The position numbers and the translations under genes are program-made. This document shows positions 1 through 64,000 of a stretch of DNA of 64,000 nucleotides, piece by piece. Position 1 is the stretch's first letter. Each line of letters opens with the position of its first letter. Under the pieces are notes generated by a model. The model was not told where the DNA came from. It saw only the letters and a program-made list of their open reading frames with translations, and searched no databases. Source of the DNA: an uncultured Alphaproteobacteria bacterium (GTDB taxonomy: Bacteria; Pseudomonadota; Alphaproteobacteria; JALCBB01); contig OY279575.1 in the NCBI GenBank assembly GCA_958267355.1, positions 41,726-105,725 of the forward strand, written 5' to 3'.

Positions 1-1502
1 GCCGCCCTTAACTGCAGAACCTCCGCCCGCTTACGCCGCAACTCACTCAGAATTACATAAGAAGAAGCAAAAAACCCACCCAAGAGAAGATAAGCAAGAA
101 AAACCGTTGAAGCTGGCATATGCTTTTCCCCAGTAATTGAAGGATGCGCAACCCATCCAATGATTGCCGCGATTACGATAAAGCCAAACAGCAAAAAAGC
201 TTGAGCCCTTGCAGTATAAAACCTTAACTCTTTTTCCTTTCCCCTTTCGCTTGATGTACTCTGCTTCCAAAGTTGCCACCACTTTTCCATTTCACCTTCT
301 GCACTCTCCTTACCCTCCAGAAGCTCTTTAATCAATTCTTCCTGAGCTTCATATTCATCAAAAACTTTTGTTTGATTCTCTGCATCTTTCAACTGACCTT
401 CTAGTATGCTCTTCAGTTTAGTTTCCTGCTCCTCCAGTTTCTTTTTGAATTCTTCTTCGAATTTAGAAATGGATTTTTGATTTTCTTCTTGCACTTTTTC
501 TAGTGCACGACGAGAGTCCCCCGCTTGTGCGTCAAGTTGTTTCTTTACTTCTTCTCTAAGGAGTAATTCTTGTTTCTCCTGTTGCGTTTTTTCCTGCAAT
601 TCTGTTTGCTCTTTAATATCCCCAAGTTGAATTCGTAATTCGCTTCTGAAAGCTTCGGCAAATATTTGAATTTCTCTCTGGGCTATTGCTATTGCACGGC
701 CTTGATAGGCTGGAATATATTTATCATCTAGCTCAATTGCTTTGTTAAAATGAAAGATAGCGTTGCTGTGCTCACCTTTATTGTTGTAAGCCTCTCCTTG
801 ATGAGAGTAATATTTCGCCACTTTGGGACTTTTACGAATTGCTTCATCAAAATTTTCAATGGCGTCGTTGTATTCTTCTTCTTCGCTGTATACCAGTCCC
901 CGATAAAAATAATAATCTGCATTTACGGAGCTTAATGAAATTGCTGCGTCAAAATCTTTAATGGCGAGATGATACTTACCGTTATCATAATGCACTTTCC
1001 CTCGATCGAAATAATAATCCGCCTTTTCGCTGGCTATAAAGATCGCTTCACTTAAATCGTCAATTGCCCGTGTGTAATTTCCTTTTTTTGAGTATGCAAG
1101 TCCTCTTGCGGAATAGTAATTTGCATTCTTTGGGTGTTCCACAATTACCCTGTCATAATCTTTAATGGCTCGGTCGTACTCGCCTTCATTTACATATGCG
1201 AGAGCGCGGCGATAGTAGAGTTCGATGCTTTCAGGATATAGTTCGATCGCTTTATTGTAGTCTGTAATCGCAAATACATAATTTCCATTTTTGTTATATA
1301 TTGCTGCTCGCAAATTAAGGATATCAGCTCTAAGCCTCTTCGGACGTCGACTCTCAACAATGCTTATGTCCCCTTCATCTAAGATGTCTAGACACTTATT
1401 GAGAAGTGCAAAAGCACGTTCTCTCTCTCCGAAGATCTCCAAGAGATCTGATGCTCTTTGAAGGAGAACCCTCACCCGATTAATATATGAATCATCAGCC
1501 AT
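1..1502 (-). CDS. TPR-repeat / coiled-coil / membrane-anchored protein; C-terminus runs off the window (paralog of 1520..3025)
   Basis: Missing from the ORF track because it has no stop in the window. My translation from ATG at 1502 (MADDSYINRVRVLLQRASDLLEIFGERERAF...) stays open down to nt 1. It shows 34-aa units (AIxDYxKAIEL....YY.RG), then an E/K-rich coiled coil, then a hydrophobic segment (FLLFGFIVIAAIIGWV). Confidence 0.75.
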   Translation of the reverse strand, partial: MADDSYINRVRVLLQRASDLLEIFGERERAFALLNKCLDILDEGDISIVESRRPKRLRADILNLRAAIYNKNGNYVFAITDYNKAIELYPESIELYYRRALAYVNEGEYDRAIKDYDRVIVEHPKNANYYSARGLAYSKKGNYTRAIDDLSEAIFIASEKADYYFDRGKVHYDNGKYHLAIKDFDAAISLSSVNADYYFYRGLVYSEEEEYNDAIENFDEAIRKSPKVAKYYSHQGEAYNNKGEHSNAIFHFNKAIELDDKYIPAYQGRAIAIAQREIQIFAEAFRSELRIQLGDIKEQTELQEKTQQEKQELLLREEVKKQLDAQAGDSRRALEKVQEENQKSISKFEEEFKKKLEEQETKLKSILEGQLKDAENQTKVFDEYEAQEELIKELLEGKESAEGEMEKWWQLWKQSTSSERGKEKELRFYTARAQAFLLFGFIVIAAIIGWVAHPSITGEKHMPASTVFLAYLLLGGFFASSYVILSELRRKRAEVLQLRA

Positions 1503-1519
1503 GGCTATATCTTACACTC

Positions 1520-3025
1520 CTAACTAGGATTATTTCCTGTTACTTCTGCCGCGGCTTCTTTAGCCGCCGCGCTTGCAGCTTTTTCAATGATTTCATCAAT
1601 TCCTTCTTGGGTGTGGGATTCGCCTTCTTCATTTTTATCTTTGTTTTTACTTTTTTTAGAGTGGCGCGATTCCCTTATGCGCCAATCCAAGATGAATTCT
1701 GCAGGACTCTTCTCAGAGGCATGCATCATGAATTGTCGAGTCACTTTATACCTTTTTTCCTGATCATTAGGGAAAAAGAGCGGATATTGCGCCAATGTAC
1801 CTTTCCGAAAAGCGTCATGCTCTGCCGCGATATAATGCATCAGCTCTTTGCGTCTTCTGCGTATCTCACTCAGAACTAGGTAGAGAGAAGTAACAAAACC
1901 TACAAACAGAAAGTAGGCAGGGAGAATCTTTGCTGGTATAGAAATTTCCAGCGAATAGGTTGAGAAAACAGTGAAATAAGCAATATAGATAAATCCGATT
2001 AAGACTACGCCTTGGGTTAGGTAGGTTAATCTAGTTAAAATCTCTTCTTTTCTCTGTATAATTTCTCTCAACTCTTTTGCGCGTCCTTGATATTCTTTCG
2101 TAATCCTATCTTGATTAGCTATACTTTCCAGTTGGGTTGCCAACTGTTTTTCCATCTCTACTCTATATATTTCGGCAGACTTCTCGCCTTCTCTTTTTGC
2201 TATTGCCAATGCACGGTTGTGGTAGGCTTGAGTAAATGTTTTGTCTAACTCAATCGCCTTATCATAATCTTCTACAGCACGACCAAAATCGCCTTTATCA
2301 CCATATGCAGTGCCCCTATTATAGTAATAGCTCGGTTCTTTAGGATTTAATTCAATTGCTTTGTCATATTCTTTTATAGAAAGATCTTTTTTACCCATAT
2401 CATCGTATGCAGTGCCTCGATTGAAATAGTATCTTGGATCATTAGGATTTAATTCAATTGCTTTGTTATAGTCGTCAATAGCACGTTCATGTTCTCCTTT
2501 ATCGCCATAAACATTTCCACGATTGGAATAAAAATCAGGCTTTTGGGGATTTAGCTCAATCGCCTTATCATAATCTTTAATAGCGAGATCATATTCCCCT
2601 TTATTGCGATATGCAATTCCTCGATTAAAATAAAGGTTTTCTTCTTCAGGAGATAATTTACTTGCTGTGCTAAAGCTTTCAATAGCGAGGTCATGTTCGT
2701 TTATTGAGTTAAATGCACCCCCCAAATTTGAATGAAATTCCGCTTCATTAGGATTTATTGAAATTGCTTTACTAAAATCTTGCGTAGCAAATTTGTATTC
2801 ATGTTGTTCGTAAAACGCCAAGCCTCGACCATTATAAGCTGCAGCTCTAAGACTTTTAGCTTCTTCAAGCACAGTTTTTTGCAGATCATCCAAGCACTTG
2901 CTGAAAAGTGCGATTGCATTATCGTACCTTTCAGCTTTCAGCTCGTTATACCCAGCTTTCAAGTCTCTTTCAGCAAAAAGAACAACTGGGTTCACAGGAG
3001 TGGAATCTTTATCGTCATCAGCCAT
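1520..3025 (-). CDS. TPR-repeat / coiled-coil / 2-TM membrane protein
   Basis: 501-aa ORF with about 8 consensus-like TPR units (AIKDYDKAIELNPQKPDFYSNRGNVYGDKGEHER...), a coiled coil and two hydrophobic helices. N-terminus is MADD, as in the downstream paralog. AT-rich. Confidence 0.85.
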   Translation of the reverse strand: MADDDKDSTPVNPVVLFAERDLKAGYNELKAERYDNAIALFSKCLDDLQKTVLEEAKSLRAAAYNGRGLAFYEQHEYKFATQDFSKAISINPNEAEFHSNLGGAFNSINEHDLAIESFSTASKLSPEEENLYFNRGIAYRNKGEYDLAIKDYDKAIELNPQKPDFYSNRGNVYGDKGEHERAIDDYNKAIELNPNDPRYYFNRGTAYDDMGKKDLSIKEYDKAIELNPKEPSYYYNRGTAYGDKGDFGRAVEDYDKAIELDKTFTQAYHNRALAIAKREGEKSAEIYRVEMEKQLATQLESIANQDRITKEYQGRAKELREIIQRKEEILTRLTYLTQGVVLIGFIYIAYFTVFSTYSLEISIPAKILPAYFLFVGFVTSLYLVLSEIRRRRKELMHYIAAEHDAFRKGTLAQYPLFFPNDQEKRYKVTRQFMMHASEKSPAEFILDWRIRESRHSKKSKNKDKNEEGESHTQEGIDEIIEKAASAAAKEAAAEVTGNNPS

Positions 3026-3130
3026 GCTGGAATTCTACCGATTCAAAAGTGAAAAATCCATAAAGAATTTAGACAAAAAGCGGAGTTTTCCACAGGGGAG
3101 GGGTGGTTAAGCAACTTGAAGGGGAGGGGT

Positions 3131-3222
3131 TAATTAAACTCCTCGGGGAAGTGGCGGTATAAGGAAAGTACGGGGTTGGCGGTGGCTTGGCCGAGGCCGC
3201 AGATTGAAGCGTAAGTCATCGC
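3131..3222 (-). pseudogene. Detached duplicate of the 3' end of the NuoE/F-like gene (last ~30 codons plus stop)
   Basis: Reverse strand translates AMTYASICGLGQATANPVLSLYRHFPEEFN*. The intact gene end at 4817..4908 reads VMADASICGLGQAAANPVLSLYRHFPEEFS*. By hand count about 81% of ~90 nt are identical, and the differences are mostly synonymous. Confidence 0.7.
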
Positions 3223-3225
3223 TAC

Positions 3226-3906
3226 CTACTCCTTAAAGCCTTTGGATATTTTCTGGTTAAACGCAAGGGGATTATACCAGTAGCAGCCGATGCAGGTGTT
3301 TGTGTATTTGCGTCCGCCTTCGGTTTGTGAGACGGGATAGCCAAGGCGTGTAGCGTCAAAGCGCAAGCCTGTGGCTTTGCACTCTTTGCAGTATTGCCGC
3401 TTGGCGTCGTTTGCCGCTTTAGAAAGCGGTTGAAAGTCGGCTTCGCTCAGTTGGCTAGGGTCGGAGAAACGCGGGTCGTCGTGCCAGCGTCCGTTTTTGT
3501 GGTCGCACTCGGGTTTGCTGGTGCCTAGAACGACACAACGCCGCTCGCGAATGGCTTTGCCTATATGCGCAGGAATTCCCACCAAGGGATTTTCACGAAA
3601 TCCTTCTAACTTTACTGCGGCAATTCTGTTGTTTTCTTTTATGCGTTTTATTTTGTAGTAGCGTCCTAGCGAGCCGCCATCGGTGCGCGACCAAGAGCCG
3701 CCGTTGCCGAACCCTCTTTCCAACTTTGCGTATGCGCCGACAAACTCGGAGCGACTCACTACGCGACTGACTCCGTTTTTGTCGGGTTTTGCCAGTTTTA
3801 CGAAAAGGTAAGCGTAGCTACCTTCTTTAAAGCTCGGAGTCGCACCCTTACCGCCCTTTGCTAAGGCCTTTGTGCTTTTTCTCAAAGAGGGAGGTGTCTT
3901 TGACAT
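3226..3906 (-). CDS. Putative HNH / beta-beta-alpha-Me zinc-containing type II restriction endonuclease
   Basis: 226-aa ORF overlapping the 3' end of the methyltransferase gene. Contains an ECDHKNGRWHD motif plus CKEC and CIGC cysteine pairs. Family not identified. Confidence 0.5.
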   Translation of the reverse strand: MSKTPPSLRKSTKALAKGGKGATPSFKEGSYAYLFVKLAKPDKNGVSRVVSRSEFVGAYAKLERGFGNGGSWSRTDGGSLGRYYKIKRIKENNRIAAVKLEGFRENPLVGIPAHIGKAIRERRCVVLGTSKPECDHKNGRWHDDPRFSDPSQLSEADFQPLSKAANDAKRQYCKECKATGLRFDATRLGYPVSQTEGGRKYTNTCIGCYWYNPLAFNQKISKGFKE

Positions 3907-4717
3907 CGTTAACGCGTTGGCGTGAGGCTTCTACATATTTGGGGTCTATATCGCATCCTGCGAAGTTGCGGTTTAAGGCGATGGCGGCTTCGGCGGTGGT
4001 GCCGCTGCCAAGAAACGGATCAATAACTAGGTCTCCCGCGTGGCTATGGACTTCAACCAAAGCGCGAAACAGGTCTATCGGCTTCTGCGTCGGATGAACC
4101 CGCTTGCCATTATGGCGTGGTATCGGGTGTTCGTAGATGCCGCTGTTATATTTGCTGTTGAAAACGGGCTTGCCGCCTTTGACTCCGCTGACCGCGATTT
4201 CGCGGCTGTTAGAGAGATAGGTTGCACTCTGGTTGAGCGGCACGGGGTTGGTTTTTTGCCAGATAATCAGGCGGATCATCTTGAATCCTGCTTCTGCCAT
4301 AGCGTTGCGCAGGTCTGAGAGTTTCCACAGGTCGTACCAGATGATGGCAGTGCCGCCGTGGCGCAATACGCGGTACGATTCGTCGCATAAGGCGGCAAGG
4401 TCAATGGGTTTTGCGTCCCACGGGCCGAAATCCATGGAGACGGCGAATCGCTCCACGCTATTCTTGCCGATGTTTTTAAAGCCCGTCTCGCGGCTGATGG
4501 CGTAGGGTGGGTCAGTCAGCACAAGGTCAGTGCTTCCCTCGTCAAGCCCGCGCAAAAACTTTCTAAAGTCAGACTTACAGATACGCGGCTTGGCAATCTG
4601 CGGTCTAGAAATGCCATTGGTGCGCACTTGCCCTTGTATCTGGGCGCGTTGCTCTCTGACTTGCGCCTTGCCTTGTTTGTGGGCGGGCTTTTTAGAAGTG
4701 CGGACAGCTAACGACAC
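3848..4717 (-). CDS. N6-adenine/N4-cytosine DNA methyltransferase (beta class, DPPY)
   Basis: Motif IV LVLTDPPYA lies upstream of motif I VIDPFLGSGTTAEAA, the typical N6_N4 methylase order. Confidence 0.85.
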   Translation of the reverse strand: MSLAVRTSKKPAHKQGKAQVREQRAQIQGQVRTNGISRPQIAKPRICKSDFRKFLRGLDEGSTDLVLTDPPYAISRETGFKNIGKNSVERFAVSMDFGPWDAKPIDLAALCDESYRVLRHGGTAIIWYDLWKLSDLRNAMAEAGFKMIRLIIWQKTNPVPLNQSATYLSNSREIAVSGVKGGKPVFNSKYNSGIYEHPIPRHNGKRVHPTQKPIDLFRALVEVHSHAGDLVIDPFLGSGTTAEAAIALNRNFAGCDIDPKYVEASRQRVNDVKDTSLFEKKHKGLSKGR

Positions 4718-4816
4718 GAATCATTCTCCCTTCGTTCTGGCTGACCATACCACATTTTATTTTGATTCGGCTTATATAAACTTCTTAGGCAAAAATTTTT
4801 AAGCAAACTTTTCGGA

Positions 4817-6619
4817 TTAGGAAAATTCCTCAGGGAAGTGCCTATACAAAGACAGGACAGGGTTGGCGGCGGCTTGGCCGAGGCCGCAGATTGAAGCGTC
4901 TGCCATTACGGTGGCTAAGTCTTCTAGCAACTCTTTGTTCCAATCGCTTTGCAGTAGCAACTGTGAAATCTTTTCCGTGCCGTTGCGACACGGAGTGCAT
5001 TGTCCGCACGACTCGTCTTCAAAGAAGCGCATCAAGTTGCGCACTGCGGCGCGTAGATCATCTTGGTCTGACAGCACTACGACGGCACCAGAGCCGATGA
5101 AACAGCCGTGGGGTTGCAGGGTGTCAAAGTCTAGGGGTAGGTCAGCCAGGGAGGCGGGTAGAATGCCGCCTGAAGCTCCGCCGGGCAGGTAGCCGCGTAG
5201 TTTGTGTCCTGTTGCCATTCCGCCGCAGAATTCGTCTATCAGCTCGGTTAGGCTGATGCCAGCGGGAGCGCGTTTGACGCCGGGTTCGGCGACTCGTCCT
5301 GACACTGAGAAAAGGCGCAAGCCTGTGCGTTCGCGCCGTCCGTGGGAGGCAAACCAGCCGTCGGGCTGCTCTAAAATCTCAGGAAGCCACCACAGCGTTT
5401 CAACATTGTGGTTTAGAGTCGGCTTGCCCCACAGGCCGACTTCGGCGATAAATGGCGGACGGTGGCGGGGCAATCCGCGTTTGCCTTCAATGGACTCCAG
5501 CATGGCTGACTCTTCGCCGCAGATGTATGCGCCTGCTCCGCGTCTTACGACGAGCGGACAGTGTTTGTCTAATCCTGCTTTGCGTATTTCTGCCAGCTCA
5601 CGCGCCAGCAGGCTATGCAGCTCAGGATATTCATCGCGCAAATAGATATAGCCTGACTCACATCCTACTGCCCAAGCTGCAATCAACGCGCCTTCCAACA
5701 TACGGTGCGGAGTCTCGCTCAAGCAGTAGCGATCTTTAAAAGTGCCTGGCTCGCCTTCGTCGGCGTTAATCGTCAAGAGTGGAGGCAAGCCGTGTTTGTT
5801 TGCCGCATCGCGCACGGCTTGCCATTTGCGTCCTGCTGGAAAGCCTGCTCCGCCCAGTCCGCGCAAACCCGAGTCGGACAAACGCGCAATCATCGCTTCG
5901 GCTGTGTGCTTGCCTTGCAAACAAGCCCGTAGCAAGTTATATCCGCCTGCGGACTCGTAGGCGGCGAAGTCTTGTGCTTCTGCAGGAGCCGCTACATGAT
6001 GCACTCCGTGCACACCATTGCTGTGCTGTGCATCGCGGCTATTGCTGTGATTTGCGCTACCGCTATTGTTATTCCGTGCCAACGCGCTTGCTTTCTGCAG
6101 GACTTCTTCTGCTTTCCCTGCGGGGCAATTCTCGTGTCCGTAGGCAACAACAGGAGCGTCAGCACACCGCCCCATACAAGGCGCACGAACCACGCGCACA
6201 GTTTCGGGTGCATCGCGCTGTAAAGTTTCTAGCAGCGCGGCACTACCATTCATCTCGCAAGTCAGCGAGTCGCAGACCCGCAGAGTTAAAGCAGGAGCCG
6301 ACTCTCCGTCTTCTACGATTTCAAAGTGGGCGTAGAAGGATGCAACTTCGTATACCTCCGCCATGGGGATACGCAACAACTCGGCGAGCGCGACCAAGTG
6401 GCGGTTTTCGAGTTGTCCGTGTGCGTCTTGTATGCGGTGCAGGTATTCAATCAGCAGTGCGCGTTCGGGTGCTGTGTTTCCGAGCAGAGTCTGTATTTCT
6501 TGGCGGGCTTGCGGCTCGGTGTTGCGTCCGCGTGGAGCATGCAGGGCTTTGCGCCGTCCCGCCCCAGGGTGGATACGACGCGCCGTAGATGAACTGGCTT
6601 GGCTCACGGAAATCTCCAA
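4817..6619 (-). CDS. NAD-linked oxidoreductase, fused NuoE-like (2Fe-2S) and NuoF-like (FMN/NAD/4Fe-4S) domains; formate dehydrogenase beta / HoxF-like
   Basis: NuoE-like VASFYAHF..CDSLTC..CMGRC; NuoF-like GLRGLGGAGFPAGRKW and ESCGQCTPCRNG. A low-complexity insert (NNNSGSANHSNSRDAQHSNGVHGVHH) separates the domains. Confidence 0.8.
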   Translation of the reverse strand: MEISVSQASSSTARRIHPGAGRRKALHAPRGRNTEPQARQEIQTLLGNTAPERALLIEYLHRIQDAHGQLENRHLVALAELLRIPMAEVYEVASFYAHFEIVEDGESAPALTLRVCDSLTCEMNGSAALLETLQRDAPETVRVVRAPCMGRCADAPVVAYGHENCPAGKAEEVLQKASALARNNNSGSANHSNSRDAQHSNGVHGVHHVAAPAEAQDFAAYESAGGYNLLRACLQGKHTAEAMIARLSDSGLRGLGGAGFPAGRKWQAVRDAANKHGLPPLLTINADEGEPGTFKDRYCLSETPHRMLEGALIAAWAVGCESGYIYLRDEYPELHSLLARELAEIRKAGLDKHCPLVVRRGAGAYICGEESAMLESIEGKRGLPRHRPPFIAEVGLWGKPTLNHNVETLWWLPEILEQPDGWFASHGRRERTGLRLFSVSGRVAEPGVKRAPAGISLTELIDEFCGGMATGHKLRGYLPGGASGGILPASLADLPLDFDTLQPHGCFIGSGAVVVLSDQDDLRAAVRNLMRFFEDESCGQCTPCRNGTEKISQLLLQSDWNKELLEDLATVMADASICGLGQAAANPVLSLYRHFPEEFS

Positions 6620-6819
6620 ATCAAGGTGGCAGGCGAAGCAATAATTTGCCCCACTATAGCCCTTTTTTGCGGGGTTTTTATGTCTGCTTGTGTGGGCTTT
6701 GTGGCAGATCTGGCTTGCTAATTGCTAGGCGAGCCGCAAGTTGTTTTGCTGTGCTTTCCTGCTTGACAGGATTTCATCTAATTGCTATTGATATTCATTC
6801 GCAATAAGGAAACGCTAAA

Positions 6820-6900
6820 CCAAGCCCACAACAAGCCCACGGCAAGCCCCTAGCCAAGCCCACAGCAAGCCCCTAGCCAAGCCCCCAATAGCCCCCACCA
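6820..6900. repeat. Degenerate short tandem repeat (caagccc / ctagcc units) in a divergent promoter region
   Basis: Sequence reads caagcccacaacaagcccacggcaagcccctagccaagcccacagcaagcccctagccaagccccc. Confidence 0.7.
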
Positions 6901-6913
6901 TAGGAGCCGACAA

Positions 6914-7960
6914 ATGACAGCCAAACCCTACAAAAGACTTTTCTACACGTGCCTACTGGCTTTGCCCTTGACTTTGTGGGGCTTACTTGCTCCCCATCAG
7001 GTGCAGGCGCAGGAAGTGTTAAACATCTACAGCGGCAGGCACTATCCTGCGGACAAGATCTTGTACGAGCGGTTTGAAGCCCAGACGGGTATAAAAATCC
7101 GCACCTTGGAAGGCAAGACTTCGGTGTTGTTGGAGCGTCTAAAGTTAGAGCGCGAGAATAGTCCTGCTGACCTGTTCATCACGGTGGATGCAGGCAACTT
7201 GTGGCGAGCGGCGGAAGCGGATTTGTTTCAGCCTGTGTCTTCATCTGTTTTGACGAGTCGCATTCCTGAGAAGTATCGCAACCCTGAAGGCTTGTGGTTC
7301 GGATTTGCGACTCGCAATCGTATTGTTTTTTACAATCCTGCGCGGGTTCGTGTGCCGCCGACTTCGTGGCAGGATTTAGCCGACTCGCGTTTCAAGGGTA
7401 AGATTTGTGTGCGTTCATCGTCTAACATTTACAACTTGTCGCTCTTGGCTTCGTTCGTGGAGCTATGGGGTGAAGCGAAAGCTACTGAATGGGCGCAAGC
7501 CATTCGCGACAATATGGCACGCGATCCATCGGGCGGAGATACCGATCAGATACGTGCTGTTGCGGCGGGGGTGTGCGATTTGTCTATAGGCAATCACTAC
7601 TACTATGCGCGTTTGTTGGCGTCTGACAAGCCTGAAGACAGGGCTGTGACTGAAGTGGTTAAGCCTTTGTGGCTTGGCGAAAGCGATATGGGAGTGCATG
7701 CCAACATTTCGGGAGCGGGTGTATTACGTTCGGCAAAAAACAAGCGGGCGGCAATTCGTTACTTGGAGTTTTTAGCTACGGAAGACTCGCAATTGGTGTT
7801 TAGTGAGGCGAACAATGAATATCCTGTGGTTTTGGGTGTTGCGGTGGCTCCTGTGTTGGAGCGACTTGGAGTGCATAAGACGAGCGAGATTAATGTTTCG
7901 GTCTATGGAGAAAATCAGCCTATTGCGCAACGGCTGTATGACTCTGTGGGCTGGCCGTGA
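6914..7960 (+). CDS. Fe(3+) ABC transporter periplasmic substrate-binding protein (FbpA/AfuA-like)
   Basis: Signal peptide ending QVQAQE, then VLNIYSGRHYPADK..FEAQTGIKI..DLFITVDAGNLWRA, typical of iron(III)-binding proteins. Confidence 0.8.
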   Translation: MTAKPYKRLFYTCLLALPLTLWGLLAPHQVQAQEVLNIYSGRHYPADKILYERFEAQTGIKIRTLEGKTSVLLERLKLERENSPADLFITVDAGNLWRAAEADLFQPVSSSVLTSRIPEKYRNPEGLWFGFATRNRIVFYNPARVRVPPTSWQDLADSRFKGKICVRSSSNIYNLSLLASFVELWGEAKATEWAQAIRDNMARDPSGGDTDQIRAVAAGVCDLSIGNHYYYARLLASDKPEDRAVTEVVKPLWLGESDMGVHANISGAGVLRSAKNKRAAIRYLEFLATEDSQLVFSEANNEYPVVLGVAVAPVLERLGVHKTSEINVSVYGENQPIAQRLYDSVGWP

Positions 7961-7976
7961 GCCACCTGCGCCTTCA

Positions 7977-8330
7977 AGGACAAGACTAAACCAAGCTTTC
8001 TAGGACAAGATTAAAGCAAACTTTCTAGAACAAGATTAAAGCAGCTTTTTTAAGGCAAGTTTAAGCCGAGTCTTCTGCGACAAGTTAGAACAAGTTTTAC
8101 AGGTTAAGTTAAGCACAAATTTTCTGAACAGGTTTATACAAAACTTTTAAGGATAAGATTAAGCCAACTTTTCCATCAAGGACATAATTAAAGCAGCTTT
8201 TCTAAGGCGGGTTTATCAAACAAAAAAACAATTACAGATGAAAAAATAATTGCTAGCAAAAAAATAATTGCCAGCAAAAAACACTTGCCGATAAAGATTC
8301 CATCAAGGACATAATTAAAGCAGCTTTTAC
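7977..8330. repeat. Degenerate ~27-nt tandem repeat tract ending in two copies of the half-site ccatcaaggacataattaaagcagctttt
   Basis: Successive units such as ggacaagattaaagcaaactttcta / gaacaagattaaagcagctttttta / ggataagattaagccaacttttcca. Half-sites at about 8174-8202 and 8302-8330. Internal direct repeat aaaaaataattgcYagca x2. Confidence 0.7.
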
Positions 8331-10051
8331 GACAAGTGCTTGCGGGTGATCCGCATAAGTAGAGCGATTGGTAGTAATCCTGTTGCGACGATAAGCAAGG
8401 CGGGCAGGGCGGCATCGGCGAGTCGTTCGTCGTCGGCGAGAGACCAGGCTTGCACGGCGAGTGTTTCTACTCCGAAGGGACGAATGAGCAGAGTTGCGGG
8501 CAGTTCTTTTAGCACTTCTACGAAGACGATTAGTGCGGCGGTGAGCAGACTGGGTAGCAAGATGGGCAAGTGTACTGACAGCAGGGTTTGGAATTCTGTG
8601 CGTCCGAGTCCGCGGGCTGCATCGTCTAGGCTCGGACGAATGCGCACGAGTCCTGCGTCTATGGTTTCCAGTGCGATGGTGGAAAAGCGCACTAGATAGG
8701 CGAAGAGCAGACCGACGACGCTAAGGGTTAGCCACGAGATTTGCGAGTCCCAACCGAACCACAGCAAAATATGGTCTAAGCCGACGAAGACGGCGATGAC
8801 TCCGATGGCGATGACTGCGCCGGGTGTTGCGTATCCGAGTGACACGACTCGGGCGGCGAGTCTGCCGAGCGGATCGCCACTCTGCGGAGTTACCTGTGTT
8901 GCTCCCCGCCAGAAGGCGAGTGGGTCTGGCACGGCTGACGCTGCTCCACTGCGCAGGGCGTAGGCGATGAGCAAGGCAGGAGGCAAGATGAGCAGGGTAG
9001 CGGCGAGTCCTAGCGTGGCACTGGTGCGGGCGGCGGGGAGCAGATTTTCTATGACGAGCGGATCGTTCAGCCCTGTCCGCCAGGCGAGCCACAGCAGGGT
9101 CAGGGCGGGCAGGACAAATCCGAGCAGCGGAGGCAAGGCGCAGATGGCGGCGGCGGCGTAGGCTTTGCTGTTGCTGAGTCCGATGGCATTGGGAGCTTTT
9201 GAAGCCCGTCCAGCGACGAGCCGTTGTGGCTGTGCCAACTTTTCTGAAGCCATGAGCAAGGCTACCACTAACAAAAGCAGACACGACAGGCGGGCGGCGG
9301 CGGTTAGGTCACCGAAACCGAACCAAGCGCGGAAGATGGCGGTGGTCCAGGTTTGAACGCCGAGCAATTCTAGTGCGCCGTATTCGGCGAGAGTTTCCAT
9401 TAGTGCGAGTGCTACGCCAGCGACCAGAGCGGGACGGGCGATGGGCAGGGCGACTTTCCAAAACAGCGACCACGGAGATGCACCCAAGCACTGCGCGACT
9501 TCAAGCGTGTTGCGTCCTTGCCCAAGAAAGGCTTTGCGGGCGAGCAGATAAACATACGGATAGAGCGCGAGCGACAGCAAGCACACAGCTCCGCCAAGCG
9601 AGTGTAGCGGCGGCAAGACTTCTCCGTGCAGTTGAAAGATGCGGCGTAGAGCGTTTTGTATGGGCCCTGCTCCGTCTAGCAGCCACGACAAAGCCAGAGC
9701 CGCAATGTACGGAGGTACCGCCAAGGGCAGCACCAGCGTAACTTCCAACAAGCCGCGCAACGGGAAGCGATAGCGGGTCACCAACCAAGCGGGAGGTACC
9801 CCGAGCAACAGCACTCCACCAGCGACACCGAGTGCGAGCAGAGCTGTGTTGAGCGTCCAGAGCGGCAGTACGGTTTGCGTCAAGTGTGCCCAAGCTTGGC
9901 TTTCACTGTTGAGCGCGAGCACGACCACAGCGACCATCGGCAACGACAAGACTGCAGCAATTACGAGCGCAAGGTTTCGCAATCCCCGTGACCTTCGCCC
10001 CCGCGAGCGTACCTTCCCCCCCCACCACCTATAAGCAACTTCTGCTTGCAT
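8327..10051 (-). CDS. Fe(3+) ABC transporter permease (FbpB-like, duplicated transmembrane domain)
   Basis: 574-aa polytopic protein with two permease halves. Convergent with the binding-protein gene. Confidence 0.75.
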   Translation of the reverse strand: MQAEVAYRWWGGKVRSRGRRSRGLRNLALVIAAVLSLPMVAVVVLALNSESQAWAHLTQTVLPLWTLNTALLALGVAGGVLLLGVPPAWLVTRYRFPLRGLLEVTLVLPLAVPPYIAALALSWLLDGAGPIQNALRRIFQLHGEVLPPLHSLGGAVCLLSLALYPYVYLLARKAFLGQGRNTLEVAQCLGASPWSLFWKVALPIARPALVAGVALALMETLAEYGALELLGVQTWTTAIFRAWFGFGDLTAAARLSCLLLLVVALLMASEKLAQPQRLVAGRASKAPNAIGLSNSKAYAAAAICALPPLLGFVLPALTLLWLAWRTGLNDPLVIENLLPAARTSATLGLAATLLILPPALLIAYALRSGAASAVPDPLAFWRGATQVTPQSGDPLGRLAARVVSLGYATPGAVIAIGVIAVFVGLDHILLWFGWDSQISWLTLSVVGLLFAYLVRFSTIALETIDAGLVRIRPSLDDAARGLGRTEFQTLLSVHLPILLPSLLTAALIVFVEVLKELPATLLIRPFGVETLAVQAWSLADDERLADAALPALLIVATGLLPIALLMRITRKHLS

Positions 10052-10143
10052 TCCCTGCTAACCCCTAAACCTTGTCCCAACCCCCACCCCCCACTATAAT
10101 ACAAAACCCCACCCCCACCCCACCCCAACAGGAGAAGAGTCAA

Positions 10144-11319
10144 ATGAGTGAGACACAGGAAGGTGAAATAGGAAAAAATGAAGCCGCAAAAAACGAGCTT
10201 CAAAGCTTAGATTTAGACCTTACAGAACTGGTCACCTTTTTTGACAAGAAAGATGATAAAAGCCAAGGCCACGCGACTGCCTTGGTATCCATCTTTGGTG
10301 AGGAATTAGCGATTGCACTTCTACGTGTTTATTGCGAGGCACAAGGATACGGCTTTAAGGTATTAGAAAATCTGTGTAGCAGAAGAAAACAAAAAGGAAA
10401 TCGGTTAGACGCTTGGATTAGGGTTGATACGGAGAAGAAAGGCGGGCCTATCTATTATTTCCAAACAGAAATTAAAAATTGGAGTGCACACGCTATTGGC
10501 GGAGAAGACATAGACCTTTGCATAAAAGACAACAAGTGGAATGAAGTAAGATTTGAAAGATTTAAAAGTGAATTTAGGGCTTGCCATATTCCTGAGGGAA
10601 GTGAAAAATTGAAAGACATTGAGTTAAAGCGTGGAAAGGGTTTCACAGAAGAAGAGAAAAAAGAAAATATATGCGAATGGAAAAGAATTTTAAGAAGCAG
10701 CAAAAGTAAAATTTCTTACGAACCAAACAACCGTGCCTTAGGAAAAGTGATTTTAAATATGACAGAAGGTTTCAATAGGCGTAAACCTTTCATAAAAGAA
10801 TATGAAAAAGAATATACAAAGGAATATAGTTTCTCTGTAAGAAAGAAGAAAGGTAATCTTGTAGAAAGAGGGAAGTTCGTAAAAAAGAAAGGAGATGATG
10901 TCATAGAAGAAAGAAATTTATCTGAAGAAAAATCAGTTAAAATATGTCCGCTAATTTGCTACTGGTTTGCACTTTATCCGCGCCCAGAAGTAGGCGAATA
11001 TAAAGAAGCAATTGAATATGATGATATAGATGAATTTTTCCATTCAGATGAATTCTTTAACTTAAAGCTTCTCGGCAAGAACGATAGCAAGCTTCCCAAG
11101 AAAGGAAGGCGTGTGAGTGAAGATTTTGATCGGCTTTATGTTTTTTCTATGTCTAGCTTTGCAAGAAATTTGTTAAAGGGTGATTACCCTGAAATTGTAG
11201 TTACAGATTCCAAAAAAATTGAGATTAAGATGAAAGTTTTAGGGAAGCGACAAAAGTGGATTAACAAAATCTTCCCTGAAACCGACAAAGAGCCTAAAGA
11301 CCAAAGCCCAACCGAATAG
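10144..11319 (+). CDS. Lys/Glu-rich hypothetical protein with a PD-(D/E)xK-like nuclease motif
   Basis: ATG at 10144 is preceded by AGGAGA; the track ORF starts at 10072 inside a C-run. Motif: GEELAIAL ... RLDAWIRV ... YYFQTEIKNW (E...D...ExK). AT-rich. Confidence 0.5.
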   Translation: MSETQEGEIGKNEAAKNELQSLDLDLTELVTFFDKKDDKSQGHATALVSIFGEELAIALLRVYCEAQGYGFKVLENLCSRRKQKGNRLDAWIRVDTEKKGGPIYYFQTEIKNWSAHAIGGEDIDLCIKDNKWNEVRFERFKSEFRACHIPEGSEKLKDIELKRGKGFTEEEKKENICEWKRILRSSKSKISYEPNNRALGKVILNMTEGFNRRKPFIKEYEKEYTKEYSFSVRKKKGNLVERGKFVKKKGDDVIEERNLSEEKSVKICPLICYWFALYPRPEVGEYKEAIEYDDIDEFFHSDEFFNLKLLGKNDSKLPKKGRRVSEDFDRLYVFSMSSFARNLLKGDYPEIVVTDSKKIEIKMKVLGKRQKWINKIFPETDKEPKDQSPTE

Positions 11320-11329
11320 GGGGTAATCA

Positions 11330-11900
11330 CCCCCCTAACTGCCAAAGCTGGCTCGCCTTGGGGGAGCGTGAGATTAGTGGGATGATCTGGTCCCATTATG
11401 GAGACGAAGACCCACCGAGTGCCCGTAGGGCACGAGCGCGAGCGTAGCGGGCACCTTGCGGTGCGGCATTCGTGCCAGCCTTTGTTGCTTCCTCCAACCG
11501 CCACGCCCCATAGTTTCAGTGGAGGGTTAATTGAGCCGAAGCCCCTAATGGGGGGAGCGTAAGATTAGTGGGATTATCTGGCTCCTATTGTGGAGACGAA
11601 GACCCACCGAGTGCCCCGCGTGGCGAAGCTTGCCGAGCCACGCCAACGCGTCCGTTAGGACGCACAAAAAAGGGGCACGAGCGCGAGCATAGCGGAGTGA
11701 AACGAGCGGAGCGAAGCGGACGCTCGCGCTTGCGCGAGCAAAAGCACCCGCAAGGGTGCGTAAATTAAATGTTGCGAGAAAGCCCAACACTTACCCATTT
11801 TTCTGCGGCTTAGGAATCAGGGTAGTTAGAAGACGGGGAAGTAGCGGCTTGCCCAGCGGGGCAAAAGTGTCCGCAAGGGCACGTAAAAAGCAGGGGGAAT
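11330..11900. repeat. Non-coding tract (~570 bp) of GC-hairpin modules, including two tandem units (11361-11450 and 11552-11695)
   Basis: Starts with cccccctaactgccaaagctg. The units share ggggagcgtRagattagtgggatKatctgg...gagacgaagacccaccgagtgccc[loop]gggcacgagcgcgagc. Many perfect short stems with 3-4 nt loops, e.g. gcaccc-gcaa-gggtgc at 11744-11759. Confidence 0.8.
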
Positions 11901-12217
11901 TAGAAGGGTTATTGGAACAACTATAAGTGGTTTTTGTTGATTTTGCTAAATTTGCCATAAAGGAAAAAATAAATTTTCAAGTTTTTGCGAATTTGTCTAG
12001 AAATAGTTATCAACTTAAGGTATTTACGCACTTTCTTGTCATACTTTGGCAGAGCGGCACTTCAGGCTGTTCTAGTGGCATCTGCGTCAGGTTTTCAAGA
12101 CCCCGTAGGGCACAAACCCGTTCTGCTTGTTGTTCTGCTTAAGTGTGGCTCCAACCCCGAAGGAAGCTACCCGTCTGAAAGCCTTATCCAGAGGAACAAA
12201 GATGGTGCTACAGAAAA

Positions 12218-15145
12218 ATGCTCGCTCGTTCAACTTTTGGCGCAGGCCGCTGGCTTGGGCTGTGCAGTCTTGTTGTAATTTTTCTCGTCCTAGCGATACC
12301 CCATCAGGCGCAGGCTGAAGTTCCGCTCACCCTAGAAGGCGATACGCCGCTGGAAGTTTCCGCGCTTGATGGCACGGCTTCGGGGGGTGATGGTTTGGCT
12401 CTGCAACGCTATTTGCGGGGCGCCACGCAAAGTAAAGCTCTTAACTTCGCTGTCTCGCAACTTGAAAAGCAGGGACAAGTCTCGCTGGGTGAAAACTTTC
12501 GTCTGCGTTCGTCTTTGGTGTGGAGTAAATCTTTGCAGGGAGAATTAACTCTTTCTGTGCCTGTGCATCAGGGCAAGCACAATGCAACATTTCTGCAACC
12601 TTCGCTGTATCTTTGGCGGGGTAGGCACGAAGATTTTCAGGCGGGCAAAGATGATAACCGCCGAGATTTCTCGCTTGGGCTTGTCCATCGGCGGTTTGTG
12701 GATGAAAGCCGCAGCACGCAAGTCGGTTTCGCCAGTTTTTTTGACTATGGCAGCCACGGACACCAGAGACTTGGGCTTGGTGGTGAGTTGCGGCACCAGC
12801 AGACGACTCTAACCGCGCAAGTTTATTTGCCGCTCACAAAACACCGCACGGGTTTTGACAGGCGGCAGGAAATAACGCTCAAAGGTTATGCGCTTGGACT
12901 CAAGCAAGAACTCGGCGGACGGGTTTCGGCTGAAGCCAACTTTGTGCGTTGGCAAGTTGGTAGCAGTCGTGGGGCGGGAACTTCTATTGCTAGTGACTCA
13001 GGAAATTCGGCGGATCTGGCTTTGCGCTATCGGTTAAATCCGCATTTGGCGGTACTAGCAGGGTATGAAAAGCATTCGCTTTTGGTGAATGCTGGTAAGT
13101 CGGCACAGTTTGGTTTTGAATTTCAGCTGCCCCCCGTAGCGGACAAAAATTCGCAGTCGGCAAAAACGCTAGACCTGTGGAGTCCTGTTGAACGCGAAGG
13201 GCGAATTCTTGTGCATCGTGCCAAAGCCGAAGACAACTTTGAAGGCTCAACCGCCGACAAGGGTGTAACCACGGCTAGTGTGCCGCCTACTTTTGTGCTT
13301 CCGCCCTATACCAGTGTGCAGTTGCTTGCCACCGATGGCACGCTGTTGTCTGAGCGGGCTGCTATTGTGCGTCCGAGTGCGCAGGGGAGTAAGCAGATTA
13401 CCTTTCGCATTGTTTTTGACAAGGTGCCGCACAGCTTCGCCTATCAGTTGTTGCTAGAAGGAGAGGCAAAAATCCCTGATGATTACACCATCGCCGCGTT
13501 GTACCTGAATGATCTGCGTCTGCCGAGTGCCGAGCATTTTGTAATTCCTGCGTCAGAAGAAGAAACCTGGCTGGATATTGTCTTTAACATCATCGGCGCC
13601 GAAGACGCACCGCAAAAACGCGTGGTTCTGGTTTTGCGTCCGATTCACGCGGACTCCATCGGCACCACCGCCGCCGTCAGCACGTTGGATATTGCCCCGC
13701 AGGCTGTCCGCGCCCACTTTCTTCTCGCCGCCAAAGGTAAGAACAGCAACGCCACAAAAGTCATCGCCTTTCGTTTCAGCATCGTTGAGAAGACGCAGGG
13801 CAATAGTGCTACCCCTATTGCGATGGCGGCACAGCAAAACCATATTCTCTACGGAAAAAAACACAACGGCGACTCGCCCACAGGAAACCTGCCCGTTGCT
13901 GTCACCATCAAAGCCCACGCCCAGTATCTAAACCTTGGAGCAGACCAAACGCTCGGCGGTGGTGATGATGTCGCACTAAAATTTCCAGATGGAGTCCAGG
14001 CAATAGAAACCCATCTGCGGCTTATTGCGAGTAAGGGTACAGACCTGCAGAATTCGTTTAAGCTCTTAGACAAATTTTCAGAACTGAATCGCCTGCAAGA
14101 CAATTGCTACGAAATGCTTCTACAACGCAGTCAAGATGGCTACAGCTTCAGCAAAAACTTTCAAGTTGCCGCCCACCAAGTACGCCGCGATGGCGAAATG
14201 GTTACCCTAGAAATAGATCCGTTTCCCCTGCAAGAAAGTGTTGAATCGCTGTTTGCCAATCAAACGACTCCGCTTCTTGTGGTGGCGGGCAAGTCGGCAG
14301 TGCATCTAACTTTGCATACGCCCGAAGAAAACGCGGCTTTGCTTGAATTTGTTCCCTACACCAGAGAATACGAGCACTATGTAATACCGCAAGAACCCGC
14401 TCAAGGCGATGCACCCGTGATACTGCGTATTCCGTTTATCATCAGCTATGATCAGCCCCCCGCCGAAGGCTTTAAGCGCGATTATATCGTGCCAATCCAT
14501 ATCAAAAAACATCGCGGAATCTTCGGACGCGCCGAAATCAACAAAGACTTAATCGCCCTACAAAAAACCGTTGAAGTAAATATTGTTGGTGATGGTAGGT
14601 CTGGGCTTTTTACTAGCGAGTTTCCGATTGAACTCCTTGCCGATGATGACGCAGACGAGCCGCACGAGCTTTTCTTTGTCCGCTTCGGAACGCTTCCGCA
14701 AGGCTTCACCACCCACCAACGCGAAAAGGGCTATTTTATTCAGCCGCAAGGAATATCTCCGCCTGCGGTTTTTCTCTCAGCACCCGCAAGCGTAGAAGAA
14801 CCCACAAGCGGTACCAGCGATATCGTAGCGACTCTATCCTTGCTCGCCCGCCACCCTAAAGATATAGAAGTGCCGCTGAAAATCGGCACCAAATACGACT
14901 CAGCAAAACGCGGAAGCGATTACGAAGACACACGGCGGGCAGTGATTACCATTCCTGCGGGAGAGCTTTCCGCCAGCCACAGCATTAAGGTCAAGGCTGA
15001 CGACTTAGACGAAGACACAGAATTCGTCACCATCACCATCGCCCACAAGCCACAAAGCCGCTTTGTCGTGCCTTTGGATGCGATAAGCTCGCTTGTGGTT
15101 CAGATTACCGACTCGCCCACAGATCGGCACGCAGACGCTCCGTAG
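12218..15145 (+). CDS. Inverse-autotransporter (intimin/invasin-type beta-barrel) adhesin with a Calx-beta-like C-terminal domain
   Basis: Signal peptide (..IPHQAQAEV). HQRLGLGGELRH with alternating beta-strand pattern resembles the intimin beta-domain. C-terminal GSDYEDTRRAVITIPAGELSASHSIKVKADDLDEDTEFVTITI is Calx-beta-like. Confidence 0.65.
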   Translation: MLARSTFGAGRWLGLCSLVVIFLVLAIPHQAQAEVPLTLEGDTPLEVSALDGTASGGDGLALQRYLRGATQSKALNFAVSQLEKQGQVSLGENFRLRSSLVWSKSLQGELTLSVPVHQGKHNATFLQPSLYLWRGRHEDFQAGKDDNRRDFSLGLVHRRFVDESRSTQVGFASFFDYGSHGHQRLGLGGELRHQQTTLTAQVYLPLTKHRTGFDRRQEITLKGYALGLKQELGGRVSAEANFVRWQVGSSRGAGTSIASDSGNSADLALRYRLNPHLAVLAGYEKHSLLVNAGKSAQFGFEFQLPPVADKNSQSAKTLDLWSPVEREGRILVHRAKAEDNFEGSTADKGVTTASVPPTFVLPPYTSVQLLATDGTLLSERAAIVRPSAQGSKQITFRIVFDKVPHSFAYQLLLEGEAKIPDDYTIAALYLNDLRLPSAEHFVIPASEEETWLDIVFNIIGAEDAPQKRVVLVLRPIHADSIGTTAAVSTLDIAPQAVRAHFLLAAKGKNSNATKVIAFRFSIVEKTQGNSATPIAMAAQQNHILYGKKHNGDSPTGNLPVAVTIKAHAQYLNLGADQTLGGGDDVALKFPDGVQAIETHLRLIASKGTDLQNSFKLLDKFSELNRLQDNCYEMLLQRSQDGYSFSKNFQVAAHQVRRDGEMVTLEIDPFPLQESVESLFANQTTPLLVVAGKSAVHLTLHTPEENAALLEFVPYTREYEHYVIPQEPAQGDAPVILRIPFIISYDQPPAEGFKRDYIVPIHIKKHRGIFGRAEINKDLIALQKTVEVNIVGDGRSGLFTSEFPIELLADDDADEPHELFFVRFGTLPQGFTTHQREKGYFIQPQGISPPAVFLSAPASVEEPTSGTSDIVATLSLLARHPKDIEVPLKIGTKYDSAKRGSDYEDTRRAVITIPAGELSASHSIKVKADDLDEDTEFVTITIAHKPQSRFVVPLDAISSLVVQITDSPTDRHADAP

Positions 15146-15188
15146 GGCTTGTCTGTGGGGTTTGGTTGCAGTGCGGGTTTAGACTCCT

Positions 15189-16418
15189 TCACGCAGGGGC
15201 AGGACGCAGACGCTTCAAGGGGCGTTCATCTATCGGTAGATGCACAATCGTCGCGGCTATGCCAAAGAAAATCGCCGCATACCACATCGCGTCGTATGAG
15301 CCGAACCGATCGTATAGCCAGCCACCAAGCCACACGCCTGAAAAGCTTCCGACTTGGTGGCTAAAAAACACCACGCCGAATAGAGTCGCCAGATAACGCA
15401 CACCAAACACCTGCATAACAATTCCCGAAGTTAAAGGAACAGTCGCCAGCCAAAGTAATCCCATAGCGGCGGAGAAAAGCAGAATTGTTATCTCGTTCTT
15501 CGGCAAGACCAGCAACAACACAATCGCCACAGTACGCAAGAAATAAATGCCGCTTAACGATATGCGCTTGCTGTATTTTTGTCCGATGGCACCTGCCGCC
15601 ACCGAGCCGATAATGTTGAATAAGCCTATCAAAGATAGGGCAATGGCCCCGATGGCAGCAGGAAGCCCTAAGTCACGCACATAAGCAGGCATATGCACCG
15701 TGATGAAAGCAACATGAAAGCCACAGACAAAAAAGCCAAAAGTCAGCAGAATAAATCCGCGATGGTGCAAAGCTTCGCTCAAGGCTTCGCGCAAACTTTG
15801 ACTCGTCTTCTCGTCAGCAGGAGTCGGATCTGTCGCAGGAAACACATACACCAAAGCCACCATCAGCATTGTCATAGCGGCAAATCCGTATAGGCCTGTC
15901 TGCCAGCCAAAGCCGCCGATTAAGAAAAGTCCAAACGGAGAAAACAAAACCTGCCCCAACGAACCCGCCGCCGTACCAAGCCCCAAAGCCAACGAACGAT
16001 GCGACGGATCCATCACCTTCGCCAAAACCGAAATCGCAATAGAAAAAGACGAAAAACCAATTCCCGTACCTGTAAGCACTCCTGCTGTAAGCATAAGCAA
16101 GACAGGTGACTCCACATGCGCCATCAAGATCAAGCCAAGGGTATAGCAAACCGCTCCGAGCGCAATCACCCGCCGCGGACCAAACCTGTCAGACAATGCA
16201 CTCGCAATCGGTACAGTCGCACCCCACAACAAATTCTGCACCGCCAAGGCAAAAGCAAAGGGCTCACGCCCCCAGCCACGCGCTTCCGTCATCGGCGGCA
16301 AAAATAAACCCAACGCCGAACGGGGGCCAAATCCGAGTAGCGAAATTAAACACCCCGCCAAAATAATCAGGGCAGGAAGTCTCCAGCCCAAATCCGCTCG
16401 CCTGCCGCTATCAGCCAT
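15189..16418 (-). CDS. MFS transporter
   Basis: 409-aa protein with about 12 TM segments and a typical MFS loop (SDRFGPRRV). Confidence 0.8.
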   Translation of the reverse strand: MADSGRRADLGWRLPALIILAGCLISLLGFGPRSALGLFLPPMTEARGWGREPFAFALAVQNLLWGATVPIASALSDRFGPRRVIALGAVCYTLGLILMAHVESPVLLMLTAGVLTGTGIGFSSFSIAISVLAKVMDPSHRSLALGLGTAAGSLGQVLFSPFGLFLIGGFGWQTGLYGFAAMTMLMVALVYVFPATDPTPADEKTSQSLREALSEALHHRGFILLTFGFFVCGFHVAFITVHMPAYVRDLGLPAAIGAIALSLIGLFNIIGSVAAGAIGQKYSKRISLSGIYFLRTVAIVLLLVLPKNEITILLFSAAMGLLWLATVPLTSGIVMQVFGVRYLATLFGVVFFSHQVGSFSGVWLGGWLYDRFGSYDAMWYAAIFFGIAATIVHLPIDERPLKRLRPAPA

Positions 16419-16508
16419 AGAAACCCCCCAGAATTGCGCTCCATCAAACCATAAGCCAAACAGGAGAGATTAACCCCCGCCCAGATAAAGCAAACTTTCC
16501 TCCCACAC

Positions 16509-16735
16509 TGTAGGCAAAAGTGTAGGGCAAAGTGTAGGCAAATAGTGTTAGGGCAAATAGTGTAGGGCAAATCAAGGAGCAGAAAAGCCGCGTATCTCAC
16601 GCCTTAGCTGGCTCACACCCCGCCTAAGCCCCATCTAACCCTGCGGCTTACTCTCGGCTTATCCTGTGCCTTACTCTAGCCTTACCCTGTGGCTTGCCCT
16701 AGCCCCATCCTGCGGCTTGCCTTGAAATAAGTTGA
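16509..16735. repeat. Two degenerate short tandem repeat blocks (gtgtagggcaaa x5; cctgYggcttRcc-like units)
   Basis: Read directly. The second block is the reverse-strand relative of the 6820-6900 repeat. Confidence 0.7.
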
Positions 16736-16870
16736 AATTCAGGCTATTTATGGCGGTGATTCGCTACCTGCTCGGAGCAAATCGCTTCCTGACATAACCC
16801 GCCATCCGTGCCTTTCTTTGCTAATGGGCGCGTTTGAGCCGATTCTGTGAGCCGACTCCGCGATACGAAT

Positions 16871-18592
16871 ATGGGCAAAACCCGCAAAAAACCCTCGGAT
16901 TGGCTCATCGCCCTGCTCGCCTATGGCTGGTTCTACAGCACCCGAGCCACACGAACAGCGGGACGCACCATCGCTTGGCTCGCAGACATTCCGCGCAAAA
17001 TCGCCCGCGGATTGGCTTGGCTCAAATTCACCGCCTTCGCCTTTCTGCTCGTCTTCCTACGCGGACTATTGCTACGGCTTGGCTGGGTGCATCGTCCGCG
17101 TTGGCTGAACTGGCAAAACGGCTCGCTGGTCGCCACAGCAGGAATTCTGTTTCTTACGGGTTTCGCCTGGCAGAAAAGCCCCGAGTTTAAACCGCGTGAA
17201 GAAAGCCAATCGTTAATTCGCTCTTTTTCTTTGCAGTCTGACAGCGTGGAGTCTCCCGCGCGCTTGTTCAGCTGGCGGTTCGTTGAAACCGAAAGCCTAG
17301 CCAAGCTAGAAGTCTGGGAACAAGACCAACAACTGGTTATTTCCTTAGCCCGTGGCGATACCCTGTCGGGCTTGCTCGTCGAGTCTGGAATTGACCGCGA
17401 ACAAAGCGAAGCCATCGTAGAAGCTTTGCGTGAAGTGTACAATCCGCGCAAACTGCGGGCAGGACAGAGAATTGTTTTGCGTCCTGTGGCGGGTGAGTCT
17501 TCTTCTTTGCGCACACTTGTCTTTGACCCTGAGCCAACTGTGCGGGTTACTGTCCGCCACGACGCGGCTGGAAATTACATCGCCGAACGCTCAGAAAAAA
17601 TCTGGTCAGTCGACTCACACTGGGCAGAAGGAGAAATTCGCTCGTCCCTGTACTTGTCCGCCGTTGATGCCAAGGTACCCCTGCCCGTACTGGCACGGAT
17701 GATCCACATCTTCAGCTTCACCGTAGACTTCCAACGCGATATTCGCCCTGGCGATAGCTTCGCCCTGTTCTACGAAACCTGGACAGACGATCAAGGCAGC
17801 ACCATCGGCAACGGCGATTTACTCTACGGCGAGTTAATCTTGCGCGGTAAGCGGCATGTCGTTTGGGCGTACAATGATCCGAACGAAGGCATTGAATACT
17901 TTGACAGCGAAGGCAGATCTTCGCGCAAAGGACTTATGCGCACTCCGATTGATGGTGCGCGTTTGTCTTCCAGCTACGGAATGCGCAAGCACCCAATTCT
18001 CGGCTACAACAAGATGCATCGCGGCGTAGATTTTGCCGCACCAACAGGCACACCGATCTACGCCGCAGGCAGTGGCACAATCGAAGCCGCCGGACGCAAC
18101 GGCAGCTACGGGCATTATATCCGTATTCGCCACGCGGGTTCATACAAAACCGCCTACGCCCACTTGAGTAGTTACGCCGCAGGAATCAAACGCGGTGCAA
18201 AAGTCAGCCAAGGACAGGTAATTGGCTTTGTCGGCTCAACGGGTCGCTCTACGGGGCCACACCTACACTACGAGATAATTTTAGACGGCAAGCAAGTCAA
18301 TCCGTCACGGGTGGATCTGCCAAGCGGACGCAATCTTCGCCTCGCCGAACTAAAAGTCTTTGACCAAGAACGCGCCCGCACCTTCGCACGAATCCAAAAA
18401 ACGCGGGGCGACAAAAAGATTACTTCGCTGAAAGCCTGTGAAGCCGCTCTGTTGCGGTGTGAAAATGCACCGCCACCACGTTTGGCGATTGTTGCTCCGA
18501 ACTATGATCTTCCACCGACTGGCCCTGGTGGCTGGCCTTCTGTTGCTCCACCGATTAAGCCTCCGCAAAAGGTAGCGGGGGCAAGTGAGTAA
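16871..18592 (+). CDS. M23 family (LytM-type) metallopeptidase with N-terminal membrane anchor
   Basis: HRGVDFAAPTGTPIYAAGSGTI ... GSTGRSTGPHLHYE. ATG at 16871 is in frame with the track ORF start at 16847. Confidence 0.85.
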   Translation: MGKTRKKPSDWLIALLAYGWFYSTRATRTAGRTIAWLADIPRKIARGLAWLKFTAFAFLLVFLRGLLLRLGWVHRPRWLNWQNGSLVATAGILFLTGFAWQKSPEFKPREESQSLIRSFSLQSDSVESPARLFSWRFVETESLAKLEVWEQDQQLVISLARGDTLSGLLVESGIDREQSEAIVEALREVYNPRKLRAGQRIVLRPVAGESSSLRTLVFDPEPTVRVTVRHDAAGNYIAERSEKIWSVDSHWAEGEIRSSLYLSAVDAKVPLPVLARMIHIFSFTVDFQRDIRPGDSFALFYETWTDDQGSTIGNGDLLYGELILRGKRHVVWAYNDPNEGIEYFDSEGRSSRKGLMRTPIDGARLSSSYGMRKHPILGYNKMHRGVDFAAPTGTPIYAAGSGTIEAAGRNGSYGHYIRIRHAGSYKTAYAHLSSYAAGIKRGAKVSQGQVIGFVGSTGRSTGPHLHYEIILDGKQVNPSRVDLPSGRNLRLAELKVFDQERARTFARIQKTRGDKKITSLKACEAALLRCENAPPPRLAIVAPNYDLPPTGPGGWPSVAPPIKPPQKVAGASE

Positions 18593-19523
18593 TCTTTCCG
18601 AAGCCGAACAGCAGACCCGCCTGCGCATTCTGCGTGGCTTTCTATGCGGAGTTGGTGCCTTCGCCTTCTGGGGATTTTTCCCGCTTTACATCTATCTGCT
18701 AAAAGACCGCGTCTCGGTGGGTGAGCTGATTGCCCATCGTATTGTCTGGTCGGGGCTTTTGGCTCTTGCGATTGTTGCGTGGCGGAATCGCCTGTCTGAT
18801 TTCTTTCACGAAACTTTTACGCCTGCGAATTTTATTTTGCTGTTTATCTCGGCGGCTTTGCTTGTGACCAACTGGTATGTCTATGTCTATGCGATTTTTA
18901 TTGAAGCAGTTTTAGAAGTTTCGCTTGGCTATTACCTTTTGCCTTTGCTGATGGCGTTTTTGGGCTTTGTGGTCTTGCGCGAGCCACTGCGGCGTTTGGA
19001 AGTTTTGGCGATTGTGATTTCCGCGATTGGTATCGGAGCCCTTGCCTATTCAGAAGGCAGACTGCCGTGGATTTCGCTAGCGGTGGGTATATCGTTTGCC
19101 ATCTACGGAATGATGCGCAAGCGGATGAAGCCCAAGCCGCTTGAAGGGATCTGTGGCGAGATGATTATTGCGACTCCGTGTGCTTTGACTTGGATTGTTG
19201 CTTTGCATCTTTTTGGCGAGAATAAATTTCTCACGCCAGGAAATGCAGATCTTTCTTGGTTGCTTTTGGGTTTGAGTGTTGCAAGTGTTTTGCCTTTGGT
19301 TTTGTTTTATGCGGCGAATAATGTTTTGCGTTATGTTACGCTTGGCTTTATGAGTTATATCGGTCCGAGTCTGATTTTTCTGGTTGCGACTTTTATTCTC
19401 AAGGAGCCATTCACGCCTGTGCTGGGCTTTACCTTTCTGTGTATCTGGATTGCCCTTATTATTTTCTCTTGGTCGGGCTTGCGTAAGATGACTGCCAAGC
19501 CGCTTGCACCTGGGCCGAGATAG
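18585..19523 (+). CDS. rarD: EamA/RarD family permease
   Basis: 312-aa protein with 10 TM segments and a RarD-like N-terminus. GTG start overlaps the upstream gene by 8 nt. Confidence 0.7.
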   Translation: MSNLSEAEQQTRLRILRGFLCGVGAFAFWGFFPLYIYLLKDRVSVGELIAHRIVWSGLLALAIVAWRNRLSDFFHETFTPANFILLFISAALLVTNWYVYVYAIFIEAVLEVSLGYYLLPLLMAFLGFVVLREPLRRLEVLAIVISAIGIGALAYSEGRLPWISLAVGISFAIYGMMRKRMKPKPLEGICGEMIIATPCALTWIVALHLFGENKFLTPGNADLSWLLLGLSVASVLPLVLFYAANNVLRYVTLGFMSYIGPSLIFLVATFILKEPFTPVLGFTFLCIWIALIIFSWSGLRKMTAKPLAPGPR

Positions 19524-19675
19524 AGTCCGAGATAGAGTTGGAGATAAAGCTTGAAGGTACGGTACCAAGGCAAGGTGGTGCGACAAGGCAAAAAATTTTG
19601 CTGTGCTACACTCTAAGCCTTGCTAACAATTCATAAAGCCACACAAAGCCACATAAAAACAAGTGAGACGAAAAA

Positions 19676-19987
19676 ATGCCCGAACAACTGCCCGAAGCTG
19701 TGCGTGAGAAGCTAGAAGCGGCGGCGTTTCGTAGGCTGGTCGCGCACTTTCAGGAACACACAGAAGTGCAGAACATTGACCTGATGACTCTGTCAGGGTT
19801 TTGTCGCAATTGTCTATCCAAGTGGTATCAGGAAGCCGCTGCACAAGAAGGCGTAACCCTGTCTAAAGAACAAGCCCGCGAAATCATCTACGGTATGCCC
19901 TACGGCTTGTGGAAAGAACGCTATCAAACAGAAGCGACTCCTGAGCAACAAGCTATCCTTGCCGCTCGCCACGCCGCAAAAGAATAA
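19676..19987 (+). CDS. DUF1244 family protein
   Basis: 103 aa; KLEAAAFRRLVAHFQEHTEVQNIDLMTLSGFCRNCLSKWY is typical of DUF1244. Confidence 0.75.
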   Translation: MPEQLPEAVREKLEAAAFRRLVAHFQEHTEVQNIDLMTLSGFCRNCLSKWYQEAAAQEGVTLSKEQAREIIYGMPYGLWKERYQTEATPEQQAILAARHAAKE

Positions 19988-20000
19988 AACGCGAAAGAAT

Positions 20001-20137
20001 AAAAAAGCTGCTTTGCAATTGTCCTTGATGAATTTTTATGAATTGTTTTTATCTCTCGTTGGGAGATTAATTCCCTACCCCTGAATAGGAATATTTCTTA
20101 ACCCTGAAAAAGCCGCTTTGCAATTATCCGCAAACGA
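20001..20137 (+). repeat. ~133-bp dispersed intergenic element, copy 1
   Basis: aaaaagctgctttgcaattgtccttgatgaatttttatgaattgtttttatctctcgttgggagattaattccctacccctgaataggaatatttcttaaccctgaaaaagccgctttgcaattatccgcaaa. Near-identical to 20248-20380 and 24019-24152. Confidence 0.9.
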
Positions 20138-20247
20138 ATTTTTTGTGTGAATTATATTTAAGCAGTGATAGATTCAGCTTTCGTGCTATTAAACATATCT
20201 ATAAGACAAGCCTAAAGACTCAAACCATAAAACCACATAAAAGACAC

Positions 20248-20380
20248 AAAAAGCTGCTTTGCAATTGTCCTTGATGAATTTTTATGAATTGTTTTTATCT
20301 CTCGTTGGGAGATTAATTCCTTACCCCTGAATAGGAATATTTCTTAGCCCTGAAAAAGCCGCTTTGCAATTATCCGCAAA
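20248..20380 (+). repeat. ~133-bp dispersed intergenic element, copy 2
   Basis: Near-identical to copy 1, about 110 bp downstream of it. Confidence 0.9.
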
Positions 20381-20484
20381 TCCACTTCGTGAGAAAAGAA
20401 TTTTCTAGCCTGTTCTGTAAAAATAGAATTTTAACTCCAAGCAGAAAAAACTTGCCAAAAAAGCCAATTTACAATTTGTCCGCA

Positions 20485-21156
20485 CTAACCCGACTCGGAC
20501 TCCAAAGTCACGCCAAAAGTCTCAGCAAAAGTCTTAGCCAAAACTTCATCAATACGAACCCGCGAAGTTTCAGCTCCCAAAGCTTCAAGCGAAGTCACGC
20601 CATACCCCGCCAAGCCACAGGGAACAATACCCGCAAAATGCTCCAAGTTCGGAGCCACATTTAATGCCACACCATGATACGCAATCCACTTGCGAACCCG
20701 AACCCCCAAAGCCGCTATCTTTTCTTCACTGCCATCAGCACAGGTAACCCACAAGCCAATCCGCCCCGTGCGCGACTCAGCCCGCACTCCAAGCTCGGCA
20801 AGCGCAGACTTCAACCAAGTCTCCAAAGCGCAAACATACGCCCGCACATCACGCTGGCGAGTGCGCAAGTCCAAGACCACATAGCAAACCCGCTGGCCTG
20901 GGCCGTGGTAGGTCCAGCGTCCGCCGCGTCCGCTACGGTGGGTAGGCAAGTCGTGGTTCAGCAGCTCCGCGTCATCGGCACTGGTGCCCGCCGTGTATAA
21001 GGCAGGGTGTTCCAAGAACCACAGAAGCTCAGGCGCAGTGCCCGCTAAGATTTCCGCCACCCGCGACTCCATCGCCGCCACCGCCTGCGGATACCCCTGC
21101 AACTCAGCAGAGTGGCGCACAGCCACAGCAGATAACGCGAATTTCTCTTTTTGCAT
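20485..21156 (-). CDS. lipB: Octanoyltransferase (lipoate-protein ligase B)
   Basis: RGGRWTYHGPGQ and KIAALGVRV motifs. Confidence 0.9.
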   Translation of the reverse strand: MQKEKFALSAVAVRHSAELQGYPQAVAAMESRVAEILAGTAPELLWFLEHPALYTAGTSADDAELLNHDLPTHRSGRGGRWTYHGPGQRVCYVVLDLRTRQRDVRAYVCALETWLKSALAELGVRAESRTGRIGLWVTCADGSEEKIAALGVRVRKWIAYHGVALNVAPNLEHFAGIVPCGLAGYGVTSLEALGAETSRVRIDEVLAKTFAETFGVTLESESG

Positions 21157-21179
21157 AATCGCCTATAGTTTAGAAGCCT

Positions 21180-22697
21180 ATGAACACTCCTGACCAGCAT
21201 AGCCACGAAACCCGTGATTTCGCCAGTGCCATCGCGCCCGAATGGCTGGAGCAGCTTGTCGCGGCTCTAGACGAAATTCAAGAAGCACAAGAAGCACAAG
21301 AAGCACAGGCAGACCCAGAAACCACCACAGACACAGACGCAGGCGCAGGCACAGGCACAAGCGCAGACGCAGACGCAGAAGCGGAAAGCCAAGCCGCCAC
21401 CACGCCAACTTTGCCTCCCGAGCTGCTAGATGATTTGCACGGATTTCATCCGGGCGAAGCGGCTTATGTCTATCAATCGCTCAACGCTGACGAGCGCAAA
21501 TTGCTCCTGCAGTTGGCGGGAGATAAATTTCCCGCCGCCACGCTCGCCTGGCTAGACGACTCGCTTGTCGCCCAAGCCGCGTCTGATTTGGGCGAAGCCG
21601 CTGTGATTGCCGCGCTTGCCTCCTTGGATAGCGACGACGCGCTGGCGGTTTTTGAAAACCTAGACGAAGACGCACGCGATGATCTGCTGACTCGTTTGCC
21701 TCCGCGGGTGCGTAAGCATATTCAGCAGGCGATGGTGTTTCCTGAAGACTCGGCAGGACGATTAATGCAAACCGAAGTCCCTGTCGTGCCCCGCTCTTGG
21801 ACAGTCGGACAAACCATTGATTGGATGCGCGCTTTCCGCAAAGAGTTAACCGACGACTTTTACGAGCTGATCGTTGTAGACGCACACTATAAACCCATTG
21901 GGCGGACTCCATTGTCGCGGATTTTACAAGCTCCACGCCCCACACCCCTAACCGAGCTTTTTACCGCACGAATTCATTCGCTTTCCGCTTCGGCACACCA
22001 AGAAGATGTTGCACGAACTTTCAAGCAATACGCTTTGGTTACGGCTCCTGTTGTAGATAGGGAAGGAAGACTGCTCGGCGTCATCACCGCAGATGATATC
22101 GTAGAAGTCATTGAAGAAGAGCTGTCAAAAGATATGATGCGACTCGGCGGAGTACAAGATGGCGGGCTGTTCGGTGATCTCTTAGTGACAATGCGCGCCC
22201 GTGTGCCGTGGCTGATACTAAACTTTGGCACGATTTTAATTGCCGCTTCGGTCATTGACGCGTTTTCGGAAACCATTGAAGGCTACATTGCCCTTGCTGT
22301 CTTGTTGCCGATTGTCGCGAGCATTGGCGGCAATGCAGGTACGCAAAGTTTGACTGTGGCAGTGCGTGGCTTGGCGCAACGGCTCTTAGAGCGGCCACAA
22401 CGTTGGCGTTTTTTGCGCCGCGAGTTGTTGATAAACTTGTTGAATGGCGTGGTCATGGCGGCTCTGGTCGGCGGACTGTCAGCCGTGTGGTTTCATGCTC
22501 CCCTGTTGGGGCTTGTCGTGGCTTTGGCTCTGCTGGTGAATATTGTAACCGCAGGCTTTGCAGGAGCCTTGATTCCGATTGTTCTGCAACGGCTGGGTGT
22601 GGATCCTGCTGTTGCGTCAGGCGTGTTTGTCACCACCATCACCGACACAGTCGGATTTTTCTCGCTTTTGGCTTTGGCAACGCTTATCTTTCTTTAA
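21180..22697 (+). CDS. mgtE: Magnesium transporter MgtE with an acidic low-complexity N-terminal extension
   Basis: MgtE N-domain, CBS pair and C-terminal TM domain (GNAGTQS). The N-terminus carries QEAQEAQEAQ and TDTDAGAGTGTSADADAEAES repeats. Confidence 0.9.
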   Translation: MNTPDQHSHETRDFASAIAPEWLEQLVAALDEIQEAQEAQEAQADPETTTDTDAGAGTGTSADADAEAESQAATTPTLPPELLDDLHGFHPGEAAYVYQSLNADERKLLLQLAGDKFPAATLAWLDDSLVAQAASDLGEAAVIAALASLDSDDALAVFENLDEDARDDLLTRLPPRVRKHIQQAMVFPEDSAGRLMQTEVPVVPRSWTVGQTIDWMRAFRKELTDDFYELIVVDAHYKPIGRTPLSRILQAPRPTPLTELFTARIHSLSASAHQEDVARTFKQYALVTAPVVDREGRLLGVITADDIVEVIEEELSKDMMRLGGVQDGGLFGDLLVTMRARVPWLILNFGTILIAASVIDAFSETIEGYIALAVLLPIVASIGGNAGTQSLTVAVRGLAQRLLERPQRWRFLRRELLINLLNGVVMAALVGGLSAVWFHAPLLGLVVALALLVNIVTAGFAGALIPIVLQRLGVDPAVASGVFVTTITDTVGFFSLLALATLIFL

Positions 22698-22722
22698 ATT
22701 TTCTTGGGTTAGGCTTTTTCTT

Positions 22723-23172
22723 ATGGCACTGCATCTTATCAAGCTTTCGGTTGGCAGTGAAAGCGTGTCATCCTTGGCGGAGTGGCAAGCCACGCACCGC
22801 ACAGCCAACGGCGTAGCGTGGCACGGAACGCGCATGGCTCCCAAGCGTAAAGACGAGCTGCTAGCGGGCGGCTCAATCTATTGGGTGATTCAGGGCCTGA
22901 TTCAAGCCCGCCAAGAATTGCGTGATATTGTTCCTGTGGTCCGCGATGATGGTACGCGGGCGGTGCGGTTTGTTTTTGCCCCGCCGCTTATTCGTGTGGC
23001 TCCGCGTCCGTGTCGTGCTTTTCAGGGGTGGCGGTACTTCGCCTCTGAAGAAGCCCCGCCCGACCTGGACGAAGCCGCCGTAAAAGCCACAGCGACAGGC
23101 AAGGCAGTGCCTTCCCAGCAGGAGACAAACCCGCAGATCCTGCGCGAGCTACGCGATATGGGTTTGTTGTAG
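22723..23172 (+). CDS. DUF1489 family protein
   Basis: ATG at 22723 gives MALHLIKLSVGSESV...GGSIYWVIQG. The longer track ORF (22579) overlaps the mgtE end. Confidence 0.7.
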   Translation: MALHLIKLSVGSESVSSLAEWQATHRTANGVAWHGTRMAPKRKDELLAGGSIYWVIQGLIQARQELRDIVPVVRDDGTRAVRFVFAPPLIRVAPRPCRAFQGWRYFASEEAPPDLDEAAVKATATGKAVPSQQETNPQILRELRDMGLL

Positions 23173-23207
23173 ACTGCTACCAAAGCCATTCAATCAAAGG
23201 AAACCCC

Positions 23208-24011
23208 GTGCCAAGCATTTCTGACAAAACGCCTATGCCCGTGCCACGCAAGCTTGCCTATGTGGTTTCGTCTGCGGCTAAGGCACAGGAAGTCTATGCC
23301 GACTACAAGACGCGCTACGGCGAAGTGCCACAGGCAGAAGCCGATGCTGTGGTGGTTCTGGGCGGCGATGGCACGATGCTAAGAGCTTTGCACGCAGGAT
23401 TAGAACAAGAAAGCCCTGTTCCTGTGTTTGGAATTAATTGCGGTACCTTGGGCTTTTTGTTAAATCCTTTTGTTGATACCGATTTGCCGCAACGGATTGC
23501 CGAAGCACGGCGTTTGAAGTTGCGTCCCTTACGGATGATTGCAACTGATATTCACGACAAGAAACACAAGTTTTCGGCGTTTAATGAAGTGACTTTGTTT
23601 CGCCGTCATCGCAATCCGATTTCGGTGCGGATTTTAGTCAATGGCGAAGAACAGCTTGATGCACTGATTTGCGATGGAGTCTTGGTGGCGACTCCTGCGG
23701 GCTCTTCTGCCTACAACTATTCGGCACACGGACCGATTGTGCCAATGGATAGCAAGTTGCTGGCGGTGACTCCGATATCGCCGTTTCGTCCGCGGCGGTG
23801 GCGGGGGGCTTTGCTACCGCATCGGGCGAAGATTGCCTTTGAAGTTAATGATCCAGTCCGCCACGAGACCAACGCCACGGCTGACTTTCACGAAGTGGAG
23901 TCGGTCAAGGCACTGTCGGTGGTGGAAGACAGAAAAACTTTTGTGCCGTTGCTGTTTGACCCAGACGCACACCTATCCGAGCGCATTTTACGCGAGCAGT
24001 TCAGCTTCTAG
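23208..24011 (+). CDS. nadK: NAD kinase
   Basis: VVVLGGDGTMLRA and GINCGTLGFL motifs. Confidence 0.9.
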   Translation: MPSISDKTPMPVPRKLAYVVSSAAKAQEVYADYKTRYGEVPQAEADAVVVLGGDGTMLRALHAGLEQESPVPVFGINCGTLGFLLNPFVDTDLPQRIAEARRLKLRPLRMIATDIHDKKHKFSAFNEVTLFRRHRNPISVRILVNGEEQLDALICDGVLVATPAGSSAYNYSAHGPIVPMDSKLLAVTPISPFRPRRWRGALLPHRAKIAFEVNDPVRHETNATADFHEVESVKALSVVEDRKTFVPLLFDPDAHLSERILREQFSF

Positions 24012-24018
24012 CAGGGTT

Positions 24019-24152
24019 AAAAAAGCTGCTTTGCAATTGTCCTTGATGAATTTTTATGAATTGTTTTTATCTCTCGTTGGAAGCTTAATTTCCTACCCCT
24101 GAATAGGAATATTTTCTAGCCCTGAAAAAGCTGCTTTGCAATTGTCCGCAAG
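24019..24152 (+). repeat. ~133-bp dispersed intergenic element, copy 3
   Basis: Near-identical to 20001-20137. Lies between the convergent nadK and uvrB genes. Confidence 0.9.
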
Positions 24153-24234
24153 CAAAACTTGGTTTGCGGATTAACTTTACTTAGCTGTATAGAATTATCT
24201 TACCTTGCGGTTTGCGGATTCACTTTACTTGGCT

Positions 24235-26415
24235 TTAGCTTCTAGCGGCTTGTTTGACTCTTTTTCTGGCACGGGGCGCACCGCGTTTTGCTCCCTTCAC
24301 GCCGCCACGATAGCCCGCACCAAGATCGCCCGTGCCATCCCACGCACGGCGACTACTAATCTCTAAGTCGCTTTCCTGCAAACGCTTAATCTCATCGCGT
24401 AGCTCCGCCGCCTTTTCAAATTCTAAGTCCTGTGCCGCCGAGTGCATTTCTGCCTCCAAAACTTCCAAGACTTCAGACAAAGACTTGCCCTGCAACTCCT
24501 CGCGCTCGCTCGCACCCAAGCTGACAGTCACATGGTCAGCCGCAAAAACGCTTTCCATAATGTCTTCTACACCCTTGCGGATCGTCTCAGGCGTAATCCC
24601 ATGCTTCTTGTTGTAGGCAAGCTGCTTTTCACGCCGCCGTGCCGTTTCTTCTAACGCCGCTCGCAACGAACGGGTTTCCTTGTCACCAAAAAGCAAAACC
24701 TTGCCATCTACATGACGCGCCGCACGGCCAATTGTCTGAATCAATGACCGCGTACTGCGCAAGTAGCCTTCTTTGTCTGCGTCTAGTATGCACACCAAAG
24801 CACATTCGGGAATATCTAAACCTTCGCGCAGTAGATTAATACCCACCAGCACATCAAACGCACCAAGCCGCAAGTCACGGATGATTTCAATCCGCTCTAG
24901 CGTGTGAATGTCGGCGTGAATATAACGCGCCCGAATACCCGCTTCGTCTAAGTATTCGGTCAGGTTTTCCGCCATACGCTTCGTCAAAGTCGTTATCAAC
25001 ACTCGATTGCCCGCCGCCACCTGCTCGCGCACCGCCGCTAAGATTTCGTCAATCTGGTTTTCCGTCGGACGCACTTCGCAAATCGGATCGGTCAAGCCCG
25101 TCGGACGCACCAGCTGCTCCGTCGGCTTGCTGGCGGTGTGTTCTAGCTCCCACGGACCTGGCGTGGCAGAAACATAAATCGTTTGCGGACGCATCGCCTG
25201 CCACTCTTCAAACTTCAACGGACGATTATCCTTACAGGCCTGCAGACGAAAGCCGTAGTCCGCCAAAGTAGATTTACGGGCAAAGTCTCCCTTGTACATT
25301 CCGCCCAGCTGTGGAACGGTGATGTGGCTTTCATCCACAAATAGCAAAGCATCAGACGGCAAATATTCAAACAAAGTCGGCGGCGGCTCGCCAATTGCAC
25401 GCCCCGATAGATACCGCGAGTAATTTTCTATCCCCGCACAAGTGCCCGCCGCTTCCAGCATTTCAAGGTCAAAGCTCACCCGCTGTTCAAGCCGTTGCGC
25501 TTCTAACAACTTGCCACGCTGTTTGAACTGCGCCAGCTCTGTCTTTAAGTCTTCACGAATTGCCTCCAAGGCTTGCCCCAAAGTTGGACGCGGCACAATA
25601 TAGTGGCTATTCGCGTACAACTTGATTTCTTCCATAGCTTCGTACCGCTCGCCCGTGAGTGGGTCAAATTCACACAAAGACTCAACTTCGTCTCCGAAAT
25701 ACGAAACCCGCCAAGCCCTGTCAGACAAGTGCGCAGGAAAAATTTCTAAAGTATCACCGCGCAAACGAAAAACACCACGGCGGAAATTTCCATCATTACG
25801 GCTGTACTGCAAAGACACCAGCCGCTCAACCACTTGGTTCAAACCGCGCTTTTCTCCTGTCTTTAGGGTGAAGACCATTTCGGCGTAGGTCTCGGGCGAG
25901 CCCATTCCGTAGATGCACGACACCGAAGCGACAATCACCACATCGCGCCGCTCAAACAAAGCCCGTGTCGCCGCGTGGCGCATACGATCAATCTGCTCGT
26001 TAATAGATGCTTCCTTCTCTACATAGGTATCACTGCGCGGAACATAGGCTTCAGGCTGATAATAGTCGTAGTAGCTGACGAAATACTCCACTGCGTTGTT
26101 GGGAAACAGCGTGCGCATTTCCGCAAAAAGCTGTGCCGCCAGAGTCTTGTTCGGAGCCAAAATAACCGCAGGCCTGCCCGCCGTCGCAATGACATGCGCC
26201 ATGGTGAAGGTTTTGCCTGAGCCTGTGACTCCCATCAGCACTTGGTCTTTGGCGTTGGCGGCTATGCCTTGCAGGAGCGACTTAATCGCTTCAGGCTGAT
26301 CTCCGCTCGGACGCACATCAGAGACCAGAGCAAAGGGGCGCATTTCGCTTCCGACCAGACGCTTACGCGCTGCTGAAAGTCTATCCAGGTATTCTTGGTA
26401 CTCGTTGTCGCGCAT
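24235..26415 (-). CDS. uvrB: Excinuclease ABC subunit B
   Basis: GVTGSGKTFT Walker A, helicase motifs and a UVR domain (EFEKAAELRDEI). Confidence 0.95.
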   Translation of the reverse strand: MRDNEYQEYLDRLSAARKRLVGSEMRPFALVSDVRPSGDQPEAIKSLLQGIAANAKDQVLMGVTGSGKTFTMAHVIATAGRPAVILAPNKTLAAQLFAEMRTLFPNNAVEYFVSYYDYYQPEAYVPRSDTYVEKEASINEQIDRMRHAATRALFERRDVVIVASVSCIYGMGSPETYAEMVFTLKTGEKRGLNQVVERLVSLQYSRNDGNFRRGVFRLRGDTLEIFPAHLSDRAWRVSYFGDEVESLCEFDPLTGERYEAMEEIKLYANSHYIVPRPTLGQALEAIREDLKTELAQFKQRGKLLEAQRLEQRVSFDLEMLEAAGTCAGIENYSRYLSGRAIGEPPPTLFEYLPSDALLFVDESHITVPQLGGMYKGDFARKSTLADYGFRLQACKDNRPLKFEEWQAMRPQTIYVSATPGPWELEHTASKPTEQLVRPTGLTDPICEVRPTENQIDEILAAVREQVAAGNRVLITTLTKRMAENLTEYLDEAGIRARYIHADIHTLERIEIIRDLRLGAFDVLVGINLLREGLDIPECALVCILDADKEGYLRSTRSLIQTIGRAARHVDGKVLLFGDKETRSLRAALEETARRREKQLAYNKKHGITPETIRKGVEDIMESVFAADHVTVSLGASEREELQGKSLSEVLEVLEAEMHSAAQDLEFEKAAELRDEIKRLQESDLEISSRRAWDGTGDLGAGYRGGVKGAKRGAPRARKRVKQAARS

Positions 26416-26468
26416 CGTCTGCTAGTATAGCCCCTTGGCGCGGTTTCTTCTCGGAGCTTAGATGCATC

Positions 26469-27833
26469 TTGGCTGACTTTGATTTTGACCTTTTTGTCGT
26501 TGGCGGTGGCTCGGGAGGGGTACGGGCAGCACGGCGGGCGGCGAGCTTGGGGGCACGGGTTGCGCTCGCCGAACGCGGAGCTTTGGGCGGCACTTGCGTC
26601 AACATTGGCTGTGTGCCGAAGAAACTGTTTCACCACGCGAGCGCGGTGTCGCATCAAGTGCAGGATGCGCAGGGTTTCGGCTGGACAGACTCCAGTCGCG
26701 GCGTTTTTGATTGGCAGACTTTGCTGGCGAATAAAAACGCTGAAATTGCACGGCTCAATGGAGCCTATGAAACGACTCTTGCTAAGGCGGGGGTAAGGCT
26801 TCTGCGTGGCTCGGCGGCTTTGGCAGGAGCGCAAGAAATTCGCCTGCAGTCTGAAGGTAGCGAGTCGCGTTTTACGGCGGAGCGAATTTTGCTTGCCACA
26901 GGCGTTGTGCCAATGCGTCCGAAGGTACAGGGTGGTGTGCCGCCTGGCTGGGTGTCGGATGATCTGTTTCACCTGCAGGCTTTGCCTGAAAGTCTGGTGA
27001 TTTTCGGTGGCGGCTATATCGCCTGTGAGTTCGCAGGAATTTTTCACGGACTGGGTGTGCAGACGACTCTTATCCATCGTAGCGAGCGGTTAATGCGGGG
27101 CTTTGATTTAGACGCAGTTCAGTTGCTGATTGCCCAGTACGAAAAAAGTGGCTTGCGGGTTCTGCTGGAAAGCCCTGTTGAGTCGGTTGCGCAGGTGGGT
27201 GAGTCTTATGAAACGCGGCTGGCAGGGGGTAGGAAGCTAACCAGTGCGGCTGTGCTATGGGCAACGGGGCGGACTGGCAATACGCAGGGCTTGGGGCTTG
27301 AAGCTGTGGGTGTAGAAACGGGTGCGGAGGGCAAAGTGCTTGTAGATGCTGCCTATCGCACTTCTGTGGCTTCTATTTTTGCTTTGGGTGATTTGGCGTC
27401 TCGCGGGATTGAGCTAACACCTGTGGCGATTGCTGAAGCTGAAGTTTTTGTGCGGCAGGTTTTTGGTTCGGGTGCAGAGCCTTTGGATTATAGCTTGGTG
27501 GCGAGTGCTGCTTTTACCAGTCCGCCTGTTGCTCGGGTGGGTTTGCTGGAAGAAGAAGCAAGGCTTAAGTACGGAGATGAATTGCGGGTTTGGCAGACGC
27601 GGTTTAATCCGTTGCGCTTGGCGTTATCGGAGCGTAGCGAGCCTGTGTTTATGAAGCTTTTGGCTGAGCCCAAGGCGGAGCGAATTGTCGGAGTGCATCT
27701 ATTCGGCGAAGAAGCCCCTGAGTTGATTCAGGTCTTGGCGGCGGCTTTGACGGCGGGAGTCACCAAGGCTGATTTGGACAAGACGATAGCGGTGCATCCG
27801 ACTGTGGCGGAGGAATTGGTGACACTTGGCTAG
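26469..27833 (+). CDS. gor: Glutathione-disulfide reductase
   Basis: FDLFVVGGGSGGVRAARRAA..GGTCVNIGCVPKK redox-active disulfide, with a C-terminal dimerisation domain containing HPT.AEE. Confidence 0.85.
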   Translation: MADFDFDLFVVGGGSGGVRAARRAASLGARVALAERGALGGTCVNIGCVPKKLFHHASAVSHQVQDAQGFGWTDSSRGVFDWQTLLANKNAEIARLNGAYETTLAKAGVRLLRGSAALAGAQEIRLQSEGSESRFTAERILLATGVVPMRPKVQGGVPPGWVSDDLFHLQALPESLVIFGGGYIACEFAGIFHGLGVQTTLIHRSERLMRGFDLDAVQLLIAQYEKSGLRVLLESPVESVAQVGESYETRLAGGRKLTSAAVLWATGRTGNTQGLGLEAVGVETGAEGKVLVDAAYRTSVASIFALGDLASRGIELTPVAIAEAEVFVRQVFGSGAEPLDYSLVASAAFTSPPVARVGLLEEEARLKYGDELRVWQTRFNPLRLALSERSEPVFMKLLAEPKAERIVGVHLFGEEAPELIQVLAAALTAGVTKADLDKTIAVHPTVAEELVTLG

Positions 27834-28036
27834 GGGGATTTGCTTTAGGGCTGGGTTCTTTAACGCGGCTTTAATCATGTCCTTGATGGACAAAAAAATG
27901 TTTTGCTAAAAGGGCAGGAAAAATATATTGCAACAGAAAGAAAAGAAAAATCTAATCGCGTAATTAACTTGCGTTAAGGGCTTGGAGCATAAAGCCAGTT
28001 GAATCGTGTGCTTTTGTTATGTTTTTAATTGCGGCT

Positions 28037-29494
28037 TTAATCGCGCCAGAAGGAAGGGAAAAACAAAACCAAAATCGCGTACAACTCAAGCCTGCCAAGA
28101 ATCATAAAGACCGACAAAACCCACTTGATTGGGTCAGACAGGCTTGCATAGTTCCCCAGCGGGCCAATCAACGGACCATAAGCAGGGCCTATATTGGCAA
28201 TCGCAGAAATCGCTCCTGATATGGCACTGACCGAATCCAAGCCCAGAGTCGCCAAGATCATCGCGCAAACCAAAATGCTTAACATATACAAACCAAACAA
28301 AGCCAAAACCGACAAAAGCAAACTTTCGCTAACGGGCTTTCCGTCATAGCGCACCAGATGCACTGCCTGTGGCTCATACAAGCGGTGAAACTGCGTACGC
28401 AAAGCAGACAGCAAGAGACGAATACGAAACACCTTCAAACCCGAACAAGTGGAGCCACTGCATCCGCCTGTAATCATCAAAAAGGCAAGCAATAGCATTG
28501 GCAATGCACCCCAAGTGTCATAGGCGGCTGTGGTATAGCCCGTGCCTGTCATCATAGAAACCGTATTGAACGCAACGGGACGAATTGCCTGACCGAGTGA
28601 TAGCCCTGCATCGTAAATCCGCCAGGCTATCAAAAGTGCAACTGAGATGAACAGGGTCATAAACATCCAGCGGATTTGCCCGTCTTTGGTTAAAGCGCCC
28701 ATTCCTGTACCCGTAAGCGCGCGCAAAAACTGAATAAACGGACAAGCCCCCGCCAACATCAAAAGAATTAACACCAACTCAATGGCTCCCGACTCAAAAT
28801 GCGCTACCGAACGATCGTAGTTAGAAAATCCGCCTGTCGCCACCGAAGTCATCGCATGGACAATCGCATCCAGCGGGCGCAAACCCAGCAAAGCCAAAAG
28901 CACTCCGCCGACAATGGTAATCGCGACATAGACTCCGACAATCCGCGCACCCAAGTTCAGCGTGCCAAGCCTGCCCGTTTCGTCCAGACTTTCACTCGGA
29001 CGCACCGACTGCATGCCACCCACCCGCAGTTCAGGCAAAACAAAAACCGCCACCACGACAAGCCCGACTCCGCCAAGCCACTGCAGCATTCCACGCCATA
29101 GCAAAAGTCCGGGCGATAGATCTTCCAAGCCCGTCAGGACAGTCGCGCCCGTTGTCGTAATACCCGAAGCCGACTCAAAAAACGCATCCGAAAACGATAA
29201 AGCCGTATCAGAAAACAAAAAAGGCAAAGCTCCAAAAAGCGAAATCGCCAGCCACGAGCTGGTCACCATAATCAACGATTGGCGGGGCGATAAAACGCTC
29301 CGTGCCTCGCGCGTTGTCAGAATCAGAGATATCGCAATAAACAGAGTCGCCGCCGCCGCACTAGCAAAAACCTTCCAGTTCGGATCATGCGCCAGCGCAT
29401 CAGCAAGCGCAGGAATACCCATCGCCGTCGCCAAAATCGCCAGCAACACGCCCACGCTAAACAACACAGGACGAAAATTCACATAGCGCACCAT
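28037..29494 (-). CDS. trkH: Potassium uptake protein TrkH
   Basis: 485-aa polytopic protein with repeated TrkH selectivity-loop motifs (TTTGAT, ATGGFS, MTGTGY, GGCSGST). Confidence 0.85.
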   Translation of the reverse strand: MVRYVNFRPVLFSVGVLLAILATAMGIPALADALAHDPNWKVFASAAAATLFIAISLILTTREARSVLSPRQSLIMVTSSWLAISLFGALPFLFSDTALSFSDAFFESASGITTTGATVLTGLEDLSPGLLLWRGMLQWLGGVGLVVVAVFVLPELRVGGMQSVRPSESLDETGRLGTLNLGARIVGVYVAITIVGGVLLALLGLRPLDAIVHAMTSVATGGFSNYDRSVAHFESGAIELVLILLMLAGACPFIQFLRALTGTGMGALTKDGQIRWMFMTLFISVALLIAWRIYDAGLSLGQAIRPVAFNTVSMMTGTGYTTAAYDTWGALPMLLLAFLMITGGCSGSTCSGLKVFRIRLLLSALRTQFHRLYEPQAVHLVRYDGKPVSESLLLSVLALFGLYMLSILVCAMILATLGLDSVSAISGAISAIANIGPAYGPLIGPLGNYASLSDPIKWVLSVFMILGRLELYAILVLFFPSFWRD

Positions 29495-29537
29495 ACAAAT
29501 TGCTCTACCATCTATGCCGCAAGACGCCAGAAAACCA

Positions 29538-30557
29538 TCAAGAAAATAACAAAGCCGACAGGGCTTGGCGATACTGCTGGGTCAGCGGATCTTTCTCTCC
29601 CCAAGCTTCAAAATACTTAACCAACAGCTTGCGCGGCTCTTGGTCATTCCAGTTGCGATTGCGCTCTATGATTTCAAGCAGAGTTTTTGCCGCTTCTTCA
29701 CGCTCGTCAGCCGCGTGAAGCTCCCGCGCAAGTGCCAAGCGGGCTTCTAGGTCATCGTCGTTGGCGGCGATACGCTTACGCATATCGGCGATTAACTCGT
29801 GGTCAACATAAGTCGCGGCTTCAGCCAGCTCTAAACGCGTATGCAGTGCTTTCAAGGTCTCACCATCGCGCAACTTCTCAGGCAAGGAATCTAAAAACTT
29901 ACGTGCCGCTTCTGTCTGCTTCGCGTCTAGCAAGCTGTTTAAATGCTCGCGCACCGCTTCGTCAGCCCGTGCCGACTCTCTATCTTCTTGCCAAGCCGAC
30001 AGGAAAAGCTCTGCCGCTGTTTCGTGCTGGGTATCTTCACGCGCCGCGTAGCCTTCGTTCATCAAGATTTCAATCGGATCGCCTTCGTCGGCGGTGGCTC
30101 CACTGCCACGGATGAGCCGCTCAACAAACTGCTTAATCTGACTTTCAGGCAATGCACCCTGAAACGCATCTACGGGCTGTCCTTGATAGAACGCATAGAC
30201 TGTCGGCACAGACTGCACCCGCAACTGCTGGGCAAGTTCTTGGTTCTGGTCTATGTCAATTTTCACCAAGCGGATTGCACCCCGATGGGCATTAACCACC
30301 GACTCCAAAATCGGCGTGAGCTGCTTGCACGGCTCGCACCACGGAGCCCAAAAATCAACCAAAACTGGATGTTGACGCGATGCTTCCATAACATCTGCCA
30401 TAAAAGTCGCAGTTGAACCCTCGCGGATCCAATCGCTCTTGCCGCCACCATTCGCGCCACCAGCACCGCCAGCACCACCCGTGCCGCCACCAGCACCACC
30501 TGTGCCATTTGCTCCGCCGCTTGCCGCAGGAGCCCCGCTTTCGTCCAAGATTGCCAT
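29538..30557 (-). CDS. Thioredoxin-domain protein with C-terminal TPR-like domain (YbbN/CnoX-like) and a Gly-rich N-terminal tract
   Basis: VLVDFWAPWCEPCKQL thioredoxin motif. N-terminal GGANGTGGAGGGTGGAGGAGGANGGG. Confidence 0.8.
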   Translation of the reverse strand: MAILDESGAPAASGGANGTGGAGGGTGGAGGAGGANGGGKSDWIREGSTATFMADVMEASRQHPVLVDFWAPWCEPCKQLTPILESVVNAHRGAIRLVKIDIDQNQELAQQLRVQSVPTVYAFYQGQPVDAFQGALPESQIKQFVERLIRGSGATADEGDPIEILMNEGYAAREDTQHETAAELFLSAWQEDRESARADEAVREHLNSLLDAKQTEAARKFLDSLPEKLRDGETLKALHTRLELAEAATYVDHELIADMRKRIAANDDDLEARLALARELHAADEREEAAKTLLEIIERNRNWNDQEPRKLLVKYFEAWGEKDPLTQQYRQALSALLFS

Positions 30558-30575
30558 TGTGTTTTGTCCTTCTAT

Positions 30576-33500
30576 TTAGGCGGCGGTTTCCTTCGCCACT
30601 TCTTCCAACGCGGATTCTATCGCTTCTAAGGCAGGTTTTGCTCCTGCCGTGTTAGGCCCGCCCCCTTGGGCGAAATCATCGCGCCCGCCACCGCCTGTGC
30701 CGCCAAGGGCTTCACTCCCCCGCCGCACCAAGTCAATCGCCGAGATACGCGGAGTTAAGTCTTTGGTGACACTGACCACCAGCGAAGCCCTGCCTTCATT
30801 CACCGACACAATTGCCGCCACCCCTGACCCCAAATCCCCCTTAATCTTATCCGCCATCGGCCGCAACTCCTTCGCAGGAATATCCTTAACTTCTTTGGCT
30901 ATAAGATGAAAATCACCAATTGCCTTGCCCTTTGCATCTTTTTCTGCACATGCATGGTTTAATTCAGAAAGGAATTGTTTACGAAATTCGTCACTAGGAT
31001 TCATTGAAATTGCTTTTGCAAAATCTGAAATAGCAAGATCATACTCACCTTTTTTTCGATAGACTCCACCGCGCAAAGAGTAAGCGTGCGGCTCTTCACT
31101 ATTTATAGCGATAGCCTTGTTAAAATCTTCAATAGCACGATCATATTTACCTTCCACTGAATACATAGCCCCGCGATATATATAAGGCAACAGATGGGTG
31201 TCGTTTAATGAAATTACCATACCAAAGTCCTTAATAGCGTGTTCAAAATCTCTCTTTTGCATATAGGAATTACCACGAGCAAAATAAAACGAAAGTTCTT
31301 CTCCTTTTAAGGAAATTGCCTTATCAAAATCTTCAATGGCACGATCGTGTTTGTCCTTTTCTTGATACAAAGAGCCCCTATCAAAGTAAAATTGTGGATT
31401 ATCGCTTTCCAGTGAAATTGCTTTACTATAATCTGCAATAGCAGAATCATATTCGCCTTTTTCGTAATATGCCTGCCCCCGCTCATAGTACGTTCCAGAC
31501 CCCTTATCGCCAAGCTGAATCGCCTTATTATAATTTGCTATGGCTTCATCTATCTCCCCCTGCTCTTTATAAATCGCACCCCGTTTGGAATACAGATGGG
31601 GATTTTCTGCATCCAATGAAATTGCTCTGTCCAGATACGGAATAGCATATTCAGGAAAGCCCCAATCAATTTGATCATCCGCTACGCTACTAACTTCCGC
31701 AACCAAGTCGCGACGGGCTTTTTCCAAGTCACGTTTTAGAGCCTTGTTTTCTTCGGTTAGAGCCATAGCACGAGCAGTTATTTCTTCACGCGAAGTAGTG
31801 AATATATCTGCAACTTCGGTAACGCGACTTTCCTGTTCGCGTAAGTAGTATATGGCGGCTTGGTCAGCCACAGCGGTGATGCGGCGGATACCTGCCGCGA
31901 GTGACTCTTCTTTGATGATGTGCATAAGGCCTATATCGCCCGTGCGGCGGACATGGGTACCGCCACAAAGTTCGGTTGAGAAATAGCCCGCAGGTTTTGC
32001 CCTGTCTGTGTTACCCATTGAGACGACTCGCACTTCGTCTCCGTATTTTTCGCCGAACAGGGCTAGTGCGCCCGCGCGTTCTACGGCTTCTTCGGGTTGC
32101 ATCAGACGAGTCTGCACTTCGCGATTGGCACGGATATTCGCATTCACTTCGTCTTCTATGGCTTCCAACTGCTCTTTGCCAACAGGCTTCGGATGTGAAA
32201 AGTCAAAGCGCAATCTATCTTCGGCGACAAGTGAGCCCTGCTGGGTTACATGGTCTCCCAAGACGCGGCGTAAAGCTTCGTGGAGCAAATGTGTCGCCGA
32301 GTGGTGACTCCGCAAACGCGCCCGCCGCTCGCCGTTAACCTGCATTTCTAAAGTATCACCTTCACGCAAACTGCCCGATACGATTTCGGCTTTGTGTAGG
32401 TGCAAACCCGCTCCGCGTTTTTGCGTGTCGGTGATTGTCAGGGTTAAGTCTGAACCCATCGCCGTGCCTTTGGCTGTGCCTGTATCGCCTTCTTGTCCGC
32501 CCGACTCGGCGTAAAACGGAGTCTGATTACACAAAAACTCGCACGACTCTCCCGCCTTGGCTTGGTCTAGCGGCTCGCCATCGCGCAGAAGCTTTGTCAC
32601 CACCGACTCCGCCCGCTCAGTTTCGTAGCCCAAAAACTCGCTTGCCCCCAACTGCTCAGAAAGCTCTAGCCAAATCGCCGAAGTGGCTTCTTCTCCCGAG
32701 CCACCCCAAGCGGCTCGCCCTGCCGCACGCTGGGCTTCCATTGCCGCGTCAAAGCCCGCCGTATCAACTGTTCGGTTTTGTCCGCGTAGAATATCTTGCG
32801 TCAGGTCAAGCGGAAAACCATAGGTGTCATACAAGCGAAACGCCGCTTCACCCGACAGCAACTCACCTTCACCCAACTTGTCGGTTTCACCTTCCAGCAC
32901 CTTCAAGCCACGAGCCAGCGTTTCACCAAAACGCGACTCTTCGTTTTGTAAAGTGTCAGTAATCAGTGCTTCCGCTCGCCCCAGCTCGCCGTACGCTTCA
33001 CCCATTTCGGCAATCAAAGTCGGCACCAAGCGGTAAAGCAACGGCTCTTCAGTACCCAACAGGCGGATATGCCGCATCGCCCGCCGCAAAATACGCCGCA
33101 GCACATAACCCCTTCCCTCGTTGGAAGGCAAGACTCCTTCGGCAATCAAGAACGCCGAAGCCCGCAGGTGGTCAGAAATAACGCGGTGCGAAACCCCGCC
33201 ATTGTCGGTGGCAGTGGTTTCAACACCGCTCAAGTCCGCTACCTTGTTGATGAGCGGCGTGAAAAGATCAGAGTCAAAGTTATCGTGACTGCCCTGCAAA
33301 AGTGCCGAAATACGCTCTAAGCCAATGCCCGTGTCAATGCAAGGCTTGGGTAAGGGATTTTGTCCGCTCGCGTCGCGTTCGTACTGCATGAAGACAAGAT
33401 TCCAAATCTCAACAAATCTGTCTCCGCCTTCATCGGAAGCCCCGGGTGGTCCGCCTGTGAATTCGGCTCCGTAATCGTAGAAGATTTCAGCGCACGGACC

Positions 33501-34019
33501 ACACGGGCCCGTATCTCCCATCGCCCAGAAGTTGTCGTCGGTGGCAATGCGGATAATCTTAGAGTCAGCAAAGCCCGTGACTTTTTTCCAGATCTTAAAG
33601 GCTTCATCATCGTCAGCATAGACCGACACCAAAAGCCGCTCGGAATCTACGCCCCACTCCTTAGTGATTAAATCCCACGCCAGCGGAATTGCCAGCTCCT
33701 TGAAGTAATCGCCAAACGAGAAGTTACCCATCATCTCAAAAAAAGTATGATGGCGCGTGGTGTAACCCACATTTTCTAAGTCGTTGTGCTTGCCGCCAGC
33801 CCGCAGACACTTCTGCACAGTGACCGCCCGCGGATGCGGCGGCTTTTCCAGCCCCGTGAAGATGTTTTTGAACTGCACCATCCCCGCCGAGGTGAAAAGC
33901 AGAGACGGATCATTACGCGGCACCAAAGACGACGAGGGCAAAACCGCGTGGTCGTGGCGGGCGAAGTAGTCCGTGAAATGACGGCGGATTTCTTTAGCCG
34001 TGGCGTGGGTGGCAGTCAT
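30576..34019 (-). CDS. alaS: Alanine--tRNA ligase carrying an internal array of ~7 TPR units
   Basis: Likely start is ATG at 34019 ([19 protein letters not shown]); the track ORF starts at 34076. Catalytic, editing (HSATHLLH) and C-Ala ([13 protein letters not shown]) domains are present. The TPR block maps to about 30930-31690. Confidence 0.9.
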
Positions 34020-34169
34020 AGCGGAAGCAGGGTGATTCTGCGGCTTGGCGACAGGAGCAAAACCTTGCAGAATCATACAGACAAACCTGCCCGCCGACTA
34101 GCCCCGCCTGAGTCTGTGGGCTTTGCCTATCCTTGGCTATCCTTGGCGAGTCTTGCTGTTTAAGTAGCC

Positions 34170-34203
34170 AGCGGGCTGACTCGGGGGGAGGAGTCAGCCC
34201 GCT
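34170..34203 (-). terminator. Perfect 13-bp stem-loop between recA and alaS (no T-run); possible attenuator or processing site
   Basis: agcgggctgactc-ggggggag-gagtcagcccgct. Confidence 0.35.
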
Positions 34204-34260
34204 CGCATCTTGTGGCTTGGCACTGCTGAGAAGTGCCAAGGCGGTAGGGTGTGCGGGTGC

Positions 34261-35556
34261 TTAGCCCTTTGCTTTCGGAGCTGACTTTGCCGCTCCGTTT
34301 TTTGTGCCTGTGCCTGTGTCTGTTCCTGTGCCTGTGTCGGCTGTGTTTGCTGTGTCTGCTCCCCCTGCTCCCCCTGCTTCGGCAGGAGCTTCAGCAACGG
34401 CAATGGGCGTATCTGCGGCTCCGACTGGAGCTTCATCTTCCTTTGCCCCTGTGCTGGCAAGATCGCCGAGCATAGCTTCTTCTAGGGCTCGGGCGTGGGC
34501 ACGGATTTCTTGCTCTAACCGTTGCGCCGCCTGTTGGTTCTGCGCCAAGAACTGGCGGGCGTTTTCGCGCCCTTGTCCGAGTCGTTCGCCTTTGTATGAA
34601 AGCCACGCGCCTGATTTTTCTACCAGCCCTGCGGCGATACCAAGGTCAAGCAGCTCGCCAAGCTTGGAGACTCCCCTGCCGAACATAATATCAAACTCCA
34701 CAGTGCGGAACGGCGGAGCCAGCTTGTTCTTCACCACCTTGACCCGCGTGCGATTGCCGATGAATTCGTCTTTCTCCTTAATGGAGCCAATACGGCGAAT
34801 ATCCAACCGCACCGAAGAGTAAAACTTCAAAGCGTTGCCGCCGCTAGTCGTCTCAGGACTACCAAACATCACGCCGATTTTCATACGAATCTGGTTGATA
34901 AAGATAACCAAACAGTTAGACCGCGAAATCGTAGAAGTAAGCTTACGCAAAGCCTGACTCATCAGACGGGCTTGCGAGCCAGGCAACTGGTCTCCCATTT
35001 CGCCTTCTAGCTCACTCTTAGGCACCAGAGCCGCCACCGAATCGACAACCAGCACATCAATGGCTCCACTGCGCACCAGCGTGTCAGCGATTTCTAGGGC
35101 TTGCTCTCCTGCGTCTGGCTGGGAGACCAACAAGTCCTTCAAATTCACGCCCAACCGCCCCGCATAGATCGGGTCAAGCGCATGCTCGGCATCTACGAAG
35201 GCACAGGCTCCGCCTGCCGCCTGAGCCGCCGCCACAACATGGAGAGCCAAAGTCGTCTTACCCGAAGACTCAGGACCAAAAATCTCCACCACCCTGCCGC
35301 GTGGCAAGCCGCCGACGCCCAACGCCAAGTCAAGTCCAATAGACCCCGTAGGAATCGACTCAATCTGCACCGCCTGACGCTCGCCAAGCCGCATAATTGA
35401 CCCCTTACCAAACGAACGCTCAATCTGCTGTAAGGCAGCATCTAACGCCTTACCCTTCTCGCGGTCGTTGTCCTGCTTGCCATCAGGATTATCGCTATTA
35501 CGCACTGAAGCCTTCACTGCCTTGCCTCCGACTACTTTTAGAGCTGGACTTGCCAT
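34261..35556 (-). CDS. recA: Recombinase RecA with N-terminal extension and a low-complexity C-terminal tail
   Basis: [12 protein letters not shown] Walker A and full RecA core. Tail reads ...[34 protein letters not shown]. Confidence 0.95.
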
Positions 35557-35759
35557 GGTATCTCTCCTTATAGAGCGGGAATTGCCCGCTGACTGCCAAA
35601 AACCGCCGAAAGCTCTGGAAAATGCGAAAATATCCCCCCAGCGGCGTTATATACTACTTATGTTCTCTTTTTGCTCTCTTGTCAAGAACATTTAGCAAAC
35701 TTATTTTTAACGCTATAACCCTTTGAATTAAAGCCCATTCCCCCCGAATCCCCACCACT

Positions 35760-36000
35760 TTTCCACAAGACAGGCAGAACACCCCCTACAGGACAAGCCC
35801 TGCGGGGCAAGCCGCGTATCCCCCGTCTTCGTCTCAAAAATGGGCAGTGGCTCAATTAGCCCCCCCCATTGAAATTATGGGGCGTGGCGGTTTGGCTCAA
35901 TTAGCCCTTCATTGAAACTATGGGGCGTGGCGGTTGGAGGAAGTAATAACGCTTGGCACGAATGCCGCACCGCAAGGTGCCCGCAAGGCGGACGCAAGGT
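35760..36000. repeat. GC-hairpin module tract, inverted relative of parts of 11400-11860, with an internal 44-bp tandem duplication
   Basis: 35893-35975 is the reverse complement of 11455-11537 (ggctcaattag...ggggcgtggcggttggaggaag...cacgaatgccgcaccgcaaggtgcccgc). ggctcaattagcc..attgaaaYtatggggcgtggcggtt occurs twice in tandem. Confidence 0.8.
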
Positions 36001-36001
36001 G

Positions 36002-36931
36002 CTAGGGGGCTTGGGATTTGGGTTTTGGGGGGTAGAGTTTTGGGTTAGGGATATTACCTCCGTCTACATAGATGGAGCTTGGTTCTTTCTTAGGCTTGTC
36101 GGGTTTCTTTTCGTAGGGGTTGCTCCAATCCATGCCGGCGTAGCGGTCTTCGGCTTCTACACGCAGCGCAATCTTCTTCTCGTGTGAAGAACTATTATCT
36201 ATCAAACGGCGGGTAGAACGGTAGTCTTCGGTCTCGCTGTACTCTTTGATATGTTCGTCAGGGGATAGATACGCCTGAGCTCGGTCGATTAGCTCTGCCA
36301 TAGTCGCGTCATCAACGATTTTCTTTCCCGCTACAACTTGTTCTACCAGCTCGCAGAACTGGGTCAGCTCGCGGATCATCTCGGTGCGGCGTATCGCTTC
36401 TTCTCGCCGCAGGTTTCGGCGGGGGGCTATGGTTTGTTTTTTATCAAAGGTTTCAGGCTCTACGAGCTTTCCGCGGGTGCGCATATTCTCTAAGGCTTCA
36501 GTTAGCCTGTTCATCGTCTCGGTCGTAATCTCTTGGTGGTGTTTGCGCTCTTGGTCGGTTAAACCTTCAGGCATAGGATTGAGCCGCAATAACTCTAGGT
36601 TAAACATTATGAGCTGGCGTTCATCGCGTCTTCGTTGGGCGTTAAAAGCCCTGCCTAAAGCCCGTTCCTTGGCGTTGGTTTCGTCTTCTTCCTGTATGGA
36701 GCGTTGGAGGGAAAGCAGGGCTTTAACCTCGTCTTCTAGCTTGTCGTTGAGCTGGGGCAGGAGTTGGGCAAGGTTAGCCCTGCGGACTTCAGCACTTTTG
36801 TCCGCCTGCCCTGCGTAGTGGTTGGCTAGGGATTCCGTCAGCAGTTCGGGGTCAAGGGCGGATAGGTATTGGCGCACTTCCTGCAGCTTGGCGGCTGTCG
36901 TTGGCTGGTCGGCTGGGCGAGTGCTGTGCAT
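36002..36931 (-). CDS. Hypothetical charged/coiled-coil protein
   Basis: 309-aa ORF with no recognisable motif. A C-run leader (ccccaaacccccaacc) lies just upstream of the ATG on the coding strand. Confidence 0.5.
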   Translation of the reverse strand: MHSTRPADQPTTAAKLQEVRQYLSALDPELLTESLANHYAGQADKSAEVRRANLAQLLPQLNDKLEDEVKALLSLQRSIQEEDETNAKERALGRAFNAQRRRDERQLIMFNLELLRLNPMPEGLTDQERKHHQEITTETMNRLTEALENMRTRGKLVEPETFDKKQTIAPRRNLRREEAIRRTEMIRELTQFCELVEQVVAGKKIVDDATMAELIDRAQAYLSPDEHIKEYSETEDYRSTRRLIDNSSSHEKKIALRVEAEDRYAGMDWSNPYEKKPDKPKKEPSSIYVDGGNIPNPKLYPPKPKSQAP

Positions 36932-37099
36932 GGGGTAATCCTTCGGTTGGGGGTTTGGGGGCTAATAGAGTTGCGAAATCTCCTATATAGGAAATGAGCC
37001 ATTTTCAGGCAGATTCAAATTTTTTACGGATTTTTGGGGCAAAAAAAGAGATAAATCGGGCGCAAATCTAGACTCACAGCCAAAAAATAAATTTAAAAA

Positions 37100-37897
37100 T
37101 AAATTTCCTGTGGCCTTCCCACCCATCCCCCCCAAGGTTTGCTTCGCGTCCTACGGACGCTCGCAACCCTTGACCCCCCTTTGCCCTGTGCCTGCCTACG
37201 GCAGACACAGCCCCTAGGGGGGTGTTAATTAGATAGTCCCCCTCTATATACAAAAAAAACAAAAAGAAAAAATGTAGAGAAATAAGGCCTGTTGCCTTCG
37301 CGCCCATAGGGGGGTGGCTAATTAATCAACCGTGTTCTTAAAAATAAAAAAATAAGATTAGTAATGTCTACGATCAATCAGCAAGCTTCGCCACGCGTGC
37401 CCGCTCGGCACTTCGTGCCTTCGCGCCCCTAGGGGGGTGAATTCCCTAATCAGCCCATATTTCTAAAAACTAAAAAAACATAAAGAAAGAAAATAAAAAA
37501 TCTTCGTAGGGTAAATTTTGAAACCTCTACCCACCCATCCCCCCCTAACTTTGCTTCGCAAAGTTAGACCCCCCTTTGCCCTCGCCACACTTCGTGTGGC
37601 TCGCCCCTAGGGGGGTGTTAATTAGATAGTCCCCTCTATATAAAAAAGAAAAACATAGGGAGAGGTAAAGAGAATAAAAGCAGAGAATAAAGACAGCAAA
37701 CCAAAGCGGGCGACTGCCCCCCTGTAAGGGGGGTAGGAGACAGCTTTGGCAGTTAGGGGGGAATATTCTCTACTTTTAAAAAAACGCCCCTGCGGGGCGT
37801 TCCCTCGCGCACTTCGTGCGCGCCCACCCCACCCCCCAAAATTTGCTACGCAAATTTTGACCCCCTCCGTCCCGAGGGGGTAATAGCTCTTGCATTT
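37100..37897. repeat. ~800-bp non-coding array of GC-hairpin modules separated by A-rich spacers
   Basis: cccacccatccccccc-[hairpin]-gaccccc modules at 37118, 37529 and 37823. Palindrome-containing box gcccctaggggggtg at 37211, 37303, 37425 and 37604. A ctaactgccaaagc-type element (reverse orientation) at 37701-37761. Confidence 0.85.
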
Positions 37898-39427
37898 CTA
37901 GGGGATTGTTGTTTTGTCCTCTGCTTTCAACGCGGCCTCCTGTTCTTTTATTTCTCGAAATAGTCTATACGCTCGGATGAGAGAATAAGCCAGAAAAGGA
38001 GACGCAATGAGAACTGTTAGAAGTGCTCCAACGACTGCTCCGATAAAAGCTTCATTAAAAAGCAACACAGAAAATCCGATAAATGCTCCCATAAGAGCCA
38101 TATAGATAATCCAATAGGGAGCTATAATTAGGGTTGCTGTGAGAGTGAAGCCAAGAGGTAATCTAAAGGCACTAGGAAAAGCCCCACGGAGGACTGTGCA
38201 GAAAATTCCTATAAGTGCTCCGACAAAAGACCCGAAAGGGATTCCGTGAAAAGCTTCGAGAAAAGAACCATTGAAGAGAGAGGCAATCAATGCGCCAATG
38301 AAAGCACCAATATAAATTCCAATGAAAGAACCAAAAATAAGTCCAAATACGTTCACTCCCATAATCTTGAGAAAATCAGAAGGAGCGAAAGGAAGAACCA
38401 TAATGGCTCCCGCAAGAGCTCCGATAGTGGCTCCGATTAAAGCTTCAAAAAGAACTTCCGAAAGAACTTCAAGAATAGCTCCAGAAACAGCAAAGATTAA
38501 CACTCCAAAAATAGCTCCAGAGAAAGCCCCAGAAGAAAGTCTAAGGAGAGCTTTATCATCAATGTCATAAATACTATAAGGTCTAAACATTTCAACAAGA
38601 AATCCTATCAAAGCCCCAAAGGGAGCTCCATAGAGAGCTACACGAAAAGCACCTTCAAGACCTCTATCAAGAGCATTCCGATCAAGTCCTAAAGGCAAAG
38701 CCGCATTGAGACTTAAAAAGAGAGCCCCAAAGATAGACCAAAAGATTGCCGAATTTATTATTCCCCTTAAATTCGTTCTATAAAGATAATCAGAGCTGTT
38801 GGCTTTGGTAACGATCCTTTCGATTGCCTCACCAAGAATTCCAAGAATGGCCCCTAGGAAAGCTCCAGTAAGAGTTGCTATTAAAATTCCGATAGGAGCT
38901 CCATTAAAGTTCGCAATAATTATTCCTGAGAGTGCACCGTAGAAAGCCGCTACGATAACTCCAAAAAAAAGATGTAAAAAAGGTTGCGGAAAAGCCTTTT
39001 TAGAAGGGCTCTTGAAAAAATAATCGAAAAGCCAGTAACAAAGCCATGCAGAAATCGCAATAAATATTCCTTTTATAGCTCCAGCAGACGCTCCGAAAAA
39101 AAGCGCAATGAGAATTCCAGAAACAGCCATAAAGATAGCCCCAATAGCTGACGCTGAAAAAATGAAACTAGTGAATGAAGGTTTTTTCTTAGAGGGGTCT
39201 TCGAACTCAATTTCAAAAGCAAAGACAATTCCTACAAAAACACCAAAAATTGCACCCAATGAAGCCCCTAGGGCATACAATCTACGATAATTTTCCCACG
39301 CCTTAAAAATTTCTGTAAAAATCTCTTCTACCCAGTTCGTAGCAAAAATTCCGATGAGCCAATTCGTGATGAAAATTCCAGTAAGAATCCCAGCAATAAT
39401 TCCTCGGAGGATTATCTTGAGGCGCAT
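37898..39427 (-). CDS. Polytopic membrane protein built of reiterated glycine-zipper (GxxxGxxxG) segments
   Basis: Likely start is ATG at 39427 (MRLKIILRGIIAGILTG). Many segments like GAFLGAILGILG, GAPFGALIGFL, GSFIGIYIGAFIGALI and GAFIGAVVGALL. AT-rich. The upstream part of the track ORF is translation of a G/C-run leader. Confidence 0.7.
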   Translation of the reverse strand: MRLKIILRGIIAGILTGIFITNWLIGIFATNWVEEIFTEIFKAWENYRRLYALGASLGAIFGVFVGIVFAFEIEFEDPSKKKPSFTSFIFSASAIGAIFMAVSGILIALFFGASAGAIKGIFIAISAWLCYWLFDYFFKSPSKKAFPQPFLHLFFGVIVAAFYGALSGIIIANFNGAPIGILIATLTGAFLGAILGILGEAIERIVTKANSSDYLYRTNLRGIINSAIFWSIFGALFLSLNAALPLGLDRNALDRGLEGAFRVALYGAPFGALIGFLVEMFRPYSIYDIDDKALLRLSSGAFSGAIFGVLIFAVSGAILEVLSEVLFEALIGATIGALAGAIMVLPFAPSDFLKIMGVNVFGLIFGSFIGIYIGAFIGALIASLFNGSFLEAFHGIPFGSFVGALIGIFCTVLRGAFPSAFRLPLGFTLTATLIIAPYWIIYMALMGAFIGFSVLLFNEAFIGAVVGALLTVLIASPFLAYSLIRAYRLFREIKEQEAALKAEDKTTIP

Positions 39428-39965
39428 TGGTGAAGTCTCCTTGCTTTTGGGGATACTAACAAAAAGCCCGTCTAAACGGGGGATTAGGGTGGCGTTTGGG
39501 GGGGTGGTAGGTGGGGTAGGGGGTTTGGGCGGTCTTTTCGGGGGTTTTGGGCAGGAATTTGGGGGTTGGGGCTTGACATAACCCGTCAAAGGGCTAGGAT
39601 GGCGGGGCTTCCTTTTGGGAGGCTTTAGCGAAAAGCGAAATGAAGCACAGGGGCTGTGGGCCTGCGGGCTGGCTCGCCTCATATGCTTTTTTTGTGTGTT
39701 TTTTGTCGCTTTCGCGCGCGCCAGCTCTTGACCATTGTACATAACGGAGAAGATACGTGGGCAGCGATCTGTAGAGCCGTTGAGTCGTAACACTTTCGGG
39801 TGCGGCGACTTGGCAAAAAATATGGGTCACGCAACGCGTATTTTCGTAAGATTTTTACGCAAATATCACGTTGCTTATGTTGCGGACGGCTTTGTCGTCC
39901 GCAGCGAAGCGAGCGTGACCTGTCAAACGTTTGTTTGCTCGTATCCAACGAGTAAGCCAACAATC

Positions 39966-41468
<1,503 letters not shown>

Positions 41469-41723
41469 GGGGTTGGGTATTCTGGGGTTTGGCTATGCTT
41501 GGGTCTTGACTGACTCGGGCTTGCTTGAGTTTTGATTGACTTGAGCTTTTAGCTTGAACTTTGGCACCTGACTTTAAAGAATTGCTGACTTTGTCTTACT
41601 TGAATGGCTTGGTGCTTTTTACGGAGCACTTGGGTCTTTTTTGTGAGACGAGCGAGGCATAAAAAACCTGCTCGACAGTTCGCTGTCCTCGTACCTTCTC
41701 CGTTGTGCCTACTCAAGACCCCC

Positions 41724-41753
41724 AAAAGCCGCCCCCCAAGGCGGCTTTTCTTT
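41724..41753 (+). terminator. Intrinsic terminator-like hairpin plus T-run downstream of 16S
   Basis: aaaagccgcc-ccccaa-ggcggcttttctttg. Nearly the same hairpin as the one after 5S. Confidence 0.6.
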
Positions 41754-41883
41754 GTCTCGTCGGGGGCAATTTGGCTCTACCCAGTCAAATTGCTGAAAAT
41801 TAGCCAATTTACGCTGAATTTCTGTGTGCAGCCCCTACATATGGGGGTTTAACATTAGAGTGTTAACAAATCAGAAGGGCAAA

Positions 41884-41962
41884 TAAGTAACATTTTTCCT
41901 CCTTTTTGTTACTTAATCTCTTGTAAGTAACATTTATGTTAGTTAAATTCATTTAAGTAACA
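41884..41962 (+). promoter_or_regulatory. Four copies of the 9-mer TAAGTAACA (three direct, one inverted) upstream of the Fic gene; putative operator array
   Basis: Direct copies at 41884-41892, 41925-41933 and 41954-41962. Inverted tgttactta at 41907-41915. Confidence 0.5.
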
Positions 41963-41991
41963 AAAACCACGAAATTCGTTAGTTAGCCAAA

Positions 41992-43176
41992 ATGGACAAA
42001 AAACACAAAAAACAAAGAATTGGGAATTATGTAAGGAGCTCTGCCTCTGACACGGTGAGCTATCTGGCTTACATTCCCAGCCCGCTCCCACCAGACCCGC
42101 CACTGGATATGGCAGATCTTGCTCCTCTTTTAGAGCGAGCCCATATCGCCATCGGGCGCTTGGACAGTATGATCGATCCACTATCAGACTTTTCTTCGGC
42201 TTTGCGCACATACTTTATCCGTAAAGAAGCTGTTTCATCCTCTCAAATTGAAGGCACGCAATCGACCCTCTCTGATGTATTGGTGTATGAAGCAGGTGAC
42301 AAAAAATTAAACACGCCTATTGAGGACGCTATAGAAACTTTACGCTATGTTTATGCTATGGAATATGGATTAAAACGCATAAAAGATATTCCCATATCGC
42401 TACGTTTGATTAGGGAAGTTCATAAAAAATTAATGACTGATACACGTGGTCAAAATAAGCAGCCTGGTGAATTTCGAAAAAGCCAAAACTGGATTGGCGG
42501 GTCAAAACCAAGTAATGCCGATTTTGTGCCGCCGCCACCGAACCATGTGATGGATGGGTTAGATAATCTAGAAAAATTCCTCAATGACGAAAGAACGGAT
42601 CTGCCTGTTTTAGTCAAGGCTGCGATCACGCATGTACAGTTTGAAATTATTCACCCATTTCTTGATGGAAACGGCCGTTTAGGCCGATTGCTTATTATTT
42701 TCATATTGTGTGCGGAAGATATTCTTAAGCAACCTGTTCTAGGTTTAAGTTCATATTTAAAAACCAACCATAAGGGTTATTACAATCATCTCCAATCTGT
42801 TCAGGAAAAGGGCGATTGGGAGGCGTGGATTGAATTTTTCCTAACAGGTGTCATTGAAACAGCTGAACAGGCAATAGAGACTATGCAGGCAATCCGAACA
42901 CTCTTTGCGGCAGATAATGATAAAATAAGCAAACGCGGAAGATCAGCAGCAAGCGTTTTTAAGATACATGCCCACTTGGAAAAATATCCAATGACTACGA
43001 CACGGAAAATAAAAGAAGACACAGGTCTGTCGTTGCCGACTGTCCTGCGCGGATTAGAAACTCTGAAAACTTTAGATATTGTTAAAGAACCTGAAGTCAA
43101 ATCGAGAAACAGGGTCTTCATTTATAAAAAATACCTTTCTCTTCTAAACGAAGGCACAGAGCCTTTGCCAAGGTAG
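41992..43176 (+). CDS. Fic family protein (AMPylase-type) with N-terminal inhibitory motif and C-terminal wHTH-like region
   Basis: HPFLDGNGRLGR Fic motif. SSQIEG matches the (S/T)xxxE(G/N) auto-inhibition helix. Confidence 0.85.
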   Translation: MDKKHKKQRIGNYVRSSASDTVSYLAYIPSPLPPDPPLDMADLAPLLERAHIAIGRLDSMIDPLSDFSSALRTYFIRKEAVSSSQIEGTQSTLSDVLVYEAGDKKLNTPIEDAIETLRYVYAMEYGLKRIKDIPISLRLIREVHKKLMTDTRGQNKQPGEFRKSQNWIGGSKPSNADFVPPPPNHVMDGLDNLEKFLNDERTDLPVLVKAAITHVQFEIIHPFLDGNGRLGRLLIIFILCAEDILKQPVLGLSSYLKTNHKGYYNHLQSVQEKGDWEAWIEFFLTGVIETAEQAIETMQAIRTLFAADNDKISKRGRSAASVFKIHAHLEKYPMTTTRKIKEDTGLSLPTVLRGLETLKTLDIVKEPEVKSRNRVFIYKKYLSLLNEGTEPLPR

Positions 43177-43309
43177 GAGGTGGGGCAGACAAAAGAAAAA
43201 ACCGACACTAGGTGATTTTTGCTATCGATGCGCCAAAATGAACCAAAATGAAAAAGCCCTCCCTTAAGACGATCGGCTTTTTATTTAGCCCCCCAACCCC
43301 CTCGAGCGA

Positions 43310-43482
43310 AGCCCGCGGGGGCGTTTTTTAAGAGTAGAGAATATTTACCCCCCCCTAACTGCCAAAGCTGTCTCCTGCCCCCCCGCGCAGATCGTCTTGC
43401 GTCACGCGGAGCGGATAGCAAGCGAGATGCGCAAAAGTGTTGCGCAAGCGACACGAAAAGGCGGGGCAGTCGCCACCTTTGG
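43310..43482 (+). repeat. ctaactgccaaagc-type hairpin element with an expanded loop, preceded by a terminator-like hairpin
   Basis: Reads gcccgcgggggcgtttttt, then agtagagaatatt..cccccctaactgccaaagctgtctcctgccccccc, then about 78 nt of nested hairpins, then ggggcagtcgccacctttgg. Confidence 0.8.
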
Positions 43483-43601
43483 GGCAAAGTATGGGGGTTA
43501 GGCAGGCGTGAATCGGCTTGATTTCCGCCATTAATTCTACCCTTGCGGGAGGTACATATTTCGTCTTTAATTTAGAACCATTACTACTTTAGGGGGGATA
43601 T

Positions 43602-45947
43602 ATGAAGCAGTTTCTTCTAATTCTATCGGTAACGTTGTCGCTGTTGCTGTCAGCGCAGATGGTTTCTGCTCAAACCGATGAAGAGCCCAAAGAAATTACG
43701 GATGCAGAAGTTGAAGAGGCCAAAGAGTCGTTTAAAGATTTTTTGAAGTCTCTGGAGGATTCCCTGAAAGAAGCTGCTAAGGAAATTGAAGACTCCGAAG
43801 AATTTCAAGAGCTCAAAAAATCTGTCAAGGAGGTAGAAGATACAGAAGAATTTCAAGAGTTGAAAGAAGCCATAAAAAATTATGAAGACGAAGATGATTG
43901 GGACAAGATCAAAGAAGCGGCAAAAAAGCTTGAAGACTCCGACAAGGTGGAGGAGATCAAGGCGCAAGCAAAAGATGTTGAAGATTCTGAAGAGGTTCAA
44001 GGGCTGAAGGAAACGGTTAAGGGTATTGATGACAGCGAGCAGTTTCAAAAACTCAAGCGGGCGGTAAAAAATATTGAAAACTCGCAGGAGCTCCAAGAGT
44101 TAAAAGAAATTGCAAAAAATCTTGAAGACTCCGAGGCATTTCAAGAGCTCAAGGAAGTTGTCAAAAATCTTGAAGACATTGAAGATTTGCCAAGGCTCCA
44201 GCAGGCGATCAAAGATCTTGAAGACGCAGAAGAATTAAAGCAGCTGAAGGCTGCAGCAAAAGATCTCGATGACTCGGCGGAAGTCCAGACGCTGAAAGCG
44301 ACCATCGTTGAGACCGCTAACGAGCTCGGAGACCTTGAAGATCCCTTGCGTGCCACCACCGCCACAACGCAAAGCGCGGCGCAGACTGCAGAATCAACAA
44401 CACAAGAGGCAACAAACCAAGAGGCACAAGAATTTGCGAACCAAGATTCCGATGAGAACACAGAGGAAGACATTTTAGAATTTCTTGATGAAATTGAGTA
44501 CGAAGCAATTTCTAACTTTGTGACTCGTGGAGAATACGAAGCACTCACGACGAAGCAGCGGAAAAAGCTTACACAACTTGCGATTCAAGCGAAATTCTGG
44601 GGTGATAATCCTGAAAAGCTTGCGAAAATTCGTGGGGAATTTTCGGAAATCATAAACTCTGTTGCGGGTGCGCAAGCGGTGGCAGATTCCTCTGAGAAGC
44701 TGACGCTTGAAGATATAGAGGGGCTTTTTTCTCCTGGGGAATTTGAGACTCTTCCAGAGGCGGCGCAGGACAAATTTTTCAATCTTACATTCCGATTGGG
44801 ACTTGTTGAAGAGGACTCTGAAGCGTATCAAAAGATTTTGCGTGAGTTGATAGCTCTTGCGGAGTCTCCTTATGATGCGGCGACTACGGAGATTACAGAT
44901 GAAGACAGGCAAGAATTTGCTGAAGACTTTTTGGGTGCCTTGGGCAGAGAGTTGGGTAGGGGGCTTGGAGAATATTTAGCTTCTCCTGAAGTTCAAGAGA
45001 GTATATTGGCGACTGACGATACCGCTACGGATGATGCGGGCGACACTTCGGAGTCTTCTACGCCTCTTCCTTATACGGAGGGGTATGATTTTTATCCTGA
45101 AGAAGAGGAGTCATCTGACAGTTTAAATTTCTTTTGGGGGTTGATTGCTTTTGTAATAATTTATTTTGTTCCTTCAATTTTTGCGTCTCTGCGGCGGTCG
45201 CGTGCGAGCACGCCGCTTCTTATTGCTAATATTCTTGCGGGCTGGACGATTATTGGTTGGGTGATTTGTCTGTTCTGGGCAGTTTTCTCTGGTCGCGCCC
45301 CGAAAAATGAAACCAAGAATGAAACCAAAAATGAAGCCAAGAATGAAACAAAGGACGAGAAACTTGCACAAAGCGAAAGCAACATAAATCAGATCAACGA
45401 AAAACCTGAAGACAAGAAAGATCGCGGCGAGAAGAGTCAAGATGGGTCTGTTAAAACTGCACGCAAGAAGGGTGCGGTGGCGGAGTTTCTGATTACACTT
45501 CTTATTACTTTGGCTTTATTTTTGGTTGTGTATTCTATATTTTTGCTTGATATTCCAGGATCGATGGGGGATTATTTGTTGAATTATGTGTTGTATGGCG
45601 TGATGTATTTTACGCCGACATTTTTTGCGTATTATAACAAGACAAAAACATGTGGCTGGTTGTTTGTTGTTAACGCTCTTGCGGGTTGGACAATTATTGG
45701 TTGGTTTGTCTGTTTTGCTTGGGCGTTTTTCTCCCATCGCGAGGTGGGAGGCGAGCAAAACGCAGTGGGTAGCCAAGAGCAGCAACACGGATTTCTTTAT
45801 AGCTGGTTGTTTCTTCAAGACCCTGAAGAAATGAAGGAATGGAAAAAAGCGGTGAAAGAATTCATAGATGCTAAAAATGAGGCTATGAATGATGGCGGCG
45901 GAAATGGTAATGGCGGTGGGGGCGGCAATGGCGGCGGTGGCGGTTAA
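43602..45947 (+). CDS. Secreted/membrane protein: signal peptide, ~12 acidic 16-aa repeats, two superinfection-immunity-like TM hairpins, KNET repeats and a Gly/Asn tail
   Basis: MKQFLLILSVTLSLLLSAQMVSAQ. Repeat unit EDSEEFQELKxxVKxx. YFVPSIFASLRR..LAGWTIIGWVICLFWAVF and YFTPTFFAYYNK..LAGWTIIGWFVCFAWAFF. Confidence 0.7.
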   Translation: MKQFLLILSVTLSLLLSAQMVSAQTDEEPKEITDAEVEEAKESFKDFLKSLEDSLKEAAKEIEDSEEFQELKKSVKEVEDTEEFQELKEAIKNYEDEDDWDKIKEAAKKLEDSDKVEEIKAQAKDVEDSEEVQGLKETVKGIDDSEQFQKLKRAVKNIENSQELQELKEIAKNLEDSEAFQELKEVVKNLEDIEDLPRLQQAIKDLEDAEELKQLKAAAKDLDDSAEVQTLKATIVETANELGDLEDPLRATTATTQSAAQTAESTTQEATNQEAQEFANQDSDENTEEDILEFLDEIEYEAISNFVTRGEYEALTTKQRKKLTQLAIQAKFWGDNPEKLAKIRGEFSEIINSVAGAQAVADSSEKLTLEDIEGLFSPGEFETLPEAAQDKFFNLTFRLGLVEEDSEAYQKILRELIALAESPYDAATTEITDEDRQEFAEDFLGALGRELGRGLGEYLASPEVQESILATDDTATDDAGDTSESSTPLPYTEGYDFYPEEEESSDSLNFFWGLIAFVIIYFVPSIFASLRRSRASTPLLIANILAGWTIIGWVICLFWAVFSGRAPKNETKNETKNEAKNETKDEKLAQSESNINQINEKPEDKKDRGEKSQDGSVKTARKKGAVAEFLITLLITLALFLVVYSIFLLDIPGSMGDYLLNYVLYGVMYFTPTFFAYYNKTKTCGWLFVVNALAGWTIIGWFVCFAWAFFSHREVGGEQNAVGSQEQQHGFLYSWLFLQDPEEMKEWKKAVKEFIDAKNEAMNDGGGNGNGGGGGNGGGGG

Positions 45948-46000
45948 TAGAGAAAATGGGTATCTTTCCGCACGGGCGGTTTCTCACGATAAGGAGGGCG

Positions 46001-46930
46001 ATGAAAATGGGGCGTAGAAAATTTTTAAAGTCTTTAAAACGCTCCTTGAAGAAGGCGGCGAAGGAGGTAGAAGACTCGGACGAATTCCAAAAGCTCAAGA
46101 AGTCCGCGAAAGACTTGGAAGACTCAGACGAGTTTCAAGAGTTTAAAGAGACCGCGAAGAATGTTAAGTCCTCCGAGGATTTGAAAAAGCTCAAGCAGGC
46201 GGGCAAAAGGCTTGAAGACTCCGAGGCGGCAGAAGAGTTCAAGCAATCCGCCAAGAATGTAGAAGACTCAGAAGAATTCCAAAACCTAAAAGAAATGGTC
46301 AAAAACATTGAAGACACCCAAGAGTTCAAAGAGCTCAAAAAGACTGCCAAAAATCTACAATATCTCTACGATTTGCAGAGGCTTCAGGCGACGATCAAAG
46401 ATTTTGAAAACACGGCTGAAGTGCGGGGGCTTAGAAGGGCGGTCAAGGATATTAAAGCCACCAAAGAATTCAAGGAGCTTAAAGAAATCGCCAGAAATCT
46501 TAAAAACCTTGACGACTTGCGACGGCTTCGTGATGCTGTCAAAAAGCTTGAAGACTCTGCGGCGGTGCAGAAGCTTAAAGTTGCTGCCAAAAAGGTTGAA
46601 GATTCTGCAGAAGTGCAAAAGCTGAAGCAGGTTGCCAGTCGGGTTGAGGACAGCCAAGAGTTTCAAAAGTTTAAAGCGATTGCCAAAAACCTTGAAAGCT
46701 TTGACGATCTGGAAAAATTACAAGCGGCGGCGAAAACTCTTGAGGACTCTGCTGAGGTCCAGGGGCTTAAGCAGGTGGCGAAAGATATAGAAGACTCCAG
46801 CGAAGTGCAAGAGCTGAAGCAAGCCGCTAAAGATCTTGAAGACTCTGCTGAAGTGCAAGAAATTAAACAGGCTGCGAAAAGCCTTGAAGACTCTGCTGAG
46901 GTGCGAGAGTTGAAAGAAAGAGTGCAGTGA
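46001..46930 (+). CDS. Protein made almost entirely of ~18 copies of the same 16-aa acidic repeat
   Basis: AAGGAGG lies 5 nt upstream of ATG at 46001 (track ORF starts 45956). Repeats read EDSDEFQKLKKSAKDL / EDSAEVQELKQAAKDL and similar. Confidence 0.7.
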   Translation: MKMGRRKFLKSLKRSLKKAAKEVEDSDEFQKLKKSAKDLEDSDEFQEFKETAKNVKSSEDLKKLKQAGKRLEDSEAAEEFKQSAKNVEDSEEFQNLKEMVKNIEDTQEFKELKKTAKNLQYLYDLQRLQATIKDFENTAEVRGLRRAVKDIKATKEFKELKEIARNLKNLDDLRRLRDAVKKLEDSAAVQKLKVAAKKVEDSAEVQKLKQVASRVEDSQEFQKFKAIAKNLESFDDLEKLQAAAKTLEDSAEVQGLKQVAKDIEDSSEVQELKQAAKDLEDSAEVQEIKQAAKSLEDSAEVRELKERVQ

Positions 46931-47032
46931 GAGACGAAAAGTAGTAAAGGCTAGTGTTCGCGAAATTTTTGGTATGTGATATGCTGTATGGCTGTGCTAT
47001 CTTGTGCGGGCACTTTTAGAGAGGATTTTGAG

Positions 47033-47455
47033 ATGAAAGGCACTTTATTGACTTTGCTGTTTTCGGCGTTCCTGCTGGCGGGAGTGGCGGTGCTTACTAC
47101 CTTTGGTTTTACGGCGGCTGAGCCTGTGATGGCGCACGAGGTGCATTTCTCCACTGAAGGAGACGGGCACGGCGGCAGTTGGTCGGTTCGTGTTGATGAG
47201 GGGAAGTGGTCGGGCCACTGGCCGCGCAATAAACCTGTGGTTGCGGTCTTGGTGATGTTTTTTGTGCTGGCGGTCTTTTCGTCGGTGTATTTTTTGCCGA
47301 CTCTGCTGGCTTTCGGACGCAGAATGCACTACCGCGTGCCGCTGTTTGTGGTCAATATCTTTTTCGGCTGGACATTCATCGGCTGGGTCTTCTGCATGGC
47401 CTGGGCATTCTGGCCTGATAGGGACGAGCGCAACGAGAAAGCAGAACAAGGATAA
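47033..47455 (+). CDS. Small membrane protein with a superinfection-immunity-like TM hairpin
   Basis: MKGTLLTLLFSAFLLAGVAVL...YFLPTLLAFGRRMHYRVPLFVVNIFFGWTFIGWVFCMAWAFW. Confidence 0.65.
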   Translation: MKGTLLTLLFSAFLLAGVAVLTTFGFTAAEPVMAHEVHFSTEGDGHGGSWSVRVDEGKWSGHWPRNKPVVAVLVMFFVLAVFSSVYFLPTLLAFGRRMHYRVPLFVVNIFFGWTFIGWVFCMAWAFWPDRDERNEKAEQG

Positions 47456-47563
47456 GTCTTTTCTGCTTTGTAGGCTTTGTAGGGTTATAGATATTTTTCC
47501 TGCAGCGGCGTTTTTTGTATTATACTACCTCTACGAGAAGAGTAGCGGCGGAGCGCGGGACAC

Positions 47564-48004
47564 ATGAAAAAAATGAAAAAAATTGCTATAAAGAGTTCTA
47601 TCTTTGCCTTTTTCCTAACGCTATTGGTGGATCTAATTATCTTTGTTGTTGCGCTTGATGTCCCAAGTAGAATCATGCATTTCTATTCTATTGATGTTAT
47701 AGATTATTCTCTCGAGGTGGCAGATCTAGAAGATTTTGTGCCTCCTGAGCCTGAACCGTATTTTCTGTCTTATCTTAAGAGGGGATTTGTTATTTGCCTT
47801 TTGGTTTTTCTTTACTTTCAGCCGACATTTTTTGCCTATATAAATAAGGTGCGCTCGCGCAGGCGGATACTGCTTGCGAATGTATTTTTGGGCTGGACGA
47901 TTGTCGGCTGGTTTGTCTGTTTTTTCTGGGCTTTTTCGCTCAACCGCGATAGCCGCCCTGACCGCGACAGCGACCAAGCCGCCCCTTCCCCCTCAACTTC
48001 GTAA
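47564..48004 (+). CDS. Small membrane protein with a superinfection-immunity-like TM hairpin
   Basis: YFQPTFFAYINKVRSRRRILLANVFLGWTIVGWFVCFFWAF. Confidence 0.65.
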   Translation: MKKMKKIAIKSSIFAFFLTLLVDLIIFVVALDVPSRIMHFYSIDVIDYSLEVADLEDFVPPEPEPYFLSYLKRGFVICLLVFLYFQPTFFAYINKVRSRRRILLANVFLGWTIVGWFVCFFWAFSLNRDSRPDRDSDQAAPSPSTS

Positions 48005-48076
48005 GGTAGCGGCCACCCTTCACGCCCGCGGTGTTTTTCCTGTATGCTGGGCTTTCTGTGCCTACGCACAAAGGAG

Positions 48077-48153
48077 GGGCCTGTAGCTCAGCTGGTTAGA
48101 GCGCACGCTTGATAAGCGTGAGGTCGGAGGTTCAAGTCCTCCCGGGCCCACCA
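48077..48153 (+). tRNA. tRNA-Ile (anticodon GAU)
   Basis: gggcctgtagctcagctggttagagcgcacgcttGATaagcgtgaggtcggaggttcaagtcctcccgggcccacca. Folds as a cloverleaf by hand, with encoded CCA. Confidence 0.95.
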
Positions 48154-48178
48154 CCGCCACGAGAAGGCAAGTAAAAGG

Positions 48179-50488
48179 TTAGTTAGCAGACTCGGTTGCT
48201 TGTTGGGCGGTTGAGACTTCGGCTTTGGGGCGGAAGGCTTGCCACATGAAGAGGGCGAAGGCGAAGACTCCCCAGGCGAAGACGACATCGCCTGGCACCC
48301 GCAGCCAGACCAGCGTTTCAATCAGCGGACTATGCAACAGCTCGGGCGAGCGGGCGGCTTGGTAGCCATCGCGGATGCTCACCCAAGTTTGAATCAGTCC
48401 TTGCGGAAGCAACGACAAGAAGGTCATCAAAAGCAAGCCGATGTTGAATGACCAGAAGGCTTGTTTGAGAAGGCCGTTGTTCCAGCGGCGCACATCGGTG
48501 AGTCCGCGCATGCAGTACAGGGTCAAGCCGAGTCCGAGCATGCCGTAGACACCGAACAAAGCGGCGTGTCCGTGGTTGGCGGTGGTGTTGAGTCCTTGCA
48601 TGTAGTACAGCGCAATCGGCGGATTAATCAAAAAGCCGAAGACGCCTGCGCCGAGAAAATTCCAGAACAGCACGGCGGCGAAGAACATAAACGGCCAGTA
48701 GTAGGTGTCTTCCCAGTCTAGGCCCGTTGTGTGCTTGCGCCGACTCCAGGCTTCAAAGCCGACGACGAGCAGGGGCACGACTTCTAGTGCTGAAAAAGTC
48801 GCCCCGACAGCAAGCACAGCTGTCGGAGTGCCTGTGAAGTACAAGTGGTGAAAGGTGCCAAGCACTCCGCCGAACAAGAAGATGATGGTGGCGAATAGCA
48901 CCATTACGGTCGCGACCGAAGCCCGCACCAATCCCATACGCACGAAGAGCAACGAGATGATCGCCGTGGCAAAAACTTCAAAGATGCCTTCTACCCAAAG
49001 GTGCACTACCCACCACCGCCAGTATTCGGCGAGGGCGATGTGGGTGTGTTGTCCGTAGAAAAGCCCTGCTCCGTAGAGCAGCCCGATGGCGATGGAAGAC
49101 ACCACCACCAAAAATATCAGCGAGCGGCCGACTTCGGGTTTGGTTAGGGCAGGCCACAAGCCACGCAAGACCAGTCCGAGCCACAAGAGCAAGCCGATAA
49201 ACAGGTAGATCTGCCAAAAACGCCCAAGGTCAATGTATTCGTAGCCTTGGTGTCCGAACCAATAGCTCGCGGTCAGAGACGAGAAAAGCCGATGCACCGC
49301 CGCCCATTCGCCGAAAAACGAACCCACAACAATAAGTAGCAAACTAAAGAACAGAAAGTTTACGCCGAACCGTTGAAACTTCGGCTCTTTGCCGCCGAGT
49401 AACGGCGCAACATACAAGCCACAGGCAAGCCACGCTGTTGCAATCCAAAAGACCGCCAGCTGCGTGTGCCAAGTGCGCGTCACAACATACGGAAAGTATT
49501 CAGCCAAAGGTAAGCCATAGACTCCTTGCCCTTCAACGCCGTAGTGGGCGGTGACAATGCCGCACAAGACCTGCAAGACGAACAAGGCGGCGACGATCCA
49601 AAAGAACTTGGCGGTCGCGCGCATAGACGCAGTCGGCACGACAGACGCGAGTCGGTCTTCTTTTGCGTAACCGTCTTCGGGTTCGCTGTCTTGCCGCCAG
49701 ATGTCAAACTGCTGGGCGTAGTACCAGACGATGGCTCCGATCCCTGCGAGCAGGAGCAAGATGGAAATCAGGCTCCACAACAAAGTCGGAGGAGTCGGCG
49801 TGTTATCAACCAAAGGTTCATGCGGCCAGTTGCTGGTGTAGGTGACTTCCTTGTCAGGACGGTTCGTCGTCGCCCCCCAAGCCGTCCAAAAATAAAACGC
49901 CGACAAGGCGCGGGCTTCGTCAGGCTCTAGATAGGCAAGAGCCGAAAAGGCATATTCTTCACGCAGGTGTTCGGCTTCTGCACTTCCGCCCGTATACAAG
50001 TCTAAGTAGTGCTGCTGAGTCTCGGCAATCGCTTGCGCACGGGCAACAGAAACCGTGATGGTCTTGGTCGCCGCATCGTATTCATTGCGGCGCATTTCTT
50101 TCGCCAGCCGCGCCCGATTGAGCGTATCGGTTTCTTCAGCCGAATTGCCAATACGAAACCTCTGGTTGTAAATGGCAAGCAACGCCGAAGCCTCGCGATG
50201 CAGCCAATCGGCAGACCAATCAGGAGCCAAATATCCGCCGTGCCCCCAAATTGAACCTTGTTGCATGCCGCCGATGGACTGCCAGACGGCTTGTCCGTGC
50301 TGAATATCTTCGCGTGTGTAGATGGTTTCGCCACTCTGCGCCCGCACAACCTCAGGTATAGGCGGAGCTTCACGGTAAATCTCCCGTCCGAGCAGCAGCA
50401 GCACGCTGAACATCACGACCATCCCGACTGCCAGGATGATCCACAAGCGGCGAATAGAAAAAGTGCTTTGATAGGATGCGGTACTCAT
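48179..50488 (-). CDS. norB: Quinol-dependent nitric oxide reductase, single-subunit qNOR type
   Basis: 769 aa: N-terminal TM plus periplasmic extension fused to a 12-TM heme-copper oxidase-like core with conserved His ligands (HLWVEG, HHLYF, HGHAALFG). Confidence 0.8.
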   Translation of the reverse strand: MSTASYQSTFSIRRLWIILAVGMVVMFSVLLLLGREIYREAPPIPEVVRAQSGETIYTREDIQHGQAVWQSIGGMQQGSIWGHGGYLAPDWSADWLHREASALLAIYNQRFRIGNSAEETDTLNRARLAKEMRRNEYDAATKTITVSVARAQAIAETQQHYLDLYTGGSAEAEHLREEYAFSALAYLEPDEARALSAFYFWTAWGATTNRPDKEVTYTSNWPHEPLVDNTPTPPTLLWSLISILLLLAGIGAIVWYYAQQFDIWRQDSEPEDGYAKEDRLASVVPTASMRATAKFFWIVAALFVLQVLCGIVTAHYGVEGQGVYGLPLAEYFPYVVTRTWHTQLAVFWIATAWLACGLYVAPLLGGKEPKFQRFGVNFLFFSLLLIVVGSFFGEWAAVHRLFSSLTASYWFGHQGYEYIDLGRFWQIYLFIGLLLWLGLVLRGLWPALTKPEVGRSLIFLVVVSSIAIGLLYGAGLFYGQHTHIALAEYWRWWVVHLWVEGIFEVFATAIISLLFVRMGLVRASVATVMVLFATIIFLFGGVLGTFHHLYFTGTPTAVLAVGATFSALEVVPLLVVGFEAWSRRKHTTGLDWEDTYYWPFMFFAAVLFWNFLGAGVFGFLINPPIALYYMQGLNTTANHGHAALFGVYGMLGLGLTLYCMRGLTDVRRWNNGLLKQAFWSFNIGLLLMTFLSLLPQGLIQTWVSIRDGYQAARSPELLHSPLIETLVWLRVPGDVVFAWGVFAFALFMWQAFRPKAEVSTAQQATESAN

Positions 50489-50728
50489 AGCTCCTCCTTG
50501 GGGCGTGTGCCCTGCTAAACTGAGTTTTGATGCATTCCCCCATAGTACAACCTCGCCCCACGAACCGCAAACCTGACTGCAAGCCCTACCTTTCTGCTAT
50601 CCTCGGCTGGGCGCACCTAGCCCGATGGTCACGGTGCGACCATTTTTGAGCGTTGCCGTGAGGGTTGGCGTGAGGGTTGTAAGTCCACCGCGTGGCTATA
50701 TGGGCTATTGTGTAGAAGGAGAGATTTC

Positions 50729-50804
50729 GGGGCCGTAGCTCAGCTGGGAGAGCGCCTGCTTTGCAAGCAGGAGGTCAGGGGTTCGAGCCCCCTCGGCTCC
50801 ACCA
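50729..50804 (+). tRNA. tRNA-Ala (anticodon UGC)
   Basis: ggggccgtagctcagctgggagagcgcctgctttGCAagcaggaggtcaggggttcgagccccctcggctccacca. G3:U70 pair present, with encoded CCA. Confidence 0.95.
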
Positions 50805-50881
50805 TTTCATCTTATTTAGAATCATGCTATACTATTGGTTGCATTTAGAAATCCACAAAATCGCCTAAAGCAAGGAGAAAC

Positions 50882-51349
50882 ATGACGGAAAACAGGAATG
50901 AATATAGGCTAACCCAAGAAATTATAGCTCTCTCTAGAGCTTCTGATTGGGATCGTGCGAAGCTTGAATGGATTTTGGAAGGTGTCTATATGGCGGACGA
51001 GCCTGAGACTTGCCTATGTGGCCATTTCCCTATTATCGAGATATGTGGCTTGAGAAATTTATATAACGACAATTATACAGAAGTAGGTAATGTCTGCGTT
51101 AAGAAGTTTTTGGGGTTGCCTTCGGATAAAATTTTTAGATCTGTTAAGAAAGTGCGAAAAGATGAAGAAAAATCATTAAATGCAGAGACGATACAATATG
51201 CTTACAACAAAGGATGGATGAGTATATGGGAGAGAGATTTTAGTATGGATACAATCCGAAAACTAAAGCCGAGTCTTAAACAGCTTGCTAAACGCGTTGA
51301 AATTAACCGAAAAATAATGCGAAATATGAGAAGAGGGGGTGGTAACTAG
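50882..51349 (+). CDS. Hypothetical small Cys-containing protein
   Basis: 155-aa ORF with AGGAGA RBS. Motif CLCGHFPI...GNVCVKKF suggests a metal-binding knuckle. Family not recognised. Confidence 0.5.
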   Translation: MTENRNEYRLTQEIIALSRASDWDRAKLEWILEGVYMADEPETCLCGHFPIIEICGLRNLYNDNYTEVGNVCVKKFLGLPSDKIFRSVKKVRKDEEKSLNAETIQYAYNKGWMSIWERDFSMDTIRKLKPSLKQLAKRVEINRKIMRNMRRGGGN

Positions 51350-51607
51350 AAAGGGTGCGCATAGCCCCAAAAAGTAAGGAATCTCCCTATCAAGCCTGAT
51401 ATAGGGTGGGGGTGGAATTTGGCGAGAATTGGGGGAGGAGCTCTGTATGGGGGGGGAATCCAAGGCTTTTTCGGGCGGGGCAAGCCCGCCGCTCAAAGCC
51501 TTGCTTGTCTCTATATATATTAGGAGAGGGGTTTGAATCCCCTAAAAATTGGCAGATTCGCTGAAGAGGTTGCGAATCGGTCAGTACAAACGGATATTGG
51601 GGGCACT

Positions 51608-53245
51608 ATGGAAAACAAACTCTACTATGGTGATTGCTTGACAATCATGCGGGACATGCCACCAGAAAGCGTGGACATGATTTATCTCGACCCCCCGTTT
51701 AATTCCAACCGTAGCTATAACGCTATTTACAAGGACGAAACAGGCCGTCCTTTGCCAGACCAAGTAGAAGCCTTTTGTGATTTATGGACGCTTGATGATG
51801 AGCGCGAGCGAGCTATCAGGAATGTTCCAATGCTTATGCGTGAGGCTGGAATAGATGATCCTGTCGTAGAATTTTGGCGGGCTTGGATTAGTGCTCTTCG
51901 TGACGCGCAGCCGCGTTTGGCGGCCTACCTTTCCTATATGACTGAGCGCTTACTGCCCATGCGCACCCTTCTCAAGCCAACAGGAAATATATATTTGCAC
52001 TGCGACCCGACAGCGGCGCATTACATTAAGGTAATGATGGATACAATTTTTGGCCACAAAAATTTTCGCAACGAAATTGTTTGGCATTATGATGGCTCGC
52101 AGAGGCCGAGTCGTAAAAGGTTTGGTTCAAAGCACGACACAATTTTGCGTTACTCAAAGACGGATAGGTATTTTGCCAATAGCAAAGGTATTGCTCCATT
52201 TCAGATAGTGATTTCCAAGGAATTAGAAACGCCTAAGAAATTAAAGGACAAGGGCTATCAACAGCTAGACGATGGAAGGTATTACTACACAACTCCACGA
52301 GGCGATTATACGGACGCAAGTATTGCTAGGCTTGATAAAGAAGATCGCATTGAGCGCACATCTTCAGGAAAGGTTCGTATTCGCTACTTTTTAACCAGAG
52401 ATAAAGATGGGAATCTTGGGCGTGATAAACAATTACATGATGTTTGGCATGATATACACTCAGTAAGTCATGCTGGTGGTAATGAAAAATTAGGTTATGC
52501 AACGCAAAAACCATTGGCGTTGCTTGAACGGATTATTAATGCCAGCGTAAATCCTGGTGACACTGTTCTCGACCCTTTTTGTGGTTGTGCAACAACAATT
52601 GAAGCAGCACACAATTTAGAATGTAAGTGGATAGGAATTGATATCGCGATACATGCAGTTAAGCGAGTTTCCACTGTGCGCTTGCGCGATAGATTAGGGC
52701 TTGTTGAAGGTGAGGATTATGAGATTCTTGGTGTTCCCATGACGCTTGAAGGTGCCCAAGATTTGTGGGAGCGAGATAGTTATCATTTCCAAAAATGGGC
52801 TGTGGAACAAATTGATGGATTTGTTGCGGCTCGCAAGACGGCTGATGGTGGTGTTGATGGTCGCCTATACTTTGAGGTGCCAGGTGAAAAAGATCTGCAA
52901 AGTATGGTTTTGGAAGTTAAGGGAGGGGCGAATGTGGGTATTGGTGATGTTCGCGCGCTTCGAGGAGTGTTAGAGCGCGATAGTGCTTCTATGGCAGGGT
53001 TGATTATTATGGGAGACTTAGGCTCACAACAGCAGGCTAATTTTTTACGTGAAATGGCAAGTGCTGGAGATTTGATAGTAAAAACCGATAAAGCTGAGTA
53101 CACCTATCCACGCATGCAATTGCTGACAATTCCTGAAATTCTGGACGGAAAGAGATTTTCCACGCCAAGTGTTGTTGGTCGTGGTGAAAGAACTCCGATA
53201 TTGCCAGGTGTAGGAGTGAGGCGGAGTCGTCGTACATCAAAATAA
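51608..53245 (+). CDS. DNA methyltransferase (DPPF, beta class) fused to a C-terminal Mrr-like PD-(D/E)xK nuclease-fold domain
   Basis: ATG at 51608 (MENKLYYGDCL). Motif IV YLDPPFNSN, motif I VLDPFCGCATT. C-terminal ADGGVDGRLYF...VLEVKGG resembles the Mrr catalytic motif. Confidence 0.8.
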   Translation: MENKLYYGDCLTIMRDMPPESVDMIYLDPPFNSNRSYNAIYKDETGRPLPDQVEAFCDLWTLDDERERAIRNVPMLMREAGIDDPVVEFWRAWISALRDAQPRLAAYLSYMTERLLPMRTLLKPTGNIYLHCDPTAAHYIKVMMDTIFGHKNFRNEIVWHYDGSQRPSRKRFGSKHDTILRYSKTDRYFANSKGIAPFQIVISKELETPKKLKDKGYQQLDDGRYYYTTPRGDYTDASIARLDKEDRIERTSSGKVRIRYFLTRDKDGNLGRDKQLHDVWHDIHSVSHAGGNEKLGYATQKPLALLERIINASVNPGDTVLDPFCGCATTIEAAHNLECKWIGIDIAIHAVKRVSTVRLRDRLGLVEGEDYEILGVPMTLEGAQDLWERDSYHFQKWAVEQIDGFVAARKTADGGVDGRLYFEVPGEKDLQSMVLEVKGGANVGIGDVRALRGVLERDSASMAGLIIMGDLGSQQQANFLREMASAGDLIVKTDKAEYTYPRMQLLTIPEILDGKRFSTPSVVGRGERTPILPGVGVRRSRRTSK

Positions 53246-53749
53246 ACTCACGGATTAGGGTGAGCCTAAAGCCACCCCCGAATGGGGCAGGGGCAGGGCT
53301 AAATTCCTCTGAAAATTGGCAGATTCGGGGGGGATTTTGGGGGCAACGCTTGACAACTTGGGGTGCGGGGGGCATTTTATGGCTAGCGGGAGGCTCATAG
53401 AAGGGTCTTCTGTTTCTTTATCTATTCTGCTTTTGCTGGGTTTAGGCGTGGCGGTTGCTTTTGGCGGCGGCACGGACTCGGTGCGGGCTCGTTCGGGCTC
53501 GGCGGATTGTTCTTGCTTATCGTGAAGAGTCTGACCACAGGTGCGAGCCGCGAAAAAAGGCTCGCATCTATGAAGTGCAGATGGATTTGCGCGAGCACTG
53601 CGGTTCCTCGTGGCGAGCGAGCGCGAAGACAATGCCATCTGTATCTTTTTCTAAATATCTTCCATTCACGAAGACTGAGCGGAGCGCGCAAGCAAGCAAG
53701 CAAGCAAGCAAGCGAGGCGGTCCGTGCGGTTCGAGTGGATGCGTTGAGA

Positions 53750-56499
<2,750 letters not shown>

Positions 56500-56743
56500 T
56501 TTCTTTTTCTCGCGCGCGCGTTTTTGTGTGCGTGAGGTGCATTCACCCGTTCCGCACGGCCTGCCTTGGCAGTCCAAAGCGAAATGGAATGGAAGATGTG
56601 AAATGAAAGATAAAGCGCAAAATCTAAAGCGTGGAAGATAAAGCGTGAAAGATGAAGCGTGGAAGATGAAGCGAAAGCTAGCTATAGAGCGTCCGCTTTT
56701 TTCTTGTGGTCAAACTCTTCTAGTTTTGTGGAGGGATTAGTTG

Positions 56744-56859
56744 GTTTGGTGGCTATGGCGGGAGATTAACACCCGATTCCATTCCGAACTCGGCAGTGAA
56801 AGCTCCCCGCGCCGATGGTACTCCGTCTTAAGGCGTGGAAGAGTAGGTCGCCGCCAAAC
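56744..56859 (+). rRNA. rrf: 5S ribosomal RNA
   Basis: gtttggtggctatggcgggag...ccgaactc...gtaggtcgccgccaaac, with an extended flanking stem gggattag/ctaatccc. Confidence 0.9.
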
Positions 56860-56891
56860 CTTCTAATCCCCCCACTTTTACCCCCCACTTT

Positions 56892-56918
56892 AAAGCCGCC
56901 CCCACAGGCGGCTTTTTC
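56892..56918 (+). terminator. Intrinsic terminator after 5S
   Basis: aaagccgcc-cccaca-ggcggctttttcc. Confidence 0.7.
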
Positions 56919-56945
56919 CTTTAATCGCGGTAGGTTGTTTTCTAA

Positions 56946-57275
56946 ATGAATCGTGAACAGATTATCGGAATGATTGTTGGTGCCGCCATTGGAACTCTTC
57001 TTGGTGTTCTTGTCGGAGGCTATATCGGGCTTAATCTTCTCCCACTTACAAAAGGGTTTGAAACTTTTATGATCGCTCGTGTTAGTGTTTTGCTTGCGGG
57101 GGCTCTTTTAGGGGGAGTTATGGGTGCCTGTATTATGACTTTTATTGGAATTCGTTCAGGTGCGAGCAGAGTGATTCAATTGGCGGTTTTTGCTATTGAT
57201 ACATTGGGTTATCCTGCGACTATTCTTATGCTTTTATTTTCTGTCACTTTATTTGTTGTTTTTCTGTTTTCTTAG
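56946..57275 (+). CDS. Small glycine-zipper membrane protein
   Basis: 109 aa; MIVGAAIGTLLGVLVGGYIG and 3-4 hydrophobic helices. Confidence 0.5.
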   Translation: MNREQIIGMIVGAAIGTLLGVLVGGYIGLNLLPLTKGFETFMIARVSVLLAGALLGGVMGACIMTFIGIRSGASRVIQLAVFAIDTLGYPATILMLLFSVTLFVVFLFS

Positions 57276-57326
57276 TTTTTAACTCACTATTTTTTATTAT
57301 TCTTTCTCAAAAGTAAGGAATAACTG

Positions 57327-57467
57327 ATGAATTGGAACCAAACCTCTGCTGAAGCTTTCATAGGTGGCGTCATCGGTGCTCTTATCGGTTCTTGCGGTGG
57401 AGTCCTCACCGTGATTATCGTTCGAGATCGCTCTGGTTTGAGGCTTTGGTCTAGGGGTTTCCCTTAA
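57327..57467 (+). CDS. 46-aa glycine-zipper membrane peptide (below the ORF-track cutoff)
   Basis: My translation: MNWNQTSAEAFIGGVIGALIGSCGGVLTVIIVRDRSGLRLWSRGFP*. AAGGAA lies upstream. Confidence 0.35.
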   Translation: MNWNQTSAEAFIGGVIGALIGSCGGVLTVIIVRDRSGLRLWSRGFP

Positions 57468-57527
57468 AACGAATCGCTTTGATTTGTGTTTAAATAGAGC
57501 AGAGTAGAGTCACCAAAGGGGAAAGCC

Positions 57528-58400
57528 ATGGCGAGCTTGGAGCGTATCCAAACCCTAGAAACTGCGTCTAGGGCTAAGAAAAAGCCTGAATGGGCGGACA
57601 AGGTGTATTTCGGCGATTGTCTTGAGGTGATGCAGGATTTGCCGAGCAACAGCATTGATCTGATTGTCACTTCGCCTCCCTATGCTGACGCGCGCAAGCA
57701 CACCTACGGCGGAGTGCATCCCGACAAATATGTAGACTGGTTCTGCGAGCGGGCCGAGGAGATGCATCGCATATTGTCTCCGACGGGTTCGTTTATTCTC
57801 AACATCAAAGAAAAGGCCCGCGAGGGAGAGCGACACACTTATGTTTTAGATTTGATTCTCGCTTTAAAGCGCGAGGTGGAATTTCGTTGGGTAGAAGAAT
57901 ATGTATGGCACAAGACGACGGCGGCGCCGGGCAAGTGGCGCTACCGCTTCCGCGACTCGTGGGAGCGGCTTCTGCACTTTTCTAAAACCCCTGACTTGAA
58001 GATGAATCAGGACGCGGTGAAAGTTCCTGTTGGCGATTGGACTGCCAAGCGGCTTGCCAATATGAGCGAGCGTGATAGAAGCCGCCAAGAGTCGGGCACG
58101 AAGTCAAAGGTTGGACGGCGGATTGCGAACTGGGAGGGCAAAGCTACGGTGTATCCGACGAATGTTTTGCATAGGTCTCCTGTGGCGCATAACACGGGGC
58201 ACAGTGCGGCGTTTCCTGAGTGGCTGCCTGATTTTTTTATTAAGCTCTTCACCGACGAAGGAGATATTGTCTTAGATCCGTTTCTTGGTTCGGGCACTAC
58301 CTACCGCGTTGCGAAGGCTTTGAATCGCGTTCCTGTTGGCATAGAGATGAACCAAGAAACCAAAATGGACTTAGGCGATGTCCCTCTCTTGGATCGATAA
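57528..58400 (+). CDS. DNA methyltransferase, beta class with SPPY motif (probably N4-cytosine)
   Basis: IVTSPPYADARK (motif IV) lies upstream of VLDPFLGSGTT (motif I). Confidence 0.8.
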   Translation: MASLERIQTLETASRAKKKPEWADKVYFGDCLEVMQDLPSNSIDLIVTSPPYADARKHTYGGVHPDKYVDWFCERAEEMHRILSPTGSFILNIKEKAREGERHTYVLDLILALKREVEFRWVEEYVWHKTTAAPGKWRYRFRDSWERLLHFSKTPDLKMNQDAVKVPVGDWTAKRLANMSERDRSRQESGTKSKVGRRIANWEGKATVYPTNVLHRSPVAHNTGHSAAFPEWLPDFFIKLFTDEGDIVLDPFLGSGTTYRVAKALNRVPVGIEMNQETKMDLGDVPLLDR

Positions 58401-59043
58401 CGAAATTTTACAGTCTCATATAGAAACGCTTATTGAGTCTGCACAAAATTCTTTAGCGCAGGCGCAGGAGCGGCGGCATAGCCATGTGGTAGATCCGTTT
58501 TCGTCTTTATCCATTGCGGTGGCGGCTCAGGTTAAGGACTCTTCTGAATTAAACAGGCTGCAGGATACAGAAGCTGCTTTACGCGGTATGAGCAACGCTC
58601 TTGGAGCATTTCATCAAGGCGTTTTAGGCTCTATTGAAGGTTGGAAAAACCACGATGCGGGCTATGACTTAGAGTGTCCGAGTAGAAAAATTTTGGCGGA
58701 AGTAAAAAACAAGCACAACACGATGAATGCAGCCACACGACGCGATGTAGAAGGTGAATTGAATACAGCCCTCCGTCAAAAGTCTGGTTCTTGGACGGGG
58801 TATCTGGTAATTATAATTCCTAAGAAGCCTGAACGCTACGAAAGGCATATAGAGGGTAAAGCAAGTGGCGTGAAAGAAATTGACGGAACTTCGTTCTACT
58901 ACTTGGCGACAGGAGACCCAAACGCCATCCACGATCTTTTTGACTTCTTGACTGAATACCTGATTACAAACCAGCAGTTGCCAGAAGAAATTGCCACGCA
59001 CTGCCGAGCCATCCTAGAAACTAGCCTCCCCCCAAGAGCTTAA
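58378..59043 (+). CDS. Putative type II restriction endonuclease (PD-(D/E)xK)
   Basis: Overlaps the methylase stop by 23 nt. GYDLECPSRKILAEVKNKHNT fits a D...ExK catalytic motif. Confidence 0.6.
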   Translation: MSLSWIDNEILQSHIETLIESAQNSLAQAQERRHSHVVDPFSSLSIAVAAQVKDSSELNRLQDTEAALRGMSNALGAFHQGVLGSIEGWKNHDAGYDLECPSRKILAEVKNKHNTMNAATRRDVEGELNTALRQKSGSWTGYLVIIIPKKPERYERHIEGKASGVKEIDGTSFYYLATGDPNAIHDLFDFLTEYLITNQQLPEEIATHCRAILETSLPPRA

Positions 59044-59052
59044 TCACTCTAC

Positions 59053-59120
59053 ACCCCCCCCTAACTGCCAAAGCTGTCTCGTGCCCCCCCTTACAGGGGG
59101 GGCAGTCGCCCGCTTTGGTT
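59053..59120 (+). repeat. ctaactgccaaagc-type hairpin element, compact form
   Basis: cccccccctaactgCCAAAGCtgtctcgtgCCCCCCC-ttaca-GGGGGGGcagtcgcccGCTTTGGttt. Same architecture as 37701-37761 (reverse) and 43350-43482. Confidence 0.85.
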
Positions 59121-59180
59121 TGGGTGTTTTGCGGGGCGCATTCGCTCATCAAGCCATCAAGCCATTAGCCCATCAACGCA

Positions 59181-61151
59181 TTAGCCCATTGGGCCGCCGT
59201 CGTCGCGGGTGATGGCGATGACGGAAGAGCGCGGTACAGAGTTGCCTGCGTCTGGCCAGTGGCTTTCGCCGTTGCCTTCGCCTGGATGTTGAACTCCGAC
59301 AAACATGGTGCGTAGGTCAGAGCTCCAAGTAGCGCCTGTGATTTCGCACTCTTTTGGGCCGACGAGAAAGCGTTTTATTTCGCCGCTGGCGGGGTTGGCG
59401 AAGAGCATTTGGTTGTTGCCTTGGCTTGCGTAGTCGCCTTCGTTTGAGTAGTTGCCATCGGTTTGGATCCAGAGTCCGCCTTGGGTGTCAAATGAGATTC
59501 CGTCTGGTGAGTTGAAGTGGTTGTCTTGGGTTATGTTTGCTGAGCCTGCGTAGGCGTCGCTATGCACTGACGGATTGCCTGCGGTTACGAACAGGTCCCA
59601 GGCGAAGGTTTCGGCTCCGTGGTCGCCGCCTGCTGGACGCCAACGCACGATTTGTCCGTAGTTATTTTTTTCGCGTGGGTTTGGCCCGTTGGTTGGAGTT
59701 GGGTCTCCGCCTGCGTTGGGTTTTACGCCGCGATTTTTGTTGTTGGTGAGAGCGCAATAGGCTTCGCTTGCTCGCGGATTGACGGTTACCCATTCGGGTC
59801 TATCCATGGTTGTGGCTCCGACTTTGGAGGCGGCAATTCGGGCGAAGATGCGGTTTTCGGCGTCTGACATACCTGTGGTTTCGGGAGTTAAATCCATCCA
59901 CTTGCCTTTGCCGTTGTCGTCAAAGATGGCGACGGCGAGGGTTCCTTCGGCGAGCAGCTCGCTGTTGTCGGCACTAGGATTGTATCGTCCTGAAGAGACG
60001 AAGCGGTAGAGAAATTCGCCGCGTTCGTCGTCGCCGAGATACACGACTGCGTGTCCGTCAGCGGAGAGTGCGAAAGCGGCGTTTTCGTGTTTAAAACGCC
60101 CGAGAGCCGTGCGCTTTTTGGGGGCTGATTGTGGGTCAAAGGGGTTTATTTCTACGATCCAGCCTGCGCGATGGGACTCATTCGGGTGCTTGGCGATATC
60201 AAACCGCTCGTCAATGCGTGCGAAGTTGTAGCCCCAATCTTCGTGTCCGATGCCGTAGCGTTTCCACTCGGGCGTGATGGCGAGGTCAGGATCAGAGGAC
60301 AAGAAATAGCCGTTGAAGTTTTCTTCGCAGGTAAGGTAGGTGCCCCAAGGGGTTTGTCCGTTGCCGCAGTTGTTCCAAGTGCCGAGAGCCAGCGTGCCTG
60401 AGGGGTCAGCTTCGGTGCGCAGGAGTGCATGGCCGCGGGCGGGACCTGTTAGGCTCATCGGCGTGGCGGGCGTAATCCGCCGATTATACGGAGAGTCAAT
60501 TACAGCACGCCATTGTCCGTTGTTTGTGGCAACTTCTACGATGCTGACTCCGTGTGAAGCCATAACCTTGCGCACATCGTCGTCGTTGGCGGGCAATCCG
60601 TCTGGACGATTTCCCGTGATGATTTCTAAGTTGGCGTATTCGTTATTGACGACAAGCAGTTGTGTATTGCCCCGAGAGAAAAAACTCATACCATCGCAGT
60701 TGTCGCCAAAGGCGCGTTCTTGGCTGGCTCCGTTTCCGCGTGTGTTGTGGTTGAAGTCTGGAGTGCTGCTCCACATGGGGTCACCCCAGCTGATGACGCG
60801 GTGCCACGAGAATCCTTGTGGCAAAGTGATGGTATCGGCGGTGCTGGTTTGGATGGGTTTGAAATCCAACCATCCGTGTCCTGAGGCGAGAGCTGAGCGC
60901 ACGGCTCCTGTGCTGTTTGCAACGCTACGGACAAAAGCAGCAGCTCCGACTGCGGCGGCTCCGCCGAGAAAAGAGCGGCGGGCGTAGCGGCGTTCGCAGA
61001 TGACAGAAAAATCGCTTGCTTCGGGACGTGGATCGCGCAGTTCATCAAACTCATCAAAGGACAAACGCGCCTTGCGCAAGCTTTTATGTTTCTTACCTTG
61101 GACTGTAGGTGTCAGGGTAGTTGTCAGGGTAGTTGTCAGAGTGGAGGTCAT
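59181..61151 (-). CDS. phoX: PhoX-type (DUF839) alkaline phosphatase with Tat signal
   Basis: RRSFLGGAAAVGAAAF twin-arginine signal and GTWNNCGNGQTPWGTYLTCEEN. N-terminal TTLTTTLTPT repeat. Confidence 0.8.
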   Translation of the reverse strand: MTSTLTTTLTTTLTPTVQGKKHKSLRKARLSFDEFDELRDPRPEASDFSVICERRYARRSFLGGAAAVGAAAFVRSVANSTGAVRSALASGHGWLDFKPIQTSTADTITLPQGFSWHRVISWGDPMWSSTPDFNHNTRGNGASQERAFGDNCDGMSFFSRGNTQLLVVNNEYANLEIITGNRPDGLPANDDDVRKVMASHGVSIVEVATNNGQWRAVIDSPYNRRITPATPMSLTGPARGHALLRTEADPSGTLALGTWNNCGNGQTPWGTYLTCEENFNGYFLSSDPDLAITPEWKRYGIGHEDWGYNFARIDERFDIAKHPNESHRAGWIVEINPFDPQSAPKKRTALGRFKHENAAFALSADGHAVVYLGDDERGEFLYRFVSSGRYNPSADNSELLAEGTLAVAIFDDNGKGKWMDLTPETTGMSDAENRIFARIAASKVGATTMDRPEWVTVNPRASEAYCALTNNKNRGVKPNAGGDPTPTNGPNPREKNNYGQIVRWRPAGGDHGAETFAWDLFVTAGNPSVHSDAYAGSANITQDNHFNSPDGISFDTQGGLWIQTDGNYSNEGDYASQGNNQMLFANPASGEIKRFLVGPKECEITGATWSSDLRTMFVGVQHPGEGNGESHWPDAGNSVPRSSVIAITRDDGGPMG

Positions 61152-61378
61152 AGTCTTTACTCCTAATGTTTGTGTGTGCCTGTGCGGTTTGTCTAGTATA
61201 CACCATTGAATTGACTTTCTGCCTATGCCTTGTGCCCGCCCACCTTAAGTTGCTCTTGTAAGCTATTGTGCGCACTACTGTTTCGTACCCGTCCGTTGCT
61301 ACTTATCGCCCCCAACCCCCAACTCGGGCGGCTTTTTTGTACAAAACACCTCTTACTTACATTCTATTTTTTGAGAGA

Positions 61379-61500
61379 GGCTCTATTACCCCCTCGGGAC
61401 GGAGGGGGTCGCGTTGCCGAAGGCAACGCGGGGGGTGGGGCGGGCGCACTTGCCGCAGGCAAGTGCGAGGGAACGCGCCCGCAAGGGCGCAAAAAAGTCC
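61379..61500 (+). repeat. GC-hairpin module of the ggggggtggggYggg-core type, inverted relative of 37785-37890
   Basis: See finding: same flanks and core as 37785-37890, with three hairpins replaced by different perfectly paired stems. Confidence 0.85.
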
Positions 61501-61552
61501 AAGCCTATGCAGGGCAAGTCGCTACCTAGCCCCCCTTTTTTTGAAGGAGTTT

Positions 61553-64000
61553 TTATCTCCAATTGTCTTTAAAGTCGCTCTCCAACCCTTTAATTTTATC
61601 TGGCAAATTTTCACCTGAACAGGTGAGTCCTAAAAATGTTGCTGCTCTTGTTGCGCCGACATAAAGGTATTTATCAAATAAATCTGGATTCTCTTCCGCG
61701 AGCTTATCAATATTGACAAAGAACACGGCTTCAAACTCAAGACCTTTTATGTACTGAGCATCAACGACTCTTATTTCTTTATCTTTACCAAGATTTTTAC
61801 CATCGTGACATGCAACAGCATTTAAATTATGCTCGAACAAATAATTGTTTAAGGAATCGGTAAGAGGGTCAACCTCCTCCTTGGATGAGACGAGAACAGC
61901 CGTTGTTGGGACAAAATTTATTTCCTTCTCAATTTCACAAATACGTTCAGTGAGCCACTGAGCAACCCCCTCGAGTTTATCCAAGCTTTTTCCGATTACA
62001 GGACGAACACCCTCACTGTTGATTTCACTCGGAATCTCCATGGTTCTGAGATCGCCGTGGCTAATTTTCACGAGACTGTATGCAAATTCTCGTAATTGTC
62101 TACTGTGCCGATAGGTAATTTGAAATGACCTCTTGTCTAATTTTGGCAAAGCCCAGTTAAGTTCCTCTGGTGTTTTACAACCCCATGCGGTTATGCGTTG
62201 ATTGAAGTCTCCGCAAGCAGAGAAAGATTGAATTTGCGGATTTGAAAGCGCAGACATACAAGCGATTTGAATCGGCGAGAAGTCGGTTACTTCATCCACG
62301 ATAATTTGATTGCGCGACAGGTCTCTAATTTTCTTCAAGCCTGGATACTTACGATCATCTGCATCTCTAAAAATGTCATAATTCTCAAGCAGAGTGGCAC
62401 CCTTGCCAAGAATGGCTAAGAGCATTAAGTCAATTTCAAATACAGAGATTTGGTTTTCGCCAAAGCTTTCGGATTTATACCACACCCCTTTATTTTTTCT
62501 GTCTCTCCTAAATTGCCTGTACCTTGACGGAATCCCTCGCGTATATATACGAAGCGGGTTCAAAAATTTTCTAGCATGGGTTTGAATGTACAGACTTTCA
62601 CCAATGATTTGCAGGGTTTCTTCATCGGGTTTGCGATCGCCTAACCAATCAGCTATGTGCGCAGTGCGACTCCCCTTTCTTGGGTTTCTTTTCGTATATC
62701 TGGCACGAGCGATTGAACGAATAGCCCCTCTATAGGCATTGGCGGCGGCTTCATGTCCAAAAATCTCTTCTTCCTCATCTTCGTCTGGTTCAAGATTCGG
62801 ATTGCTCTCAGCAGCTTGTTGTTCTTTATCAAATTTTTGAATTAATTCAGCTAAGGAATTTAGAAAATTTGCGTCCGCATTCACTTGGCGATTGAGCACA
62901 GGTTCGATTTTATTCTTAGTCAGCTCTCTCTCATAAGAAAGTCGTTTTTCTATATCTTGTTCGCAATCGCCGATTTCACGAAGCAACGAAACATTTATTT
63001 TTCCGTTGGCAGTGGGGAGAATATCCAACAACTTGCTTCCTATTCTAGAGACTTCTGGTTCTTTATGGTCGGCGAGATTTTGTGCAGAGGTGCGAATTTC
63101 TTTCATAAACATTTCTGTTTGAAATGAATCAAAGTCCTCGAACCAAGCAATTTGCTTTGAGAGGGTTTCTTCCTTAAGGGGGGAATTTATTTCCCCGAAG
63201 AAGGAGTTTATGTCTCTGATAAGAAAATTTATATCCTTGCACACAAATCCTCTTGTCTCATTACTTTTTCTTAAAATATTAAATTCATCTCGTGCTAAAT
63301 CCCGTGCATGCTCAAACCAAGTTCGCACTTGAAAGCTTGAGGCAGCAACGCCTTCTCGAGCATAGGTTTCTTGTAGGTACATTCTCAGCAATTCTGTAGG
63401 AGCGAATGTAAGCCAGCTCCTCTCGTGCTCTGTGCTTTCTGCAAACCGAGCCCTTTTAATTATTCCTTCTTCGCGCTCGTCAAGGTGCTCTGTACTTGTT
63501 TTTTGGTTAAGACGATGAATTAAGGTTGTCGTTTTTCCCGTACCAGGCGGACCGAAAATAACCAGTTCTGTGTTGAGTGGAAGGCGAAAAATTTCATCTT
63601 GATTACGATCCAAAATTGATTGGACACGCAAACCAACCTTTTTCAATCGGTCACGATTAATTCCTTGCGTAATATTCTCGCTTTCAATTTCTTTTTTAAC
63701 TTCTCTGCCATCTTCTAAAGCAGGAATTTCTGCCCCTTTCGGAGGCAGGGCACGAAGGGATGTAATTGTAAGCGCAGGAAAGCCTTTCTTGTAGAACTTT
63801 GTGGGTGTAGAGTCCCAATCTTCTGCGCGAACAGGATTTAATTCAGCCTTTTCTAAAACTAAGAAAGTTTTAGTATCACCCTTTATATTTACATCAATTT
63901 CTTCTCCTGCCTTGGCAGAGGCAATGCGCCCCATATTCCCCCCATAGGCAGTAAAACCCTGAACCCCCTCCACCTTTGTTCCAGGAGAAGGAGCACTACC
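61553..64000 (-). CDS. SF1 (UvrD/PcrA-like) helicase-family ATPase with unknown N-terminal region; N-terminus runs off the window
   Basis: Walker A VIFGPPGTGKTTT, Walker B IIVDEVTDFSP, C-terminal IKGLEFEAVFFV and LYVGATRAAT. The frame stays open from 63973 to 64000. AT-rich. Confidence 0.75.
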   Translation of the reverse strand, partial: GSAPSPGTKVEGVQGFTAYGGNMGRIASAKAGEEIDVNIKGDTKTFLVLEKAELNPVRAEDWDSTPTKFYKKGFPALTITSLRALPPKGAEIPALEDGREVKKEIESENITQGINRDRLKKVGLRVQSILDRNQDEIFRLPLNTELVIFGPPGTGKTTTLIHRLNQKTSTEHLDEREEGIIKRARFAESTEHERSWLTFAPTELLRMYLQETYAREGVAASSFQVRTWFEHARDLARDEFNILRKSNETRGFVCKDINFLIRDINSFFGEINSPLKEETLSKQIAWFEDFDSFQTEMFMKEIRTSAQNLADHKEPEVSRIGSKLLDILPTANGKINVSLLREIGDCEQDIEKRLSYERELTKNKIEPVLNRQVNADANFLNSLAELIQKFDKEQQAAESNPNLEPDEDEEEEIFGHEAAANAYRGAIRSIARARYTKRNPRKGSRTAHIADWLGDRKPDEETLQIIGESLYIQTHARKFLNPLRIYTRGIPSRYRQFRRDRKNKGVWYKSESFGENQISVFEIDLMLLAILGKGATLLENYDIFRDADDRKYPGLKKIRDLSRNQIIVDEVTDFSPIQIACMSALSNPQIQSFSACGDFNQRITAWGCKTPEELNWALPKLDKRSFQITYRHSRQLREFAYSLVKISHGDLRTMEIPSEINSEGVRPVIGKSLDKLEGVAQWLTERICEIEKEINFVPTTAVLVSSKEEVDPLTDSLNNYLFEHNLNAVACHDGKNLGKDKEIRVVDAQYIKGLEFEAVFFVNIDKLAEENPDLFDKYLYVGATRAATFLGLTCSGENLPDKIKGLESDFKDNWR

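Follow-up and report, generated by a model that had tools for sequence, protein, structure and literature searches.

How do short GC-rich hairpins come to lie within the loops of other hairpins? The question arises from a stretch of 64,000 nucleotides (the window) of the genome of an uncultured alphaproteobacterium, in which structured repeats fill the intergenic DNA. The genome is small (about 1.9 Mb) and probably that of a host-associated organism. An initial annotation of the window had described a palindromic element with a 5-nt ttaca loop in two copies and about 78 nt of further small GC hairpins in the same loop of a third copy, had noticed a similar difference between two tandem units, and had proposed an insertion process that is aimed at hairpin tips. 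All sequence features that it named lie where it had placed them or within a few bases. The element, which we call F1, is present in the window in the following forms:

11327-11362, plus strand: minimal F1 form ccaaagc-TGGCTC-gccttgg, without apical GC stem
About 37693-37762 (palindrome 37697-37761), minus strand: F1 short form A, 5-nt tip
43349-43482, plus strand: filled F1 form, arms CCCCCCCTAACTGCCAAAGCTGTCTCCTGCCCCCCC ... GGCGGGGCAGTCGCCACCTTTGG kept, tip replaced
59055-59119, plus strand: F1 short form A with the tip CCC-TTACA-GGG (5-nt tip), immediately 3' of a pair of Eco47II restriction-modification genes

F1 is an imperfect palindrome of about 70 nt with the layout CCCCCCTAACTG-CCAAAGC-TGTCTC(C/G)-TGCCCCCCC-TTACA-GGGGGGGCA-GTCGCCC-GCTTTGG, in which the arms are conserved and the tip is variable. 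It is predicted to fold into an outer stem of 6-7 bp, a 7x7 internal loop and an inner stem TGCCCC/GGGGCA below a tip of 5 to 75 nt, with a TG(C) bulge on the left strand only. The arms form a single palindrome and not two REP hairpins, and covariation is restricted to one pair, between the tip variants B and C. The ends read CCCTAAC ... GTTTGGG, with TAAC at the left end of about half of the sites and TAAG, CAAT, CAAC or CCAC at the others. The left arm occurs four times in the 64-kb window compared to 0.74 expected occurrences, and besides these four sites five more are present in a further 49 kb of this genome, while the sister strains have others. All repeat copies are located between ORFs. 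F1 elements are dispersed among housekeeping genes (recA, rRNA, norB, phoX and others), and they lie at borders of strain-variable gene sets. F1 lies 3' of and co-oriented with nine out of 12 neighbouring ORFs, most of which are defence-type cargo, and the strain-specific defence-gene segments bordered by F1 include some that split up the rRNA operon. A scan for the F1 left arm gave one match in the GTDB representative genomes and eight in JGI metagenomes, all of them chance matches in unrelated sequence, and the repeat family seems to be confined to the lineage of this alphaproteobacterium. With Rfam 15, the gathering threshold yielded rRNA and tRNA alone and no match to a repeat; at E<=1, nothing appeared between 35.5 and 44 kb except for one below-threshold match within the 16S gene. 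A scan for consensus promoters and terminators gave counts near the shuffle expectation and was uninformative.

The ttaca loop was seen in both short copies (59055-59119 on the plus strand and 37697-37761 on the minus strand). The 43-kb copy has the same arms, and the content of its loop, put at about 78 nt before, measures 75 nt and consists of two hairpins:

43311-43348, plus strand: terminator-like hairpin GCCCGCGGGGGCG with a T-run, then AAGAGTAGAGAATATTTA; this leader is common to the 37.7-kb F1 copy
43385-43459, plus strand: 75-nt filler replacing the TTACA loop, composed of hairpin 1 (43385-43432), AAAA, hairpin 2 gtgttgc-GCAA-gcgacac (43437-43454) and GAAAA

This filler was found only in whole filled F1 copies, namely in three strains and at a second locus in strain s103, and a short-word BLAST search covering about 6% of the genome found no free module of it. 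Its architecture appears to be that of the module M described below, with a different sequence. The two tandem units differ likewise, as both the plain hairpin of the first and the filled loop within the same stem of the second were seen:

11361-11447, plus strand: tandem unit T1, with the simple hairpin gtgccc-GTA-gggcac at 11419-11433
11552-11695, plus strand: tandem unit T2, with the same stem as T1 and the loop replaced by M1; 11611-11678 reads gtgcccc-[56 nt]-ggggcac
11617-11672, plus strand: module M1, cgcgtggc-GAAGCTTGCCGA-gccacgc, CAA, gcgtcc-GTTA-ggacgc, ACAAAAAAG
11722-11888, plus strand: M-like pairs gctcgcg-CTTG-cgcgagc AAAA gcaccc-GCAA-gggtgc GTAAA and ttgccc-AGCG-gggcaa AAGT gtgtcc-GCAA-gggcac GTAAAAAG
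37381-37397, minus strand: first hairpin of M in truncated form (17 nt, identity 100%)

At the position of the second M-like pair (about 11.85 kb) strain s103 has a different hairpin. M is a module of two hairpins and 55-75 nt with an A-run at its end. The initial annotation had left room for nested pieces that are not repeated elsewhere, which does not apply to M: the first 27 nt of M1 are 100% identical at four other sites of the same genome (L002 6684-6710, L020 880 and 9480, and related sites), in hairpin loops as well as in unpaired spacers, and the whole module is found again with stems that covary (5 of 13 pairs are changed on both sides) and loops that are invariant. Between the copies M3 and M4, four pairs differ and none of about 54 unpaired bases. 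M was found in three different hairpin loops and also in the unpaired spacer of another repeat (GGGCA^AAGGGGGG). The spacer GGGCA^AAGGGGGGTC of the U units, which is otherwise conserved, has M either present or absent. The orientation of M relative to the G-rich strand is always the same, and it has a hairpin at each end and no terminal inverted repeats.

The U units form arrays of the type CACCCCCCTAGGGGCG-[hp]-GAGGGCAAAGGGGGGTC-[hp]-GGGGGGGATGGGTGGG with varying hairpin combinations, and in both U and T units G-run/C-run motifs delimit "slots" that hold short GC hairpins. One of these slots, hpA, provides a third pair of a simple and a nested form in the window, which the initial annotation had missed:

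About 37545-37567, minus strand: simple hpA occupant taactttgc-GAA-gcaaagtta (forward strand ctaactttgc-TTC-gcaaagttag)
37127-37179, minus strand: U unit whose hpA slot holds a nest of two levels, aagggttgc-GA[gcgtcc-GTA-ggacgc]GAA-gcaaacctt (inner hairpin on the forward strand gcgtcc-TAC-ggacgc)

An identical copy of this nest is present at L020 690-742, and three-level nests with M within the inner loop were found at L022 6164-6264 and 6588-6688. The occupants of the hpA slot therefore form a graded series of simple (19-23 nt), two-level (33-39 nt) and three-level (87 nt) structures. In the hpA stem, eight of the nine pairs are changed on both sides, and all 63 cells compared are Watson-Crick pairs (63/63) with no G-T. 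The inner stems consist of GC pairs only and show no relation to the outer stems, which contain AT. Altogether, nesting goes back to at least six apparently independent events and is at most three levels deep. The mini-hairpins have 11-17 nt and C(GNA)G or C(GCAA)G loops, with C(GNA)G accounting for 38 of about 57 triloops; GCGAAGC is a classic DNA mini-hairpin of very high stability. From unit to unit, the AT-rich spacers have an identity of about 90% and the loops of M are identical, whereas the stems differ. Hairpins also stand in rows:

37783-37881, minus strand: row of four hairpins split by G/C-run motifs, with the architecture of 61388-61490 (plus strand) and three of four stems different
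61388-61490, plus strand: row of four hairpins, accccctc-GGGACG-gagggggt, cgcgttgcc-GAA-ggcaacgcg, cgcacttgcc-GCA-ggcaagtgcg and gcgccc-GCAA-gggcgc

Structure prediction gives folds that agree with these nests, and the nests exceed what is expected by chance. In 113 kb of this genome, with 100 locally shuffled sets as control, hairpins within the loop of an outer stem of at least 8 bp were observed seven times compared to a mean of 0.49 (maximum 2) in the shuffles, an enrichment of about 14-fold, and simple hairpins (stems of 7 bp or more) 65 times compared to 17, which is about 4-fold. With an outer stem of at least 6 bp, nestedness does not discriminate (12 observed, 7.5 expected). Since independent assemblies of the same sample and alternative contigs of the strain are 100% identical to the window, the hairpin nests are no assembly artefact.

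The direction of change can be read in part from the three strains, which share 98-99% identity in coding DNA and are equidistant. At the exact place of the filled unit in the window, strain s103 carries just one T unit, whose hairpin is the plain gtgccc-GTA-gggcac. Therefore, the filled form of T2 is derived and represents a real insertion, and the alternative that long forms are ancestral, which had been considered from the start, is not borne out where polarity can be assigned. The state of T2 could also have been reached without a new insertion, by gene conversion from an unseen and already filled paralogue. Presence and absence thus varies among strains at T2, but not at the 43-kb site, which is filled in all three strains with no empty allele; this filled form is identical in all three and apparently old. 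In the short forms the stem is perfect and the loop is the canonical C(GNA)G. In two of the three M-filled forms the right arm is damaged (GGACGC to GCCGC; GGGGGGG to GGCGGGG), whereas it is intact in T2. At the site orthologous to the 59-kb F1 copy, two sister strains carry tip variant B (CGTGC-TGGAC-GCACG) and the window variant A, a swap whose direction is not polarisable because the three strains are equidistant. Some of the differences between copies are tip swaps between family variants. A different kind of change is seen in an F1 copy 0.4 kb beyond the window end, which has an extra hairpin in its internal loop that is absent in s103. The extra hairpin matches this copy's own right arm (TCGtCCCGCTTTG against TCGCCCGCTTTG; CGGGGCGTC against CGGGGCAGTC), was not found elsewhere and looks like a local duplication. 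In a comparison of 17 kb of the window with strain s104, all indels lie outside hairpins.

A nest forms when a copy of M or of a mini-hairpin enters the unpaired tip of a hairpin already in place, and growth of this kind is stepwise and reaches up to three levels. Less often the copies land elsewhere in unpaired sequence, ahead of a G-run. Of the proposed process, the repeated insertion into loops is therefore upheld, but not the strict aim at tips: since M also occurs in an unpaired spacer, the target is not strictly a hairpin tip, and what appears as tip targeting could equally be microhomology at the C-run/G-run borders or tolerance of change at tips. A target-site signature, which had been envisaged for the insertion junctions, was not found; the three M-module events replace loop bases and do not split them. 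Neither M nor the 43-kb filler is flanked by direct repeats, and at most an ambiguous 2-nt GA surrounds the gcgtcc mini-hairpin. The three targets of M share the left flank GAG(C/T)G..C^, and their right flanks are G-runs, which suggests a role of sequence or microhomology rather than of shape.

The likeliest mechanism is copy-choice, i.e. replicative template switching on single-stranded DNA, which we infer from junction anatomy alone as no event was caught with a known donor. Synthesis would stall at an extruded stable hairpin, the nascent end would re-anneal on another repeat via G/C-run microhomology, and the nascent strand would copy the module and then switch back. This would account for the clean left junction and the ragged right junction at the G-run, as well as for the loss of loop bases in the M-module events and the lack of a target-site duplication. 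Only insertions at tips or in other unpaired stretches would survive, because the host hairpin must still fold, and that the host fold is required follows from the strict Watson-Crick covariation. The requirement could come from a protein that acts on hairpin DNA or from a role at cassette borders. However, stems change between M3 and M4 and the adjacent unpaired bases do not, for which plain template switching has no explanation. As a whole, we give about an even chance to the explanation that lineage-specific structured repeats receive modules into their tips by copy-choice and must still be able to fold.

Instead of copy-choice, the common left flank of the M targets could reflect a sequence-specific enzyme. 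Such a dedicated enzyme would be an IS200/IS605 TnpA, a RAYT of the REP-associated type or a tyrosine recombinase recognising DNA in its folded form, and M and the mini-hairpins would be ultra-small non-autonomous elements inserted beside a short loop-exposed target motif, which we consider unlikely on balance. The PATEs derived from IS200/IS605 have a hairpin near each end, neither inverted terminal repeats nor a target duplication, and move by single-strand transposition into a site that is set by the left flank. M likewise has its end hairpins, no terminal inverted repeats, no target duplication, a constant orientation and a left flank that is common to three independent targets. Moreover, the stable-DNA C(GNA)G loops together with Watson-Crick-only covariation fit recognition as folded DNA, and REPINs of Pseudomonas follow the same pattern of conserved ends and a covarying spacer, as their middle needs only pairing and compensatory changes are frequent (PMC3116915). 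However, M is smaller than the PATEs described so far, loop bases are replaced and not kept in its insertions, and the right junctions are ragged, unlike the precise insertion of IS200/IS605. No conserved cleavage tetranucleotide was identified, and the GTAG-type motif sits in loops and not at the hairpin foot. Furthermore, a Pfam search of the window ORFs of at least 150 aa and of loci totalling about 200 kb, a coverage of some 6% of one genome, revealed no TnpA or other Y1 transposase (Y1_Tnp), no RAYT and no integrase domain. A multicopy 309-aa protein encoded beside U arrays was considered as mobilising enzyme and rejected as an obvious one, as it has no sequence match in Pfam, NCBIfam or PDB. 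Its homologues are found in this lineage only, and its AlphaFold model is all-helical with one 75-residue helix.

The nests might also have grown in place, by quasi-palindrome correction, snap-back synthesis and small tandem or inverted duplications without import of any module. Quasi-palindrome template-switch mutagenesis (Ripley model) creates or perfects palindromes with perfect Watson-Crick stems, and perfect palindromes without G-T are what arm-to-arm templated correction leads one to expect. The extra hairpin 0.4 kb past the window end, built from sequence that matches the right arm of its own element and absent in s103, looks like an event of this type, and L008 9487-9511 resembles a short hairpin followed by its own reverse complement. 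However, M1 shares 27 identical bases with distant copies and thus at least this filler was imported, and the GC-only inner stems, being unrelated to the AT-containing outer stems, are no local copies. Growth in place is therefore an improbable explanation for the nests in general. Mobile GC-rich hairpin clusters are also present in fungal and algal organelle genomes, where short GC hairpins enter AT-richer spacers and each other. These processes concern point or cluster mutations, or organelles, and we know of no import of a two-hairpin module into bacterial hairpin tips.

A more far-reaching and speculative reading, to which we attach little probability, is that the hairpins are substrates of an undescribed structure-reading DNA machinery that writes modules of 11-75 nt into single-stranded tips. 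F1 would then be the attC-like folded site of recombination in a cassette system that is dispersed, has no platform and exchanges defence genes between strains, with the tip corresponding to the variable terminal structure of attC and nesting being a footprint of recombination. F1 is indeed similar to integron attC sites in size and layout, with an outer stem, an unpaired 7x7 centre, an inner stem, a variable terminal structure and a bulge on one strand. Its placement 3' of mostly co-oriented ORFs with defence-type cargo, at borders of strain-variable gene sets, is a further likeness. In attC, AAC is the one sequence conserved in all sites, and the end boxes are RYYYAAC / GTTRRRY (PMC5027507). 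The F1 ends CCCTAAC ... GTTTGGG resemble these boxes, yet AAC is not conserved in F1, and the right end GTTTGGG has a T where attC needs a purine, so that F1 departs from the attC end boxes. Moreover, F1 is scattered and forms no array behind an attI, and the fetched loci (about 6% of the genome) contain no Phage_integrase match.

That the long forms are ancestral and became short by deletion across the hairpin, or that an old structured RNA diverged slowly with compensatory change, is highly improbable. Precise deletion would have had to restore an intact stem with the canonical C(GTA)G loop on separate occasions at T1, at the s103 unit and in the hpA slot, and the fillers are missing from the family consensus. 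Spacers and M loops remained alike while stems differ, which is hard to reconcile with uniform divergence of an old element. Rfam gave no match even at relaxed thresholds, and there are no G-U pairs, which is unusual for covariation at the RNA level. Deletion between stem arms is a known outcome of slippage, the minimal form at 11327 is possibly an F1 that lost its tip between GTCTCG and GTCGCC, the filled 43-kb form is stable in three strains, and GCAA and CTTG tetraloops are typical RNA motifs, which is what this reading has in its favour.

The repeats are of the known kind of intergenic palindromic repeats, very dynamic ones, and not a new kind of system. REP/BIME of Escherichia coli and RIME of Rhizobium are likewise short GC-rich intergenic palindromes that vary among strains and form mosaics and tandem arrays with conserved non-palindromic motifs. 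However, there is no sequence relation to REP, BIME, RIME or REPIN, and the slots hold many stems instead of one conserved REP. Nesting up to three levels and the G-run/C-run delimiters are special compared to REP, BIME and REPIN, and a RAYT gene as in the REPIN/RAYT system was not among the loci searched above. Terminal inverted repeats combined with a target-site duplication, by which MITEs are recognised, were not found in the modules. In behaviour, the family is similar to SDR1-8 of Nostoc punctiforme, reportedly described by Elhai and colleagues in 2008 as hairpin repeats of 21-27 nt and proposed to move through RNA. These are said to share structure more than sequence, with compensatory changes, to insert at precise positions of a short host motif, and to be found within other repeats and within their own copies. 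For SDR5, PMC4390886, which cites that work (Genome Res 18:1484), states its occurrence in HIP1. The likeness is one of behaviour only (tiny, structured, compensatory, nested), as sequences and phylum (cyanobacteria) differ and insertion into hairpin loops is not a defining feature of the SDRs. In contrast to these, the modules described here have 11-75 nt, Watson-Crick-only covariation and stable-DNA loops, which points to a process at the DNA level.

How very short repeats such as REP, SDR and similar ones spread and change is still unsettled, and this alphaproteobacterium offers material for the question: an insertion of known polarity that brought a defined 56-nt module into the loop of a hairpin, a series of one, two and three levels within a single slot, and co-occurring strains of 98-99% identity in which tips have been swapped, gained or replaced. 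Long-read population data from a single sample could catch such events and thereby separate copy-choice from enzyme-driven insertion. As the repeats border strain-specific defence-gene segments, they may mark, or cause, hotspots of gene exchange.

In this genome, existing hairpins have several times, and stepwise, received small repeated hairpin modules at their unpaired tips, and the host hairpin remains foldable after the addition. The window belongs to the chromosome of an uncultured alphaproteobacterium, lying on a 1.86-Mb contig (ENA assembly ERZ19433661), and the proteins nearest to its RecA are Rhodospirillales/Kiloniellales-like or named 'MAG: Alphaproteobacteria'. At least two sister strains, s103 and s104 (contigs of 1.87 Mb and 1.90 Mb), are present in the same sample, and all three strains are mutually equidistant at 98-99% identity in four coding genes. 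Orthologous regions of s103 and s104 were compared with the window, together with about 49 kb of further DNA of the same genome (the L002 extension, L020, L022, and L029) reached via window proteins and cluster members. The nested-hairpin pattern exceeds chance: across 113 kb of this genome, a hairpin lies within the loop of another (outer stem 8 bp or longer) seven times, versus a mean of 0.49 and a maximum of 2 in 100 local shuffles, and plain hairpins whose stem is 7 bp or longer number 65 versus 17. The intergenic DNA at 11.3-11.9, 35.6-36.0, 36.9-37.9, 43.2-43.6, 59.05, and 61.4 kb and at other loci consists of a few module types, with mini-hairpins of 11-17 nt; searching Rfam with the repeats gave no match. 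Every feature of the short and long hairpin pairs described in the initial annotation, for the palindrome F1 and for the tandem units T1 and T2, is present in the window, which also contains a third simple/nested pair absent from that list:

59055-59119, + strand: F1, short form with TTACA tip
37697-37761, - strand: F1, short form with TTACA tip
43349-43482: F1, filled form, arms as in the short form, 75 nt (43385-43459) replacing TTACA
11327-11362: minimal F1 without apical stem
11361-11447: T1, hairpin gtgccc-GTA-gggcac
11552-11695: T2, gtgcccc-[56 nt]-ggggcac
37546-37566, - strand: simple hairpin of the third pair, taactttgc-GAA-gcaaagtta
37127-37179: its nested counterpart at the homologous position, gcgtcc-GTA-ggacgc within the loop

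F1, CCCCCCTAACTG-CCAAAGC-TGTCTC(C/G)-TGCCCCCCC-TTACA-GGGGGGGCA-GTCGCCC-GCTTTGG, occupies at least 12 sites with conserved arms and a variable tip, which is CCC-TTACA-GGG (tip A), CGTGC-TGGAC-GCACG (tip B), CGCGC-TAAA-GCGCG (tip C, one compensated pair apart from B), or the 75-nt filler. The latter folds into a long imperfect hairpin, AAAA, gtgttgc-GCAA-gcgacac, and GAAAA. In architecture, not in sequence, it matches the two-hairpin module M, [stem-GAAGCTTGCCGA-stem]-AAAA-[6-bp stem, GCAA loop]-GTAAAAAAG, of which one copy, M1, fills the T2 loop. The claim that the nested pieces recur elsewhere holds for this T2 filler, whose initial 27 nt, CGCGTGGCGAAGCTTGCCGAGCCACGC, are repeated at 100% identity at L002 6684-6710, about 0.45 kb past the window end, and at three L020 sites, with a truncated 17-nt copy at 37381-37397; the 43-kb filler, however, was so far found only within whole filled F1 copies, namely at the orthologous 43-kb site and at a second locus in s103 beside a strain-specific MT-A70/MunI island. 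The invariant 12-nt loop GAAGCTTGCCGA of M (11625-11636 and other copies) includes the self-complementary AAGCTT, and therefore two folded M copies could pair loop to loop.

The U units have the form CACCCCCCTAGGGGCG-[hairpin B]-GAG(C)GGGCAAAGGGGGGTC-[hairpin A]-GGGGGGGATGGGTGGG. Outside T2, M sits in their unpaired spacer (L002 and L020 copies), which reads GGGCAAAGGGGGGTC without M and GGGCA-[M]-AAGCTGGGGTC with M. The occupants of the hairpin-A slot are graded in length (19, 21, 22-23, 33, 35, 39, and 87 nt), and a three-level nest is reached at L022 6164-6264 and 6588-6688, where an M-type module lies in the loop of the gcgtcc mini-hairpin, itself in the hairpin-A loop. The slot border GGGGGGGATGGGTGGG (also GGGGGGTGGGGTGGG), with its loops of 1-2 nt, is a textbook G-quadruplex motif that adjoins the variable hairpins and could stall replication there; it is also present in the L020 and L022 U units:

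37115-37130, C-rich on the + strand: G-quadruplex motif
37527-37542, C-rich on the + strand: G-quadruplex motif
37819-37835, C-rich on the + strand: G-quadruplex motif

Among seven different simple hairpin-A occupants, picked by their flanks and not by pairing, both sides changed in eight of nine pairs, with Watson-Crick pairing in 63/63 cells and no G-T pair. In the M stems both sides changed in 5/13 pairs, whereas neither the 12-nt nor the 4-nt loop varies, and the neighbouring M copies at L020 9472 and 9702 differ in four stem pairs and in none of about 54 unpaired positions. It follows that the fold itself matters. Triloops are C(GNA)G or its complement in 38 of about 57 cases and tetraloops C(GCAA)G or its complement in 15 of about 35; GCGAAGC is a classic very stable DNA mini-hairpin. 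The loop types, like the lack of G-T pairs, favour folded DNA over RNA.

Growth from short to long, as initially proposed, is borne out at T2: s103 has one T unit with a plain hairpin, directly followed by the same sequence as T2 in the window, and because this unit and T1 are both plain, the filled T2 is derived. A plain/filled difference between strains is seen at T2, whereas the 43-kb site is filled in all three. The short forms in the slot series and in F1 have perfect stems and a canonical loop, and the right arm is damaged in the filled hairpin-A form (GGACGC to GCCGC) and in the filled F1 (GGGGGGG to GGCGGGG); insertions that caused collateral damage are much likelier than repeated precise deletions restoring perfect canonical hairpins. 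It is quite improbable that the long forms are ancestral or reflect mere old divergence.

Of the target-site signature looked for at the junctions, no duplication was found in any M-module event (T2, 43 kb, and three-level nest inspected). Instead, loop bases are replaced: C...G stands in place of the loop GTA in T2, and TTACA and GTAGGA are replaced at 43 kb and in the three-level nest, respectively. Only for the gcgtcc mini-hairpin does the insertion look clean, into the GAA loop and with a 2-nt repeat that is ambiguous. The left-hand junctions are sharp, with GAG(C/T)G..C^ common to three targets, and on the right the A-run of the module is always joined to a G-run. Judged from this anatomy, the target is an unpaired position before a G-run and not strictly a hairpin tip, although in this genome most such positions are tips of C-run/G-run hairpins; the repeated additions to tips are borne out, but a strict targeting of tips is not. 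Because of the sharp left and ragged G-run right junctions, the lost loop bases, and the missing target duplications, we propose, at an even chance, that copy-choice template switching on single-stranded DNA produces the additions. The switching would take place where very stable hairpins are flanked by G/C runs, and additions would survive only at tips owing to the folding constraint. That a dedicated single-strand transposase or structure-reading recombinase moves the modules is unlikely; no such gene was seen in the approximately 6% of the genome examined. Purely local palindrome growth would fit the F1 copy past the window end, which has gained a hairpin in its internal loop in the window strain and s104, a gain that is likewise derived, since it is missing from s103 and every other F1 copy; M1 does not fit such growth, which is improbable as a general explanation.

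Several repeat sites differ among the strains despite 98-99% coding identity. The orthologous F1 downstream of phoX carries tip A in the window but tip B in s103 and s104, and where the window has the hairpin pair at 11849-11888, s103 has a different hairpin instead. Moreover, F1 positions coincide exactly with borders of strain-specific gene sets, with three different gene contents beside the 59-kb F1 and likewise between recA and the 16S gene, and with a breakpoint at the C-run end of the F1 copy past the window end. F1 lies 3' of, and co-oriented with, 9 of 12 neighbouring ORFs, which are mostly defence genes (Eco47II and MmeI restriction systems, Fic, AAA ATPases). The recA-16S gap differs in all three strains (35556-39966; L008 9250-10000; L024 3454-8300):

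Window strain: 309-aa gene, U array, F1, 509-aa glycine-zipper protein
s104: repeats only
s103: HNH nuclease, cytosine methylase, two small ORFs

The adjoining rRNA operon (39966-56859) is interrupted by protein genes, which vary among the sister strains:

39966-41466: 16S
41992-43176: Fic, followed by the 781-aa repeat protein and superinfection-immunity genes
48077: tRNA-Ile
48179-50488, opposite strand: norB
50729: tRNA-Ala, followed by a DNA methylase
53748-56505: 23S
56745: 5S

Within it, adjacent ORFs of 781 and 324 aa (43602-46930) consist of tandem repeats of 48 nt (16 aa) in which Glu, Asp, and Lys are abundant; the larger has two superinfection-immunity domains, and their length varies strongly among strains (781 aa vs 47-69 aa plus about 307 aa). 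The cumulative GC skew over 1-64000 has its minimum near 34-36 kb, in the region from recA to 16S, which could mark a replication origin or simply reflect gene orientation.

The 309-aa protein occurs in many copies; across strains, its family counts 59 members that are at least 90% identical. It has homologues in this lineage only, no match in Pfam, NCBIfam, or PDB, and an all-helical AlphaFold model (pLDDT 71). U-unit arrays lie upstream of every gene copy, which usually follows defence genes (MmeI, GmrSD, Fic, AAA ATPase):

36002-36931, - strand: window copy
L020 10001-10930: one copy
L022 10001-10930 and 19744-20673: two copies
L029 10001-10930: one copy

Other repeats are also found. Alanyl-tRNA synthetase (30576-34076, - strand) has 1166 aa with a TPR block between the editing and DHHA1 domains, whose 102-nt units match a separate TPR protein at 1520-3025 (- strand). 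Because AlaS of s103 has 914 aa and no TPR match, this in-frame insertion in an essential gene appears polymorphic among 98%-identical strains. Three copies with 82-98% identity (19994-20409, 24012-24181) make up a separate AT-rich family of about 134-170 nt; they include AAAAAGCTGCTTTGCAATTGTCC motifs, which also form 25-nt tandem repeats at 7974-8342.

The nearest in behaviour are the small dispersed repeats of Nostoc, which Elhai in 2008 reportedly described as nested. As intergenic mosaic palindromic repeats, those studied here are of the same kind as REP/BIME/RIME and REPINs (PMC3116915). Integron attC sites have a layout like F1, including the variable terminal structure, but also an invariant AAC triplet (PMC5027507), which F1 lacks, and no integrase is visible in the part of the genome examined. 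The family was not found in GTDB representative genomes or JGI metagenomes. Unusual here are the G/C-run-delimited slots, whose perfect hairpins are hypervariable, the landing of a defined two-hairpin module in the tips of hairpins, nests up to three levels deep, and the association of the repeats with the borders of defence-gene cassettes.
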